IMG/VR virus record: IMGVR_UViG_3300031951_000197
Location: 1-55,578 of that record
Origin: a virus
Lineage: Duplodnaviria; Caudoviricetes
Strand: one strand, 5' to 3'
Length of the DNA stretch: 55,578 nt
Position numbers and translations under genes: made by a program. Below the pieces are notes generated by a model. That model was not told the DNA's origin, ran no database searches, and saw only the letters and a program-made list of their open reading frames with translations. Below, one piece after another: positions 1 through 55,578 of the stretch. Each line of letters starts with the position of its first letter. Within the stretch, counting starts at the first letter, position 1.

Positions 1-495
1 CTCCATTCGCAAGCGACCCTCGGCGAGATAGCAGTCGGTCAAGAATCCGTCTGCCCCAATGACGACGATCTGATCGGTCTCCAGCACTCGACCTCGTTCC
101 TTGATCTCGTGCCAAATGCGAGGCTGATTCGGGCTCGCCCCTGCCTCGAAGTCGCCTTTGAGATCGTTCGGTATCGCTCGCATTGTTGCCTGAGCCCATA
201 GTGACAGCGCAACCGTTCCCTCGGGGAGTTTCGTCATCGCTTCGGTGATGAGTTCGTAAGGGTCTCCGCCCTCACCGATCATTTCGACCGCTTGGCTCCT
301 GCCGACAATGGCGAATAGTCGCACGATCGGCTCGCCCTCTCGGGGCTCAAGTGTTGGCTGTCCTTCCTCGTCTGCGCCGAGTAGTCCGATCTCCGAGATA
401 TCGCTCGGCTCGATCTCGTTGGTCGGGTAGTTCTTGCCGTACACGAGCGAGAAGTGATCTCGCATTAGTTCGGCGATCTTTCGCACTTGTCTCAT
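1..495 (-). CDS. Hypothetical protein, runs off the window edge (MRQVRKIAELMRDHFS...)
   Basis: Open frame from ATG at 495 to base 1, AAGGAGA SD, ATGA overlap with the upstream gene. Not in the ORF track because it has no stop in the window. Confidence 0.75.
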   Translation of the reverse strand, partial: MRQVRKIAELMRDHFSLVYGKNYPTNEIEPSDISEIGLLGADEEGQPTLEPREGEPIVRLFAIVGRSQAVEMIGEGGDPYELITEAMTKLPEGTVALSLWAQATMRAIPNDLKGDFEAGASPNQPRIWHEIKERGRVLETDQIVVIGADGFLTDCYLAEGRLRME

Positions 496-689
496 TGTTG
501 TTTCTCCTTGTTGGTGTGTTGGTGAGGACTCTCGCCCTCGGTGTCCGACTCTAGATCAGAGTCGGGGTCTTGTGGTGTTTTCTTGTTGGGCTTCGTTGGT
601 GGGTCTCTCACGATCTCGACTGCGAACACGGAGAGCCCGAGCAGTAGCCATTGACCGACATCGGCGAGGAACTTTCGTAGGGCTGACAT
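492..689 (-). CDS. Small hypothetical membrane protein
   Basis: 65 aa with an N-terminal hydrophobic stretch; tightly packed in the operon with a GGAG SD. Confidence 0.6.
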   Translation of the reverse strand: MSALRKFLADVGQWLLLGLSVFAVEIVRDPPTKPNKKTPQDPDSDLESDTEGESPHQHTNKEKQQ

Positions 690-690
690 C

Positions 691-2073
691 TCAGTCTCCC
701 TGAAAGTAGTAGGGCTCGGCGGTCTTAGGCGTTGCGCCCCGACCGAGTGCCTTCAGTAGTCGTACTGCGTCGGCGGTGTTGTGAGCGTAGAGCCCTCGCT
801 CGCTTGCGATGATCTTGCGACAGTCGTCTCTGAGTGCCGAGAATGAGGCTCGGGTATGAGTGCAAACTCCACCGTCAGTCACCCAAATAAAAGGCTCGCC
901 TTTTCGGTGGTGCTTCGCCCCTATCCGTAGTGCCTCGCCATCGACTCCGTTACCTGCGCCGTGTCTCAATGTCTCGGGTACTTCACGCACTCGGCGAGTA
1001 CCGTCTGCGAGATACCTGATCTCGCCGAGACCGCCTCGCTCCGTGTATCCGAGCACGACCGCACCGCCAGCCGTTGTCAGTATCGCCTCGATGTCTCGCT
1101 CGGTGAGGCTCATTGACCCCGAGCAGTCGATCACGACAACACCACCACGACCTCGCTTGCGCCTTCGGAATATCCGAGAGTCGGGGTCGGTGATCTCTCG
1201 TGAGACTTGCCCGACCGCCGAGCCCCGGGGGCTGGCCGCCCAACTGCGACCGAGTGACCCTGAAGGGTGCTTAGATCGCTCGTCTATCGGGAATAGTTGG
1301 TACTTGTCCCATAGTCCGTTGTCGCCTTGTTGCTTCTCGGGAAGTTCGGGCTTCTCGTTTGACTCTCGGGACTCTCGGGACTTTGCCTCGGCGAGTTTCT
1401 GCTGTGTCTTTTGGTCAATGAGAGCGAGTGATAATGCGGTATCGAGTAGTAGGTCAGCACCGACCCTCATTGTCTCGGTGTCGCTGATGTCCATTCGCTC
1501 ATCGGATAGGAGCAACGCTCGCTGGTGTACTGCCCTTTCGATATTCCACTTGATCGTGCGCCGATGCTGAGCGATTACCTCGCCGAGTTTCGGGTGGTGT
1601 TTTCTGATCGTGCGATAAACGCCTGTCTCGCCTTTGGTGTTGAGTGATCTCGCCCATAGGTCGAATAAGACTGGGTGAGCCTTTTCTGCGCCGATCATTC
1701 CAACGAGAGCGCCGACTCTGCGAGAGTCAATGCTTCCGACTGTCTGATCGGCGAGGTCGTGCCGAGCGAGGAGACCTTGCGCCGTTACCACTCGTGCCAA
1801 CGGTAGGTGAGCGAGCACCTGATCTACTTGGTCGATATCGCAGTTCTCGCACCGAGTCCTGATCTCTGCGATGTCGTTTTCGTAGTCGAGTCGTGAGATC
1901 ATCATCGCTACAAGTCGGGTCGATCTGCCTCGTTCGTTGTCGTCAAACTCGGCGGTGACTTTCAGCCCTTGCCGATCGGCGGTTGGTGAGCCTGAGCCCA
2001 CCGACCACCGTTCGACCTTGCCGATCTCGGTCTGCCGTTGTGGTGGCAGTAGTTCGGGTCTCGGCTTCGTCAT
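691..2073 (-). CDS. vWA (MIDAS) domain protein, partner of the MoxR-type ATPase
   Basis: VVVIDCSGSMS (DxSxS) and WVTDG MIDAS motifs; coupled to the AAA gene by an ATGA overlap. Confidence 0.8.
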   Translation of the reverse strand: MTKPRPELLPPQRQTEIGKVERWSVGSGSPTADRQGLKVTAEFDDNERGRSTRLVAMMISRLDYENDIAEIRTRCENCDIDQVDQVLAHLPLARVVTAQGLLARHDLADQTVGSIDSRRVGALVGMIGAEKAHPVLFDLWARSLNTKGETGVYRTIRKHHPKLGEVIAQHRRTIKWNIERAVHQRALLLSDERMDISDTETMRVGADLLLDTALSLALIDQKTQQKLAEAKSRESRESNEKPELPEKQQGDNGLWDKYQLFPIDERSKHPSGSLGRSWAASPRGSAVGQVSREITDPDSRIFRRRKRGRGGVVVIDCSGSMSLTERDIEAILTTAGGAVVLGYTERGGLGEIRYLADGTRRVREVPETLRHGAGNGVDGEALRIGAKHHRKGEPFIWVTDGGVCTHTRASFSALRDDCRKIIASERGLYAHNTADAVRLLKALGRGATPKTAEPYYFQGD

Positions 2074-2807
2074 TGTGTCACCTGCGCCACTAGCAAGGCT
2101 TCGATGATCTCGTCTGCCATATTGCGAAACACCATACGAGCCGAGGACTCGATACCGAGTACTGGACTAATGCGAGCGAACTCTAAGAACGCTCTCAGGC
2201 TGGCTCGCTCGCCTTCGGGTCGGTCGCATAGTTGGCTCGCCATATGGCGCAAGTTCTCGGGCAGTCGGTCGAGTGCGTCAGGGTGAGGCGTGTCAATGCG
2301 AATGGCGATCGGGAAGCGGTCAAGCAGAGCCTCGGGCAAGTCTCGCAAGTCCTCGACATTGGTTGTCGCTACTGCCGAGAAGCCGACACTCGGCGTCAGT
2401 ATCTCGCCTGTGTCATCGTTGCGCCATTGAGCCGACTCGGGACTATCGAGCAGGTTGAGCAGAGTACCGAGGACATCGCCTGAAGCCTTGTCGATCTCAT
2501 CGACCACGAGCCGAGCGCCTTCACGCCACGCCAAAATGCCGAGCCCTTCGTGGTAGGCGTAGCCGTCTTTGACTCGCTTCCAAAATCCCGTGAGCCGTTC
2601 ATCGGTCATGTCTGAAGTGCAAGTGAGGCGGTAGGCGTTGCGGTTGTTAGTGCCGTATTTGATACCTGCGGTGGTCTTGCCAGTACCCGGTACTCCGTAG
2701 AGCAGGACTCGATCTGAGCCAGCCCTAAGAGCGTCGTGGAAGTTCCGCCAACAGTCGGGCATATGCCGACCTTCGGTGGTGGTGGTGGTTGTGGTTGTTG
2801 TGTTCAT
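2070..2807 (-). CDS. MoxR/CbbQ/CobS-like AAA+ ATPase
   Basis: Walker A GVPGTGKT, Walker B LVVDEID, sensor ATTN, ALLDRF arginine finger. Start placed at ATG 2807. Confidence 0.85.
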   Translation of the reverse strand: MNTTTTTTTTTEGRHMPDCWRNFHDALRAGSDRVLLYGVPGTGKTTAGIKYGTNNRNAYRLTCTSDMTDERLTGFWKRVKDGYAYHEGLGILAWREGARLVVDEIDKASGDVLGTLLNLLDSPESAQWRNDDTGEILTPSVGFSAVATTNVEDLRDLPEALLDRFPIAIRIDTPHPDALDRLPENLRHMASQLCDRPEGERASLRAFLEFARISPVLGIESSARMVFRNMADEIIEALLVAQVTQ

Positions 2808-2856
2808 TGTTGCCTTTCCCCGATCGCCTTTCGATCGGTGGTCAAGCAAAACTAGC

Positions 2857-2873
2857 GAACGGTCTAACCGTTC
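2857..2873. promoter_or_regulatory. Palindrome GAACGGT-CTA-ACCGTTC upstream of the AAA/vWA operon (possible operator)
   Basis: Perfect 7-bp inverted repeat about 50 bp upstream of the ATPase start. Confidence 0.4.
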
Positions 2874-3012
2874 ACAACCTCGGCACTTTTATTTTCTCGG
2901 CGTTGTTTTCTTGTGTAATCGGCGGTATCCTCGCCGACCCTTTGGGGGCAACCCGATGTCATTTTTTTTTTGCGCGAGCCCCCGCAAGGACTCCGCTTCA
3001 TTTGTCGGTAGC

Positions 3013-3186
3013 TTATCGGTAGCGCCACTCCCAGCCCACTTGTCGGTAGTGCTGAAAGACGTATTGCTCCATTGCTTTATTGGTAGTGTTGTACTTGGAA
3101 GCAATTCCTTTATACGACATCCCACTGTTCAGCTCTTTGTGGATTACTTCTCTTAGCCCTGCCGGCACTTCGGTTTTTTTTGCCAT
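3013..3186 (-). CDS. 57-aa putative HTH DNA-binding protein (MAKKTEVPAGLREVIHKELNSGMSYKGIASKYNTT...)
   Basis: Manual translation; AGGA SD; GMSYKGIASKY resembles an HTH helix-turn. Confidence 0.55.
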   Translation of the reverse strand: MAKKTEVPAGLREVIHKELNSGMSYKGIASKYNTTNKAMEQYVFQHYRQVGWEWRYR

Positions 3187-3254
3187 GTCTTTTCCTGTCT
3201 AGGTACAGCGTGACCCATAAGTTTATGGCACCGATTGACCAACCGATTATGTAT

Positions 3255-3392
3255 TTAATCACGCAGGTTTTCTATCTGTGCCCACTTCTTGTATGCGCGT
3301 TTGTCGCTCCACCTTCGGGAGGCCACGGCGATAACTGCGAGCATGTAGTTGGCCAAGCACACTGCTACTACGGTTTCAAAAAAATGGCTCAT
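3255..3392 (-). CDS. 45-aa membrane protein
   Basis: Manual translation MSHFFETVVAVCLANYMLAVIAVAS...; ATGA overlap with the upstream gene. Confidence 0.5.
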   Translation of the reverse strand: MSHFFETVVAVCLANYMLAVIAVASRRWSDKRAYKKWAQIENLRD

Positions 3393-3577
3393 TGCATTCC
3401 TTTTCTAATTGTCACGATTGACATTGCCATTTGTTGGCAACTGATAACTGTCTCGGCTTCAAGTCCTTCGCTTGCTGCCATGAGTTTGTCAAGTGTTTCT
3501 TCGGTTACGTCTTCGTCTGCCAGGATGGTTTCTACCAGCATGTCGATGAAGACTTTCTCTTGGTTAATTGTTGTCAT
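3389..3577 (-). CDS. Hypothetical acidic protein
   Basis: 62-aa ORF with a strong AGGAGG SD. Confidence 0.7.
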   Translation of the reverse strand: MTTINQEKVFIDMLVETILADEDVTEETLDKLMAASEGLEAETVISCQQMAMSIVTIRKGMQ

Positions 3578-3704
3578 TGCTTTCCTCCTTGAGTTCTATC
3601 ACTCTGTTTGCTCGCTTCTTGCAGGCATGTGTCGGGGGCTCTACTGGGCGTATGTAAAGAGTTATCTTTGCACCGCAAGCCTGACATTTCCATACCTGTT
3701 TCAT
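3564..3704 (-). CDS. 46-aa Zn-ribbon-like protein (WKCQACG...THAC)
   Basis: Manual translation; homologue at 42968-43108. Confidence 0.7.
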   Translation of the reverse strand: MKQVWKCQACGAKITLYIRPVEPPTHACKKRANRVIELKEESNDNN

Positions 3705-4030
3705 CGCTGCCTTTCAAACTTACCGCTGACCGGATTGAATACCAACGTTGCAGCTTTACGCCTATCGCTGAGTATCCGATTGCGTTCTGCCGGAGTCAAC
3801 CCACCCCACACACCGAAGCGTTCCTCGTTGTTGAGAGCAAACTCCAGGCATCGTTCACGCACGTCGCACTTAGCACAGAACTCGTTGACCGCATAGTTCT
3901 TGCGCTTGCTTTGTCCTGCTTCAAAGTAGAACAATTCTGGCGAACTACCAAGGCAGTAAGCGTCATCTCTCCATGTCATGTCGGCATCTTTCAATGCCCA
4001 CAGATCATCGTCCCATGCTGAGTCTTTCAT
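3701..4030 (-). CDS. whiB: WhiB-family Fe-S transcription regulator
   Basis: Four-Cys pattern C...CxxC-x5-C and GVWGG motif followed by T.AER. Confidence 0.92.
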   Translation of the reverse strand: MKDSAWDDDLWALKDADMTWRDDAYCLGSSPELFYFEAGQSKRKNYAVNEFCAKCDVRERCLEFALNNEERFGVWGGLTPAERNRILSDRRKAATLVFNPVSGKFERQR

Positions 4031-4278
4031 TTGACATCATAGAAAGGTTCAGCTCGCCATTGTGAAGGCGTGTGGTTCTTGGCTATGTCTTGTTGGTGTG
4101 CTTTGTCTTCCATGAGCCGCACTATAGGTATACACGGATCAGAACCGTCATAAAAGTCCTCTTCTTCTTGTGCTGTCATGGGTAAACCATCGTGTGTTTC
4201 GCATACCGGCGGACCACAGAATCCTCTCTCAAGACCGTAACGAATCCAATCGTCATAGCCCATTGGTTCCTTGCTCAT
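4027..4278 (-). CDS. Conserved phage protein (GxCGPxVCxTHDG)
   Basis: Close homologue at 41741-41968; ATGA overlap supports a start at 4278. Confidence 0.8.
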   Translation of the reverse strand: MSKEPMGYDDWIRYGLERGFCGPPVCETHDGLPMTAQEEEDFYDGSDPCIPIVRLMEDKAHQQDIAKNHTPSQWRAEPFYDVK

Positions 4279-4832
4279 TTGTGTACCTCGTATTCGACTG
4301 GCCACGCATAACGTAGGCAGTTGTTGTTTGATAAGCCAGCTGGTGGTACGAACACACCTCGCTCGCTGTCAAACCAACCGTACAATGATTTACGTATGAA
4401 CACAACCTTCTGTTGATCGTACGTTGCTTCGTTCGCCCAGAACGTGCCAGATAATTCACGTCCACCGTAGTACTCGAATGTTCCTGAGCCATTGCTCGTT
4501 GTCCAGTTACCGAATGCACCTCGGAATGTTGCGCCCTCACCATAAGACACACTTGCACGACCTACGTGTTGCGGGTCCTGGCCCGTTTCGCACTGCGCTA
4601 CATCGTTCATGAAGCGTTGAGTAAAGATAACTTTGCCCTTGAACTCTGAGTAAGGGTCTAACGCATCAGTGGCCGCTCGCATCTGACCTAGTGCTTCGTC
4701 CCACCGGTGTTCGTATAACACATCAGCGGCGAATACCGGGGGCGATCCGGTGAAAGCAGAGGGGGCCAGCGCTTCCGCTGACCCCCCACTTGCTACACAC
4801 ACAACAACACACAAAAGAGTTGCTAGTCGCAT
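4275..4832 (-). CDS. Secreted Rpf-like (resuscitation-promoting factor) lytic transglycosylase
   Basis: Signal peptide ending A-E-A. VAQCETG...TFEYYGG...ATYDQQ aligns by eye to the Rpf pattern AQCESGG...TWxxYGG...ATREQQ. Confidence 0.7.
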   Translation of the reverse strand: MRLATLLCVVVCVASGGSAEALAPSAFTGSPPVFAADVLYEHRWDEALGQMRAATDALDPYSEFKGKVIFTQRFMNDVAQCETGQDPQHVGRASVSYGEGATFRGAFGNWTTSNGSGTFEYYGGRELSGTFWANEATYDQQKVVFIRKSLYGWFDSERGVFVPPAGLSNNNCLRYAWPVEYEVHK

Positions 4833-4894
4833 CTTGTCTCCGTTTCTGTTGGGACCCGTAGGTCTTGCCTTGTCGGTTCCAGTCTGCGACTGGC

Positions 4895-5293
4895 TTAAAA
4901 GGGCTCCTCTTCAGCGCCCTCGAAGAATGTCTGCTGGAATGCTTGCACTCCAGAGCTGACCGCTTCTGCACCAACGCTAGCACAGTCCCACCGCAATGAC
5001 AACCCGCAGTTGTCGACGATGATCTGCACCTTTTCTGCCTTGGTTCCATCTTTCTTGTCGTACTTGCGCTTCTCAAGACGACCAACGACTATGACCTCGT
5101 TGCCTTTTGCAATGCTGCCTGCAATGTTCTCGGCGAGTTTGTCGAAAGCAACACAGTCATGCCATGTTGTTTCTTTCTCGTCCTTGACCTTGCGATTTGT
5201 GGCAACCGAAAAGGTGCACACTGCCATGCCATTATTTGTGAACTTGAGTTCGGGGTTCTGTCCGGCCTTGCCCACAATGCTGATCTGATTCAT
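4895..5293 (-). CDS. ssb: Single-stranded DNA-binding protein
   Basis: Typical OB-fold SSB sequence with acidic C-terminal EEEPF. Confidence 0.95.
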   Translation of the reverse strand: MNQISIVGKAGQNPELKFTNNGMAVCTFSVATNRKVKDEKETTWHDCVAFDKLAENIAGSIAKGNEVIVVGRLEKRKYDKKDGTKAEKVQIIVDNCGLSLRWDCASVGAEAVSSGVQAFQQTFFEGAEEEPF

Positions 5294-5652
5294 TTGCTCT
5301 CCTTGTTTATTGCTGCACCGTATCCGGCTTCACGCAGCAAGGTGATTAACTGCTCCAACTCCATTACGGCGTAGGACTTAAGTGCGTCGCCTTTACCTCG
5401 ACGCTTGACTACAAGTATGCCGTGCTCGGCAACCGCATTCAAACGTTCTTGTTCTGTTTCGGTTAGCCACTCTGACAACTTCATTTCTTTATGGTTCTTG
5501 CATTCCCAAACAAGCGGGCCAGTGCCGGTGATGTCACCTTTGTCATTGGTGCCATGCAGGGCTCGGCGCTCAGCGTATGGAAACCCATTTGCTTTGAGCA
5601 CCTCGACCACCTGCGTTTCAAACGCTGTCCCCTTCTGTCTGTTCTTCGACAA
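5290..5652 (-). CDS. Holliday junction resolvase-like PD-(D/E)xK nuclease
   Basis: KGTAFE...DKGDI...ECKN motifs; homologue at 44239-44574; probable TTG start. Confidence 0.8.
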   Translation of the reverse strand: MSKNRQKGTAFETQVVEVLKANGFPYAERRALHGTNDKGDITGTGPLVWECKNHKEMKLSEWLTETEQERLNAVAEHGILVVKRRGKGDALKSYAVMELEQLITLLREAGYGAAINKESK

Positions 5653-5830
5653 GGCCAATCCTTTCTGCTTCCTCCGCAATCAGTGAGCGCAAGGTATACG
5701 ACACACTCTTGTCACGCTGTTTAGCAATCGTCAGGATTGTTGTTAGTTGTGACTCGGTAAGCCGAAGCGCCACCATCTCGGTGGTGCGCTCGACACCGTT
5801 AGGGTCAACGGTTCTACGCGCTGGCACCAC
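5618..5830 (-). CDS. Ribbon-helix-helix (CopG-like) DNA-binding protein
   Basis: VALRLT strand followed by two helices (AKQRDKSVSYTLRSLI). Confidence 0.6.
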   Translation of the reverse strand: MVPARRTVDPNGVERTTEMVALRLTESQLTTILTIAKQRDKSVSYTLRSLIAEEAERIGLVEEQTEGDSV

Positions 5831-6005
5831 GCACCGCCTCTCTGCCTATAACTGTCCCAATAGGGTGAATGAAAGAACTGAGACGGGCGACTTCTGCTCG
5901 CAAGCGTTCAATCTCATCAGCGGCTTGACCGTTGATATGCCATGAATCGCAATAATCGCAGTCCAACTTTGAATCCCGTAGTCGGGTCACAATGTCATCA
6001 CTCAT
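5814..6005 (-). CDS. Hypothetical phage protein (DIVTRLR...AADEIERLR)
   Basis: 63 aa; 96 nt identical to part of 36555-36833. Confidence 0.7.
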   Translation of the reverse strand: MSDDIVTRLRDSKLDCDYCDSWHINGQAADEIERLRAEVARLSSFIHPIGTVIGREAVRGASA

Positions 6006-6876
6006 CTTCTACCACCGCCACTTCCTCTGATACTTCCACTGCTGGTTCGTCATCTTGCTTTGTAGTTTTGCGAGGGCGACTTTTGACTTCAGCCGGGGTG
6101 ACCGGCTCGGCATAATCCTCCTCTTTCAACATGACGCTTTCAGGGCGTTGACGTTGTGCTCGCTTGAACTCCTCACGAAGCTGCGGCATGTCTGCCTCAC
6201 GCAGATTGTTGAGGTCAACCTTTGCAAAGTCAGCAATAATGAATGGGTCAAAGCCTTCCTTGAGGCAAGCCTGCTTGAAGCGCTCGACGTTCTCAGTGGA
6301 AACAAACTCGGCTGGACCAATTGCTGGTGTCTCAACGACAACTGCTTCCTGGATTGGTGCACCATCCTCGTCTGTGCGATCAGCGCCGAGTTCTTCTGCT
6401 GTGTATGCCACACCGAACAATGCTTCAGGGAATGCGTCACGAGCTACCTCTGTGATTGCACGTGCCTTGAGCATTGCATCGGGGTACTGCTTCCACACTG
6501 CTTTACCTGTGAGGTTTGCTGACCGTGCACGTTCCATGTCCCATACGGATTGGAATGTGTAGTCAGGATCATCCTTGCGGATCACCTCGGCGGTGGCGGT
6601 CATCGTCTTGCGGTCAAACTTGACACGGACGATGTGGCCCGCACGTCGACCAAGGCCAGCGATTAGCTGCGCTGATGCTGACGGCTTGCCGTCAATGACG
6701 TGGATTGATTGCACTGCTGTCATGGGGTGCACACCGATTGCGTCGGCGTACTCCATTGCAAACAGCAAGTTAGCTGGGTTCTTTTGGTATGCACGTGGTA
6801 ACAGGTTGGCGTTGGCTAGTGCGTTAGCCATTGCCATCTTGTCCTGCGCTGTGTGCTTGACGATGTTGCTCATCAC
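5998..6876 (-). CDS. RecT-like ssDNA-annealing protein
   Basis: LLPRAYQKNPANLL...IHVIDGKP...WKQYPDAMLKARA; lies directly downstream of the YqaJ exonuclease. Confidence 0.75.
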   Translation of the reverse strand: MMSNIVKHTAQDKMAMANALANANLLPRAYQKNPANLLFAMEYADAIGVHPMTAVQSIHVIDGKPSASAQLIAGLGRRAGHIVRVKFDRKTMTATAEVIRKDDPDYTFQSVWDMERARSANLTGKAVWKQYPDAMLKARAITEVARDAFPEALFGVAYTAEELGADRTDEDGAPIQEAVVVETPAIGPAEFVSTENVERFKQACLKEGFDPFIIADFAKVDLNNLREADMPQLREEFKRAQRQRPESVMLKEEDYAEPVTPAEVKSRPRKTTKQDDEPAVEVSEEVAVVEDE

Positions 6877-7817
6877 TTTCCTTTCAGTACACGCACGGTG
6901 CGGTACGGAGTTGTTGTCTTGTATTTGTTATACAGGGCCGGGTGCTCTGCTTCAAACTTCTTCCCATCAAATGTTGTGCGGTTCGCCGTCTTCCAAGAAA
7001 TCACCGGCTCACCGTTCATGGTGCCGTACTCAGCTTCGCCGAGCAACAAGCAGACCTGGGCTTTGAGGTCGTCCTCGATTTTGCCAAGCGACTTCTGTTG
7101 ATCCCTGACTGCTGCAAGTTCAGCAACGATCTCGACAATTGATTCAGGCAATTCCACGGTCTTACCATTACCAACCGGGTGTAACGCAGTTGCGTGTTTG
7201 TATTCTGGTTGTGCAATCTCGGGCAACATGCCCATGTCAATGTGTGCAAGAAAGCGGCGACATGCCTCGATGTGTTGCTGCTTCTCGTCACTGGTGACAA
7301 CCTGGGTGTAGCGCTGCATCTCTAGATCAGAGTCAAAGATGACCCACTCGATCTCGTCCTTGTTGGCGCAGATGGCCTGCTGTACGCCCTGCCAATACCA
7401 AGTACGTGAAAGCTGCCCTGTCCAGCGACGGTTGTACGTCTTCACCTCGATGGGTGTTCCGTTATGTGCACTGATTCCGTCAAGCGTTGCAATCAATCGC
7501 ACGTCATCTTCGTCGTAACAAAACATCTCATCGGGTGCGGTTACGTTGACGCCATTGATGTCGCCGTACCAATCCAACAGCAGTGGCTCAAGGCGGTTAC
7601 CTCGGTCCATCGCTGCCGTTGGAGTGGACGGGGCGGGCGGTGCGTCAGCGAGCAGCTCGAACGCAAGGTCAGCTGCCGAGGTGTACTGGTGTTCACCATG
7701 TACCGCAGCAGCAACGGAGGCGGAGATACGTGCTTCGCCTTGTTCATTCTTCCAACGCAGGTTCAGCCAGTCTTGACTGCCATGCGTTGGCTTCTGCACT
7801 GTGTAGTGCTTTCTCAT
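6873..7817 (-). CDS. YqaJ/lambda-exonuclease-like recombination nuclease
   Basis: W..R...ISAS, GNRLEP, ATLDG, EVKT and QGVQQ motifs. Confidence 0.9.
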   Translation of the reverse strand: MRKHYTVQKPTHGSQDWLNLRWKNEQGEARISASVAAAVHGEHQYTSAADLAFELLADAPPAPSTPTAAMDRGNRLEPLLLDWYGDINGVNVTAPDEMFCYDEDDVRLIATLDGISAHNGTPIEVKTYNRRWTGQLSRTWYWQGVQQAICANKDEIEWVIFDSDLEMQRYTQVVTSDEKQQHIEACRRFLAHIDMGMLPEIAQPEYKHATALHPVGNGKTVELPESIVEIVAELAAVRDQQKSLGKIEDDLKAQVCLLLGEAEYGTMNGEPVISWKTANRTTFDGKKFEAEHPALYNKYKTTTPYRTVRVLKGK

Positions 7818-7857
7818 GTTCCCTCCTTATGGGTTGTCTAACAGTATGTCGATTTAG

Positions 7858-8172
7858 TTATGGTACGACAACCGTGTCACACAGTTTTCTGGAGTTAGTT
7901 CCCAGATGCTGTATGCGCTTCACCATACTCAGAGGTATGTGAGCCACATTAGAGACGGTGTTGATGTCTTCCTCTGCGTCAATAATGAAACCGGACACAA
8001 GAGTTAGGTAGCCCTCAAGCGCCCCGGGCCACACAAAACCCAGGGACAAGCAGATGCAGGCTTCCGCTTCGTATTCAGCTACCTCTGTCCAGCCAGTGTC
8101 TCCATCGAAGGCGTCAATCCATGTGACGCTTACGAGTTCCCATTCACTTGTCGTCGTCGGTGCGGTCGTCAT
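7858..8172 (-). CDS. Conserved phage protein (VTWIDA...GW...IP)
   Basis: Homologue at 46450-46743 in the same context. Confidence 0.75.
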   Translation of the reverse strand: MTTAPTTTSEWELVSVTWIDAFDGDTGWTEVAEYEAEACICLSLGFVWPGALEGYLTLVSGFIIDAEEDINTVSNVAHIPLSMVKRIQHLGTNSRKLCDTVVVP

Positions 8173-8281
8173 AAGGGTTCCTGTCCGGTTCTCCTGATGA
8201 TCCACAGATAGCGCATTTGTGACCTTGTGAAGAAGGCCAGGAAGTATCACAGATTGGACAAATCAGCCAAGCCGTCGCCAT
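8144..8281 (-). CDS. 45-aa double-CxxC Zn-ribbon microprotein overlapping both neighbours
   Basis: MATAWLICPICDTSWPSSQGHKCAICG...; conserved at 46730-46864. Confidence 0.75.
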   Translation of the reverse strand: MATAWLICPICDTSWPSSQGHKCAICGSSGEPDRNPYDDRTDDDK

Positions 8282-9440
8282 AAAGAACACCCCTGTAGAA
8301 CATCGATCCATTACGTATTGGGACCAACTCTAGATGAAAGGGGGCGTCTCCGTCCAGGTATGTGACTACAGCCAAGCCCTGTTGCCAGTTCTCCGTGACC
8401 GGCATGGGCCTCCCATCAAGGTCGATGCCCCCCTTCGTTGAGGGAACGGCCCCATCAGTTCTAGCCAGGCACCCTGCTGAGGCAGCAAGAATTGTTTTAG
8501 GACCGTCATAATCCTCACGGGTCTGCTCGGCCCATTCCCTGCGATGAACGTGTCCATACAGCACTGAGGTTTTTTCATGCTGGAGATACTGGTGTGCTGT
8601 CGATCCATTGGATTTCGCTTTGCTTCCATGTATGACTCTTAGTTTCTCGTTGATCCAAACTTGCCCAGCCGGGTAGCCGGGCACGTACGTAACGTTATGC
8701 TCATCAAATCTACACAAGTATGGCACAGAAAGGACTGGCCAAGACTCTGGTGCAGCACCTCGCTTGATACCAAAAGCTGCTTGCGCGTTGTCGAGCAAGT
8801 AATTGACTAAGCGTTCTTCGTGGTTGCCAGCAATCCAAAAGATTTCTGCTTCCGGTGCTGCGGCACGAAGTCGAGCAACCATCACCGTTGCATAGTCAAT
8901 GGCTGCCTGTGTGGTGCGCCCAAAAGCTGGCGACAATCGGTACTTACCCATCTCAGGCAAGTCCAGGTTGTCACCGTGCATCACGATCTTGTCAGGGCGA
9001 ACACGACGACACAGTTCTACTGCTAGGTCTATTGCTTTCTCATCGTGTGTACCAACCAACGTGTCGTACTGGTCACGATAGTAACCAATCTGCATGTCAG
9101 GCAGAACAACACAGACCTTGTTGCCGGTGCTGACAGCGCGTTTCACTGCGGGCTTTGGCATCTTGACAGCGGGGCCTGGTTGAACAACTGGCCACTGTGG
9201 TCCAAGCTCCCAGGAAGGTGAAAACTGAATGCCGTAAAGATCGTGCACCTCAGCTTCGCCGTCAACGTTCTTGGTTAGGGACTGATAAACAGAAACCCTT
9301 TTAATTGCGCCAATCTCCTCAAGGTTGATACCTTGACGCTCGATTAGTTCAGCAATCTTGCCCAGCTTAGAAACATTGCTGTCCGCTGGTCCTTCATTGA
9401 TTATGTCACTCAGCGCCACAACTGCACCTCCCATTGACAT
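8247..9440 (-). CDS. Calcineurin-like metallophosphoesterase
   Basis: PDMQ, GDNLD, GNHE, HG and GHVH motifs. Confidence 0.9.
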   Translation of the reverse strand: MSMGGAVVALSDIINEGPADSNVSKLGKIAELIERQGINLEEIGAIKRVSVYQSLTKNVDGEAEVHDLYGIQFSPSWELGPQWPVVQPGPAVKMPKPAVKRAVSTGNKVCVVLPDMQIGYYRDQYDTLVGTHDEKAIDLAVELCRRVRPDKIVMHGDNLDLPEMGKYRLSPAFGRTTQAAIDYATVMVARLRAAAPEAEIFWIAGNHEERLVNYLLDNAQAAFGIKRGAAPESWPVLSVPYLCRFDEHNVTYVPGYPAGQVWINEKLRVIHGSKAKSNGSTAHQYLQHEKTSVLYGHVHRREWAEQTREDYDGPKTILAASAGCLARTDGAVPSTKGGIDLDGRPMPVTENWQQGLAVVTYLDGDAPFHLELVPIRNGSMFYRGVLYGDGLADLSNL

Positions 9441-9654
9441 GACGATAGATACTCATGTCGCTAATAGTAATTCCCTCAGAACCAAGAACTTTCATTAACC
9501 AACTAGCGGTGTATCCGGGTTGCCTGGTCTTGATGTGGGTTAACGCTGCGTGTAGCGCGGATCGCTCCTCTCCCTGTAGGGAGTCAACGATTCTTCGTAC
9601 TGCGCAGCTCCTCTCCTTGAGTGCTGGTTCTTGCAGCTTGTCTAGTAGCCCCAT
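9406..9654 (-). CDS. Small putative DNA/Zn-binding protein (RH...CxC C-terminus)
   Basis: Homologue at 47996-48238. Confidence 0.7.
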   Translation of the reverse strand: MGLLDKLQEPALKERSCAVRRIVDSLQGEERSALHAALTHIKTRQPGYTASWLMKVLGSEGITISDMSIYRHVNGRCSCGAE

Positions 9655-9796
9655 GCTGAGCCACCTCCTTGTGTAGTTGTTTGTCTATCTTCTCGATCAG
9701 ATGGACAAGACGTTCCTCTTCATCGTAGCCTCTTGCGATGACTCTTGCAAGGAACATCTTGATGTCTCGCAAGTCGGACTTATTGAATGACGCCAT
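9584..9796 (-). CDS. Hypothetical protein
   Basis: ORF with a GAGGAGG SD. Confidence 0.55.
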   Translation of the reverse strand: MASFNKSDLRDIKMFLARVIARGYDEEERLVHLIEKIDKQLHKEVAQHGATRQAARTSTQGEELRSTKNR

Positions 9797-9820
9797 GTTG
9801 CCTCCTCTGTGGGAGGTAAA

Positions 9821-10000
9821 CTATACATCCCCTTTGAGGTGATCCTCAATGTGGCCGTCAAGTTTTTTTTCTATTCTGTCAAGCGAGTGAACCATAACTT
9901 GATTGGACTCGTTTGACTCAATGCGGTGACGCTGAATCAAGGCGACCGTGACAGCACCGATCAAACCGATGATGGCAACAAGGATCGCCTCGGAAAGCAT
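9821..10000 (-). CDS. Single-TM coiled-coil lysis-cassette membrane protein
   Basis: MLSEAILVAIIGLIGAV...; homologue at 48299-48508; start placed at 10000. Confidence 0.75.
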   Translation of the reverse strand: MLSEAILVAIIGLIGAVTVALIQRHRIESNESNQVMVHSLDRIEKKLDGHIEDHLKGDV

Positions 10001-10080
10001 TAGTTGTCCTTGTCTTCCGGAATAGCTAGGGCTATGCAGATAAACGCAAGAATGAATACGAGGGGAATGGTGATAAGCAT
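10000..10080 (-). CDS. 26-aa hydrophobic micropeptide in the lysis cassette
   Basis: MLITIPLVFILAFICIALAIPEDKDN; TAATG coupling on both sides; same-length homologue at 48505-48585. Confidence 0.7.
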   Translation of the reverse strand: MLITIPLVFILAFICIALAIPEDKDN

Positions 10081-10670
10081 TACTCCCCTCCGAGGGCCTT
10101 GAGGAACTTGTTCCATTTGCGCTTGACGTAACGGGTTGCGTTCTCTGGATCAGCGATTTGCCAGTGCCAAGCTTCGTACTCCGGGTTTGGTTTCCATAGG
10201 TACTTGGGTGGCCCTTGCAGATAGGCACCGTAGCGCGGGCCGTTATTGCATAGCCAGTCGTATGCGCCATTGGACACATCAAAATCCTGGGCACAGGCCC
10301 AGCCATGCGGACTCGTGCCAGGGCTCGCTGATGGGCTGGCACCTTGGTTGAGGAAGTAGGTGCGCCCCTTGTAAATGCGGGTTATCTGTGGCACCCGCCC
10401 TGTTGGTTCTGTTGAGTAGCGCGAGAAGAACAAAGCTTCTTGTGCCTCAAAGGATCGATAGCCACCACTTACGGCTTTAAGCTGAATGCCATCCTTGAGT
10501 GCATCGTCATACATTGTGTTGAATGCAAATGCAGGACCACCCCAGAACACCGAGGTAGCCCAAGCGGTTCCACCGCAAGATAGCTTTCCTAGCGCAGAGG
10601 CAGGCAGCCGACCGTTGCCGTAACGAAGCAGTGTTCCAGGCACCTTCTGTGCTTTGTAAGGGTGGCCCAC
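10080..10670 (-). CDS. Endolysin, peptidase M15 (VanY/LAS-type Zn peptidase)
   Basis: GYRS...Q, SxHxxxxAxD and EAWH motifs; adjacent to the holin. Confidence 0.85.
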   Translation of the reverse strand: MGHPYKAQKVPGTLLRYGNGRLPASALGKLSCGGTAWATSVFWGGPAFAFNTMYDDALKDGIQLKAVSGGYRSFEAQEALFFSRYSTEPTGRVPQITRIYKGRTYFLNQGASPSASPGTSPHGWACAQDFDVSNGAYDWLCNNGPRYGAYLQGPPKYLWKPNPEYEAWHWQIADPENATRYVKRKWNKFLKALGGE

Positions 10671-10671
10671 A

Positions 10672-10890
10672 TCAGCCTCCCTCTACCGCTTCTGATACTT
10701 CCTCGGCTGTCAAGCGACCATCCATTGCTGCGTTAGCAAGGTTGTTGACAACAGCTATTAGGTACATGACGACTGTTGTGCCTGCGGTCACCCAGGTAGA
10801 AACATCAAAGATGAACGCCGTACTAATGACGCCCAGAGTAACCGTTACGAAGTTGGCAGCAAACTTTACCAGGATTGCCTTGCTTGTCAC
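10672..10890 (-). CDS. Putative holin (2 TM)
   Basis: 72 aa, two hydrophobic helices, directly upstream of the endolysin. Confidence 0.7.
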   Translation of the reverse strand: MTSKAILVKFAANFVTVTLGVISTAFIFDVSTWVTAGTTVVMYLIAVVNNLANAAMDGRLTAEEVSEAVEGG

Positions 10891-12539
10891 TTGGACTCCA
10901 ATGCTTCGAGTCGTGCCTCCAACGAGTTAACCTTGTCGTAGAGGTCACGGATCAACTGTTGCTGTGCTACGCACATGCGCTCGTAGGCAAAGTACTCCAC
11001 GAGCCCATCTGCGTCGTACTGCACGAGCTCGGACAAACCGTTCTGGTCAGCTTGTTCCGCAATGAAACCGTAATGCCAGACGGCATCCTCGCCTTGCTCC
11101 TCGACGGCCTTACGATACTTGAAACGTACTGGGATCATTCCAAGCACGGCGTCAGCGTTGAACTCGTAAGCGCTTACCTGTTCTTTGAAGCGTTGCGAAG
11201 AAGATGAGAAGCCAACGCGGTTGTCGCTCAGCGAATACAGCGCACGAATGGTTCCCAATCCACCAAGGTCGTTGCCATTAACGCCCTGGTTGGAGTCGAT
11301 CTGCATGAGTTCATCGTTTGCAGAGTTGACAATCTTGAAATACGTATCGTTCGTATTCTTGTTTGTACGTAGGGTTCCGCCAACTTGAATGTTGCCAGAG
11401 GTTTCAACGCTTGCAACAACCAAGGCCGCAGTACCAGAGACCTTGGCCCCAGTGACTGCATCATCCTTAATGTTTGCTGTTTCAACAGCGTCGTTTGCTA
11501 GCTCTACGGTTGTAATTTTATTGGCACCAACCGTCGTGGTCAGAGAAATGTTTGCTGACCCATCAAAGGATACTCCGGTTGCGGTGACGTCGCCAGTCAA
11601 AGCAATTGTCCTTGCGGTCGCAAGAGCAGTAGCTGTAGAAGCGTTACCAGTAACCGCGCCAGTCAGGTTTGCCGTGATTGTCCCGGCGGTGAAGTTGCCC
11701 GTCGCGCCACGAGCCACGATGGCATTGGCAGTGTTGGCGGTTGTCGCCGTGGTGGCCGAGTTAGAAACCTTGCCAGCTGTGGCTATGGTTGCCAGCTTCG
11801 TATCCACAATTCCTGCACTAGCATTGATGTCGTCGTTAACAATCGTGCCATCAAGAATCTTGGCCGAGGTTACCGCACCATCAGCGATCTTGGCTGCGAC
11901 TATTCCTGAGTCCTTAACACGTAACGTGTCGGTATTGATTTCAATAGTGGAATCATCCACGTTGACAGCAAAAGCCGTGCCAGCACCACCGGAAAGACCA
12001 GCACCAGCCACCGCGCTAGCAATCTTGGCTGCGGTTACCGCTGAATCATTGATGTCTGCGGTGTCAACCGTAAGGTCGGTAATCATTGCGCCAGTTACGT
12101 TGGCCCACTTCATGCCGTTTGTTTGGCCACTGGGGTCAGCAACCAAAACCTGATTTAAAGTACCGATGGCTTGACGAGCAAAGGTTGTGCCGTTAAAGGT
12201 TGCGAGGTCGCCTTTGGTCGTGAAGGTCGAGGTCAGTTCGTTTGCCTCGTCAGCGTCGACCGCCGTAAAGACTGGATAAATAACAGCACCGGACGAGTGC
12301 TGCACATCAGAGGTGTTGTCCGCGCCGCGGGTCGTAATGGCCAGGCTGGTGCTTGTACGGGTAACAAGCATCTTCTCTTCCGAAGAAGTGCCTGGGTCAA
12401 CAACAACATAGAATGGCGCACCAGTGGGCCAGCCGGTTGCAGCAGAAATGTTGGCGCTTGAAGCACCTTGGTTAAGCTGGCCGTTAAGGGTGGTTGCCGC
12501 TGCTCCGCCCTGGTATGCGCGTCTAGTTTTTGCTGCCAT
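10887..12539 (-). CDS. Tail fibre with C-terminal intramolecular chaperone (peptidase S74-like)
   Basis: AVTxAKI repeats; SSQRFKE cleavage motif, GFIAE and a terminal coiled coil. Confidence 0.8.
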   Translation of the reverse strand: MAAKTRRAYQGGAAATTLNGQLNQGASSANISAATGWPTGAPFYVVVDPGTSSEEKMLVTRTSTSLAITTRGADNTSDVQHSSGAVIYPVFTAVDADEANELTSTFTTKGDLATFNGTTFARQAIGTLNQVLVADPSGQTNGMKWANVTGAMITDLTVDTADINDSAVTAAKIASAVAGAGLSGGAGTAFAVNVDDSTIEINTDTLRVKDSGIVAAKIADGAVTSAKILDGTIVNDDINASAGIVDTKLATIATAGKVSNSATTATTANTANAIVARGATGNFTAGTITANLTGAVTGNASTATALATARTIALTGDVTATGVSFDGSANISLTTTVGANKITTVELANDAVETANIKDDAVTGAKVSGTAALVVASVETSGNIQVGGTLRTNKNTNDTYFKIVNSANDELMQIDSNQGVNGNDLGGLGTIRALYSLSDNRVGFSSSSQRFKEQVSAYEFNADAVLGMIPVRFKYRKAVEEQGEDAVWHYGFIAEQADQNGLSELVQYDADGLVEYFAYERMCVAQQQLIRDLYDKVNSLEARLEALESK

Positions 12540-12547
12540 TTATAACC

Positions 12548-14425
12548 TCATTCCTCGACAGAACGTAGGGTTAGTGTACACGTTCCATCCCATACCCACT
12601 CATTATCGTGGGAATCCACCGGTGCCCATTCTAAGTCTTCAACTATAACCGAATAGGAGTTTTTGCCTTCCTGGTAGGAAATGATGCTTGGGTTGTCCAG
12701 GTAACCATGAAGGATGCTGCGCTCCTCATCTACCTCCATAAAGTAATCACGGTTCTGAATAGAGATCTTCTTGTGGATCAAGAGCGGAACCTGCCAAAAG
12801 CGGCTGCGATATGGGGCTGCGTATGCACGAGCGCTCCAGCGCGTAAGCACCGGCCCCTTGGTGGCATCCGTTCCTGAGCGTGTAAAGGTCAGCTTGAACT
12901 GGGCTTCTATAACTTTGGTCTCTGGGCCATCATGGGTTTCTTCTGTGGTGGAGGCGGTTGACCAGGTGCCGAGTGTGGCGTAAGAACCATTGTCTGACTG
13001 CATAGCAACAGCAACTGTTCCATTGAGGGGCTGTGCTCGCAGGTCAAACTTGGCAACAAACTTGCGATCTGGAATGCCCCAGGTAAAACGGCCACTCTCC
13101 ATAGTCGCTGAGGAAACAAGGGAGCCGGTGTTCTCATAGACGACGCCAACCCCGGTGACGGTGAAAACCTTTACCTGGACGCCAGCAGCATTAACAAAGT
13201 TTGTTACGGACTTGATTACTGCCGTGGTGTCGTACATCAAATCCGTTGCGTATGCCGGGGTATTGGCTGCCGTAAGTGTTGATAGGTCTAGTCGACCCAA
13301 GCCTCCAGATGTCGTGTCGTAGTTGCTCCAGGTAAACCAAACAAATCTGTCTTGGCCAATGAAGTCCAGCACAGAACTAGTGGTTTGAATAAGTGCGCCG
13401 ACTGTCAGGTTGCCGTCAGCATCAGCTATCGCCATGCGGACACCCTTGTCTGAGCCAATAAAGATGTAACCCAGGTAGCCGTAAATGGCTGTTACAACCT
13501 CGCCATCTGGCAACTGAAGCGCCACGGATGCTGCATCAAGGGCTGTGGCGTCTGTCTTGATTGTGGTTTTGTAAATCAAGCTTGTCTTGCCTGCATATCC
13601 AGCGGCGTAGATAAAACCTTGCCCTGCCGCAGACCCCACCCACCTAAAAGCTGTATTCCTTTGAGTGAGGATGGTGCTAGTCAACGAACCTGCTGTGTAA
13701 GCCTGGGCCGTACCATCATAAAGAACGTTCTCTTTTGTCGCCATTAGTCGGCCATTGACATAATCAATTCCCGTAACGGTGTCATAGATTTGTCTCGTCC
13801 CGGACCCAGGTGATGCTATGTCGTAAGCGTATACGCCTGACGTGGTGGCGGTAACAGCAACAAAAAGCGAGGTGCCGTCAGTAGCTATGTCGTGAACTGC
13901 CGTGGTGCTTGTTGGCATGGTCAGAGCTATCCAGTCTCCACTTACCGTTGTTGCGTAAGAAACGCCAGTGCCATTAATTACGAAGAGCTTTCCGCTTACT
14001 GCCAATGCTTTTCCAACGTTTGACGTTGGGGCGTTCGTTCCAGCATTTAGGGCTGTTGCATTAAGTAATGAAAGTTGGCCACGCGTCCATGGATCAAGAC
14101 CCTTGCTGGTGAAGAAGCGGTATGGCTCTGAGTCGTCTCGGTCACCATACTTCTGGCCTGCTCCTTCGTGCCAAGAAATCTTAGAGCGACGCCATAGCCC
14201 ACCAGGGTTGATTGCCGCTTCGCCTGGGGCTGTCGACTGGTCAACTGAGTCTCTGATTCTGGGTTCGTGACCAGACATAAACTTGCCTGAGCGCATGTCG
14301 AGCATGTACGGTCGTCCGTTAATGCCTATAGGAAAGATGTCCGGCACGAGCGTCGTTGAGCCAGTGCCGGTGTAGAACGAATAACCACCTACGAATGGAA
14401 ATGTAAAGGTAGTAAGTGCTGCCAC
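12548..14425 (-). CDS. Tail nozzle/stabilisation-like structural protein
   Basis: 625-aa beta-rich protein in the podovirus tail position; homologue at 50792-52651. Confidence 0.6.
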   Translation of the reverse strand: MAALTTFTFPFVGGYSFYTGTGSTTLVPDIFPIGINGRPYMLDMRSGKFMSGHEPRIRDSVDQSTAPGEAAINPGGLWRRSKISWHEGAGQKYGDRDDSEPYRFFTSKGLDPWTRGQLSLLNATALNAGTNAPTSNVGKALAVSGKLFVINGTGVSYATTVSGDWIALTMPTSTTAVHDIATDGTSLFVAVTATTSGVYAYDIASPGSGTRQIYDTVTGIDYVNGRLMATKENVLYDGTAQAYTAGSLTSTILTQRNTAFRWVGSAAGQGFIYAAGYAGKTSLIYKTTIKTDATALDAASVALQLPDGEVVTAIYGYLGYIFIGSDKGVRMAIADADGNLTVGALIQTTSSVLDFIGQDRFVWFTWSNYDTTSGGLGRLDLSTLTAANTPAYATDLMYDTTAVIKSVTNFVNAAGVQVKVFTVTGVGVVYENTGSLVSSATMESGRFTWGIPDRKFVAKFDLRAQPLNGTVAVAMQSDNGSYATLGTWSTASTTEETHDGPETKVIEAQFKLTFTRSGTDATKGPVLTRWSARAYAAPYRSRFWQVPLLIHKKISIQNRDYFMEVDEERSILHGYLDNPSIISYQEGKNSYSVIVEDLEWAPVDSHDNEWVWDGTCTLTLRSVEE

Positions 14426-14426
14426 G

Positions 14427-15314
14427 TCAGTCCCTGTTTAGGAACGTTGGGTATTGGCGTGTTAAACGAGCGGCCTCAGCAATAACCCTATCTCTGCGTA
14501 GGCGCAGCAGATTAGTCACACTGTTGGCAATGGCCCCAGACTGTACTTCTTCGGAACGGCGGGTGTCGCCCTGGCTGTCGATAAAGTTCCGGCGGATTTC
14601 GCGTGGGGCCATGATTCTAATCTGTGAGCCAATCACCAAGATGTCTTCTGCCTGGGCTGAGATTCCCGCTACGACCTGGAGATTGTCGGCCTCAGAGGTA
14701 ACCGGGTTGTAAGGGGCCTTGAAGGTAATGCGCAAATCACCCGAGCGCACTTGCTGGTTAAACTTCAAACCATAGCTAGAAGGAAAGTCTAGGGTTGGAA
14801 GGTCTCGTACTAGCTGAACTTTGCGGACCACCGGATAGTCGGTGCCGGTATAGCGCAAGCGCACGTCGATCAGGTCAATGATCCCACCAAAGATTTGCAG
14901 GTTGATGAGCGTGTCATAACCGTTGTATTCAAGGTCTATTGTCTTGACTTGGAACAAACCGTTGACAGGGCTAGACAGGTCTGCGAGTTCATCGTTAACG
15001 GCTTCCAGTATTTGGTTCCTAGGGAACCTTGGGTTAACCGTGATGACCGCTCCAGCGGTGTGTGTCGCTGCGGTAGTGCCAGAAAAGCCACGCTCAACCG
15101 TTGCCGTCTTAGCGCTTGTGGATACATCCCAAACGTAGAACAGTTCCGAGTCAATCTCGAATACTGTTCCCCGGCGGAGACCGTCCAAGTCGTAGGTTGT
15201 GCCGATAGTTGTCGCCGTAGAGTTGATCGTAGCGCTGAGCTTGTTGCGCTCCTCGACAGCACCGGACAGCAATTGCCTCTGGGCTTTGTTGATAATACTG
15301 GCGACTGTAGACAT
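14427..15314 (-). CDS. Tail adaptor (tubular protein A-like)
   Basis: Position and size; homologue at 52655-53542. Confidence 0.55.
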   Translation of the reverse strand: MSTVASIINKAQRQLLSGAVEERNKLSATINSTATTIGTTYDLDGLRRGTVFEIDSELFYVWDVSTSAKTATVERGFSGTTAATHTAGAVITVNPRFPRNQILEAVNDELADLSSPVNGLFQVKTIDLEYNGYDTLINLQIFGGIIDLIDVRLRYTGTDYPVVRKVQLVRDLPTLDFPSSYGLKFNQQVRSGDLRITFKAPYNPVTSEADNLQVVAGISAQAEDILVIGSQIRIMAPREIRRNFIDSQGDTRRSEEVQSGAIANSVTNLLRLRRDRVIAEAARLTRQYPTFLNRD

Positions 15315-15339
15315 CTATACCCCTGGGTAGGCGACCTAC

Positions 15340-16398
15340 CTAGATATTAGCAATAGCGTCGGCGTAGAAGGTAAGGTTGTTCTTCAGTCTGTCATTTTCT
15401 GGGTCTAAAGCAAGGGCGTCAGCACCGTGCCTGGCAGCTTCTTGGTTAATGCCAAGGCTGTGGCTGGCTATGGCCGCAAGGTCGTGTGGCAAAGCCCCCC
15501 AGGCAAAAGACTCACACAAGTATTCCAGTGGCTTGTCCTTGATTGACAGGGCCGACACGGCTGCGCCGTAACAACCATGCCACTCTTGACGGTCATAGAA
15601 ATGCTGAGCTAAATCAACCCAAGCTTCGCGCCGATTAGGAGCTTCAGCAATGGCGCACCTCAACCATACGTCACGCATTGACGGATCACATTTGGCAAGG
15701 AATCGGTAGGCAGCAGCACGTTCTGGTGCCCAAGTTGCTGTTTGCAGTTTCAAATACCTATTGAACTCAACGATTGCTTCTTCGTAGCGTCCGGCATAGA
15801 AAAGCTCTCTTGCCCAGTAAAAAGCTACTCGGTCATCTTCGGGTGATTCTTTGACTGCCAAGGAAAGAAGGTCAGCGTACTGAGCGCGTGACTTTGTGTG
15901 GTCTGGGAAATGGTGTATCTCCAGATCGCACCAGCCTTGCTTTTCAATGGTTGTGGGTGTGAGTGTTTCGTGTACTGGATGCTTCCAGCGGTAGCCGTGC
16001 CGGGTGTGGATCTTGTCTCCGCCGTACTGTAGGTCTGGTTGGCCATTCTCCTTCCAAGACCATGTGTACTTGTAGCGCGGACGGGTGACCTGTTGGTCGT
16101 GCATGACCTCAAGGTGATCTCGCCAACCCGGCTGTAGTACCTCGTCCATGTCTAAGGCTATGCAGTAATCAATGTCCGCAGGGAGCAGGGCTAGGGCAGT
16201 ATTGCGGGCGTCATCAAATCTCCAGGGTTGAATGTTTGAATCGTAAACAATTATGTTGCGGTCATCGGCTAGGTCTTGTGTGCCATCGGTGGAGCCGGTG
16301 TCAAGGATTAGGCGATAATCTGCGTCTCGACATGAGTCTGCCCAGCGGGTTACGAATTGTGCCTCGTTTTTGGCGATTGTGTAAATTGCAACCTTCAT
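15340..16398 (-). CDS. GT2-family glycosyltransferase with C-terminal TPRs
   Basis: IAKNE, DTGSTD, FDDARN, LDMDE (DxD), VHE motifs and TPR-like helices. Confidence 0.9.
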   Translation of the reverse strand: MKVAIYTIAKNEAQFVTRWADSCRDADYRLILDTGSTDGTQDLADDRNIIVYDSNIQPWRFDDARNTALALLPADIDYCIALDMDEVLQPGWRDHLEVMHDQQVTRPRYKYTWSWKENGQPDLQYGGDKIHTRHGYRWKHPVHETLTPTTIEKQGWCDLEIHHFPDHTKSRAQYADLLSLAVKESPEDDRVAFYWARELFYAGRYEEAIVEFNRYLKLQTATWAPERAAAYRFLAKCDPSMRDVWLRCAIAEAPNRREAWVDLAQHFYDRQEWHGCYGAAVSALSIKDKPLEYLCESFAWGALPHDLAAIASHSLGINQEAARHGADALALDPENDRLKNNLTFYADAIANI

Positions 16399-16410
16399 GG
16401 GTTTTTAACT

Positions 16411-18189
16411 CTACAGCGGTATTGCAATAATAAAACGAATGTAATCGTTTGTTGTCCAAGTCCCTGGAATAGTGGACGAAGCGTTTGTGTTAGTTAGGTA
16501 TGTTCCTGAAGCGTTGTTTGCTCGTACCAGTAGTGCGGTTCCTGCAACGTTTGTGCGCACCGTCATTGCATAGATTGTTCCTCCTGCGGAGGCTACGACG
16601 CTTGCTGAAACAAGGTTGGCTGCTGTCCAGCCAGACGGAAGGGTGATTGTGATGTCGCCAGAAACAGACGAGGTAGAACCAAATAGTAGGTCGGCTCGCA
16701 CGAAACCAACAGCACCAAGCGTGGTGTGTTCTGTCACCCATGTGGTTGCGTTGCCTTTAGCGATATTAGTGAAGGTTGGGGTATAGGAAGTCCATGTCAA
16801 AGAAACAGCAGGACCAGTTGGTCCAGTTGGACCTGTGGGGCCAGTCGCACCTGTGGCACCTGTGGCACCCGTGGGGCCTGTAGCACCTGTTAATCCTGTC
16901 GCGCCCGTAGGACCCGTTGGCCCAATGGCTCCAGTGCTTCCTGTTGCTCCAGTTGGACCCGTTGGTCCCTGAGCGCCCGTTGCACCAGTAGGTCCCGTAG
17001 CCCCTGTAGCACCAGTAGGACCAAGTTGCGTATACATCACCTGAGTAGCAGTCAAAATAATTGACGGGATCGCAGGTGCAGGAGAAGCCGCAGCAATATA
17101 TTGCAACGAAACATCCGTGCTGGTTGCTTGCCAAGCCAACTCTAGGTAGTCATTAGCAGCAAGTTTTACAACATAGTTAACCGTGCCGATAGCACGACCA
17201 TGAGTACCACCATGCGACTCCACAACACTCCAAGTGCTGTCAGAATCAGCAACATTGGAACCGTTCTTCTTCAACCAAATGTTTGCATCTTTAATCTGCA
17301 CATTGGCGTTCTCCCATTGAGCCGAATAGGTGATGCTGTAAACACCAGCGTAAGCAAAAGTGACACGACTGTTAGAAACAATAGAAACACCCGAAGAATC
17401 AGGGTCAGTGTTGTTGTAAGTAATCAGATACTCAGTGTTAGCGGCAGCAGCAGTTTGGTCCTGAGTAGACCAAAACGAACCCCAGTAACCTAAAGTACCG
17501 CCTGCTCCAGTTGCTCCTGTCGGACCAGTCGGACCTGTCGCTCCAGTCGAGCCTGTAGCACCAGTCGGTCCAGTGACAGTTGAAGCCGCGCCCGTGGCAC
17601 CAGTTGGTCCTGTTGGGCCAGTTGCGCCAGTCGAGCCAGTCGGACCCGTAGGGCCTTGTGAACCTGCTGTTCCAGTTGCGCCAGTTGGTCCAGTTGGTCC
17701 GATAGCGCCTGTGCTTCCTGCGGCTCCTGTGGGGCCTGTAGCACCAGCAGCCCCAGCAGAACCTGTTGCTCCTGTAGGTCCAGTAGCGCCAATGCTTCCC
17801 GCAGCACCTGTTGGTCCTGTCGCTCCTTGACTTCCTGCTGCACCTGTCGCTCCTGTCGGTCCTGTAGGTCCCGTTGCTCCTGTTGCTCCTGTTGCACCTG
17901 TGGGTCCAGTCACAGTAGAGGCTGCGCCCGTTGCGCCAGTTGGTCCCGTGCTACCAGTAGGGCCAGTAGCCCCCACGCTTCCAGTTGGACCAGTGGGGCC
18001 AGCAGCACCCGTAGGTCCTATCGGTCCTTGTGGACCCGTTTGGTCTGTAGAAACAATCGTAACGAATGTGCCTGTGCCAGAATCATGACACGCAATTTCG
18101 CTAACCCTCGATACAACATAAGTTTGGTCTGTCTTAGAAACTTCGACAGTGGCGGTGGTGGTGATAACTGTGACATTGGTTGAGGCCAT
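16411..18189 (-). CDS. Collagen-like (GPT/GAT) tail fibre/spike protein; probably chimeric across the A/B junction
   Basis: Long Gly-X-Thr repeats separated by a globular domain; spans the 127-nt junction repeat. Confidence 0.85.
17150..17276 (+). repeat. 127-nt exact direct repeat, copy 1 (copy 2 is the window end)
   Basis: Base-by-base identical to 55452-55578; the preceding base differs (g vs a). Confidence 0.95.
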
Positions 18190-18530
18190 TAGAGCCTCGT
18201 TACATCAGCCAGCACCGTAACGGTTCCACTAAGAATTGTTGAGATAACACCTGAAGCGTTTTCTTGCAGGTCCCACTGATAGTAGCCAGGTGTTAGCACC
18301 GCTGAATCTGCTGCCGATAGAACGGCTTTCATGATACCGCTTGCTGGCGTAACAAGCGTGCAGGTAAGTGTTGCTGCAATCGTTGTTGAGTCTGCATTAG
18401 AACGAATTTGAGATGCGTAAGTGCGACCCGTGATATCTACGGGTGTTGTGCCATCGGTGGTGATTGTGACATTCACTGTCTCTGTGTCACCACGGGTGAT
18501 GGTCAGGTTTTGGGTCGCAGGTACTGACAT
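18189..18530 (-). CDS. Virion structural protein (Ig/BppU-N-like)
   Basis: LTITRGDT...DITG...YQWDLQ...ILSGTVTV pattern typical of fibre-attachment proteins. Confidence 0.6.
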
Positions 18531-18638
18531 TTACTTTGTCTTTTTCCTTGGCTTTACAGGCATAATCGTAACATCCTTAGGACCACGATTTATGGGCTTC
18601 GGTTTCTTCGGCATTGGTTGTTTCTTAATGGGTGCCAC
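18531..18638 (-). CDS. 35-aa Lys/Pro-rich protein
   Basis: Manual translation MAPIKKQPMPKKPKP... from a GTG start; fills the gap between neighbours. Confidence 0.5.
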   Translation of the reverse strand: MAPIKKQPMPKKPKPINRGPKDVTIMPVKPRKKTK

Positions 18639-18640
18639 GA

Positions 18641-18823
18641 CTACTTTTTCTTTTTCCCAGGGATGGGTACAATCTTGTAGCCCATCTTTGCCAAGTCAGC
18701 AGCAGATTTGGCTGCTTTAATTGCTGCACCTGCTGGAAGTATGAACATACTCTTCTCAATGCCGCCGCGGGTAGGCTTTTTGGGACCCATACCCATGCCG
18801 TCTTTGTTTGCTGCTTGTCTCAT
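18641..18823 (-). CDS. 60-aa basic protein
   Basis: ORF track; TAATG-coupled to the upstream gene. Confidence 0.6.
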   Translation of the reverse strand: MRQAANKDGMGMGPKKPTRGGIEKSMFILPAGAAIKAAKSAADLAKMGYKIVPIPGKKKK

Positions 18824-18966
18824 TATTTCATCTTCTTTCTCTTAGCAGCAACCTTCTTCTTGGCTGCCTTTTTGCCGTACTCCATCATACGCTCTTTTGC
18901 GCCTTCCATTTTCTCATGGCGCATCTTCGCTTTTTTACTACCGTACATTTCGCCTTTAGCAGACAT
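18823..18966 (-). CDS. 47-aa Lys-rich protein
   Basis: MSAKGEMYGSKKAKMRHEKMEG...KKMK; translationally coupled. Confidence 0.7.
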   Translation of the reverse strand: MSAKGEMYGSKKAKMRHEKMEGAKERMMEYGKKAAKKKVAAKRKKMK

Positions 18967-19085
18967 CACTTCATCTTCTTCTTCTTGGCAGCCATCTTCT
19001 TGGCCATCATCTTTTTCTTCTCCGCAGCCGCAGCCTTCATACCAGCCTTAGTGTACGGAAACTCTTTTTTGCCTACCATTGGCAT
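18966..19085 (-). CDS. 39-aa Lys/Ala/Met-rich protein
   Basis: MPMVGKKEFPYTKAGMKAAAAEKKKMMAKK...; AGGAG SD. Confidence 0.7.
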   Translation of the reverse strand: MPMVGKKEFPYTKAGMKAAAAEKKKMMAKKMAAKKKKMK

Positions 19086-19106
19086 AACAACTCCTGTTCG
19101 TTAGTG

Positions 19107-19391
19107 TTACCACTTTACCTTATCTGCCCAGTATGCCGCAGACATTCGACCCTTATTTATATTCGAAGCATGACGAGCCTTAAATGACTCCCGACGCTTA
19201 CGATAGGAAGCAGACTCCCCAGCCTTCTTCGGGGAACCAGACACCCCCTGCTGACCGAAACGGATAGTCTTCACCTGGTCGCCCTCTTTAGCAACAACGA
19301 CATGAGATTTGGTGGGATGGCTAGGGGTGCGCTTAGGTTTGTTAAAACCTGCAACCCCAGCCCGTGCCAATCGTGGGTCTTTCTTATTCAC
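19107..19391 (-). CDS. Basic phage protein (IRFGQQG...SFKARH...AYWA)
   Basis: Motif pattern recognisable from aquatic phage proteins of unknown function. Confidence 0.75.
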   Translation of the reverse strand: MNKKDPRLARAGVAGFNKPKRTPSHPTKSHVVVAKEGDQVKTIRFGQQGVSGSPKKAGESASYRKRRESFKARHASNINKGRMSAAYWADKVKW

Positions 19392-19783
19392 CTATACCTC
19401 GCAGTCTTTTTAGCAATATTCTTTGGTTGCGCCACAAACTGTTTGCCTTTACGGGTGCCTTCCCTTTTGGCTTTAGAAGTAGCCGCATACTCTTTAGAAG
19501 ACAAAGCCTCACGGGCTTTCTTTGGAAGATAGCGTTCACCTGTAGCCTTCGAACCCTGGGTGCTGGGCTTACCTGATTTAGTACCCCACTCCTCTTTGGT
19601 CCATTTCGACAACGATTTCTGCTTTTCTGTTTTGGCCCCCGAATAGCCACCGCCTGCTTTCTCGTAGGCTTGGGCAAGTAACTGTGCTTTGCGGGCAGAC
19701 CATTGACCAGGCTTCCCACCTTTGGAGCCTGCCATGATTCTGTTCTTAATGCGTTCCCGTTTTTCGGGATTCGTGTAAGCCAT
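19388..19783 (-). CDS. Basic conserved protein (GGKPGQWSARKAQL; DUF5872-like)
   Basis: Signature recognised from memory; needs an HMM check. Confidence 0.7.
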   Translation of the reverse strand: MAYTNPEKRERIKNRIMAGSKGGKPGQWSARKAQLLAQAYEKAGGGYSGAKTEKQKSLSKWTKEEWGTKSGKPSTQGSKATGERYLPKKAREALSSKEYAATSKAKREGTRKGKQFVAQPKNIAKKTARYR

Positions 19784-20910
19784 CAGTCCTCTTTTAACAT
19801 TCCTGCTTCACGCAGAATATCACGAACATTTGGGGAAACTTGGGCAGATTCACCCTTCATCAAATTGACATGATGACGGCCAATGTCGGCTTGGATGCGG
19901 CGGTTCGCAGTAATCCAAACCCCAGGTTCATCAGCAGAAACCCAATCTTCTTTAGCGACGAGGCCCCCAGTCCCTGCCACCTGTGTCAACTTCTTAGAAG
20001 ATTTAGTCCAAGTGATTTTGGCTGCGTCGGCTGCTTTAACCAAATCCCTTCTGTCTGCCCCAGCGTTGTATTGGTGCAACATCGCATCACACAAGTCATC
20101 TAATGTAACCTCGTACCAATCGCCTTTATTCCACACCGTTTTGTGGGCTGCAGGTTTAGGTGGGGCAGGAACAGCAACAGTAGCCAGGTTAATGAAGTCG
20201 CTATGTCCCGTCATATCTGACATGATTGTTGGTACACCCATCGCTACGGTCTGTAACGGCATCAGGCCGAACCCTTCGCCGCGGGATGCTGCCACGAAAC
20301 AATCTGCGGTGGCATACAGGTCATACTCCTCTGCTACCGTCAACCAAGAATCCACAACCTTGATGTTCGGGTTGGAAATGTTAGGGGCTTCACCTTTTAC
20401 AGTTGGCGGTATTTTCAATATCAGTTCTGCATCCACAAGATGTAGTGCCTCAAACGCGGCAACCACAATATCTAGTCCCTTACGCAACCACGATGACCCG
20501 CCAGCCACAAACCGAAACTTCTCATTCTTAGGGGCGGGACACGGCTTCCAAATCTTAGGGTCAATACCCAACGGCACCCTGCCCACATTTTTGTGGTATT
20601 GGCTGAACAAATCCACATTATGTAACGAAGGTACAATTATCTGGTCAAACTGAAACAACCTGTCAGCAAACGAATTAGGCAACATTGAAGTTTCCCACAT
20701 CGTAAACACAACCCGTTTCTGTCCCCGATGCCAACCTCGAACCATGTCAGGTTGAATACAAGACACTTTCACTTCCGATAAAGGATTGTTCTCCACAGTC
20801 TTAGGCAAATGTTTCAGCAAAGAAAGATACATATTGCCGTATCCGAAATGACCGACATCGTACCCTTCTAAACAAATTGTTTTCAGACCAGGCCCGTTTC
20901 CACCTGCCAC
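19783..20910 (-). CDS. GT4-family (GT-B) glycosyltransferase
   Basis: RKGLD and SRGEGFGLMPLQ...AMGVPTI motifs. Confidence 0.88.
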   Translation of the reverse strand: MAGGNGPGLKTICLEGYDVGHFGYGNMYLSLLKHLPKTVENNPLSEVKVSCIQPDMVRGWHRGQKRVVFTMWETSMLPNSFADRLFQFDQIIVPSLHNVDLFSQYHKNVGRVPLGIDPKIWKPCPAPKNEKFRFVAGGSSWLRKGLDIVVAAFEALHLVDAELILKIPPTVKGEAPNISNPNIKVVDSWLTVAEEYDLYATADCFVAASRGEGFGLMPLQTVAMGVPTIMSDMTGHSDFINLATVAVPAPPKPAAHKTVWNKGDWYEVTLDDLCDAMLHQYNAGADRRDLVKAADAAKITWTKSSKKLTQVAGTGGLVAKEDWVSADEPGVWITANRRIQADIGRHHVNLMKGESAQVSPNVRDILREAGMLKED

Positions 20911-21152
20911 GATTCTTTCGCTTTCTTTTCAATATTGGCGCACCCGTCAATGCGTTTAGGTTGCAACCCGTCAGCCCTTAAACGCTTATAGGCAGGCATA
21001 TCTTTCTGCCAACGAGATTCAGTAGCGTTAATTTCGGCAGCGCGTTTACCGCCAGTAGTTGACTCGTTCGGCCCCGTTTTCACATGGGCAACCTTGCAAC
21101 CAAAACAACCCTCAACATCCAAAGTGGGATGTGTTCGCTGATGCAAAATCAT
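20883..21152 (-). CDS. Hypothetical protein with CxxC
   Basis: 89-aa ORF in the operon; ATGA overlap. Confidence 0.65.
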   Translation of the reverse strand: MILHQRTHPTLDVEGCFGCKVAHVKTGPNESTTGGKRAAEINATESRWQKDMPAYKRLRADGLQPKRIDGCANIEKKAKESWQVETGLV

Positions 21153-21406
21153 GTGATGTAATCCTCGTACCCTGCGTCAATAAGTTCCGCTTGTTCCGCT
21201 GCCGTTATTTCTGTGGCGTGACCACCGTAATACACCTTATCAACATCTTCCCAAGAAGGGGGTTGATTCTCTGTGTATTCACCGTTAGTTAAACGATACA
21301 CATTCACTCCCCGTGCCGTTGCTTCCAAACGGGAAAACAGGTTATCTCCGATGTCTTCACCGAAGTAAACAACTTCATCTTTAGTTGGTGGTGTAAACAA
21401 TGCCAT
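21149..21406 (-). CDS. Hypothetical acidic protein after the capsid gene
   Basis: MALFTPPTKDEV...; lies just downstream of the capsid terminator. Confidence 0.65.
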   Translation of the reverse strand: MALFTPPTKDEVVYFGEDIGDNLFSRLEATARGVNVYRLTNGEYTENQPPSWEDVDKVYYGGHATEITAAEQAELIDAGYEDYIT

Positions 21407-21422
21407 ACGGTAAGAATAACAC

Positions 21423-21452
21423 AAAACCCCCCAGGCCGTAGCCCAGGGGGTT
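21423..21452 (-). terminator. Rho-independent terminator after the major capsid gene
   Basis: CCCCCUGGGC-UACG-GCCUGGGGGG stem with a cUACGg tetraloop followed by UUUU; second hairpin at 21466-21489. Confidence 0.8.
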
Positions 21453-21510
21453 CGCTGTGTAAGACAACCATCCGCCTAAATGGATGGTTACTTATGAGTG
21501 TAGCGACAAA

Positions 21511-22479
21511 CTAGGCGTTGGTGCCAATGCTTGAAGCAGACTCGATGCGGCGAAGTGATGCCTCGCGGAAGCGACCATAGCCACCCAGCCAGTACCAGCC
21601 GATTGGCTGGAGACGCTGCAAGTAGTCGGTCACTGTGCCACGAACAATCTTCGGTGCTGCACCGTTTCCATCGGTTGTGCTGTACGCCTTAGCAAGAGCC
21701 TGACGGCCCATGATGAGGGTTGCGTACACATCTATGGTTCCGCTTGAACCGCTGTTGTTGGATGCGTTTGCAAACAACGGGGCGCGTGGGGTTTCGATGA
21801 AACGCACCGATTCCCACTGTCCGATTTCGCCGTTGTAGATGTTGGCGGTGTCAACATATGCGTGTGGGTCACGCCAGTTGGCTGCACCGTTAGCACCACG
21901 GAAGTCGTAAGAAACATCGGGGTGGATGTAACCCATGTATGCACCATTGAAGGTTGCAACATTGGCCTTACGCAACTGGGCAACAACCTTACGAACATCG
22001 TCACCGATGAGAACATCGTCTGTGTTGATGGTCGTGCGGCTTGATGGGTCGGTAGCACCGCCCGTGGCATAGGTCACATTGGACCCGCCAGCAAGAACGC
22101 TGGAAACAACCTGGTCGATAGAGTCGCCAGCGTTGTAACCCACGATGTTTGCAGCCGAAGCGTTGACATCGAGGAACGCGGTTCCACGCAACTTGGCGGT
22201 GGTCACAACAGCGTTACCGTATTCTTCGAGGGTAACCGTTACCTGGCTGTCGCTCATAGCAACAGGGGTAACATCGGTTACTTCGTTGAGGGTGCTGGTC
22301 GCTGCTGCGATGTCTGCAAAGATGGTGAATGTAACACCCGTACCAGGCATAGCCTGTTGGGTTGGCTGCACATCGGCAGCCTGGTCGAACAAGAGTTCTG
22401 AACGCAGTGCGAAGTACGCAAGGCGGTCAAATGCTACCTGGTCAACCGAAAGGGATGAAGTGGTGGTTTCTCCAGCCAT
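21511..22479 (-). CDS. Major capsid protein (N4-gp56-like family)
   Basis: 322 aa; VTLEEYGN, YIHPDVSYD, NGEIG...VRFIE; lies between the scaffold gene and a strong terminator. Confidence 0.88.
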   Translation of the reverse strand: MAGETTTSSLSVDQVAFDRLAYFALRSELLFDQAADVQPTQQAMPGTGVTFTIFADIAAATSTLNEVTDVTPVAMSDSQVTVTLEEYGNAVVTTAKLRGTAFLDVNASAANIVGYNAGDSIDQVVSSVLAGGSNVTYATGGATDPSSRTTINTDDVLIGDDVRKVVAQLRKANVATFNGAYMGYIHPDVSYDFRGANGAANWRDPHAYVDTANIYNGEIGQWESVRFIETPRAPLFANASNNSGSSGTIDVYATLIMGRQALAKAYSTTDGNGAAPKIVRGTVTDYLQRLQPIGWYWLGGYGRFREASLRRIESASSIGTNA

Positions 22480-22502
22480 TTTAATTTCTCCTTAGATTAG
22501 GT

Positions 22503-22952
22503 TTACGAAAGTGATGCTCGCGCCTTATCCAAGATTTCCATTATTTCTTTTTCTGAGGATGCTGCCGCAATACGGGCCGCCCAATCCACAGGTTCATCAG
22601 AAAGGTTAACCCCTGCCGCAACCTGGTTACTGCGTGACCAGGCTTCCGCTTCCTCTTTCAGAGGGTTCGGATTCGCTCCTGCCACTAGACCTGCTTCGGC
22701 TGCGGCTGAACGAATTGCTTCGGGTGTCAACTCGCCGTCATAACCTTTCACGAAATACTTTGCCATCGGGCTGCCCATTGGGACACCTGCTTTGGCGAAA
22801 GCGAGTTCGCGTTTGGCGTTTTCGGCTTCCATCTTTAACTGCCTGAGTTCTTGGACTTCCTTCTCCAACTCTTTCATGTGTTGGCGAAGCGGGTTCTTTC
22901 CCGTTGTCTGCTGACCAGTTTCCTCGTCGTAGAAATCCTGTTCGTCTTGCAT
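22503..22952 (-). CDS. Capsid scaffolding protein
   Basis: Acidic coiled coil immediately upstream of the capsid gene; AGGAG SD before ATG 22952. Confidence 0.7.
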   Translation of the reverse strand: MQDEQDFYDEETGQQTTGKNPLRQHMKELEKEVQELRQLKMEAENAKRELAFAKAGVPMGSPMAKYFVKGYDGELTPEAIRSAAAEAGLVAGANPNPLKEEAEAWSRSNQVAAGVNLSDEPVDWAARIAAASSEKEIMEILDKARASLS

Positions 22953-23083
22953 ATGGCACTCTCCTTTTTTGCCCACATCACGCCCAGAGGAGACATGATG
23001 GCTGCGTTTTGTTGACACCCCATGTGTACGCCGTGAGTTGAGGGGGTTCCCTCACGGGTTCCTTCCTTGCGGAATCGTTTATA

Positions 23084-23110
23084 ACTATACACCACTGTTG
23101 TTAGTTACAA
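23084..23110 (-). promoter_or_regulatory. Putative promoter for scaffold/capsid genes
   Basis: AGTGGTGTATAGT; near-identical AGTGGTTTATACT at 34549-34561 upstream of the portal gene. Confidence 0.5.
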
Positions 23111-23126
23111 GTGGTATTCGTAAAAT

Positions 23127-23948
23127 TTATTGCAAACCAGTTACTGATGAGCCTTGGCCTGCGAAGCCACCACCGCCAGAGAATTCTGCGGTACGGCGTT
23201 CTTGCCGTTGACGGATGCGTTGTGTTGCGGCTGCGTTGGTGCCGAACACGCCACCGATTTGTTCTTCACGGGTGATTGCTTGTTCGCCTGGTGCGCCACG
23301 GAACAGTTCTTCCATCTGTTGTATCGCCCCGAAACCTTGCTGCGCTTGTTCTTGGGTGATGCCTTGTTGTTGTAACGCTTCTGCTTCTTGTTGGGTTAGG
23401 GTGATGCCACCGCCTGCTTGTGCGCCCCCTGCGATACGGGCTGCACCTGCTTGACGAGTGATGACATCACGGCCCTTGGTGGGGTCAAGGAAGTATGCGG
23501 CGAGGCTGGCTTCGTCTACTCCGTAGAGTCGTTTCATTTCTGCGATGGTGTCAGGGTTGGCGTTCTTTACTGCTAGGTAACCGCGTTGTACTCTGGTGTC
23601 TAGTTCTTGGGCTGAGACATCGTTGCCGATAAAGTTGGCAAGGTCGTCTTGTGTGTCGTAGAAACCTGGGGGAAGGTTGTTGCCTGCCAGGATTTGTTTG
23701 AGGCTGTCTTCGATACGCAGGTAGTCCCCAGCCGAATATTCGGTGAGTCCTTTTTGTCTACGGGCTTCGTTGCCTTTGAACCGTTGCTTGTATTCTGGGG
23801 TTTCACGGAGCATCAGTTCCAGAACAGGAAGGTTCGCTCCTTCGGCTAGTGACGGGTCATCAACTAAAAGATTTTCAACATAGGTTGTCAGTGAGGACAG
23901 GCCGATAGATGAAAGGAAGTTTCTGATAAAGGTTGGAGATGCTGCCAT
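23127..23948 (-). CDS. Putative internal virion/ejection protein
   Basis: Gln/Ala/Gly-rich helical protein in the core-protein cluster. Confidence 0.55.
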   Translation of the reverse strand: MAASPTFIRNFLSSIGLSSLTTYVENLLVDDPSLAEGANLPVLELMLRETPEYKQRFKGNEARRQKGLTEYSAGDYLRIEDSLKQILAGNNLPPGFYDTQDDLANFIGNDVSAQELDTRVQRGYLAVKNANPDTIAEMKRLYGVDEASLAAYFLDPTKGRDVITRQAGAARIAGGAQAGGGITLTQQEAEALQQQGITQEQAQQGFGAIQQMEELFRGAPGEQAITREEQIGGVFGTNAAATQRIRQRQERRTAEFSGGGGFAGQGSSVTGLQ

Positions 23949-24835
23949 TACGATATCTTTCCAAATACTTTGGCGAGGTTAGTTGCCATTGACGAATACG
24001 CTTGACGGTAGTTATCGGTGCGCTTCCACTCAGGCAGGGACCTGATGTATTTGGTCCATTCGGCTTGGCTCATCATGCGGGACTGGCCGTTAGGCTGAGG
24101 GGAGAAGTCGAACAGTTTGCCGTACTTAGGTTTAGAAATGTCAATAGTGGATGGGTCCACTTCAAGGATTTGTGCCGCAATATTTTGGTACGGCTGAGAC
24201 ACATCGCTGATGGTCATACCTTGGTCCAACTGGTTTGTCAGACTGGGGTACAGGGTTTTAGCCAGGTTACGGAAGTTGTCGGTGATTTGCTGTTCCGACA
24301 TTTCACCCTTGATGACTTGGGTGGCGTACCCCCGCAAGTCTTTGTTAGTCAGGTTGATACCGTAACGGCCCGCCAAATTGTTAAGGTTGACAGCAACCTG
24401 GCTTTCGTTGAGCCGTACCTTTTCCCCATCTTCTTTGGGTTTGCGGGTAATTTCTGTGCCAACATATTGGGCTAGTTCTTGGTCGCTCCAAGCGAACCGC
24501 AGCGCCTGGTTAGCAAGCCTGTTCAACTGCTGGTCGTTCAGACTGAACCCTAGGCTTTTAGCGTAGGAATCTATCTGGTTTTGGCGGTCTTGGATTTGGG
24601 CTGCGAACTCTGCTGGTTGACTGTTCTTTAGTTCAATGTAGGACAGTTCAGACTGTTGTTTTGATTTGAACCATTCGGTTGATTTGATGGCATTAACGAA
24701 ACGGGTGGCATCCCACTTTTCTGCTACTGCTTTATCTATAACAGATTGTAACGCTGGTACAGAATCATAGAGGGTGACAATCCATCCGTATGCGTCTGTT
24801 GCTGCTGTTTTCCAATCTTCTTCCATATCAACCAC
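23948..24835 (-). CDS. Putative internal virion/ejection protein
   Basis: Long helical ORF in the core-protein cluster. Confidence 0.55.
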   Translation of the reverse strand: MVDMEEDWKTAATDAYGWIVTLYDSVPALQSVIDKAVAEKWDATRFVNAIKSTEWFKSKQQSELSYIELKNSQPAEFAAQIQDRQNQIDSYAKSLGFSLNDQQLNRLANQALRFAWSDQELAQYVGTEITRKPKEDGEKVRLNESQVAVNLNNLAGRYGINLTNKDLRGYATQVIKGEMSEQQITDNFRNLAKTLYPSLTNQLDQGMTISDVSQPYQNIAAQILEVDPSTIDISKPKYGKLFDFSPQPNGQSRMMSQAEWTKYIRSLPEWKRTDNYRQAYSSMATNLAKVFGKIS

Positions 24836-25646
24836 CGCCCATTAACTGCGACAATAAACCTACATAATCTCCATACGATTTTGCTTTAACTTCCCCAGGG
24901 GCAGTGGTTTCCAACTGGGTTTGCACCAATGCTTCAGGGCTTGGTGGTTCCAGGATTTCTCCGCTGCTTTGATAAAATTTCTTTTCGTTTCCTTGGAAGG
25001 TGCGTACCAGTTCGTCGATTGTTTCTTGGTCAAGTTCGCGGCCTACAACACTTCGGGCAGCCTGGTTGAATACAAGTTTGAGGTCGTCTGGGTTTGACAA
25101 TTTGTATGACGGGGTTGAGCCACCACCGCTGCTTGTTCCCATTGACGGATTCTGGTATAGAAATGCTGCGGTGTCTTTCCATTCTGCGCCATAAAGATTG
25201 GCTTGTCCAAGCAGTTTGTTGAACGCTGTGACCGTTGCTTGGTCAAGTAAACCTGGGCGGTAGGAACCTAGGAAACGGATACTTCTCAAAGCCCCTTGCA
25301 CTTGGATAAGTTCTTCGGGTGCCATATCTGACAAGATGTTTTCGTCGTCGCCAGCAAAATACAAAGGTTCAAAAGTTTTTGCAGGTTGGTTGAAAATGTC
25401 TGGGGCTTGTGAACCCACAACATAGGAATATCCCCGATAATCGCTGCGACCCGTTGCAGGGTCTTCGTAAAGCCGACCAGTTACACCGATGGCTGAACGA
25501 TACGGCCAGTCCTTTGGGTCGGTTGTTTTAAAGGCGGTTCCATTGTTCTTGGCCAACTCCATGAACATATTTAACAGTTCATCAGCGGTAGGGGTCGTCG
25601 GGACTGTTGTAGAAGGAGATGGTGTGTTCTGTGGTTTCGGTGCCAT
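24828..25646 (-). CDS. Putative internal virion protein with a peptidoglycan-binding-like segment
   Basis: VQGALRSIRFL...PGLLDQATVTAF resembles PG_binding_1 helices. Confidence 0.5.
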   Translation of the reverse strand: MAPKPQNTPSPSTTVPTTPTADELLNMFMELAKNNGTAFKTTDPKDWPYRSAIGVTGRLYEDPATGRSDYRGYSYVVGSQAPDIFNQPAKTFEPLYFAGDDENILSDMAPEELIQVQGALRSIRFLGSYRPGLLDQATVTAFNKLLGQANLYGAEWKDTAAFLYQNPSMGTSSGGGSTPSYKLSNPDDLKLVFNQAARSVVGRELDQETIDELVRTFQGNEKKFYQSSGEILEPPSPEALVQTQLETTAPGEVKAKSYGDYVGLLSQLMGGG

Positions 25647-25647
25647 G

Positions 25648-28600
25648 TTAATCTTCCAAACCTATTTCAAATTCTGGGGCCAACACATTCTGCCACACAA
25701 AAGCAAACTGTGGCACCATACGAGCCAATTCGTCACCAGCCTTGGTTAAACCGATGCGAACATATTCGGCGTTGGCGTTCTTTGTCCAGTCGGTCCCAAG
25801 GTCAGCGGCTTGATATTCGGATACATACCATTCACGCAGCCCCATATAAACCTTAACCATTTTGCCTACCTCTGATTGTTCAGCGAACGGGCTATCAGCA
25901 ATTTCTTGAAGTTGTTGGATTTGTTTTTCGCGTCGCTTGGCTGATTCAACCCAACCGTACTTTCCATCCCAGAATGGGAACAGTGATTTCACCTGCTCTT
26001 TAATGTTCCGCAGTTGGCTTTGGCCTTCGTTAGAAGCAAGATATTCCACATCGTAACCCGCTTTGGCGATATTGACCAAGAAGTATCCCATTTGGCTTTG
26101 GGCATCTTCTAGCATGGTACGCGGGTCTGTGCTTTCCCTCATGCCACGGTACTTTTGGCGGGAGTATGCGCTGGGCGAAAAATCTCCTGACATCGGGCCG
26201 AAGTATCCTGCAACATCAGGGAAGGTGTCTAAAAGTTCTTTGTTGGCTGAAGCCCATCTGTCGTATTCTTCGGTTGCTTGCAGGCCAGGGATTTTGCTTT
26301 TGGTGATATTTCCGAACAATGCCCAGACACTTGTGCCGTACTCTGCCAAGAATTTGGCTGTGCCATCGTAACGGTTTGCTCCGTTGGCCTCTGCCTCATC
26401 TTCATATTGGCGAAGTTTGTCGGAAAGGAAACCCACACGGATATCACCCTGTTTTGTTTCAAGCATAAAGTTTGTGGTTGGAGAAGCAATCACAGCCTGG
26501 GTTAAGCCACGCATAAAGAACAGAATGTTTGTTTTGGTTTCTACTTCTTTAAGAACAGCACTCATTTCTTGTTCTGTTTTAATAACAGGAATTGTTGACG
26601 AATAGGCTTGCAGTACCTTGTTGTAATACTGTTTGTAGTCAACTGTGGATTCTTGGTTGCCGAAAATCACTTTGGTAAAATCTTTTAATGCTTCACCGAT
26701 AACGGGTGTTTCGCCTGCTAACTGGCCGACAAGTGGGGCCATGCGACGCAGCCAGAGAGGGCGTGGGTCCAGGGCTGATACAATCGAACCGCGGTCTTCT
26801 GGTCGACCCATCGGGAAAATGATTTCTGCGATAGTCGACATTTCTGGGTCGTTCAACTTGTTGAAATAACTCAATGGGATTTGAACAGTAAATCCGACAC
26901 CTGGAACAATCTGGCCTATCATTGACATTTGCCGTGCGCTGACTTCATAGTTGGCCGTTGGTGTACCTGTTAGGAATCGGGCGATTGCGCCAGTCATGGG
27001 GAGAGCAAACACTTCGTTACCGTATGCGTTGCGGTATAGGAAGCCTTCTGGTTTGCCGTCATAGTCGACATCTCCAGGCCCGATGGCGGTTGCTCCTTGT
27101 AGTGCGCTGACACCAAGCCCTGCCCAGTATGCAAGTTCTGGGCGTTGTGCAACAAACTTCATGTATGTTTGTGCTTGTTCACGGAACGCTTCGAAGAATG
27201 GGAACAGCAGTTGGTGTTGGTAACCGAACAAAGAACGCTTCGATGAATCATAGAGGGTATCGACTGTTTTATTTGTGGCGTATGCGTTAGCAAATTTGTC
27301 GATTGCTTCTAGCGATTCGCCATCTTTGGTTACGCCTTGTGCTACACGGGCTTCGGCTTGGTCTAAAGCAAATTGAAGTCGTTTAAGTTTTGATTTTGGA
27401 AGCCCTGCTTCAAGGGCCGATGCCCTCAGCGCGTCTACGGCTTCTTGCGATGCGGTACTGAGGGTGGCTTCTACGGCATCCCAGTATGCGCCGCGCCACA
27501 AAGGGCTGCGAGCCAGAAGGTCGGATGTTTGTCCGTACATACCTTGAAAGTATTTGGCAACCAAATAGTTTTTGGCATCCCAAATTTTGCCAAGGCCAGA
27601 CATCATTGGATTTTTGTCAAGTTGGAATTTCGGGAAATACAAAACTTGGTTTGCAGAATCGGCTGCTTCAACATATGTTGACCCGAGAAAGTCTTCGTAT
27701 TCTGGTGCCGCAACCCAACGGCCTGTTGGCTCACGGAAGAACGCTGGCTGGTCGTTAAACAGGCCCGTGGCGAGAACATCTAGGTTGGCCTGGTTGGTGC
27801 CAATGTTTTGATATATTTCTTGCGTAACCAAACGGACATATGCGGCGACACTATCTGGTGCGTCTGCCATGAAACCTGGTGCTTTGCGACCCAGTTTCTT
27901 GAAATAGTCTAAATAGTATTCTTTGCCTGCACCAAATAAAATCCATTGTTCGATTGCTTGCATACCATCAGAAGTTATGTTTCCTTCTTTTAGAAGTTCG
28001 CCATATGTTTTTGTAACTGTTTCGATTTCTAAGGTTTCTACATTTTTGAATTTCATGTTTCCTAAATCGTCATAAACAGGAACAGAAATTTTGTCTTCGT
28101 CGAATGGTCTGCCGTTAGCAACTCGACGATAAATCGGGTTGTTATACATATCACCCGTTTGATGGGCTACACCTGCAACAAATTCGTCACGGAATCGAAG
28201 GTCGCTTTTTTGAATGGTGGTAGTAAAACCATGTCGTATATCGTCGCCCACCAAATACGAATTGGTGCCTGTAGCAATAGCCTTTTCTGGCATATTGCCT
28301 ATCATCGCGTCAGTGAATTTTGGTAGGTCGGAATCAAACTTGGCTTGTAGTTTTGCTAACTCATCTAGTTTCGTTGGGTATTCAGCAAGTTCTTCTGCAA
28401 AGGTCGCTGCCATTTCGTCGGCTTTTTCAATCTTTCCTGCTTTGCGAAGTTTTGATATTTCTTCTGTGATTTCGCGGAGTGATGCTATGTCCAGTTCAAG
28501 GTTGCCGATGTCTGTTGCTAGGTTGAATGTTTCCCCGAACACATCGGCTGTGTATTTGCCCTTTGCTCCACCAAAGAGTCCTGCCTGGACTGCCGCAAAC

Positions 28601-31600
28601 CATTGTGCTGGTGATTCAAAAGTACCCGTAAGAAGGGTTCGCATGATTTCGTCTGGCACAACTTTCAACATATGTTTAATGCCGATAACGACAGACGGTT
28701 TCCAAATTTCTGACGAATATTGCAGTAATGCTTTTTGCATAAAACGATTCGCTTTGAATACCTGGCCAGCAATCGGAACATTTTCCATGCGGCGAGCCAT
28801 ACGCCCCAGAGTGCCTGTTGCTTGAATAACATCCCTTAACTTGGTCGGGTCGAACAGGTACATTCCTTGGCTCATCAACTGGGTTGTACGCAACGGACCT
28901 TCAAAGCCCGTTAGATGCCAAGGGGATGGGTCTGCTGCCACATCTCGAAGTGACATTGTTGTGACATCTGCTATTGTATTTTTGAATTTAGCAATAACCC
29001 GTGCTTCTTCGGAACTTATTCCTGCTGCCTTTAGTGCTGGTTTGATGATGGTATTTGCGAAGTCAATAGAGAATTCAAAGAAGCCACCTGTTTCCCCGCT
29101 TTGATAAATTTCCATTAAACGCGTAGTCCATTTGTTTCTTTGCGCCAAAGACATATTGAGCGCGCCTGCAAGGTCGTCGAATCGTTTTACTCCACGGCCC
29201 ATGTCGTCAAATGGGATAAACAAATTTTCTGGCAGGGTTTGGAATTGGCGGGTGTATCGGCTGGATGCCTGTTTGACTGCAAACCCCAATTCAGATATGC
29301 CGTTATATGTTCCAACTGGAACACCACCAACATATGAGGTGGGTGTTCGTTTTACTGCTTCTGTTACAAGGTCCCATACTTCGTCTACAGTTTTGGCTTT
29401 TGCTATGTCAAGTGCTAAGGCTGGGGCGTTGCCGCGTAGATAGATTCTCCAGATTGTTGCTGGGTCAGTTTCTGCTGCCATCGCTTGCAGGATTGGTTGT
29501 ATCCAGGGGGCGTTGCGATTTTTTTCCCATACTGTTGGGACCAAAGTTTTGCGGCCTGGGGTTTTTTCGTATGGCGCTCCTACTTCATCTCGAATGATAT
29601 CTCTTTGGGTGTTGTATTTTGTGTAGAAGTCGTCGACTTTGCCACGCAAATTCGAAATGGCGGATTGCAGTTCGTTGTTTTCCTTCATCGTGGCAATAAC
29701 ATCATTCACTGGAAGACGCTCTCCAGTTAAGACATCTACTGTTTCAAGATTGTCTAAATTGAAAATTACTTTGGCGGTATGGTCACCATATCCACCAATG
29801 CGAATTCCACCAGCATATTGGATGCCATCGTAGCCAAGTTCTTTTAATGTGGCGTTGAGTGCCACATCCGTAAGGAAGTTCCCATCTGCGTCTAGACCTA
29901 TATTTGCAGGTCGCGGAGCATGGAAGTTTTCTTTGATTGCGTTCCAATATCGCCTACCGACCTCTAAAGGAGTGCCAGTTGTGTCAATTTGTAATAGTTT
30001 TGCAAATTGTTGGAATGTTTTTAATTCGTTTCTTACAGGACTAAATGTTGATTCAGTTGAAAACAGTGTTTGAAGTTCTTCGAATTTTTCTGGCGATACA
30101 TAATCTTTTGGTACTGTGCGCCTAAAAATGTCTATGAATTCGTTGTAATCCATTTCTTCAACATTGAGTTGTAGAAGTCGACCCAGTTTGCCAAGTTCTC
30201 TTGTTCTATAACCAGCCAGTCCTTTTCCTGCCCCTTGCGCCATCAACGATGTGGTGTCATATTTAACAAACTGTGCTGTCGATGGAGAACGAGAATATTC
30301 GTATAGAAATTTTTCAAAATCAAAGTTTATAAATCCATCTAACTTAAAGTTTGGATTAGAAAGATTTTTGGCCAATTCTTGTGGCGTGGAATCAAGGTCT
30401 ATTAACTGGTTGCGGTAGTTTGTTAGTTCTGTATACCTTCTTCCAGATTTGGTTTCATGCAGATAGAATGGGTCTGCTTCACCAGCCAACATCTGATAGG
30501 GGCTTAAACTGTATGGGCCACTGATAGTTGGTCTATCAAATGGGAACCTTTGCATCGTTCGAATTATGTTTGCTGGAGCAGAAGGTATATTAAATTTTTT
30601 ATTTATGTAGTCAATAATTTCAAGTGATAGAGGTTCTTCTCCGTCAAGAAGATTTGGTTGGTACCCTTCTTTCCACTGAAATCTTGTAATACTTCCAGCC
30701 TCTGTATCACCCATGCCTGGTATTGCAGTAACGGGCGCGGCACGAGAGGTCCCAGGTGGGAGTTCAACATTATAAGAAGAACTAAATTCGGAAGGAGTGA
30801 CAAGTGTGAAATAACTTTCGGGAGATGTTTCTTTGTAATTCAAATACGATGTGGCGACCATCGGGTTGTCAGTCACATATATGCCAGGACCAAAAAGATT
30901 AACCGCTGTAGAAGGGTATCGTGGGTCGTCGATGGCTACAAGTTCACCCATGTCAACCATTTTGGAACCGTGGAACATCGCTCCTTCTTGGCGCATAAGC
31001 GATTTGGCTTTTGCTTGTACTTCTGGTGCTAACTGTGTGGCACGGAACTCTATGTCGTTAAACACCACAAGTGTTGTGTCTATGTTTGTCATCAGTTCTT
31101 GCATTTGTGCTGATGCTTGTTGTGCTGCTGGTGTTGCTCGTTCTGTGCGTACACGGCGAATTAGGTTTCCGTCTGCGTCTAGGACTTCGACGAATTGTTG
31201 GCCTCGTCGTGCTGCCCAGTCGTCTGCTTTGCCCCACCAATAGTTTTTTAGTCTGTCTGTGAGTGGTGGAACGATTTTGCGTAGGTCGTCGTAACTGTAG
31301 GCGAAGGCGCTGGCCATGTCTTTTGCGCCACGGTACAGTCCTTTGACTTGTCCTGGTAGGCGCTTAAGGTCCCTGAATGAGAAGGTGGGGTCTGCTTTTA
31401 GATAGGCGGCCATGTCTGTGATGCCTGTGCCTATGTTGTAGATTGTTGAACCTTCTTCAACTACACCCATTTCGGTTAGGGGACCGAACAATGCTCGACC
31501 TGGTGTGAGAACTAGACCACCTGATGTTGTGGGTCTGGCTCTTTGCTGAACTTTGAGCATTTCTTCTTCGGCTTTGCCACGAATGGAAAACCCTGAGCCA

Positions 31601-32070
31601 AACAAATCTTCGTAACTGTATTTGCCGTAGCCTTCTTCGCTAAACAAATATTTTGCGCTTTGATTTATTAACTGGCCAAACTCTGTTGAAAGTATCGGTT
31701 GCCCTATAAACTGTTCAACGAGGCTGCCTGTTGGTTTTTTTTCTACGCCAGGAAAACCCGTATGGTTAAGGGCAGCCATAGTAAAGTTAATCGTTAACTG
31801 CGGAGCAAAAGATGTTCCCGCCTGAGCGCCTTGAACTGCTGCCTTGAAAAAACTGTATCCCTTACCAATACCAGCGCCGATAAAATCTTCGGCTGCTTCT
31901 GGTGTAAGAAAGTCTGCAACATTAGAAGGGATGTCAACAATTTCTGAACCAACTTTTTTGACAGCACCAGCAACATCTTTAGCGCCATCCCAAATATCGC
32001 CCCAACCAAAAGTTGGGCGTTGCGGCTGATTAAAAAACGCTGGTTTATAGGCTGTTATACCGTTAGACAT
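25648..32070 (-). CDS. 2140-aa large ejection/polyvalent protein with an ART-PolyVal-like domain
   Basis: Size and position typical of podovirus ejection proteins; motifs FHGS, FGPGIYVTDN...A.SY and LGYDGI. Confidence 0.7.
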   Translation of the reverse strand: MSNGITAYKPAFFNQPQRPTFGWGDIWDGAKDVAGAVKKVGSEIVDIPSNVADFLTPEAAEDFIGAGIGKGYSFFKAAVQGAQAGTSFAPQLTINFTMAALNHTGFPGVEKKPTGSLVEQFIGQPILSTEFGQLINQSAKYLFSEEGYGKYSYEDLFGSGFSIRGKAEEEMLKVQQRARPTTSGGLVLTPGRALFGPLTEMGVVEEGSTIYNIGTGITDMAAYLKADPTFSFRDLKRLPGQVKGLYRGAKDMASAFAYSYDDLRKIVPPLTDRLKNYWWGKADDWAARRGQQFVEVLDADGNLIRRVRTERATPAAQQASAQMQELMTNIDTTLVVFNDIEFRATQLAPEVQAKAKSLMRQEGAMFHGSKMVDMGELVAIDDPRYPSTAVNLFGPGIYVTDNPMVATSYLNYKETSPESYFTLVTPSEFSSSYNVELPPGTSRAAPVTAIPGMGDTEAGSITRFQWKEGYQPNLLDGEEPLSLEIIDYINKKFNIPSAPANIIRTMQRFPFDRPTISGPYSLSPYQMLAGEADPFYLHETKSGRRYTELTNYRNQLIDLDSTPQELAKNLSNPNFKLDGFINFDFEKFLYEYSRSPSTAQFVKYDTTSLMAQGAGKGLAGYRTRELGKLGRLLQLNVEEMDYNEFIDIFRRTVPKDYVSPEKFEELQTLFSTESTFSPVRNELKTFQQFAKLLQIDTTGTPLEVGRRYWNAIKENFHAPRPANIGLDADGNFLTDVALNATLKELGYDGIQYAGGIRIGGYGDHTAKVIFNLDNLETVDVLTGERLPVNDVIATMKENNELQSAISNLRGKVDDFYTKYNTQRDIIRDEVGAPYEKTPGRKTLVPTVWEKNRNAPWIQPILQAMAAETDPATIWRIYLRGNAPALALDIAKAKTVDEVWDLVTEAVKRTPTSYVGGVPVGTYNGISELGFAVKQASSRYTRQFQTLPENLFIPFDDMGRGVKRFDDLAGALNMSLAQRNKWTTRLMEIYQSGETGGFFEFSIDFANTIIKPALKAAGISSEEARVIAKFKNTIADVTTMSLRDVAADPSPWHLTGFEGPLRTTQLMSQGMYLFDPTKLRDVIQATGTLGRMARRMENVPIAGQVFKANRFMQKALLQYSSEIWKPSVVIGIKHMLKVVPDEIMRTLLTGTFESPAQWFAAVQAGLFGGAKGKYTADVFGETFNLATDIGNLELDIASLREITEEISKLRKAGKIEKADEMAATFAEELAEYPTKLDELAKLQAKFDSDLPKFTDAMIGNMPEKAIATGTNSYLVGDDIRHGFTTTIQKSDLRFRDEFVAGVAHQTGDMYNNPIYRRVANGRPFDEDKISVPVYDDLGNMKFKNVETLEIETVTKTYGELLKEGNITSDGMQAIEQWILFGAGKEYYLDYFKKLGRKAPGFMADAPDSVAAYVRLVTQEIYQNIGTNQANLDVLATGLFNDQPAFFREPTGRWVAAPEYEDFLGSTYVEAADSANQVLYFPKFQLDKNPMMSGLGKIWDAKNYLVAKYFQGMYGQTSDLLARSPLWRGAYWDAVEATLSTASQEAVDALRASALEAGLPKSKLKRLQFALDQAEARVAQGVTKDGESLEAIDKFANAYATNKTVDTLYDSSKRSLFGYQHQLLFPFFEAFREQAQTYMKFVAQRPELAYWAGLGVSALQGATAIGPGDVDYDGKPEGFLYRNAYGNEVFALPMTGAIARFLTGTPTANYEVSARQMSMIGQIVPGVGFTVQIPLSYFNKLNDPEMSTIAEIIFPMGRPEDRGSIVSALDPRPLWLRRMAPLVGQLAGETPVIGEALKDFTKVIFGNQESTVDYKQYYNKVLQAYSSTIPVIKTEQEMSAVLKEVETKTNILFFMRGLTQAVIASPTTNFMLETKQGDIRVGFLSDKLRQYEDEAEANGANRYDGTAKFLAEYGTSVWALFGNITKSKIPGLQATEEYDRWASANKELLDTFPDVAGYFGPMSGDFSPSAYSRQKYRGMRESTDPRTMLEDAQSQMGYFLVNIAKAGYDVEYLASNEGQSQLRNIKEQVKSLFPFWDGKYGWVESAKRREKQIQQLQEIADSPFAEQSEVGKMVKVYMGLREWYVSEYQAADLGTDWTKNANAEYVRIGLTKAGDELARMVPQFAFVWQNVLAPEFEIGLED

Positions 32071-32341
32071 ATCGCCTCATATTCTTCGAAGGGGCAACAT
32101 TCATCTTTGCCATCCGTTCACCAACTATTCGACCCACTTCTGGAAGAATATCATCTGCATCGTTCAACACTAGGGATGCCAAAATTTGTGCATCCACCCA
32201 CGGATACGCTGCATATGCCTGCCCCAACCTGTCGGCATGGTCCACCGTATACATTTCTGCGTACCGTTTCCTGCGTTCTACCTTTCCTTTTAATTCTTGG
32301 TAGATATCTTGTATGTTGTATTGTCTTGGTTGGCGTATCAT
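32063..32341 (-). CDS. Hypothetical protein
   Basis: 92-aa ORF coupled within the operon. Confidence 0.6.
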   Translation of the reverse strand: MIRQPRQYNIQDIYQELKGKVERRKRYAEMYTVDHADRLGQAYAAYPWVDAQILASLVLNDADDILPEVGRIVGERMAKMNVAPSKNMRRYV

Positions 32342-32700
32342 CCGTTATCCAAAATTTCCAGCAACGCTAAAAGGTTCGGGTTTGGGTACATCGCAGCAAT
32401 AGTGCGTACCCGTTCTCTGATGTCTTGGGCTGAACCTACTGTTGGAACAAATTTGGTTGACAAAACATTTGACCCTGGGCCTGGGCCGAAGTCCATTCCT
32501 GCGGTCATTGGTTCTTGAGGGCGTTCCGTTGGTGCGCCGATAGGGGTTACGGGTGTCATTTCGGTTGGTGGTGTTCCCATTGGGACAGCCCGTTGTGCTG
32601 CTATTTGTTTTCCTGCTTCACCGTAGGTTTGGCCTGTGGCGGCTTTTGCGGCAAGAGTCGCAGGGTTGCGTAAATCTGAACGGTTCGGGTACTCAGCCAT
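32338..32700 (-). CDS. Pro/Gly-rich virion-associated protein after the portal gene
   Basis: GQTYGE...PTERP.EP.TAG..FGPG pattern; position in the head module. Confidence 0.65.
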   Translation of the reverse strand: MAEYPNRSDLRNPATLAAKAATGQTYGEAGKQIAAQRAVPMGTPPTEMTPVTPIGAPTERPQEPMTAGMDFGPGPGSNVLSTKFVPTVGSAQDIRERVRTIAAMYPNPNLLALLEILDNG

Positions 32701-32701
32701 A

Positions 32702-34534
32702 TCATCCCAACCTTCCTGCTAGTGAAAGAACAGAACCTGGTGTGCCTGGTGCTTGGGCTGCGCCTGCCGCACCTGGGCCGCCTGGGCCTAACGCACCAAG
32801 TAACTGGTCAAGTGACGGCTGGCCGCCACCTTGCGTTGGTTGTTCCATGCCCATTCCAGGCATTGACAAACCTGGCATTGTTTCTGGTGCGCCTTGTGGG
32901 GCTTGTGCCGCTTGGCGTTCTTGTGCGCGTTTCTGTGCGGCTTCGATTGCTTCAGCAAGGTTCATTTTGTCTGTTGCCACCATTCTTGCGATATAAGCCA
33001 AATCAGCGGGTTGATATGGTCCATTCGGGTCGGCTGCTTGGGATTGGAGACTGGAAAGCAGGGCTGCTTCCACACCTTCCGCAACGATGCGGTCATGTTC
33101 AAGTTCTGGGTCGGTGATGAGTGGGTCTGCTTCACGGGCCGATTCTTTGGACATAAGTCCCGTACCAAGTCTTTGGCCAAGTCCGACGATGAGGGCATTA
33201 ACATCAGACCCCGACGACGGGTACGAAACATAGTGGAAGTCTGTTTCCCAAATTTTGTTTGGAACATAGTCAACCTTTGCGTTTGTTTGTTTGCCTGCAA
33301 TAAAGAATGATTTGGGTTGGTCACCCCAGTAGGCTTTTTCGATTCCGATAGCGATACGGTCTTCTTCGAAGATGGATGCTTCGAAAATCTTTTGTGCTTC
33401 TTGTACTTTGAAGTCAACTGTTGCTGCCAGTACGGTTTCGCCACGGCGACCTGTACGAATGTTGGATGCGGATTCTCCACCGAATTCTGCGGGGATTCCA
33501 CCTTCGAGCCGTTCTTGGCGTTCGAGGCGGTCCATCGCTACATCGGTTTTGTAACCTGGGTTGGTTTGCAACTGTTGAATGTCGCCACCTTTGACAACAC
33601 CCAACTGTCCTAGTTTGCCGTCTGCGGTTTGGATGATTTCAGGGTTTTCTCCTGGGCGAGCAATCAGGTATTCATCTGGGAAGATACCACGCTCAATAGC
33701 GATTTCGGTGAGGGCTTGGAGCCGTGCGCGGGTGTAGAACATCCCAACCATGTTGTCGAATTGGCCGCGTACTTCGTCGAGGGTGATTCGGCGTGGTACT
33801 ACTGCTAATGGCATACCTGTGCGATTAGGGATGCGCTCCAGTTCCACCGCTTCCATCCAGCCTGTGTCTGAGTGGGTGCCATCGTCAGCGCCCATAGCCA
33901 CAAGCACGAGTTCGTTTCCACAAACATATTCGAGAATTCGGTAACGCGAATCTGCTGTGACTTTACCCATGTTGAGATTGGAGACTTGTGAACCATAGTT
34001 TTTGAGAAGCCACGACGCATCTTTGACATAGGTGAATATTACATTCTCTGGCACAATGTCGTCAGGGTCTTCAGTGAAAGCAGGGTAGGTGTCTAGCGGG
34101 TTGCGTACCTGCCAGGTGGGCATATTCTTTTTGAAGTCTGGTTTCAATACGATTGGGCTGGTGCCGTATGCAAGTAGCAGTCGGGCGCGGCGACGCATTT
34201 TAAGGTCGAAACGGTTGTGGTCCCACATGGATTCCATAGCGCGTTTACGCATACGAGCCATTTTGGCTGATTGTTCCACACCATCTTTAAGGGGTGGGAA
34301 GTATGGGGATGGGAGAACAGATGCTACACGCATAGCCATCTGGTCAATACCTTGGGTGGCCAGGTTTGCTACTGATGCACGGGCGTTACGGTCCAATTCG
34401 TTTAACGGTACGATTAGTTCGCCGCGTGTCATTTCACGGACTTCACGCATACGCTCCATAACTGGTCCCGTAGCCTTTTTACGGGCGGTGAACATCGCCA
34501 CTATTTCTTCGACAGTCCTCATCCAGTTCTCCAC
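32702..34534 (-). CDS. Portal (head-tail connector) protein
   Basis: 610 aa directly after the terminase gene, with a low-complexity Gly/Pro/Gln tail. Confidence 0.8.
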   Translation of the reverse strand: MENWMRTVEEIVAMFTARKKATGPVMERMREVREMTRGELIVPLNELDRNARASVANLATQGIDQMAMRVASVLPSPYFPPLKDGVEQSAKMARMRKRAMESMWDHNRFDLKMRRRARLLLAYGTSPIVLKPDFKKNMPTWQVRNPLDTYPAFTEDPDDIVPENVIFTYVKDASWLLKNYGSQVSNLNMGKVTADSRYRILEYVCGNELVLVAMGADDGTHSDTGWMEAVELERIPNRTGMPLAVVPRRITLDEVRGQFDNMVGMFYTRARLQALTEIAIERGIFPDEYLIARPGENPEIIQTADGKLGQLGVVKGGDIQQLQTNPGYKTDVAMDRLERQERLEGGIPAEFGGESASNIRTGRRGETVLAATVDFKVQEAQKIFEASIFEEDRIAIGIEKAYWGDQPKSFFIAGKQTNAKVDYVPNKIWETDFHYVSYPSSGSDVNALIVGLGQRLGTGLMSKESAREADPLITDPELEHDRIVAEGVEAALLSSLQSQAADPNGPYQPADLAYIARMVATDKMNLAEAIEAAQKRAQERQAAQAPQGAPETMPGLSMPGMGMEQPTQGGGQPSLDQLLGALGPGGPGAAGAAQAPGTPGSVLSLAGRLG

Positions 34535-34579
34535 TATTAGTTTGTCATAGTATAAACCACTAATTGTATTTAGAAATGG

Positions 34580-36565
34580 TTACATCCAAGATGGTCGCCA
34601 CATTCGGGGTGGTGGTTTCACTCCTGTGAGCGACGGTGCGTGTAATTCTGCGAACCAATGTGCCATCACAAGGTCGGTTCCTCGTTTTTTGTCACGGGTC
34701 CAGGTTGTCATTTCGTCTAGGAACGCAAGAGTTTTCCAGTTGTCTCGCATTGTTGGTAGCCGTATTTGTCCTGTGCGCCATAGTGGGGGCAGTAATGCTT
34801 CTACTCCTAGGGTTTCGTCTATTTTGTTGCGGTGAGTGGTGTGTGGTACGACATTAACTCTGTGTAAGGCTTGCCATCTGCGAACAAAATCGTGGGCCAA
34901 CAGGAATCTTTGGGCTGCGTTTACTTCAATTATCCAATGTGTTATTGGATATCCCAGGTTTGCTGACCTGTGTTGCCAGTCATCCATGATTCCTGAGTAT
35001 TCACCTGTGCCAACAGAGTAGCCAAGTAGTTCTTCTGCTGTGAGTTTGCAGCGTTCGAGGTCTATTAGGTATCTGAGGTTTGTTTTGGGTTGGTATAGCC
35101 ACCATTGAACAGCCCAAAATTCGGATGGTGAAGGGTCTACAGAGGCAATAGAAATTATTGGTTGGTGTAGGTGGGGTGGTATGTAGCCTGGTTTTCTGTC
35201 GTTGTCGATGCAGCCTGGGTATTGTACGCCGTCTGAGCCTATTCCGCCTGTGGCCCAGGTTCGTTCGATGAGGTAGTTTCCTGCGTCGAGGTCTTCTTGT
35301 TGGTATACGACTTTGAATTTGTTGGGGTTGGAGTGTCGTATGAACGAAAGGTCTTTCCAGGATAGGCGGTGTGGGTCCAGTAGGGGTCCTTGCGGCCAGG
35401 GTTGGGAATCCCTTCGGCGCGATTTCGGGCCATCATCAAGTTCTTCATAATATGCTTTATAAACCAGGTGGTGATATTTTTTCTTTTTAACTGGTTCTTT
35501 AGTTTGTTGTAGTTTGTCGAGAAGTGTGACATCTTCTCCATCGTAGTCGTCGTCGAAGTCGTCGTATGTTTCTTTGGATAGGCAGTGGGCGTATAGGTCT
35601 GCTGGTCCTAGTCTTTGTCCTACTACTGCTAGTAGGCCGCCTGGGTCTACGCGGGCTTCTGCTACGGAGTCCCAGCGTTCTATGAGTTTGTCTCTGGCTG
35701 CGGATTCTTTGGCGTTTTCTGGGCCTGCCACATCGTCGAATAGGCATAGGTCGGCGCGGTGTCCGATGAATTCTGCTTCGATTCCGTATGCGGATACGGT
35801 TGGTTCTTTGTTGTCTAGACCGCCGACACCTAGTTGTTCGACAATGAATTCTTCTGCTCGCCATAGGCCGCCGCTGGCTGCTGGTTTGAATCTGCCGTAG
35901 TCGTGGGCGAGGCAGGCTTCAGCGTTTAGGGCTAACCCTTTCTTTACCAGTTCGGGGTCTGGTTCTAGTGGGAAGGGTCGTTCTAAGGTTTCGCGGATTC
36001 GGCGGGAGTATTGTTTGGCCATTGACGCAGAAATAGAACCAATCATGATTCGGATGGCACGGTTTCGTACTATGACCCATACTGCGACATCATGCCATAG
36101 GGTTGATTTGCCTGCACCTGGGGCAACATTGACGACACAGAATTCTTTTTCTGGGGATTCCAACCATTTAACAATCTGTAAGGCAGCGTCTACCTGCCAC
36201 GGTGACGGGACTCGACCCAAATATCTGCGACGGAAGTAGTCGAAATCTTCTAAACCGCGTTTTGCTTCGTCTGATAAATCACCGTATTGGCGTACTGCTG
36301 GTAAGTCTATTGCTTCGGTGATGGCTTGTTTATATGCGTCAGCGTCGCGGCCACCAGTTACTTTAGATTTGCGTACCCCTAGGTCGGCTGCTTTTATTTC
36401 TGCCCCTACTTGTTTGGCTTTAGCATCCCATTTTTGGCCTGTGTTGACATGGATGCCAACCATCGCTGAGGCTTCTTTGATGGTTAGGCCGCTGGAGCGT
36501 AAGGCAAAAAACTTGGCACGGATTTCTGCTGGCAGTTTACGTCTGCCCGAAAACTCATTGCCCAT
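34580..36565 (-). CDS. terL: Terminase large subunit with N-terminal HTH
   Basis: Walker A APGAGKST, Walker B LFDD, YQQ, nuclease SVDPS and DLVMA motifs. Confidence 0.9.
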   Translation of the reverse strand: MGNEFSGRRKLPAEIRAKFFALRSSGLTIKEASAMVGIHVNTGQKWDAKAKQVGAEIKAADLGVRKSKVTGGRDADAYKQAITEAIDLPAVRQYGDLSDEAKRGLEDFDYFRRRYLGRVPSPWQVDAALQIVKWLESPEKEFCVVNVAPGAGKSTLWHDVAVWVIVRNRAIRIMIGSISASMAKQYSRRIRETLERPFPLEPDPELVKKGLALNAEACLAHDYGRFKPAASGGLWRAEEFIVEQLGVGGLDNKEPTVSAYGIEAEFIGHRADLCLFDDVAGPENAKESAARDKLIERWDSVAEARVDPGGLLAVVGQRLGPADLYAHCLSKETYDDFDDDYDGEDVTLLDKLQQTKEPVKKKKYHHLVYKAYYEELDDGPKSRRRDSQPWPQGPLLDPHRLSWKDLSFIRHSNPNKFKVVYQQEDLDAGNYLIERTWATGGIGSDGVQYPGCIDNDRKPGYIPPHLHQPIISIASVDPSPSEFWAVQWWLYQPKTNLRYLIDLERCKLTAEELLGYSVGTGEYSGIMDDWQHRSANLGYPITHWIIEVNAAQRFLLAHDFVRRWQALHRVNVVPHTTHRNKIDETLGVEALLPPLWRTGQIRLPTMRDNWKTLAFLDEMTTWTRDKKRGTDLVMAHWFAELHAPSLTGVKPPPRMWRPSWM

Positions 36566-36833
36566 AGTTTGCTAGTTTCTCCAATCGGTGTATCTCCGAC
36601 TGTAGTTCACGGTTTTCTGCCCGTAGGCGTTCAATCTCATCAGCGGCTTGACCGTTGATATGCCATGAATCGCAATAATCGCAGTCCAACTTTGAATCCC
36701 GTAGTCGGGTCACAATGTCATCCTGTGTCGCTCTCATATATGCGCCCCGCATCTCATCCCAATCCATCACATCATCCTTCCGTAAATCCCAAAAATTAGC
36801 ACCCGAATACTTCCACCATCGAGGCAACATCAT
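36555..36833 (-). CDS. Hypothetical protein sharing a 32-codon block with 5814-6005
   Basis: 36627-36722 is identical to 5904-5999. Confidence 0.6.
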   Translation of the reverse strand: MMLPRWWKYSGANFWDLRKDDVMDWDEMRGAYMRATQDDIVTRLRDSKLDCDYCDSWHINGQAADEIERLRAENRELQSEIHRLEKLANYGQ

Positions 36834-37269
36834 TTACCCTTCCCGTGTCGTTTCCTATCTAACCACAAAGTCACACCCAGATTCAACAACCCTATAAACC
36901 AGCCAACAAAATATTTCAACAAAAACTCTTTCGGTACCGTTGCATCATACCATCATAGGTGTATCATGTTCCCAGGGTTGAGCCACAGGGTAACCCTTCC
37001 CCTGTTGGCTCCCCACCCTATTTACAATCTGACGAACCACACAAGTGGGGGAGCAAGTCCTAGACCCTGGATGAAACGATGAATACGCCAGGAACGGAAA
37101 CAGCGGCCAGAAATGGGGACCGACCTCTATTCATCAAAACTGCCACAAGTACCCCACCCAGACGGGGGGCGAAAATGATACAGACAGAGGTAACAAGAAT
37201 TTAAGAAATTCAGGTGTCGGCTAAAAACATTTGGTCACGGCCACCTACAGAACAAAACTGTAAAGCGTG

Positions 37270-37520
37270 GGGGGGAACCAAAAACCAGCACCACACCAAA
37301 CAACTACCGCGCCCCTACACGGGGCTTGCTACCAAAAAACCCAAACAACCCACCACACAAGTCCAACCCCCAACCACCCACAAAACAAACAACACACAAA
37401 AACACCAAAAACAACCAACCCCCCTCAAAAGCAAAAACCCCAAACACAACCCAACCAAACACCCGACAACAAAGCACCCCCAGGTGCTGCGTTAGAACAA
37501 CCCCAACCCCAAACAAAACA
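37270..37520. repeat. Extremely strand-skewed C/A-rich low-complexity tract
   Basis: Plus strand almost entirely A and C (caaaacaaac, cccaaccaaac...). Confidence 0.8.
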
Positions 37521-37745
37521 ATGAATATCTCAAAAACCTTATACAATATAGGGGGGCGGGGTGCCTCGGCATATGCCCCAGTTTATGCTATTGTATGTTT
37601 CTGTAATATGGTTACATTGTAACGAAGGAATACTACCGATAGGTAACCTACCGTCAGGTAACTTAGACCCTAATTGTAACGGTACCACAAAAATAGTGAA
37701 AACTTGTTAGGTCTGCCTAACATCCTTTTGTTACTTGTTGGTAAC

Positions 37746-37774
37746 TTGACATGGCTAGTTGTGTGTGGTAGTGC
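37746..37774 (+). promoter_or_regulatory. Early promoter P1 (weak -10)
   Basis: TTGACA-17 bp-TAGTGC with the shared GGSTAGTT spacer motif. Confidence 0.5.
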
Positions 37775-37787
37775 GTACATATGTTCG
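37774..37787. promoter_or_regulatory. LexA (SOS) box-like site
   Basis: CGTACATATGTTCG versus the actinobacterial/Gram-positive CGAAC-N4-GTTCG consensus, one mismatch. Confidence 0.5.
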
Positions 37788-37796
37788 TGTTTGTGG

Positions 37797-37812
37797 TGTG
37801 ACGAATGTCACA
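37797..37812. promoter_or_regulatory. CRP/GlxR-binding site
   Basis: Perfect TGTGA-N6-TCACA (TGTGACGAATGTCACA), 10 bp upstream of the P2 -35. Confidence 0.65.
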
Positions 37813-37822
37813 TGGTTTACTA

Positions 37823-37851
37823 TTGACAAGGGTAGTTGGGGCTAGTAAAGT
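37823..37851 (+). promoter_or_regulatory. Early sigma70/SigA-type promoter P2
   Basis: TTGACA-17 bp-TAAAGT. Confidence 0.8.
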
Positions 37852-37915
37852 AGATTAGGTAAGGTTGAGTGAGTGAGAAGGGCTAGAAGAAATTCTAGGA
37901 ATCTTGCGAATTGAC

Positions 37916-37944
37916 TTGACAAGGGTAGTTAGGTTTAGTAAGGT
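37916..37944 (+). promoter_or_regulatory. Early promoter P3
   Basis: TTGACA-17 bp-TAAGGT, 32 bp before the first early ATG. Confidence 0.75.
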
Positions 37945-37976
37945 CAAAGGGTAAGGGAAATACAAGAAAGGGAAAC

Positions 37977-38147
37977 ATGACTAGGAAAGATTACGAGAAA
38001 ATAGCCGCCGAAATTTGGTTAGTCCGTCTCATGGCTAATAGTGACCAAGTAACTTTAGATAGGGTGGCTAGTTGTTTGGCCGTAGTATTCAAGGAAGATA
38101 ATCCACGCTTCCAGATGGATAAATTTTTAGAGGCTTGTCGATTCTAA
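37977..38147 (+). CDS. First early protein, 56 aa (MTRKDY...DNPRF...FLEAC)
   Basis: Manual translation; GAAAGGGAAA SD; recurrent phage early-protein motif of unknown function. Confidence 0.8.
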   Translation: MTRKDYEKIAAEIWLVRLMANSDQVTLDRVASCLAVVFKEDNPRFQMDKFLEACRF

Positions 38148-38156
38148 CAAGTCTCA

Positions 38157-38201
38157 CCCTTAGTCCGATATAGTCGGCGCAGGCTCATGACCTACTAAGG
38201 G
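38157..38201 (+). ncRNA. Compact three-way-junction (mini tRNA-like) RNA element
   Basis: CCCTTAGT/ACTAAGGG closing stem enclosing CCGAT-ATA-GTCGG and AGG-CTCATGA-CCT hairpins. Confidence 0.5.
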
Positions 38202-38205
38202 ACTA

Positions 38206-38221
38206 TGTTCCACATGGAACA
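38206..38221. promoter_or_regulatory. parS-like palindrome, copy 1
   Basis: TGTTCCACATGGAACA, one base from TGTTCCACGTGGAACA; exact copy at 39381-39396. Confidence 0.55.
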
Positions 38222-38239
38222 TTACAACGAAGGGAAACA

Positions 38240-38395
38240 ATGCTAGAACAATTAGAAGTAACTGTCATTCACGATGACTACCTTATTCTCTATAGGTACA
38301 TAGGTGACGCTAACACTAAATGGCGTAGCATATTCGTGCATGGTGAGGATGAGGCTAAGGAATTTATCGCCACAATTAACGAGATAGGGAAATAG
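38240..38395 (+). CDS. 51-aa early protein
   Basis: Manual translation MLEQLEVTVIHDDYL...; GAAGGGAAA SD. Confidence 0.7.
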   Translation: MLEQLEVTVIHDDYLILYRYIGDANTKWRSIFVHGEDEAKEFIATINEIGK

Positions 38396-38409
38396 AAGGG
38401 AAACAACTA

Positions 38410-38604
38410 ATGGAAACATACATAAGCGCACATATGCGCCTAATAGAAGATACTGACGGCAACATAATCGACGCAGACTATTTCTGTAGCGATTCATGCC
38501 ACCAAAATTATTGCCTAATTTATAAAATACCTTATGAAGGATGGAACGGTTGCCACGAGGTTATGGCACCACAAGTATGCGAAAATTGTAAGAAGGAAAT
38601 TTAG
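38410..38604 (+). CDS. Cys-rich early protein
   Basis: FCSDSC and CENC motifs; SD present. Confidence 0.75.
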   Translation: METYISAHMRLIEDTDGNIIDADYFCSDSCHQNYCLIYKIPYEGWNGCHEVMAPQVCENCKKEI

Positions 38605-38616
38605 AAGGGAAAAATA

Positions 38617-38931
38617 ATGACATACACACAACAACAATTAGAAGAACTAGAGAACTATTGCGACGAGGAGAGGATTCTCTATGACGCATTTAGGGCATAC
38701 CTAGACAACATCCATGACCCAGAAGACTGGGCAGAACATAAAGGAAACTTTGAGGATGATTATGTAGGTGAATATTCTGATGGTGCAGAATTCGCTTATC
38801 AGATAGTGGATGACCTATACAACATTAACGAAGACTTGCGACACTATTTTGACTATGACGCTTATTGGAGAGACTTACTTTATGGTGGCGATTATTGGAT
38901 TAGCGATGACGGCCATATTTTTAGAGGATAA
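38617..38931 (+). CDS. ardA: ArdA-like antirestriction (DNA-mimic) protein, short form
   Basis: Very acidic; YVGEY...EFA...LRHYFDYDAYWRDL...G.IFR matches the ArdA C-terminal signature. Confidence 0.8.
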   Translation: MTYTQQQLEELENYCDEERILYDAFRAYLDNIHDPEDWAEHKGNFEDDYVGEYSDGAEFAYQIVDDLYNINEDLRHYFDYDAYWRDLLYGGDYWISDDGHIFRG

Positions 38932-38949
38932 CTAGAAAGGGAAATAGAA

Positions 38950-39132
38950 ATGGAAACAATATTTAAGGATAAGGAATTCATAATCGTAGTGAAACGAGGC
39001 TTGGAATTTGAGACTTCCGAATTAGACCACGCATTAAAAATTTTTGGTGAATGGTTTTCCAAAGGGTACACAGATACCGTGATTAAGGTTAGGAATACAA
39101 AATTACATTGGGATTATTTAGAAGGGAAATAG
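38950..39132 (+). CDS. Early hypothetical protein
   Basis: ORF with the repeated SD. Confidence 0.7.
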   Translation: METIFKDKEFIIVVKRGLEFETSELDHALKIFGEWFSKGYTDTVIKVRNTKLHWDYLEGK

Positions 39133-39134
39133 AA

Positions 39135-39329
39135 ATGGCATACGGATACTTAAATGACATAATGAAACTGGCACCAAAATATGCACAAGGCTTGGTACTG
39201 ACTTTACAACTACGCCACGCCGAACAATTTAATTCTAAGAGTGATTACCATTTAGGATATCGGCAAGCGTTATCGGATGTCTATGACTTGGCACAAGAAG
39301 AATCTAGAACGGGAAAGGACATTAACTAA
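39135..39329 (+). CDS. Early hypothetical protein
   Basis: Start placed at the ATG after GAAGGGAAATAGAA. Confidence 0.7.
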   Translation: MAYGYLNDIMKLAPKYAQGLVLTLQLRHAEQFNSKSDYHLGYRQALSDVYDLAQEESRTGKDIN

Positions 39330-39334
39330 TAAAC

Positions 39335-39363
39335 TTGACAAGGCTAGTTAGGTAGTGTAAAGT
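39335..39363 (+). promoter_or_regulatory. Early promoter P4
   Basis: TTGACA-17 bp-TAAAGT with the same spacer motif. Confidence 0.8.
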
Positions 39364-39380
39364 AGTTATCAGTAAGGGAA

Positions 39381-39396
39381 TGTTCCACATGGAACA
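39381..39396. promoter_or_regulatory. parS-like palindrome, copy 2
   Basis: Identical to 38206-38221. Confidence 0.55.
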
Positions 39397-39415
39397 ATTA
39401 CGAAGGGAAATAGAA

Positions 39416-39613
39416 ATGGATAAGAAGGTTAAGTGTTCATGTTGTGGCACGATGGTAGATAGTTTGGCTATCTTCCCAAACGATATGTGTTTATCGTGCT
39501 ATGCGATGGAACAAGACGCAAGGGAAAAGGCTATCGGTACTGTCCGATACATGGAAGAATTAAGACTAACAATACTAGGGACATTTGGTAGTCCCGTGAA
39601 GGGAAGGAAATAA
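39416..39613 (+). CDS. Zn-finger-like early protein
   Basis: CSCC...CLSC; SD present. Confidence 0.7.
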   Translation: MDKKVKCSCCGTMVDSLAIFPNDMCLSCYAMEQDAREKAIGTVRYMEELRLTILGTFGSPVKGRK

Positions 39614-39891
39614 TGGCAACGATGAAGGAAATTTATTTAGAGGCTTGGCATAGAGGCTATGACGGAGGCTTGGCAGATAAGGATAAAGGCTATGTCAATG
39701 ACAGTCCTTTATCTGGGGAATGGGCAGGGGAATCTATTCCCGAATTGTTAGGTGACCTAATCACGCAAGCGATGAACACAGGAATTAGTGTGCTAATGGA
39801 TATCGACGAAGACCACATTATTCAGGAATTGTGTGACGAATATGAGGATGGATATTTTGAGGCTAACGATATTGAAAGGGTATACGAATGA
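39613..39891 (+). CDS. Acidic early protein (PLSGEWAGES)
   Basis: ORF coupled by TAATG. Confidence 0.75.
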   Translation: MATMKEIYLEAWHRGYDGGLADKDKGYVNDSPLSGEWAGESIPELLGDLITQAMNTGISVLMDIDEDHIIQELCDEYEDGYFEANDIERVYE

Positions 39892-40073
39892 GTAAGTACA
39901 CAGTGAAAACAACAGAAACTATCTACCATACATATGAGTTTGAGGCCAATTCTGAGGATGAGGTTTGGGATATGTTGCAAAACTTGTCCGATGAACAACT
40001 ACAAAACGATGACCTATATGGTGAACAATTTTTCGAGGTTACAGAAATTACAAAGGAAGGGAATGAAGGATGA
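39888..40073 (+). CDS. Acidic early protein (YTV...EAxSEDE; DpnD/PcfM-like)
   Basis: Paralogue of 40282-40470. Confidence 0.7.
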   Translation: MSKYTVKTTETIYHTYEFEANSEDEVWDMLQNLSDEQLQNDDLYGEQFFEVTEITKEGNEG

Positions 40074-40285
40074 AGGCTAGTGAATTAGCAAATACGGTAG
40101 GGAAGGTAGGCGTACTGAGAGTATCGGGAACAGCACTACTATTTGATGTGAAGGTATGTGACGCACGGTATAGGTACGGCCATCTAGATTATTTGGTGTC
40201 ACCTATCGCTGGTGGTGGTGAGACTTGGCACCAAAGTGACCAAATTACTTTTCACGATACAACTACAGAAGGGATAGAAGGATGA
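40070..40285 (+). CDS. Early hypothetical protein
   Basis: DARYRYG..DYLVSP..G.GETW; translationally coupled. Confidence 0.7.
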   Translation: MKASELANTVGKVGVLRVSGTALLFDVKVCDARYRYGHLDYLVSPIAGGGETWHQSDQITFHDTTTEGIEG

Positions 40286-40470
40286 ATAAATATACGATAG
40301 TTGTAGAAGAAATTATCTTTCACACTTACAAGGTAGAGGCAGTGTCAGAAGATGAGGCTATGCACAAGATAGGTGAATCCCAATGTGGCAACGATGAGTT
40401 TCTAATCGGTAGTCAGGGTACATGGAATACATATTATGAAGTAGAGAATGTAGAAGGGAATGAAGGATGA
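40282..40470 (+). CDS. Acidic early protein, paralogue of 39888-40073
   Basis: Shared KYT...HTY..EA.SEDE and EGNEG C-terminus. Confidence 0.7.
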   Translation: MNKYTIVVEEIIFHTYKVEAVSEDEAMHKIGESQCGNDEFLIGSQGTWNTYYEVENVEGNEG

Positions 40471-40772
40471 TTACTGAGGCTAAAACTATTTGGGAATTCT
40501 TGGAAGAAGAACATCCCAAGGCTAAGGGAACTAATGCGTTGTTTCAATGGTCATTGAATTATGACTACGACATACGACCTTTTAATTTGTTTCTTGACTT
40601 AATCGGATGGTCGGCAGAACATTATGGTTCACCTATCTTTGATATGACTACGGTACATATGACGGTAGGTTACATGGAAGCCGATTATCTGGGTGACGCA
40701 TTGAAGGAATGGGCAGATGACCCACATAGCGTTGAGTCTTGGATTGAAACTCTTATGGGATTAGAGGACTAG
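40467..40772 (+). CDS. Early hypothetical protein
   Basis: 101-aa ORF; translationally coupled. Confidence 0.75.
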   Translation: MITEAKTIWEFLEEEHPKAKGTNALFQWSLNYDYDIRPFNLFLDLIGWSAEHYGSPIFDMTTVHMTVGYMEADYLGDALKEWADDPHSVESWIETLMGLED

Positions 40773-40774
40773 AC

Positions 40775-40966
40775 ATGAAATATATGAATGTGAGTAAGAC
40801 TGTTACCTATGACATCGAACAAGTACGGGAATCCATGAAAGATTTGGGTATGGATTGTGACAGCGATGAGGATTTGATTGCGATGATAGAAGGATTTGTG
40901 GTTGATGATTTTCGTGGTGACAGTAAAGATTTGTATTGGGTAGATGATGAAGGGAACGAATGGTGA
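40775..40966 (+). CDS. Acidic early protein
   Basis: GAGG SD. Confidence 0.7.
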   Translation: MKYMNVSKTVTYDIEQVRESMKDLGMDCDSDEDLIAMIEGFVVDDFRGDSKDLYWVDDEGNEW

Positions 40967-41178
40967 AGATTAGAAAGTATCGTGTGGTGGACTATCGCAA
41001 ATGGGATAGGGCTAAATGCACAGTGTTGGTAGTGTTGGTGGTGGTCACCTATATGATGATGTTGTACGACAACGGTACACATGACAAGATTGGTGTGTCA
41101 TCGTGGGCATTGGTTCCGCTTGTTCCAGCAGGTTTGTTGGCGTGGAATCTTTTTATTAAAGAAGGGAAAAAGAAATGA
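40960..41178 (+). CDS. Two-TM early membrane protein
   Basis: Two hydrophobic segments; SD present. Confidence 0.65.
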   Translation: MVKIRKYRVVDYRKWDRAKCTVLVVLVVVTYMMMLYDNGTHDKIGVSSWALVPLVPAGLLAWNLFIKEGKKK

Positions 41179-41366
41179 TAGATATTAACTACAACAAATT
41201 ACAGGAAGCCTTGTGGCAAGCAGAAAGAGCATTGGGTGACTGGGTTATGTGTGGCTATTGTGACGATAGCGCATTGTCCATACTGCGTACATTGAAGTTA
41301 GACTTGGAATACGCACACAAAGCGTGGTCTAATTTGGACACTGTTACGATTATTGTGGAACGGTAG
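41175..41366 (+). CDS. Early hypothetical protein
   Basis: SD and ATGA coupling. Confidence 0.65.
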   Translation: MIDINYNKLQEALWQAERALGDWVMCGYCDDSALSILRTLKLDLEYAHKAWSNLDTVTIIVER

Positions 41367-41379
41367 AAGGGAAACGGAC

Positions 41380-41493
41380 ATGAACGACAGTCACACTTGG
41401 GCAGAATACGAAGGGGATGTGGTCTGCATAGTATGTGATAGCAGGCCATGGGGAAAGTCTGCGAAGGAACCATGTGAATCGGAGACTGAGTAA
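41380..41493 (+). CDS. 37-aa Cys/His microprotein
   Basis: MNDSHTWAEYEGDVVCIVCD...; GAAGGGAAA SD. Confidence 0.55.
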   Translation: MNDSHTWAEYEGDVVCIVCDSRPWGKSAKEPCESETE

Positions 41494-41740
41494 AGTCTTA
41501 GAGGTTACCATCCGAAGATACCCCAAGTCAGTCTTACCAATACCACGCATACTGTTCATAGCAGTACGGCAACATGGTGATGTGGTCATAGGATATTGGG
41601 CAGGGTATCATCCACGAAGGAAACACACACGGCTGGTGACCAAAGACAAAGCGTGGTGTGCGAGCAGACGGCAGATGAAATCGGCAATCAAAGGAAACAA
41701 CCTAGAAGGTTATCTGACTGTTCGTTTCTGTTGTATAGAA

Positions 41741-41968
41741 TTACTTGGTGTAAGGTTTGCGCCACACAGAAGGTGAATGGTTGTCCTCTACTTGTTGGCG
41801 TGTAATGTCATCCTCGTACAGTCTGATGATATGGATACATGGGTCATTACCGTTCAACCATTGTTCTTCTTCCGCTGGCGTTTCTGGCATACCGTCATGC
41901 GTGTAACACACAGCAGGGCCACACCATCCACTATCCATCCCGTACTGTAGCCAGTCAAGGTAATTCAT
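41741..41968 (-). CDS. Conserved phage protein, homologue of 4027-4278
   Basis: GWCGPAVCYTHDGMP...DPCIHIIRL. Confidence 0.8.
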   Translation of the reverse strand: MNYLDWLQYGMDSGWCGPAVCYTHDGMPETPAEEEQWLNGNDPCIHIIRLYEDDITRQQVEDNHSPSVWRKPYTK

Positions 41969-41979
41969 CTTCTTGCGTT

Positions 41980-42381
41980 TCATTTTGTTCCTTTCTTGTA
42001 AGACTTAATGCGTTGATAGTTCGCTGACACACAAGGCTGGCAACGGCAACCTCGTGTCCACATCGAGCGTGTACCATGCACAGCAGTACCGAACGACTGG
42101 GTGGAGTAGCGACGGTACTTGCGTTCCGCTGGTGTTTCCCCTGCCCACATACCGAACGGTAGGACATCTGGTTGTGCTTCTTGTTCGTCACAGTAGGCAC
42201 GGCATTGTTGCACCACGGGACATGACGCACATATCGCACGGGCTGGTCGCCATGCGGCGACACTGTTCCCTTGAATCTCAGGGAAGAATACTGTTGTTGG
42301 TACCCCTAGGCAGGCTCTTGCCCGTCTCCAGTCGAATTTTACGGCGTTCAAGTTGGCGTTCACGAGGAGACATACCCCCAA
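41980..42381 (-). CDS. whiB: WhiB-like protein fused to an HGT...GCRC..C motif
   Basis: AC...CASCPVVQQC and GMWAG; start uncertain. Confidence 0.8.
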   Translation of the reverse strand: MGVCLLVNANLNAVKFDWRRARACLGVPTTVFFPEIQGNSVAAWRPARAICASCPVVQQCRAYCDEQEAQPDVLPFGMWAGETPAERKYRRYSTQSFGTAVHGTRSMWTRGCRCQPCVSANYQRIKSYKKGTK

Positions 42382-42610
42382 ATAATCCGTGTGCTATATA
42401 GTTTTCGATTGCGTATTGTCGGCAGTCCAACAGTACGGGGCAGGTGTCGCATAGTTTTCTCCCTTCACGGTATGCGTCTTTGGTGTCTGCGTCTGAGAAA
42501 AAGTAGTAGGTTGGTGCATCTATGCAGGCTGCGTGTTTAGTCCACGGGCCTGCTTTTTTGTACAGTATCGGTAGTTGATACGGGTCCTCAGAAGGGTTCG
42601 TCTGTTCCAT
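42278..42610 (-). CDS. whiB: WhiB-family regulator
   Basis: AAC...CDTCPVLLDC and GLFGG.S..ER. Confidence 0.85.
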   Translation of the reverse strand: MEQTNPSEDPYQLPILYKKAGPWTKHAACIDAPTYYFFSDADTKDAYREGRKLCDTCPVLLDCRQYAIENYIAHGLFGGMSPRERQLERRKIRLETGKSLPRGTNNSILP

Positions 42611-42971
42611 ATTGCACCGTTCCCTTGGCTGGTTGGGTGCCTCGTTCGCTGACGGCGACATCATATTTAACTGACACACCTACTTCGTTGGCGATGATTT
42701 GCACACGATAGTTTTTCTTGCCATCTTTTTCGTAACTGGTTTTTTCCAGTCTGCCGATGACAATAACTCTGGTTCCTTTGGGGCATGACGCTGCGATGTT
42801 TTCTGCTTCGGCTCCGAACGCTACACAGTCATGCCATGTTGTTTCTTTTTCTTTGTCTGCGCCTTTAAGCATGGTGGTGCCGACTGAGAATGACAGTACG
42901 GCTTTGCCTGCTTGGCTGAATCGAAGTTCGGGTTCTTGTCCGATGTTACCTACGATGTGAATGTTGTTCAT
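42588..42971 (-). CDS. ssb: Single-stranded DNA-binding protein
   Basis: OB-fold SSB with DEPF tail; start placed at ATG 42971. Confidence 0.95.
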   Translation of the reverse strand: MNNIHIVGNIGQEPELRFSQAGKAVLSFSVGTTMLKGADKEKETTWHDCVAFGAEAENIAASCPKGTRVIVIGRLEKTSYEKDGKKNYRVQIIANEVGVSVKYDVAVSERGTQPAKGTVQYGTDEPF

Positions 42972-43108
42972 TGTTCCTTCTTGGTTAGTGGCAGGTGCCT
43001 GTTTGCTTTTTTCTTGCAGGAGTGCGACGGCGGTTCTAAGGGTGTTATGTAAAGAGTGATGTTTTGTCCACATGATTTACATTCCCATTCTGTTTTCACC
43101 GTTGTCAC
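42968..43108 (-). CDS. 46-aa Zn-ribbon-like protein
   Basis: WECKSCGQNITLYITPLEPPSHSCKKKANR; homologue of 3564-3704. Confidence 0.7.
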   Translation of the reverse strand: MTTVKTEWECKSCGQNITLYITPLEPPSHSCKKKANRHLPLTKKEQ

Positions 43109-43668
43109 CCCCAATAGATTTCGTAAGTTGGTTCTCCAGCATACTTCAGGCAGTTGTTGTTTGACAAGCCTTTTGGTGGTATGAATTTGCCTGCCTGGGT
43201 TGTGTACCCGTATATGGTTTTGCGTAAGTAGATAACTTTTTGTTGGTCGTAGGTTGTTTCGTTAGCCCAGAATGTGCCTGTGAGTTCGCGGCCACCGTAG
43301 TACTCGAAGGTTCCCGACCCGTTGGCCGTTGTCCAGAATCCAAACGCTCCACGGAATGTGGCATTGGGTCCGTATGCTTCGCTTGCGTTGCCGATGTGGG
43401 CGGGGTCTTGGCTCGTTTCGCATTGTGCTATCGCTTCCATGAATTTGTGGGTGAAGATTTGTTTCCCTAAGAATTCTTTGTACGGGTTGTTGATGAGGTC
43501 CCATATGTGAATGAGTTGTGCGCCAACTCTGTAGGTTTCAGCCAGGTTTTCAACTTGTGGGTTGGGTGCTGGACTGGTGGGTGCTGTTGCTATGTGGGCT
43601 TCAGCAGTTAGGTTGCTTGCCGCAAACAGGGCGACGGTTAGCAAGATGGTCTTCCGTAAACGAGTCAT
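43105..43668 (-). CDS. Secreted Rpf-like lytic transglycosylase
   Basis: Signal peptide ending A-E-A; IAQCETS...TFEYYGG...TYDQQ; homologue of 4275-4832. Confidence 0.7.
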   Translation of the reverse strand: MTRLRKTILLTVALFAASNLTAEAHIATAPTSPAPNPQVENLAETYRVGAQLIHIWDLINNPYKEFLGKQIFTHKFMEAIAQCETSQDPAHIGNASEAYGPNATFRGAFGFWTTANGSGTFEYYGGRELTGTFWANETTYDQQKVIYLRKTIYGYTTQAGKFIPPKGLSNNNCLKYAGEPTYEIYWG

Positions 43669-43688
43669 TGAGACTCCTTTCGTGAATG

Positions 43689-43895
43689 TTAGATATCGAA
43701 GCGGAACTTAGATTTTTCTAGTTCTAGTGCGGCGGTTAGTAAGCCGATGGTTGATGTTGCTCGCTGGTTTTCCAGGCCAGTAAAGATGAGGTGGTCTTCA
43801 CCTCTGTCGTCTACATAGTTTACTACAAGGGTGTAGCCGACTATGACTCCAGGGATTTCTTCGGAGATTGCGTCGAGGATGAAGTCGTTATCCAT
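43689..43895 (-). CDS. Hypothetical protein
   Basis: 68-aa ORF. Confidence 0.6.
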   Translation of the reverse strand: MDNDFILDAISEEIPGVIVGYTLVVNYVDDRGEDHLIFTGLENQRATSTIGLLTAALELEKSKFRFDI

Positions 43896-43912
43896 TCATG
43901 TACCCTAGCAGG

Positions 43913-44056
43913 TCAGTCCCTGTACTGCCATTCGGCGAGGTCTGCTCCGTCTGGGCCGTTGTCGCAGACACATTCTTCTTCTTCACATTCTTCGCAGGGT
44001 TCGTCACCGTTTCCTTCTACTATGTTGAGTAGCCAGGTGTCGTAGTCGGTTCCCAT
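43913..44056 (-). CDS. 47-aa acidic Cys-rich protein
   Basis: Manual translation MGTDYDTWLL...CEEC...CVC; GAAGGGA SD. Confidence 0.55.
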   Translation of the reverse strand: MGTDYDTWLLNIVEGNGDEPCEECEEEECVCDNGPDGADLAEWQYRD

Positions 44057-44080
44057 TGTTAGTCCCTTCTATTAGTGGTG

Positions 44081-44242
44081 TTAATCTTTTTTACTAAGTA
44101 ACGCTGATAGTGCTTCTTCTGCGTCGATTACTTTCTGTTGTATCCACGGGTCTGCTGATGCGACATGGCGAATGACATCACGGATGTTCACAAGTGTTTG
44201 TCTTGGTACAGCAACGGTGCGTGGTGGCCGTTTGGTTGTCAT
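44081..44242 (-). CDS. 53-aa hypothetical protein
   Basis: Manual translation; ATGA-coupled to the resolvase gene. Confidence 0.5.
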   Translation of the reverse strand: MTTKRPPRTVAVPRQTLVNIRDVIRHVASADPWIQQKVIDAEEALSALLSKKD

Positions 44243-44574
44243 GTTCGGTCCTTCTTAATTTCGTTCAACAATATTTCGAGTGGCATGACAGCATACCATT
44301 CTGCTGGGTTGGTTGTGCCTTTCTTTTTGGCGACAACAAATCCAAAGTCTGCGTTTGCGTTTACCATTTCTTGTTGTAGTTCTTTGACCCATTCTGCGAG
44401 TGTAAGTTTGGCGTGGTTCTTCACCTCGATAACTACACCTGGGATTCCTGTGATGTCACCTTTGTCGTTGATGCCGTGAAGCGCACGGCGTTCAGCGTGG
44501 ATGAATCCGTTGTCTTGCAGGTAGCGCACGACTGCTGTTTCTGCTGCTGTGCCTTTGGCTCGTTGTTTGCTCAT
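44239..44574 (-). CDS. Holliday junction resolvase-like nuclease
   Basis: KGTAAE...DKGDI...EVKN. Confidence 0.8.
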   Translation of the reverse strand: MSKQRAKGTAAETAVVRYLQDNGFIHAERRALHGINDKGDITGIPGVVIEVKNHAKLTLAEWVKELQQEMVNANADFGFVVAKKKGTTNPAEWYAVMPLEILLNEIKKDRT

Positions 44575-44658
44575 CGCTTTGGACCATTACGAAAATGTTC
44601 TGATACTACTGTTGCAGTAAAGATGATGAGGGCAAGGCCATGAAACACAATCAGTATG

Positions 44659-45483
44659 TCAACCATCGGTGGTTTTCTTTTCGATGTCACGCTTCAAGGT
44701 GTCAATCATAACCAATGCTTCTTCTGTGGTCAATTCCACAATGTCACGCAGGTCACGGCCCGTGGTGAAGGCCGCTACCGACAGCAGGCCATCGTGGTCT
44801 AATCCAAGTTTGCCTTGTGCAAGTGACAGTTCTCGTATCTGTGCTTTGCTGATACCACCTGGACTTACTGGTGTTGGTTCGGCTGGTGCGGCGACAGCAT
44901 CTTTGAACAGTGTGCGTAGTTTGTTGAAGTCTGCTTCGGTTAGTTCGTTTGAGGGCTTACCGATTTGTGTGAGCAAAGTATCTGGGTCAATGTTCTTGTC
45001 GGTGCAGGCTTTAACAAATTTGTCGTAGTCAGATTTTGCTACAAGTTTTGGTGGTTCAGGTTTGGTGAGGTCTTCCCATTCTTGTTTGGTCCACAGTGAC
45101 AGACAGATACCGAATCGCATAGCGGCGTTACGCAGGAAGTCTGATACAAGTTCTTTGTCGAGGTCTGGTTTGTGTGCTTCACATGAACCGACAGCAACAC
45201 GGGTGGTGCCGTGAATGGTGAGGCGACCCCACATGGTTGCCATTTCAACTTCCATGTTGGAACCGCCACGCTTCACTGTTCCTTTATGAATGTGAATAGC
45301 GGGTCTGCCTTCAATCCAGTCGCATGGTTCCCATGTCCACATCGGGTCCACTTCGATAAGGATTCGGGTGATGTCAGCATGACCAACAAAGTCGAGACTT
45401 GCTCCACCTTTTTCTAGTTTGCCGACAATCTTTTTATCTGGTACTGCCCAATCGTTGAGGGCTTTCAATAACGGATGTTCCAT
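44659..45483 (-). CDS. Sak/Rad52-like ssDNA-annealing protein
   Basis: LDFVGHA.IT..L.EVDP.W...RLTI.G...KELVSDFLRNAAMRFGI..LW. Confidence 0.8.
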   Translation of the reverse strand: MEHPLLKALNDWAVPDKKIVGKLEKGGASLDFVGHADITRILIEVDPMWTWEPCDWIEGRPAIHIHKGTVKRGGSNMEVEMATMWGRLTIHGTTRVAVGSCEAHKPDLDKELVSDFLRNAAMRFGICLSLWTKQEWEDLTKPEPPKLVAKSDYDKFVKACTDKNIDPDTLLTQIGKPSNELTEADFNKLRTLFKDAVAAPAEPTPVSPGGISKAQIRELSLAQGKLGLDHDGLLSVAAFTTGRDLRDIVELTTEEALVMIDTLKRDIEKKTTDG

Positions 45484-45484
45484 T

Positions 45485-46423
45485 TCACTTTCCCTTTCTT
45501 GTTATGCGAAGCACACGGAATGTGCTGTTCTTTTCAAACCTTTTTACCAAATCGGGGTGGGCTAAAGCAAGTCCCTTTGTGTCCACGCTAGTGCGGGTTT
45601 GTTGTTTCCAGGTGACAATAGTATCACCGTTCAAGGTACCTACTGTTGCGCCACCTAAGTGTTCTGCGATGAGTGCTTTCACTTTGTCTTCTTCCTGTTC
45701 CCAATGTGTCTTGTGGGTTTTTGCTTTGTCCAGTAGGTCTAATAGTTCAACGATGTTTTCGTTGAGTTCAACTGTTTCGTTGTGGGCTTCAGGATAAATC
45801 TTTCCCATGTGGTCGTATCCGAATTGCACACCTTCGGGTAGTTGGCCACGGTTGATAGCGATAAGGAATTCTTTCGCTGCTTCAATGTGGTTGCGTTTCG
45901 TTTCCCAGTCCACATATTGAATGTGATGATGCAAGGTTTGTGTCTTGTCGAACACCCACCAATGCACCTGAGTTTCGTCGGCGCACAGTGCCTGTTGTAC
46001 ACCTTGGTAGTACCAGTGTGGTGGCAGAGTTCCTGTCCATTCGTTTGTGGTGGTTTTGAATTCGTGGATGGATAGGTCTTCGCTTCGGCCATCGAGGGTT
46101 GCGATAAGGTGCGCCGCTTCTTGGTCATAGCAGTACAGTAGTCCTGGTACTTGGATACGCATACCGTACATATCGCTAGCCCATTGACGGATGGGTTCTT
46201 CCAGGCGGTTGCCTCGTTCCATCGCTTGTGTTGGTGCTTGTGGTGTTGGCGGTTTCGGTGCTAACAGTTCTGCTGTTAGGTCGGAGATGCTTTTGTATGG
46301 GTGTAAACCGTAGATGGCTGCACACTCTGATGCCGCTAACCGTTTCTCACCTGTTTCTGTTTCCCATCGGACCGCTAACCATTCGGCAGAACCGTGGGGT
46401 GGTTTGTGAATTACGCTGTTCAT
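45485..46423 (-). CDS. YqaJ-like exonuclease
   Basis: GNRLE, ATLDG, EFKT and QGVQQ motifs. Confidence 0.9.
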   Translation of the reverse strand: MNSVIHKPPHGSAEWLAVRWETETGEKRLAASECAAIYGLHPYKSISDLTAELLAPKPPTPQAPTQAMERGNRLEEPIRQWASDMYGMRIQVPGLLYCYDQEAAHLIATLDGRSEDLSIHEFKTTTNEWTGTLPPHWYYQGVQQALCADETQVHWWVFDKTQTLHHHIQYVDWETKRNHIEAAKEFLIAINRGQLPEGVQFGYDHMGKIYPEAHNETVELNENIVELLDLLDKAKTHKTHWEQEEDKVKALIAEHLGGATVGTLNGDTIVTWKQQTRTSVDTKGLALAHPDLVKRFEKNSTFRVLRITRKGK

Positions 46424-46449
46424 GTTCCCTTCTTTCTACCCTGTAGGTG

Positions 46450-46743
46450 TTACAGAGTTTTGTGGTTGAATTCTTTTGTTGATGCCAACCTTGTTACCGA
46501 CTTTATCATTACTGAAGGTATGTGGCAAACATTTGACACCATCTCTGGTGGCCATTCGTCATCGTGGATGTATCCCGATACGAGGGTGATGTGTTCTGGT
46601 AGGACATTCGGCCAGATGAATCCGACATTCAATGCCATTGTTGGTTCAGGTTGGTAGTCATCTACTGGGGTCCAGCCTGTGTCACCGTCGAACGCATCCA
46701 CCCATGAGACTGCAACAAGTTCCCATTCGTTATCTGTCGTCAT
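46450..46743 (-). CDS. Conserved phage protein, homologue of 7858-8172
   Basis: WELVAVSWVDAFDGDTGW. Confidence 0.75.
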   Translation of the reverse strand: MTTDNEWELVAVSWVDAFDGDTGWTPVDDYQPEPTMALNVGFIWPNVLPEHITLVSGYIHDDEWPPEMVSNVCHIPSVMIKSVTRLASTKEFNHKTL

Positions 46744-46864
46744 AGGTTTTATCCTTGGTTGGTTCGGTGTCTCGTTCGCCGCGGGTCCCGCAGATAAGAC
46801 ATCGTTGTGCTTCCCGTTCGGGCCAGGTTGTGTCACATATTGGGCAGATTAGCCATGCTTCCAT
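46730..46864 (-). CDS. 44-aa double-CxxC Zn-ribbon microprotein
   Basis: MEAWLICPICDTTWP...CLICG; homologue of 8144-8281. Confidence 0.75.
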   Translation of the reverse strand: MEAWLICPICDTTWPEREAQRCLICGTRGERDTEPTKDKTYDDR

Positions 46865-48005
46865 ACTGTTTCCCACGATACATCATTTGGCCGTCACGGA
46901 TGGGGACAAGTTCCAGATGGAACGGAGAATCCCCTTCTTGGTAGGTGACCACAGCCAGCCCTTGTTGCCAGTTTTCGGTCACTGTGAGTGGTCTTCCGTC
47001 TAGGTCTATGCCACCTTTGGTTGAGGGGACAGCCCCATCTACACGGGCGAGGCATCCTGCTGAGGCTGCGAGGATGGTTTTGGGTCCATCCCAATCTTCA
47101 CGGGTTTGTTCTGCCCATTCTCTACGGTGGACATGGCCGTATAGTACGGATGTTTTCTCATGTTGTAGGTATTGGTGGGCGGTGGAGCCGTTGGATTTGG
47201 CTTTGCTTCCGTGGATACAGCGCAGTTTCTGGTTCACCCATACTTGTCCTGCTGGGTATCCTGGGACATATTCGATGTTGTGTTCATCGAAACGGCATAG
47301 GAATGGGACAGATAGAACAGGCCAGGATTCTGGTGCGTTGCCTCGTTTCAAACCGAAAGCGGCTGATGCGTTGTCTATCAGGTAGTTGACCAGTCGTTCT
47401 TCGTGGTTGCCTGCCAGCCAGTAGATTTTGGCTTCGGGTGAAGCGGCTCGAAGTTGGGCGCTCATGGTTGTGGCATAGTCAATGGCTGCTTGGGTGGTTC
47501 GTTGGAACGCTGGGGACAGCCTGTATTTACCCATTTCGGGTAGGTCTAGGTTGTCTCCGTGCATGACTATAAGGCTGGGTTTAACCTGTTTGATGAGGGC
47601 TATTGCCAGGTCTATCGCCACGGGGTCGTGAGTGGCCTCTAGGTTGCCGTCTGCTTGACGATAGTAGCCAATCTGCATATCGGGCAGGATGACCGCAGTG
47701 AGCCAATCCTGAGGCTTCTGAGAGGTTGCTTTAACTGGGGGCAGTTTGATGGCTGGACCCTGCTGGATGACTGGCCATTCAGGTCCTGTCTCCCAGGCTG
47801 GGGAAAACTGGACACCCATCAGGTCGTGGATTTCTGCTTCGCCTTCCTCATTTTTGGTGAGAGACTGGTATACAGATACCCGTTTGATTTGCCCGACCTC
47901 GTTGATGTCGATGCCTTGCCTGTCGAACAGGTCAACCAGTTTGCCTAACTTCTCCAGTTTGGCTGCCTTATCGGTAGCGGGTGGTGGGGTGATGTCTAGC
48001 GGCAT
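46833..48005 (-). CDS. Calcineurin-like metallophosphoesterase
   Basis: Same motifs as 8247-9440. Confidence 0.9.
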   Translation of the reverse strand: MPLDITPPPATDKAAKLEKLGKLVDLFDRQGIDINEVGQIKRVSVYQSLTKNEEGEAEIHDLMGVQFSPAWETGPEWPVIQQGPAIKLPPVKATSQKPQDWLTAVILPDMQIGYYRQADGNLEATHDPVAIDLAIALIKQVKPSLIVMHGDNLDLPEMGKYRLSPAFQRTTQAAIDYATTMSAQLRAASPEAKIYWLAGNHEERLVNYLIDNASAAFGLKRGNAPESWPVLSVPFLCRFDEHNIEYVPGYPAGQVWVNQKLRCIHGSKAKSNGSTAHQYLQHEKTSVLYGHVHRREWAEQTREDWDGPKTILAASAGCLARVDGAVPSTKGGIDLDGRPLTVTENWQQGLAVVTYQEGDSPFHLELVPIRDGQMMYRGKQYGSMANLPNM

Positions 48006-48238
48006 ACGCACTGACCTTTCAGGTGGCGACGCAAAACATTCTCTGCGACTTGGAAACCTTCTTTTGCTAACACTGCCCGTACCCAAGTGTATGTGTAACC
48101 TGCTTCCTGACCGATACGAGGGGCGATGCTGTTGAACGCTTCCAGGTCTTCGTCAGTCATGGCGGTAAGCATTTTGCCTACTACACACCGTTTAATTACA
48201 CTTGGCTGGTTTGAGGCTATCTGGTCTTTTAATGACAT
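47996..48238 (-). CDS. Small putative DNA/Zn-binding protein
   Basis: Homologue of 9406-9654. Confidence 0.7.
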   Translation of the reverse strand: MSLKDQIASNQPSVIKRCVVGKMLTAMTDEDLEAFNSIAPRIGQEAGYTYTWVRAVLAKEGFQVAENVLRRHLKGQCVCR

Positions 48239-48298
48239 TGTTACTCCCTTCTGTAGCCGTAGTTACATTGTTGTAGTTCTTCGGCAAGAAGTCAAGTA

Positions 48299-48508
48299 TT
48301 AGTGGTCTTCGGCTTTGTGCTTTAGAAAATCTTCCTTCAAGGAGTCTAACTTCTCATCGTGTCTATCCAACTTGGTATCCATACGGCTAATGGTGTGCAT
48401 CATCAAGTCGTTGGATTCGCCTGATTCGCGGCGGTGCCGTTGCAGTAAGGCCACCATGACAGCACCGACCAGGCCGATGAGGGCCACGGCGATGCCTTCG
48501 GGTATCAT
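48299..48508 (-). CDS. Single-TM coiled-coil lysis-cassette protein
   Basis: Homologue of 9821-10000. Confidence 0.75.
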   Translation of the reverse strand: MIPEGIAVALIGLVGAVMVALLQRHRRESGESNDLMMHTISRMDTKLDRHDEKLDSLKEDFLKHKAEDH

Positions 48509-48585
48509 TCGTCATCCTCTGGCAAAGCCAAACAGAGACACAGGAATGAGCAGACTGCCACCAATGAAATCATTATCGGCACCAT
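48505..48585 (-). CDS. 26-aa hydrophobic micropeptide
   Basis: MVPIMISLVAVCSFLCLCLALPEDDE; coupled on both sides. Confidence 0.7.
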   Translation of the reverse strand: MVPIMISLVAVCSFLCLCLALPEDDE

Positions 48586-49190
48586 CAGTTGATGCCTAAC
48601 ATTTTTGTGAATTTAGCCCACTCACGCTTAACAAGTTTGGTTGGGTTATTTGCGTCGGCCAACTGCCAATGCCATGCCTCATATTCGGGATTTGGTTTCC
48701 ACAAATATTTAGGTGGGCCTTGCAGGAAGATGCCATACTTGGGTGCGTTACGACACAACCAATCGTAGACAGGTCCTGTGATTAGAAAATCTTGGGCGCA
48801 GGCCCAGCCATGAGGACTTGTGCCAGGGCTTGCTGAGGGGCTGGCACCTTTGTTGAGGAAGTAGGTGCGCCCGTTGTATTGGCGTGTTATTTGTGGAACT
48901 CGACCTGTTGGTGTGAGCGAGTAACGGGAATAGAACAGGGCTTCTTGTCCTTCGAAGGAACGGTAACCACCTGACACTGCTTTCAGTTCGATACCGTCAC
49001 GCTTGGCGTGGTCGTACATCAGGTTGCAGGCGAACACGAAACCGCCGTACCATTCGATATCGAACCAGCCTGTGCCACCGCACGATAGTTTGGCTAGTTT
49101 GTTGGCGGGTAGTTTGCCGTTGCCGTATTGTTCTAAACGCTGTGGTACTACTAGCCGTTTGTACGGGTGGCCTGGTGCGACGATGCCCAC
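48585..49190 (-). CDS. Endolysin, peptidase M15
   Basis: GYRS, SPHGWACAQD and EAWH motifs. Confidence 0.85.
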   Translation of the reverse strand: MGIVAPGHPYKRLVVPQRLEQYGNGKLPANKLAKLSCGGTGWFDIEWYGGFVFACNLMYDHAKRDGIELKAVSGGYRSFEGQEALFYSRYSLTPTGRVPQITRQYNGRTYFLNKGASPSASPGTSPHGWACAQDFLITGPVYDWLCRNAPKYGIFLQGPPKYLWKPNPEYEAWHWQLADANNPTKLVKREWAKFTKMLGIN

Positions 49191-49191
49191 A

Positions 49192-49410
49192 TCAGCCGCC
49201 TTCCACCGCTTTGGCTACTTCTTCTGTGGTGAGTCGGCCATCCATCGCAGAGTTGGCGAGGTTGTTTGCGACTGCGATTAGGTACATGACGAGGGTTGTT
49301 CCTGCTGTGACCCAGGTGGAGACATCGAAGATGAACGCTGTGGAGATTACGCCTAGTGCTACTGTCGTAAGATTGGCTGCGAACTTAACGGCGATTGCTT
49401 GAGATGACAT
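49192..49410 (-). CDS. Putative holin
   Basis: Two TM segments; homologue of 10672-10890. Confidence 0.7.
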   Translation of the reverse strand: MSSQAIAVKFAANLTTVALGVISTAFIFDVSTWVTAGTTLVMYLIAVANNLANSAMDGRLTTEEVAKAVEGG

Positions 49411-50780
49411 TACAGTTTTCCTAGCAAGGAAACAGCAAAGAATGTGCTTGTGTCTGCCTTGGCGTTGAGTGCGCCCGTTGAGTTTTGATATACCTCAACA
49501 TATATTTGTACGCCTAAATCAACTTGGGCTATTGTGGAACAGTTAAGAACATTATCCCCACCAGTAAAACCAGACATGGATGTTTCGGCAAGGATTGTGT
49601 TGATAGCAACATTCCAAATGCGGATTCTGCGGAAGCCTGTTGCATTGGCTCCGAATGTTACGCCAGCAGAAATAGCGTAAATACCATCAGCAGGAACCTC
49701 AACATATTTGCTAGAGGTCAGCGAGAACGCTGGTGTACCTACGGCTTCGGTGTAAGCCCATGTGAGTTCTGTGTCTGTTGCATTAGAAATGGATTGCGCC
49801 GCACTTTTTGTTAAACGGAACATATTGCCTTCGAGTTTGGTGGCAACAATCGGCGCTGTCCCACTTATGTCATCGCTGGTTATAGTGCCATTGACAATGT
49901 TCGATGTGGACACGGTTATACCCGAAGGTAGCGAGCCTGTTGCTAGTTTGCTGAGGGCGATAGCGGCAGATGCGTTAATGTCAGCATTGACTATTGTGCC
50001 GTCTACAAGGTTTGCAGAAGCAACAGTAATTGCTGTTGGTAGCGCACCTATCGCCAACTTAGAAAGGGCAATAGCCGCTGAAGCGTTGATGTCCCCGTCG
50101 ACAATGGTTCCGTCAGCAATCTTGGCTGAGGTCACAGCCCCGTCAGCAAGGTCCCCCTCAACAATAGTTCCATCAGCAATCTTCGCTGAAGTGACAGCAC
50201 TATCAGCAAGGTCCCCAGTAGCAATAGTGCCGTCAAGAATCTTTGCAGAAGTAATAGCGCCATCAGCAATATCGCCAGCAACAATCGTACCGTCAGCAAT
50301 TTTCGCTGAAGTCACAGCCGAATCAGCAATACCAGCGGTAGCAACCTGACCCCATTCAGGGGCAGTAGCACCAGAGTTCACTTTAAGAACTTGACCTGCT
50401 GTGCCGATAGCAACACGGGCAAAGTCGGATGCGCCGTGTGTAAGTAGGTCACCTTGGGTGGTGAGGGTTGATGCCAGCAGGTTGGCTTCGTTTGCGTCAA
50501 CAGCGGTAAATACTGGATAGATAACGGCACCAGCCGAATGTGAAGAATTAGAGGTGTCATCTGCGCCACGGGAACCAGATACGGTCAGGGTGGTGGATGA
50601 ACGGGTAACAAGAACTTTTTCTTCAGAAGCGGTACCTGGGTCAATAACTACATAGAACGGCGCACCTGAAGGCCAGCCTGTTGCGGCACTGATGGTGATG
50701 GTTGTATCTCCAGACGAAATGCCAGAGGCGAGCGTGGTAGAGGCTGCGTTGCCGCTATATGCCCTGCGTGTCTTAGCCAT
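49410..50780 (-). CDS. Tail fibre (AVTSAKIADG repeats; no chaperone domain)
   Basis: N-terminus homologous to 10887-12539; unrelated C-terminal head. Confidence 0.8.
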   Translation of the reverse strand: MAKTRRAYSGNAASTTLASGISSGDTTITISAATGWPSGAPFYVVIDPGTASEEKVLVTRSSTTLTVSGSRGADDTSNSSHSAGAVIYPVFTAVDANEANLLASTLTTQGDLLTHGASDFARVAIGTAGQVLKVNSGATAPEWGQVATAGIADSAVTSAKIADGTIVAGDIADGAITSAKILDGTIATGDLADSAVTSAKIADGTIVEGDLADGAVTSAKIADGTIVDGDINASAAIALSKLAIGALPTAITVASANLVDGTIVNADINASAAIALSKLATGSLPSGITVSTSNIVNGTITSDDISGTAPIVATKLEGNMFRLTKSAAQSISNATDTELTWAYTEAVGTPAFSLTSSKYVEVPADGIYAISAGVTFGANATGFRRIRIWNVAINTILAETSMSGFTGGDNVLNCSTIAQVDLGVQIYVEVYQNSTGALNAKADTSTFFAVSLLGKL

Positions 50781-50791
50781 CTTTCCTACTC

Positions 50792-52651
50792 CTATTCAGT
50801 AATGCTTCTAAGTGTAACCGTCATGGTGCCTTCCCAGTCCCATTCAAAATCTTTGCAGTCAACTGGGGTCCATTCCTGGTCTTCTAGTGTAACAGAGTAG
50901 GAACGGTTGCCTTCCTGGTATGAGATGACACGGGCATCGTCGATGCAGGAATGAAGGAAATCGCGTTCGGCTTGAACATCGAAGAAGTAGTCACGGTTGC
51001 GGATGGTGACTGTTTTATGAAGTAGAAGTGGCACCACAAAGAATCGGGACCTTACTGGTGCGGCGTAGGCACGGGCTGTCCAACGGGTAACGGTGGGGCC
51101 TGCGCTGTTTGAGGTGGCGCTGCGGGTCAGGGTAAGTTTGAATTTGCCTTCGATAAGTTTTTCTTCTCGCCCGTCGAAAGTTTCTTCAGTGTCGTTAGCG
51201 GTGGACATTGTTCCTAGTGTTGTAAAGGAACCGTTGTCGATTGCGATTGCGGCGTTCACTGAGCCTGCCAAGGGGCGGGTACGGATGTCGAATTTGGCTA
51301 CGAACTTGCGGTCTGGGATGTCCCAGGTGAATAACCCTGTGTCGATGTATCCTGACTCAACTTTGTTATCTGAGTCTTCTGCTACAACACCAACAGCCGA
51401 TACAGTGAAGATTCGTTTGTTGTTGAACGATGCAACTGACAGCACATTGTTTGCTGAAAGCGTATACATGAGGTCTGATGCGTAGGCTGGGGTATTTGGT
51501 GCGGTGAACTCTGCCAAATCTAAACGGCCCAAACCTGTCACACCTGTTTCGTAGGCTGACCAGCCGAACCAGGCGTATCTTCCATCGGTGGCTATTGTGC
51601 GAACGGTGCCAGCGGTAGGGATTAAAGCACCTACTGTGAGGCTGCCTGAGTTGTCTGCGGTGGCGTATCGAATTCCTTTGTTTGTTCCTATGAGGATGAA
51701 ACCTAGGTATCCGTGGATTGTTTCAACTGTTTCCCCTGTGGGTAGGTCTAGTGCTACTACTGGGGTGTTGAGAGTTGCGTTGTCTTGGATGGTGATTTTG
51801 TAGATAGAACTTGTTTTGCCTGCATATCCTGATGCGTAGATAGCGTTGTATCCACCTGCGAATCCTGTCCATGTCCACTCCGCGTTGGGGTGAGTGAAGA
51901 AAGGTGTTGATAGCGCACCTGATGGGTTGGTCCATAGTTTTGCGCTGTCGGTTCCTGCTCCTGCTACCAACAAAACACCTTTGGCGTAGCCGACAGCACC
52001 TAGTTCATAACCGTATGCAACATTGGATGCTGTGTGGGCTGTGTTTACTTTCCACAAACCGTAAACATTTGTTGTGCCAGCGTGGGTTGTGTAAATGTTT
52101 ACACCGTCAGAAGCCATTGAACGGGCAGCGGTGGCAGATGTTGAAGATACTGTTGTCCAGGTTGGGCTAGACGCATATGGGTTGGTTGTGTATTTGATTG
52201 CTGTACCGTCAGCAACATATAGTTCTGTGCCGTTTTGTGCCATGTACAGGTTCGTGTTGGATGTTGACAACGAAACCTTGGTGTCGTTCAACAAAGACAG
52301 TTGGCCTTTGGTCCACGGGTCGATGCCGCGGCTTGCATAAAATCTGTACGGCTGTGCATCTGCGTTATCACCGTATGCTTGCCCAGCACCATAATGCCAA
52401 GATGACTGTGACCTACGCCACAGACCACCAGGGTTGATTGCTGCCTCGCCAGGTTCAGTTGACTGGTCCACGCTGTCACGGATACGGGGTTCATGTGCGG
52501 AACGAAACTGTCCTGAACGCATATCTATCATGTACGGTCTGCCGTTGATAGCAACAGGGAAAACATCTGGCACAAGGTTGGATGTGCCAGTACCCGTAAA
52601 GAAGGTGGGGCCACCCGTGTAGGGGGTTGTGAACCTGACAAGTGATGCCAT
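50792..52651 (-). CDS. Tail nozzle/stabilisation-like protein
   Basis: Homologue of 12548-14425. Confidence 0.6.
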   Translation of the reverse strand: MASLVRFTTPYTGGPTFFTGTGTSNLVPDVFPVAINGRPYMIDMRSGQFRSAHEPRIRDSVDQSTEPGEAAINPGGLWRRSQSSWHYGAGQAYGDNADAQPYRFYASRGIDPWTKGQLSLLNDTKVSLSTSNTNLYMAQNGTELYVADGTAIKYTTNPYASSPTWTTVSSTSATAARSMASDGVNIYTTHAGTTNVYGLWKVNTAHTASNVAYGYELGAVGYAKGVLLVAGAGTDSAKLWTNPSGALSTPFFTHPNAEWTWTGFAGGYNAIYASGYAGKTSSIYKITIQDNATLNTPVVALDLPTGETVETIHGYLGFILIGTNKGIRYATADNSGSLTVGALIPTAGTVRTIATDGRYAWFGWSAYETGVTGLGRLDLAEFTAPNTPAYASDLMYTLSANNVLSVASFNNKRIFTVSAVGVVAEDSDNKVESGYIDTGLFTWDIPDRKFVAKFDIRTRPLAGSVNAAIAIDNGSFTTLGTMSTANDTEETFDGREEKLIEGKFKLTLTRSATSNSAGPTVTRWTARAYAAPVRSRFFVVPLLLHKTVTIRNRDYFFDVQAERDFLHSCIDDARVISYQEGNRSYSVTLEDQEWTPVDCKDFEWDWEGTMTVTLRSITE

Positions 52652-52654
52652 TAG

Positions 52655-53542
52655 TTAGTCCCTTGCTAGGAAGGTGGGGTATTGTTTGGCGAGTTTCATC
52701 GCTTCGGCGGTGATGCGGTCACGGCGTAAACGCAGCAGGTTGGTGATGCTGTTACCGATTGCTCCTGCGGGTACTTCTTCAGAACGGCGAGTGTCGCCCT
52801 GGGTGTCGATAAAGTTGCGACGGATTTCTCTTGGGGACATTAAACGGATTTGTGCGCCCAAGGCTACGATGTCTTCAACACTGGTTGGGATACCTGCAAC
52901 TTGTTGAAGGTTGTCGGCTTCGTAACAGATTGGGGCGAATGGGGCTTTGTAAGTTACCCGTAGGTCACCTGAGCGTGAGCGTTGGTTGAATTTGATGGCG
53001 TAACTTGATGGGAAATCTGAGGTGGGTAGGTCACGGATGAGTTGAACCTTGCGGATTAGCGGGTAGTCGTCGTTTGTGTACCGTAGACGGACATCGTAAA
53101 GGTCGATAACGGTTCCGAACGCTGGCAGGTTAATCATCGGGTCGGTGCCGTTGTATGTGGTGTCCACAATTTTCATCTGGTATAGGCCATTAACGGGGCT
53201 GGATAGGTCTGCGATTTCGTCGTTGATGGCTTCTAGGATTTGAGCGCGTGGGAAACGGGGGCTGACTGTGATGATTGCGTTGTTGGCGTGGGATGCGGCA
53301 GTTGTTCCGTTCCAGCCTCGTTCCACAGTAAGGGTTTTAGAGGACACTGATGATTCCCAAACATAAAACATTTCGGAATCTATTTCAAATACGGTACCTG
53401 GGCGTAACCCGTTAAGGTCGTAGAGGGTGGCAAGACTGGTGGCGGTTGTGTTAATTGCTCCACTTAGTTTGTTTTTTTCTTCCACTTGACCCGACAGCAG
53501 TTGCCGTTGAGTTCTGTTAATAACTGTTGCTACTGTTGACAT
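52655..53542 (-). CDS. Tail adaptor-like protein
   Basis: Homologue of 14427-15314. Confidence 0.55.
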   Translation of the reverse strand: MSTVATVINRTQRQLLSGQVEEKNKLSGAINTTATSLATLYDLNGLRPGTVFEIDSEMFYVWESSVSSKTLTVERGWNGTTAASHANNAIITVSPRFPRAQILEAINDEIADLSSPVNGLYQMKIVDTTYNGTDPMINLPAFGTVIDLYDVRLRYTNDDYPLIRKVQLIRDLPTSDFPSSYAIKFNQRSRSGDLRVTYKAPFAPICYEADNLQQVAGIPTSVEDIVALGAQIRLMSPREIRRNFIDTQGDTRRSEEVPAGAIGNSITNLLRLRRDRITAEAMKLAKQYPTFLARD

Positions 53543-53560
53543 CTGTTCTCCTGCGGTCTA

Positions 53561-54619
53561 TTAGATTGTAGCAATAGCATCGGCATAGAAACTGAGGTTC
53601 GCTTTAAGGCGTTCGTTGTCTGGTTCTAGGTTCAGGGCGTTGGTCCCATGTTGTGCGGCTTCTTTATGCAAACCCAGGTGATGTGCCGATATTGCTGCCA
53701 GGTCATGTGGGCTGGCTCCCCAGGCTTGTGCTTCGCATAAATATTCCAACGGCATATCGGTGACAGATAGGCAAGTTGTTGCTGCCATGTAGCAGCCTCT
53801 CCATTGTTGATGTTCATAATGGTATTGAGCCAGGTCGAACCAGGCTTCTCGCCTGTCTGGTGCTTCTAGCACAGCCATTTTGAGTAGGCGTTCCATGTTG
53901 CCGATGTCGCATTTGGCCATCATTCTGTATGCGGCTGCTCGTTCTGGTCCCCATGTTGCGGAAGGCAGGGAAAGGTAGCGTTGGAATTCTAGTAACGCTT
54001 CCCCGTTTTGGTTTTTATAAAACAATTCACGGGCATAGTAGAACGCGATGCGGTCATCGGTTGGGTGTTCTGCTACTGCTTTGGCAAGAAGATGGTAATA
54101 CTGTCCACGGCTTTTTGTGTTATCTGGGTGGTGGTGGATTTCTAGGTCGCACCATCCTTGTTTTTCTGTGTCGGTTGGGGTTAAGGTTTCGTGGACTTGA
54201 TGTTTCCAACGGTATCCGAACCGTGTATGGATTTTGTCGCCACCGTACTGTAGGTCTGGTTGGCCGTTAGGTTTCCATGACCAGGTGTATTTGTAGCGGG
54301 GGCGGGTCACTTGTTCGTCATACATTTTTTCGAGGTGCGCTCGCCAACCTGGTAGCAGTATTTCATCCATGTCTAGGGCGATGCAGTAGTCGATGTCTGC
54401 TGGTAGTAGTGCTAGTGCTGCGTTACGGGCATCATCGAATCGCCACGGGTTGATAACAATTTCGGCTGTGTCTACACCGTTTTCGTAGGCTTTAGCCAGG
54501 GTGTTGTCGGTTGAGCCTGTGTCTACGATTAAGCGGTAGTCGGCTTCGGCGCAGGATTCTGCCCAACGGTCAACGAATGGTTCTTCGTTCTTGGCGATTG
54601 TATAAACGGCAACTTTCAT
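53561..54619 (-). CDS. GT2 glycosyltransferase with TPRs
   Basis: Homologue of 15340-16398; same length. Confidence 0.9.
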   Translation of the reverse strand: MKVAVYTIAKNEEPFVDRWAESCAEADYRLIVDTGSTDNTLAKAYENGVDTAEIVINPWRFDDARNAALALLPADIDYCIALDMDEILLPGWRAHLEKMYDEQVTRPRYKYTWSWKPNGQPDLQYGGDKIHTRFGYRWKHQVHETLTPTDTEKQGWCDLEIHHHPDNTKSRGQYYHLLAKAVAEHPTDDRIAFYYARELFYKNQNGEALLEFQRYLSLPSATWGPERAAAYRMMAKCDIGNMERLLKMAVLEAPDRREAWFDLAQYHYEHQQWRGCYMAATTCLSVTDMPLEYLCEAQAWGASPHDLAAISAHHLGLHKEAAQHGTNALNLEPDNERLKANLSFYADAIATI

Positions 54620-54631
54620 GGCACATTAGTG

Positions 54632-55578
<947 letters not shown>

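Follow-up and report, generated by a model that had tools for sequence, protein, structure and literature searches.

Genomic Setting of the Leader

The window, by which the whole analysed stretch of 55,578 nucleotides is meant, belongs to a WhiB-encoding phage of freshwater Actinobacteria and contains three WhiB genes. Its leader is a divergent intergenic region with the terminase operon on one side and small rightward early ORFs on the other (Table 1). The non-coding stretch measures 1.14 kb (36834-37976) rather than the roughly 220 bp given in a first-pass annotation of the same DNA. The leader region is internal to the contig, which comprises about 1.4 genome units and is classed in IMG/VR as linear without end repeats; the genomes of the window's relatives are 38-40 kb in size. 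As the contigs X1 (35043-39319), X4 (36627-37242 and 37213-42415) and X14 (36467-37697) span the region, it is not an assembly join, and positions 36600-38400 are present in 20 public runs from 17 studies.

The small ORF at the left edge of the non-coding region has no PHROG or Pfam family above threshold and has a stretch of 36 residues in common with the ORF at 5814-6005. Most early ORFs are likewise without a known family, and a search of 10 early ORFs for a DNA-binding domain found none. Searches of the window for an integrase, a Cro/CI-type HTH_3 domain, an S24 peptidase and sigma-70 region 4 gave no match, in line with the earlier description of a phage lacking integrase and repressor. 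Over its N-terminal third, the terminase shows a distant relationship to those of the T7 group; a gene for a phage RNA polymerase was not found. The 2140-aa ORF was considered as a virion RNA polymerase, in which case short-loop palindromes would be candidate hairpin promoters; it matched no Pfam family and no PDB sequence, and its one PHROG match was weak and to a family of unknown function, which is not evidence either way. Searches of the window for tRNAs and Rfam families found none. Nucleotide searches of a phage collection with 37200-38200 and 30000-50000 gave no match, and a single WhiB protein used to scan genome contigs did not lead to any relative, but an alignment-based scan of genome contigs succeeded.

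Two conserved non-coding elements, A and B, precede the operator-like sites. The 14-mer of element A is present with up to two mismatches in 52 of 80 related loci (hand count), and its first base, 37213, is a branch point of the Logan contigs; a link to packaging or genome ends is possible. Element B follows 197-421 bp after A in 32 loci, with the operator-like sites lying within about 50-250 bp past it.

Table 1. Features of the leader and the adjoining early region
Feature	Position	Strand	Remarks
Small ORF, 92 aa	36555..36833	-	directly upstream of large terminase gene; left edge of non-coding region
Element A, starts GGTGTCGGCTAAAA	37213..37276	.	conserved, non-coding; blastn matches in 15 related loci
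C+A-rich low-complexity spacer between A and B	37277..37530	.	equivalent tract in relatives
Element B: AT-rich TATA-type stretch, G/C run, then GTGCCTCGGCATA	37541..37590	.	conserved
Palindrome GTTACA-T-TGTAAC, GTTACATTGTAAC	37611..37623	.	half-site of GTTAC-N6-GTAAC, shorter spacing
Two head-to-tail 15-bp units CTACCG-N3-GGTAAC, CTACCGATAGGTAAC + CTACCGTCAGGTAAC	37633..37662	.	each two mismatches from GTTAC-N6-GTAAC
Iron-box-like (IdeR/DtxR-type) palindrome TGTTAGG-TCTG-CCTAACA	37705..37722	.	7-bp arms, 4-nt spacer
Exact GTTAC-N6-GTAAC, GTTACTTGTTGGTAAC	37730..37745	.	abuts P1 -35 hexamer
Predicted promoter P1 (diverged repeat copy): TTGACA, 17 nt, TAGTGC	37746..37774	+	69% identical to P2; weak -10 hexamer
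LexA-box-like CGTACATATGTTCG	37774..37787	.	covers predicted P1 start; one mismatch from CGAAC-N4-GTTCG
CRP/GlxR-type palindrome TGTGACGAATGTCACA	37797..37812	.	10 nt upstream of P2 -35 hexamer
Predicted promoter P2: TTGACA, 17 nt, TAAAGT	37823..37851	+	promoter repeat
Palindrome CTAGAA-GAAA-TTCTAG, CTAGAAGAAATTCTAG	37883..37898	.	17 nt upstream of P3 -35 hexamer
Predicted promoter P3: TTGACA, 17 nt, TAAGGT	37916..37944	+	overlaps TTGACTTGACA; likewise in L310, L312
First early ORF, 56 aa	37977..38147	+	also first gene after leader in L060, L308, L310, L312
ArdA-like anti-restriction gene	38617..38931	+	early operon; PHROG 2059 E 3.7e-11; Pfam ArdA E 9e-12
Predicted promoter P4	39335..39363	+	fourth repeat copy, inside early operon

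Predicted Tandem Promoters and Palindromes

The first-pass annotation spoke of one promoter; three tandem promoters are predicted in the leader, each with a site of its own. They belong to a promoter repeat of the form TTGACAAGG(G/C)TAGTT...TAAAGT/TAAGGT, which has three matches compared with none in 100 shuffles, plus the diverged copy P1. P1 to P4 were identified by consensus match alone; a generic promoter scan of 36500-42200 gives 16 promoter-like sites compared with 13.2 +/- 4.4 in shuffles. With its poor -10 hexamer, P1 is possibly a decayed copy. An alignment of P1 and the LexA-like box with the promoter preceding a host DUF222 gene scores 55, compared with 15.2 +/- 2.5 for shuffles, none of 2000 of which reached this score. 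The leader as a DNA query against five of the host genomes gave no match at E up to 1, and the promoter 15-mer scanned over viral contigs gave 98 single matches, none of them in a contig related to the window by blastn. The repeats at 37746, 37823, 37916 and 39335 had been overlooked in the first-pass annotation.

All seven palindromic sequences that had been listed are present in the window. The coordinates were right for six, while the iron-box-like palindrome lies one base further on: GTTAGGTCTGCCTAAC is an exact GTTAGG-N4-CCTAAC at 37706-37721, not 37705-37720, and its 7-bp arms extend the palindrome by one base on either side. The description of the palindromes as unrelated does not hold, as four of them have the GTAAC/GTTAC half-site in common, of which there are seven copies in 37501-37800 compared with 0.65 expected per 300 bp. 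The palindrome CTAGAAGAAATTCTAG at 37883-37898 was absent from the list. Look-alikes of it with one mismatch occur in only one of 80 related loci (L024).

The resemblance to operators of host regulators is supported. The iron-box-like palindrome has the inverted TTAGG/CCTAA core of IdeR/DtxR boxes, and its symmetry axis may suit one dimer only. The site at 37774 is indeed a single mismatch away from the actinobacterial LexA box CGAAC-N4-GTTCG and begins at the final base of the predicted, weak -10 hexamer of P1. TGTGA-CGAATG-TCACA is the exact CRP/GlxR consensus TGTGA-N6-TCACA and the sole exact copy in the window. The two units at 37633-37662, which overlap no predicted promoter, resemble the double operator of relatives and of host acyl-CoA dehydrogenase/TetR promoters.

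Raw density of palindromes gives a modest excess only. With arms of at least 5 and spacers of 0-10, 37600-37860 contains seven palindromes compared with 3.32 +/- 1.82 after dinucleotide shuffling; a count of seven is reached in 50 of 1000 shuffled sequences. This stretch does contain the top-scoring palindrome tile of the 1107 in the window. Taken singly and with up to one mismatch, the four motifs are weak across the window (4 vs 1.14, 4 vs 1.54, 1 vs 0.07 and 3 vs 2.79 expected). For every motif kind, the best match falls inside 37706-37812. The case against chance comes from this clustering of best matches together with recurrence in relatives and in host genomes, not from the raw count.

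Recurrence in Related Phages

For the recurrence of the sites, 29 unique related leaders (11.1 kb) were compared with the rest of their loci (368 kb). Exact LexA-type sites (CGAAC-N4-GTTCG; 11 sites in 6/29 leaders, and also in L308), exact GTTAC-N6-GTAAC (6 sites in 6/29) and exact TGTGA-N6-TCACA (3 sites in 3/29) are present in the leaders and have no copy in the remaining 368 kb. Most of the 29 leaders carry none of the four motif kinds, and 19 are devoid of any LexA-like site. Palindrome density is 4.16 per kb in the related leaders compared with 2.51 per kb elsewhere. Two pattern variants were set aside: the iron-box pattern with an N5 spacer, which gave one site compared with four in the control in related leaders and was replaced by N4, and an over-specific CRP pattern (three sites vs one in the control), which was uninformative.

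A search with the first early gene added three phages in which a LexA-like site is followed by an iron-box-like site, a CRP-like site and a promoter; L060 and L068 have this order too. Related phages retain such motif-bearing leaders, with varying copy number. Iron-box-like sites of the same kind occur in L060, L068, L310 and L312, and doubled GTTAC-type units in L002, L009, L036, L049, L063 and L069. In L002, L060 and L068, element B is directly followed by an array of two or three LexA-type boxes, at a long distance upstream of the promoter; L060 has one such box over the first start codon and three far upstream, and four is the highest number of LexA-type boxes seen. The CRP-like site is separated from the -35 hexamer by 10 nt (five pairs) or by 20-21 nt (three pairs) in all eight pairs from six phages. 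These two classes differ by one helical turn and place the site at about -53.5 or -63.5, counted from the predicted starts.

In a co-occurrence test of early-gene clusters and motif kinds, none was found to go along with the LexA-like or the GTTAC sites. One early protein cluster (40467-40772 in the window, also in L060 and L068) tracks the pair of iron-box-like and CRP-like sites, which may reflect mere relatedness.

Equivalent Operators in Host Genomes

The four patterns are enriched 3- to 9-fold over reversed controls in sampled genomes of Actinomycetota, a phylum-wide sample which may not include the host of the phage. By hand count, GTTAGG-N4-CCTAAC occurs 162 times vs 25 in the control (101/401 genomes), GTTAC-N6-GTAAC 131 vs 43 (73/121 genomes), CGWACA-N2-TGTTCG 141 vs 15 forward rows (42/61 genomes), and TGTGA-N6-TCACA 101 vs 12 (25/41 genomes). 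Genomes flagged as unpublished are included here; when these are left out, the counts become 143 (control 25), 128 (41), 126 (14) and 83 (11) for the iron, GTTAC, LexA and CRP patterns, respectively.

For the iron-box-type and LexA-type sites, the neighbouring genes are those expected of the regulons; the contexts of the LexA-type and GTTAC sites come from hand-picked loci. Metal-uptake-type genes adjoin the iron-box-type site in seven of eight host loci scanned: the neighbours are a ZIP transporter, SBP_bac_6 (four loci), Peripla_BP_2 (two loci) and a siderophore-interacting protein, and the eighth locus (HMGL-like) is unrelated. The CGTAC variant of the LexA-type site is near chance level in host genomes by a rough estimate, so that support for it comes from its contexts alone, which in four of six picked loci are lexA (L205), a ruvA-containing ORF (L201) and DUF222/HNH genes (L203, L204), the other two having no clear context. 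The 14-mer in front of the ruvA-containing ORF is identical to CGTACATATGTTCG of the window. The earlier claim that the leader contains look-alikes of host operators is thereby supported and extended, both by the enrichment in Actinomycetota and by the regulon-gene contexts of the LexA and iron-box types.

GTTAC-N6-GTAAC matches what is putatively a beta-oxidation operator beside a TetR regulator (FadR-like). In a sample of 12 host loci selected for phage-like spacers or double sites, eight lie at genes of this kind: divergent acyl-CoA dehydrogenase and TetR genes in L188, L189 and L191, acyl-CoA dehydrogenase in L197 and L198, ETF in L199, and Fe-S/CCG oxidoreductase in L192 and L193. A 16-mer in the phage locus L002 is identical to host operator sites which contain a -35 hexamer. 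A literature search for a name of the beta-oxidation-linked TetR regulator found none. Response regulators of the GlnR/AfsQ1 type were considered as binders of the GTTAC sites and dropped, since in host genomes these sites form extended palindromes and have a TetR gene as neighbour.

Probable Control of the Early Promoters by Host Regulators

The leader is probably a cis-regulatory region in which host regulators control the early promoters of the phage, a reading to which we assign a probability of about 0.6. It is favoured because each predicted promoter is flanked by a site of its own and because the spacing of the CRP-like sites is helically phased in 8/8 pairs. Host RNA polymerase would start rightward early transcription at P1, P2 and P3, with a fourth start at P4, and a different host-type operator would act at each of the three leader promoters. 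At P1, a TetR-type (FadR-like) protein would bind against the -35 hexamer and LexA over the predicted start, with the iron-box-type site and the additional FadR-like units available further upstream. P2 would be served by a CRP/GlxR-type protein centred near -53, and P3 by whatever recognises the palindrome CTAGAAGAAATTCTAG upstream of it. From the position of host-type operators beside the promoters it would follow that regulators sensing DNA damage, metal supply, fatty-acid catabolism and cAMP gate or boost single promoters. We infer promoter firing, binding by host proteins and the sign of each effect from the sequence. The tandem arrangement may act as an OR gate that keeps the early genes, ArdA included, switched on across host states. 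The first genes of the phage are thus most likely switched by host stress and starvation signals. Against this reading stand the poor -10 hexamer of P1, the mismatch in the LexA-like box, the modest excess of palindromes, the related leaders devoid of such sites and the lack of a leader match in five host genomes. In addition, the units at 37633-37662 and the upstream LexA arrays fit titration or looping equally well as occlusion, and repressor sites on early promoters have no obvious benefit for a phage that lacks integrase and repressor.

The first-pass annotation had instead proposed a decoy or sponge for host regulators, an entry ratchet or a shield for the genome end. The anatomy of the leader does not favour these mechanisms, as there are three promoters with their own sites, 8/8 phasing and only one to four sites per kind. 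For a sponge, replicating phage sites would soak up LexA, the iron regulator and the fatty-acid TetR protein, derepressing SOS, iron-uptake and beta-oxidation genes, with effects on phage promoters being secondary. LexA, IdeR/DtxR and TetR-type fatty-acid regulators are repressors, so that three of the four regulators are of a kind whose removal would turn on functions useful to the phage. Sites off promoters do exist, namely the units at 37633-37662 and the LexA-type arrays after element B in L002, L060 and L068; the site kinds persist among relatives while the copy number of each varies, and the searches for a regulator encoded by the phage itself found none. Titration of transcription factors by decoy sites is also an established principle, described for cells and synthetic systems in PMC8599769 and PMC7826281. 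However, the one to four sites per kind all lie in one leader, the 368 kb examined outside the leaders of relatives contain no exact site, and the numerous copies and promoter-independent placement of a decoy array were not found, although some sites sit off promoters. A sponge would have no need for the phasing of CRP-like sites to a promoter, the sites at 37730 and 37774 flank P1 like classical operators, and titration hinges on the copy numbers of regulators and genomes. As a literature search on decoy binding sites showed no natural phage example among the papers listed, a sponge would also be without precedent. On balance it is unlikely. Equally doubtful is a multi-specific version, in which, inside very small freshwater actinobacterial cells with few regulator molecules, replicating phage DNA with LexA-, iron- and fatty-acid-TetR-type sites would strip these repressors from the chromosome and thereby turn on SOS recombination and repair, iron uptake and beta-oxidation without an auxiliary metabolic gene, while the phage's own early promoters would be tuned as well.

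An origin of the sites as passengers is improbable. Host promoter-operator cassettes would have been captured by recombination, with the promoters under selection and the operators decaying without a function of their own. This would fit the alignment of P1 and its LexA-like box to a host chromosomal promoter, the -10 hexamer of P1 degraded by the loss of 1 nt, the imperfect LexA-like box and double units of the window, and the identity of the L002 16-mer to host operator sites including the -35 hexamer. By contrast, site kinds and their order persist where terminases are about 70% identical and leaders no longer align, sites with the exact consensus occur commonly in leaders but nowhere else in the loci, and the phasing of sites to promoters is retained. 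The similarity of P1 to the host is also short, without a genome-wide BLAST match. It is still less probable that the likeness to host operators is only apparent and that the sites serve phage proteins or another DNA transaction, such as origin iterons, terminase recognition or a structure at the genome end. The array does adjoin the strongly conserved elements A and B beside the terminase operon, and the protein cluster at 40467-40772 accompanies the iron-box-like and CRP-like pair; because the early ORFs are mostly without known family, an unrecognised phage DNA-binding protein is conceivable. Four palindrome kinds, however, would demand several phage proteins, and each kind equals a class of operator present in actinobacterial chromosomes, which for the LexA, iron-box and GTTAC types lies at genes forming coherent regulons. 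Furthermore, no gene cluster follows the LexA-like or GTTAC sites, and HTH_3 and S24 domains were not found. Least credible is that the leader enters the cell first and that a coat of regulators pulls the genome in or protects its end from nucleases and sensors. The sites do lie about 50-250 bp after element B, which could mark a genome end, some related contigs terminate within the zone of A, B and leader, and tandem host-type promoters followed by an anti-restriction gene are reminiscent of the leading end of T7. Contig ends do not single out the leader, with 29/80 upstream and 23/80 downstream of the terminase gene (hand count), T7-style entry would need only RNA polymerase at P1-P3 and no regulator, and no sequence feature speaks for ratcheting.

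Comparison with Known Systems

A close parallel to control of early promoters by host regulators is the tectivirus GIL01 of Bacillus thuringiensis, which according to PMC4551915 and PMC6182141 has several host LexA boxes at its early promoter P1, so that the host SOS regulator controls phage transcription, and is described there as having no classical CI-type repressor. The window is similar in that no CI-type repressor was found in it and in that its early promoter region carries a LexA-like box, one mismatch from the consensus. GIL01 differs as a temperate linear plasmid-prophage with the phage co-factor gp7 and a LexA homologue for late genes. The window is without evidence of lysogeny and without an S24 or LexA-like gene, has the LexA type as one of four kinds of site and belongs to an actinobacterial host.

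In the early region of coliphage T7, the tandem promoters A1-A3, which are read by the host polymerase, lie ahead of gene 0.3 with its anti-restriction product. The window shows the same arrangement, in which a non-coding leader with predicted tandem sigma-70-type promoters leads into small early genes including the anti-restriction DNA mimic ArdA. In contrast to T7, the structural operon of the window runs the opposite way and no phage RNA polymerase was found; we know of no host regulator operators in the T7 leader. Phage promoters that read a global regulator of the host through a host-type operator are found in corynephage beta, with a DtxR iron box at the tox promoter, and in cyanophages with PhoB and NtcA boxes. 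These cases concern single regulators and accessory genes, whereas the window has up to four classes on its main early promoters in a combination that recurs in the phage family.

Phages E7 and F5 of 'Ca. Planktophila' (Nanopelagicales) are cultured freshwater actinophages of about 39 kb, for which PMC10202952 reports whiB, a glycosyltransferase, an ArdA-like protein and a sigma-70 factor. They are similar to the window in genome size, its relatives being 38-40 kb, and in having whiB and ArdA. They differ in that their terminase is only 24% identical over 76% and in that no sigma-70 region 4 was found in the window. E7 has two exact CRP-type palindromes in an ORF-poor stretch; a scan of E7 with up to one mismatch found no LexA-type, iron-box-type or GTTAC-N6-GTAAC site except one LexA-like match at 33179. 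Clustered operators, natural chromosomal or synthetic, can titrate regulators, as set out in PMC8599769, PMC7826281 and PMC3322331. Such decoy arrays contain many copies of one site without a tie to promoters, in contrast to the window with few copies of several kinds in promoter-related positions.

Implications

Freshwater Actinobacteria are abundant and for the most part uncultured; if the cis-regulatory reading is true, phages that infect them and seem to be lytic begin infection through promoters that sense at least four host signals. To our knowledge, all other cases of such control involve one regulator each and concern temperate phages or accessory genes. The leader is a concrete element of about 400 bp which can be tested and which makes a clear prediction about phasing; it is also the first natural candidate on which the idea of a regulator sponge could be tested. 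More generally, phage leaders could reveal the operator grammar of uncultured hosts and thereby aid the assignment of phages to their hosts.

Operator look-alikes and predicted promoters of the leader

Sequences resembling host operators of four classes (SOS, metal, cAMP, fatty-acid catabolism) are present in the leader, which confirms the first-pass observation and makes it stronger than could be seen at that stage. All palindromes listed in the first-pass annotation are present, with the iron-box-like one found to start at 37706 and not at 37705. They lie in a divergent intergenic region between the terminase and early operons, which spans 1.14 kb (36834-37976) instead of the 220 bp first proposed. 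The palindromes had also been called unrelated, yet four of them have a GTAAC/GTTAC half-site in common, of which 7 copies occur in 37501-37800 versus 0.65 expected per 300 bp. The second-densest cluster of this pentamer in the window (six in 300 bp, 22201-22500) falls in the 5' portion of the gene for the major head protein; GGTAAC-C-GTTACC is part of it.

The annotation spoke of many inputs on one promoter and overlooked a promoter-like repeat (TTGACA, a 17-nt spacer with a conserved start, then TAAAGT or TAAGGT). This repeat forms three predicted promoters in the leader (P1-P3), each with its own flanking palindrome, and a further copy downstream (P4); its pattern has three matches in the sequence versus none in 100 shuffles.

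The proposed motif density was upheld in part, as 37600-37860 contains the top palindrome tile of 1107 in the window and 7 palindromes versus 3.32 +/- 1.82 in shuffles, but at least 7 are reached by 50 of 1000 shuffles. Raw palindrome density is thus only modestly unusual. Each operator-like motif is weak by itself across the whole window; the unusual feature is that the best match of every motif kind is confined to about 110 bp.

Coordinates of features in the window
Feature	Position	Remark
WhiB-family gene	3701-4030	minus strand
Large terminase gene	34580-36565	minus strand; PHROG 38, E 2.5e-56
Conserved element A	37213-37276	
C+A-rich spacer	between elements A and B	
Conserved element B	37541-37590	
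GTTACA-T-TGTAAC	from 37611	palindrome
CTACCG-N3-GGTAAC	37633-37662	two 15-bp units
TGTTAGG-N4-CCTAACA	37705-37722	iron-box-like palindrome
GTTAC-N6-GTAAC	37730-37745	
P1	37746-37774	diverged copy of promoter-like repeat
LexA-like box	37774-37787	
CRP-like palindrome	37797-37812	10 nt upstream of P2 -35 hexamer
P2	37823-37851	
CTAGAA-N4-TTCTAG	37883-37898	palindrome, 17 nt upstream of P3 -35 hexamer
P3	37916-37944	
First early ORF	from 37977	
ArdA-like anti-restriction gene	38617-38931	among plus-strand early ORFs
P4	from 39335	
WhiB-family gene	41980-42381	minus strand
WhiB-family gene	42278-42679	minus strand

Genome setting

The minus strand also encodes the portal, the major head protein, collagen-like tail fibres and RecE/RecT-like proteins, while small plus-strand ORFs make up the early side from 37977 to about 41950. 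An actinobacterial host is indicated by three WhiB-family genes, of which two neighbours share about 100 bp where the early and leftward operons converge. Public data contain the region 36600-38400 in 20 runs (17 studies), for the most part metagenomes of lakes and other fresh waters, and Logan contigs cross the leader in X1 (35043-39319), X4 (36627-37242 and 37213-42415) and X14 (36467-37697), which shows that the local sequence is not an assembly artefact. X1 and X4 may be the source samples of the record. As relatives measure 38-40 kb, the IMG/VR record (55,578 bp, classed as linear) amounts to about 1.4 genome units. It probably follows an assembly path across two related phages and is not a single genome.

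Several other features of the record were noted. A diverged duplicate module, running from tail fibre through glycosyltransferase and metallophosphoesterase genes to RecE, occupies 3600-17300 and 42800-55578 with about 64-75% nucleotide identity between copies. A 108-bp repeat (5892-5999 and 36615-36722, 97% identical) encodes a 36-residue stretch common to two ORFs, one of 92 aa upstream of the terminase gene and one of 63 aa downstream of RecT, and X4 contigs also connect 44498 to 36615. Between the portal and head genes lies a minus-strand ORF of 2140 aa (25648-32070), which matched no Pfam family or PDB sequence and only one weak PHROG of unassigned function.

Conservation in related phages

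Among 284 related IMG/VR stretches found with the terminase, 80 were retained; three of five full-length relatives checked (38-40 kb) belong to the record class with direct terminal repeats. Elements A and B, conserved family-wide, are the only parts of the leaders still alignable at the nucleotide level and may mark packaging or genome-end functions. The C+A-rich spacer is variable in sequence and 197-421 bp long in 32 loci, and several related contigs end within this zone.

Although the leaders no longer align, the palindrome kinds recur. A set of 29 unique leaders (11.1 kb) has exact CGAAC-N4-GTTCG (11 sites, six leaders), GTTAC-N6-GTAAC (six sites, six leaders) and TGTGA-N6-TCACA (three sites, three leaders), versus none in the remainder of the same loci (368 kb). 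With up to one mismatch, the counts are 16 versus 18, 12 versus 12 and 4 versus 4, about 30-fold denser per kb in the leaders. Against this recurrence, the LexA-like site is absent from 19 of 29 leaders, the majority carry no site of any of the four kinds, and overall palindrome density in leaders is only 4.16 per kb, versus 2.51 per kb elsewhere. In L060 and L068, three boxes of LexA type stand in a row with two iron-box-like sites and a single CRP-like site. Two CGTACAGGTGTTCG boxes and a doubled GTTAC unit occur in L002, the closest relative, whose terminase is 90% identical. The first early gene led independently to three further phages: L310 shows the order LexA-like, iron-box-like, CRP-like, promoter; L308 has no iron-box-like site and L312 no CRP-like site at up to one mismatch, the latter carrying one with two mismatches.

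Operator classes in host genomes

The proposed likeness to host operators gains support from this recurrence and from Actinomycetota genomes, sampled starting from a WhiB alignment, in which the patterns exceed the same patterns read backwards.

Hand-counted sites in Actinomycetota genomes, with and without genomes flagged unpublished
Pattern	Sites	Reversed	Genomes	Sites without unpublished	Reversed without unpublished
GTTAGG-N4-CCTAAC	162	25	101/401	143	
GTTAC-N6-GTAAC	131	43	73/121	128	41
CGWACA-N2-TGTTCG (forward rows)	141	15	42/61	126	14
TGTGA-N6-TCACA	101	12	25/41	83	11

The iron-box pattern adjoins metal-uptake-type genes (a ZIP transporter, four SBP_bac_6 and two Peripla_BP_2 binding proteins, a siderophore-interacting protein) in seven of eight loci scanned among the first ten listed. 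Twelve GTTAC sites were selected for phage-like spacers or doubling, and beta-oxidation genes adjoin eight of this selected sample. Six of these lie at acyl-CoA dehydrogenase genes divergent from TetR genes (L188, L189, L191), at acyl-CoA dehydrogenases (L197, L198) and at an ETF gene (L199). In the other two, L192 (2051-2091) and L193 (2072-2112), from genomes G079 and G121, double sites 25 bp apart precede a large Fe-S/CCG-domain oxidoreductase, which suggests a conserved TetR-type fatty-acid regulon in Actinomycetota. At three beta-oxidation sites the -35 hexamer falls within the operator spacer, and two of these genomes contain sites that match the L002 phage 16-mer GTTACTTGACGGTAAC exactly.

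For the one-mismatch LexA variant of the window (CGTAC...), support lies wholly in the contexts, the raw host count being near chance by a rough estimate. Four of six hand-picked sites lie at lexA itself, a ruvA-containing ORF, whose 14-mer is identical to the window box, and two DUF222/HNH genes. P1 and its box together align to a host promoter before a DUF222 gene (score 55 versus 15.2 +/- 2.5; 0 of 2000 shuffles), a short similarity for which genome-wide BLAST gave no match. The host promoter closely resembling P1 and its box (L204, genome G043, about 1440-1500) has a LexA-type box and 45 of 54 aligned columns identical.

Regulation in cis or titration

The best-supported mechanism, to which we assign a probability of about 60%, is that host regulators act in cis on the tandem early promoter set. 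The strongest evidence on mechanism is the spacing of the CRP-like site. The gap from its end to a downstream TTGNNN-17-TANNNT promoter is 10 nt in the window, in L060 and L068 and at the second sites of L310 and L312; it is 20-21 nt in L308, L310 and L312. All eight pairs, from six phages, keep one of these two distances, which differ by one helical turn. Such phasing is expected of an activator site, which must face RNA polymerase, and is not required of a decoy. Placement at P1 is that of classical operators, with the 37730 site abutting the -35 hexamer and the LexA-like box over the predicted start. A sponge for host regulators is unlikely and would concern the off-promoter sites: no predicted promoter coincides with the double units at 37633-37662 or, in relatives, with the LexA-type box arrays directly after element B, all of which would suit titration, looping or roadblocks equally well.

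That the sites are hitch-hiking remnants of captured host promoters appears quite improbable. There is a slim chance that they serve a phage protein or an origin or packaging function. In keeping with the claimed lack of integrase and repressor, searches of the window for four families (tyrosine integrase, HTH_3, S24 peptidase and sigma-70 region 4) gave no match, and ArdA was the sole Pfam match among ten early ORFs; absent family hits are weak evidence in small, fast-evolving early proteins. An entry ratchet or end shield, presuming that this DNA enters first, is very hard to credit.

Single host-regulator boxes occur on corynephage and cyanophage genes and T7 has tandem early promoters; these come after GIL01 in nearness. 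GIL01, the nearest known system, has its early promoter governed by host LexA (PMC4551915, PMC6182141). None of the papers listed by the literature searches describes a natural phage operator array for several host regulators or a phage decoy.

In 'Ca. Planktophila' phage E7 (L322, OX376640.1), exact TGTGA-N6-TCACA palindromes are present at 1435-1450 and 2477-2492, in an ORF-poor stretch (1359-3157). E7 is a distant cultured relative and could provide an experimental entry point.
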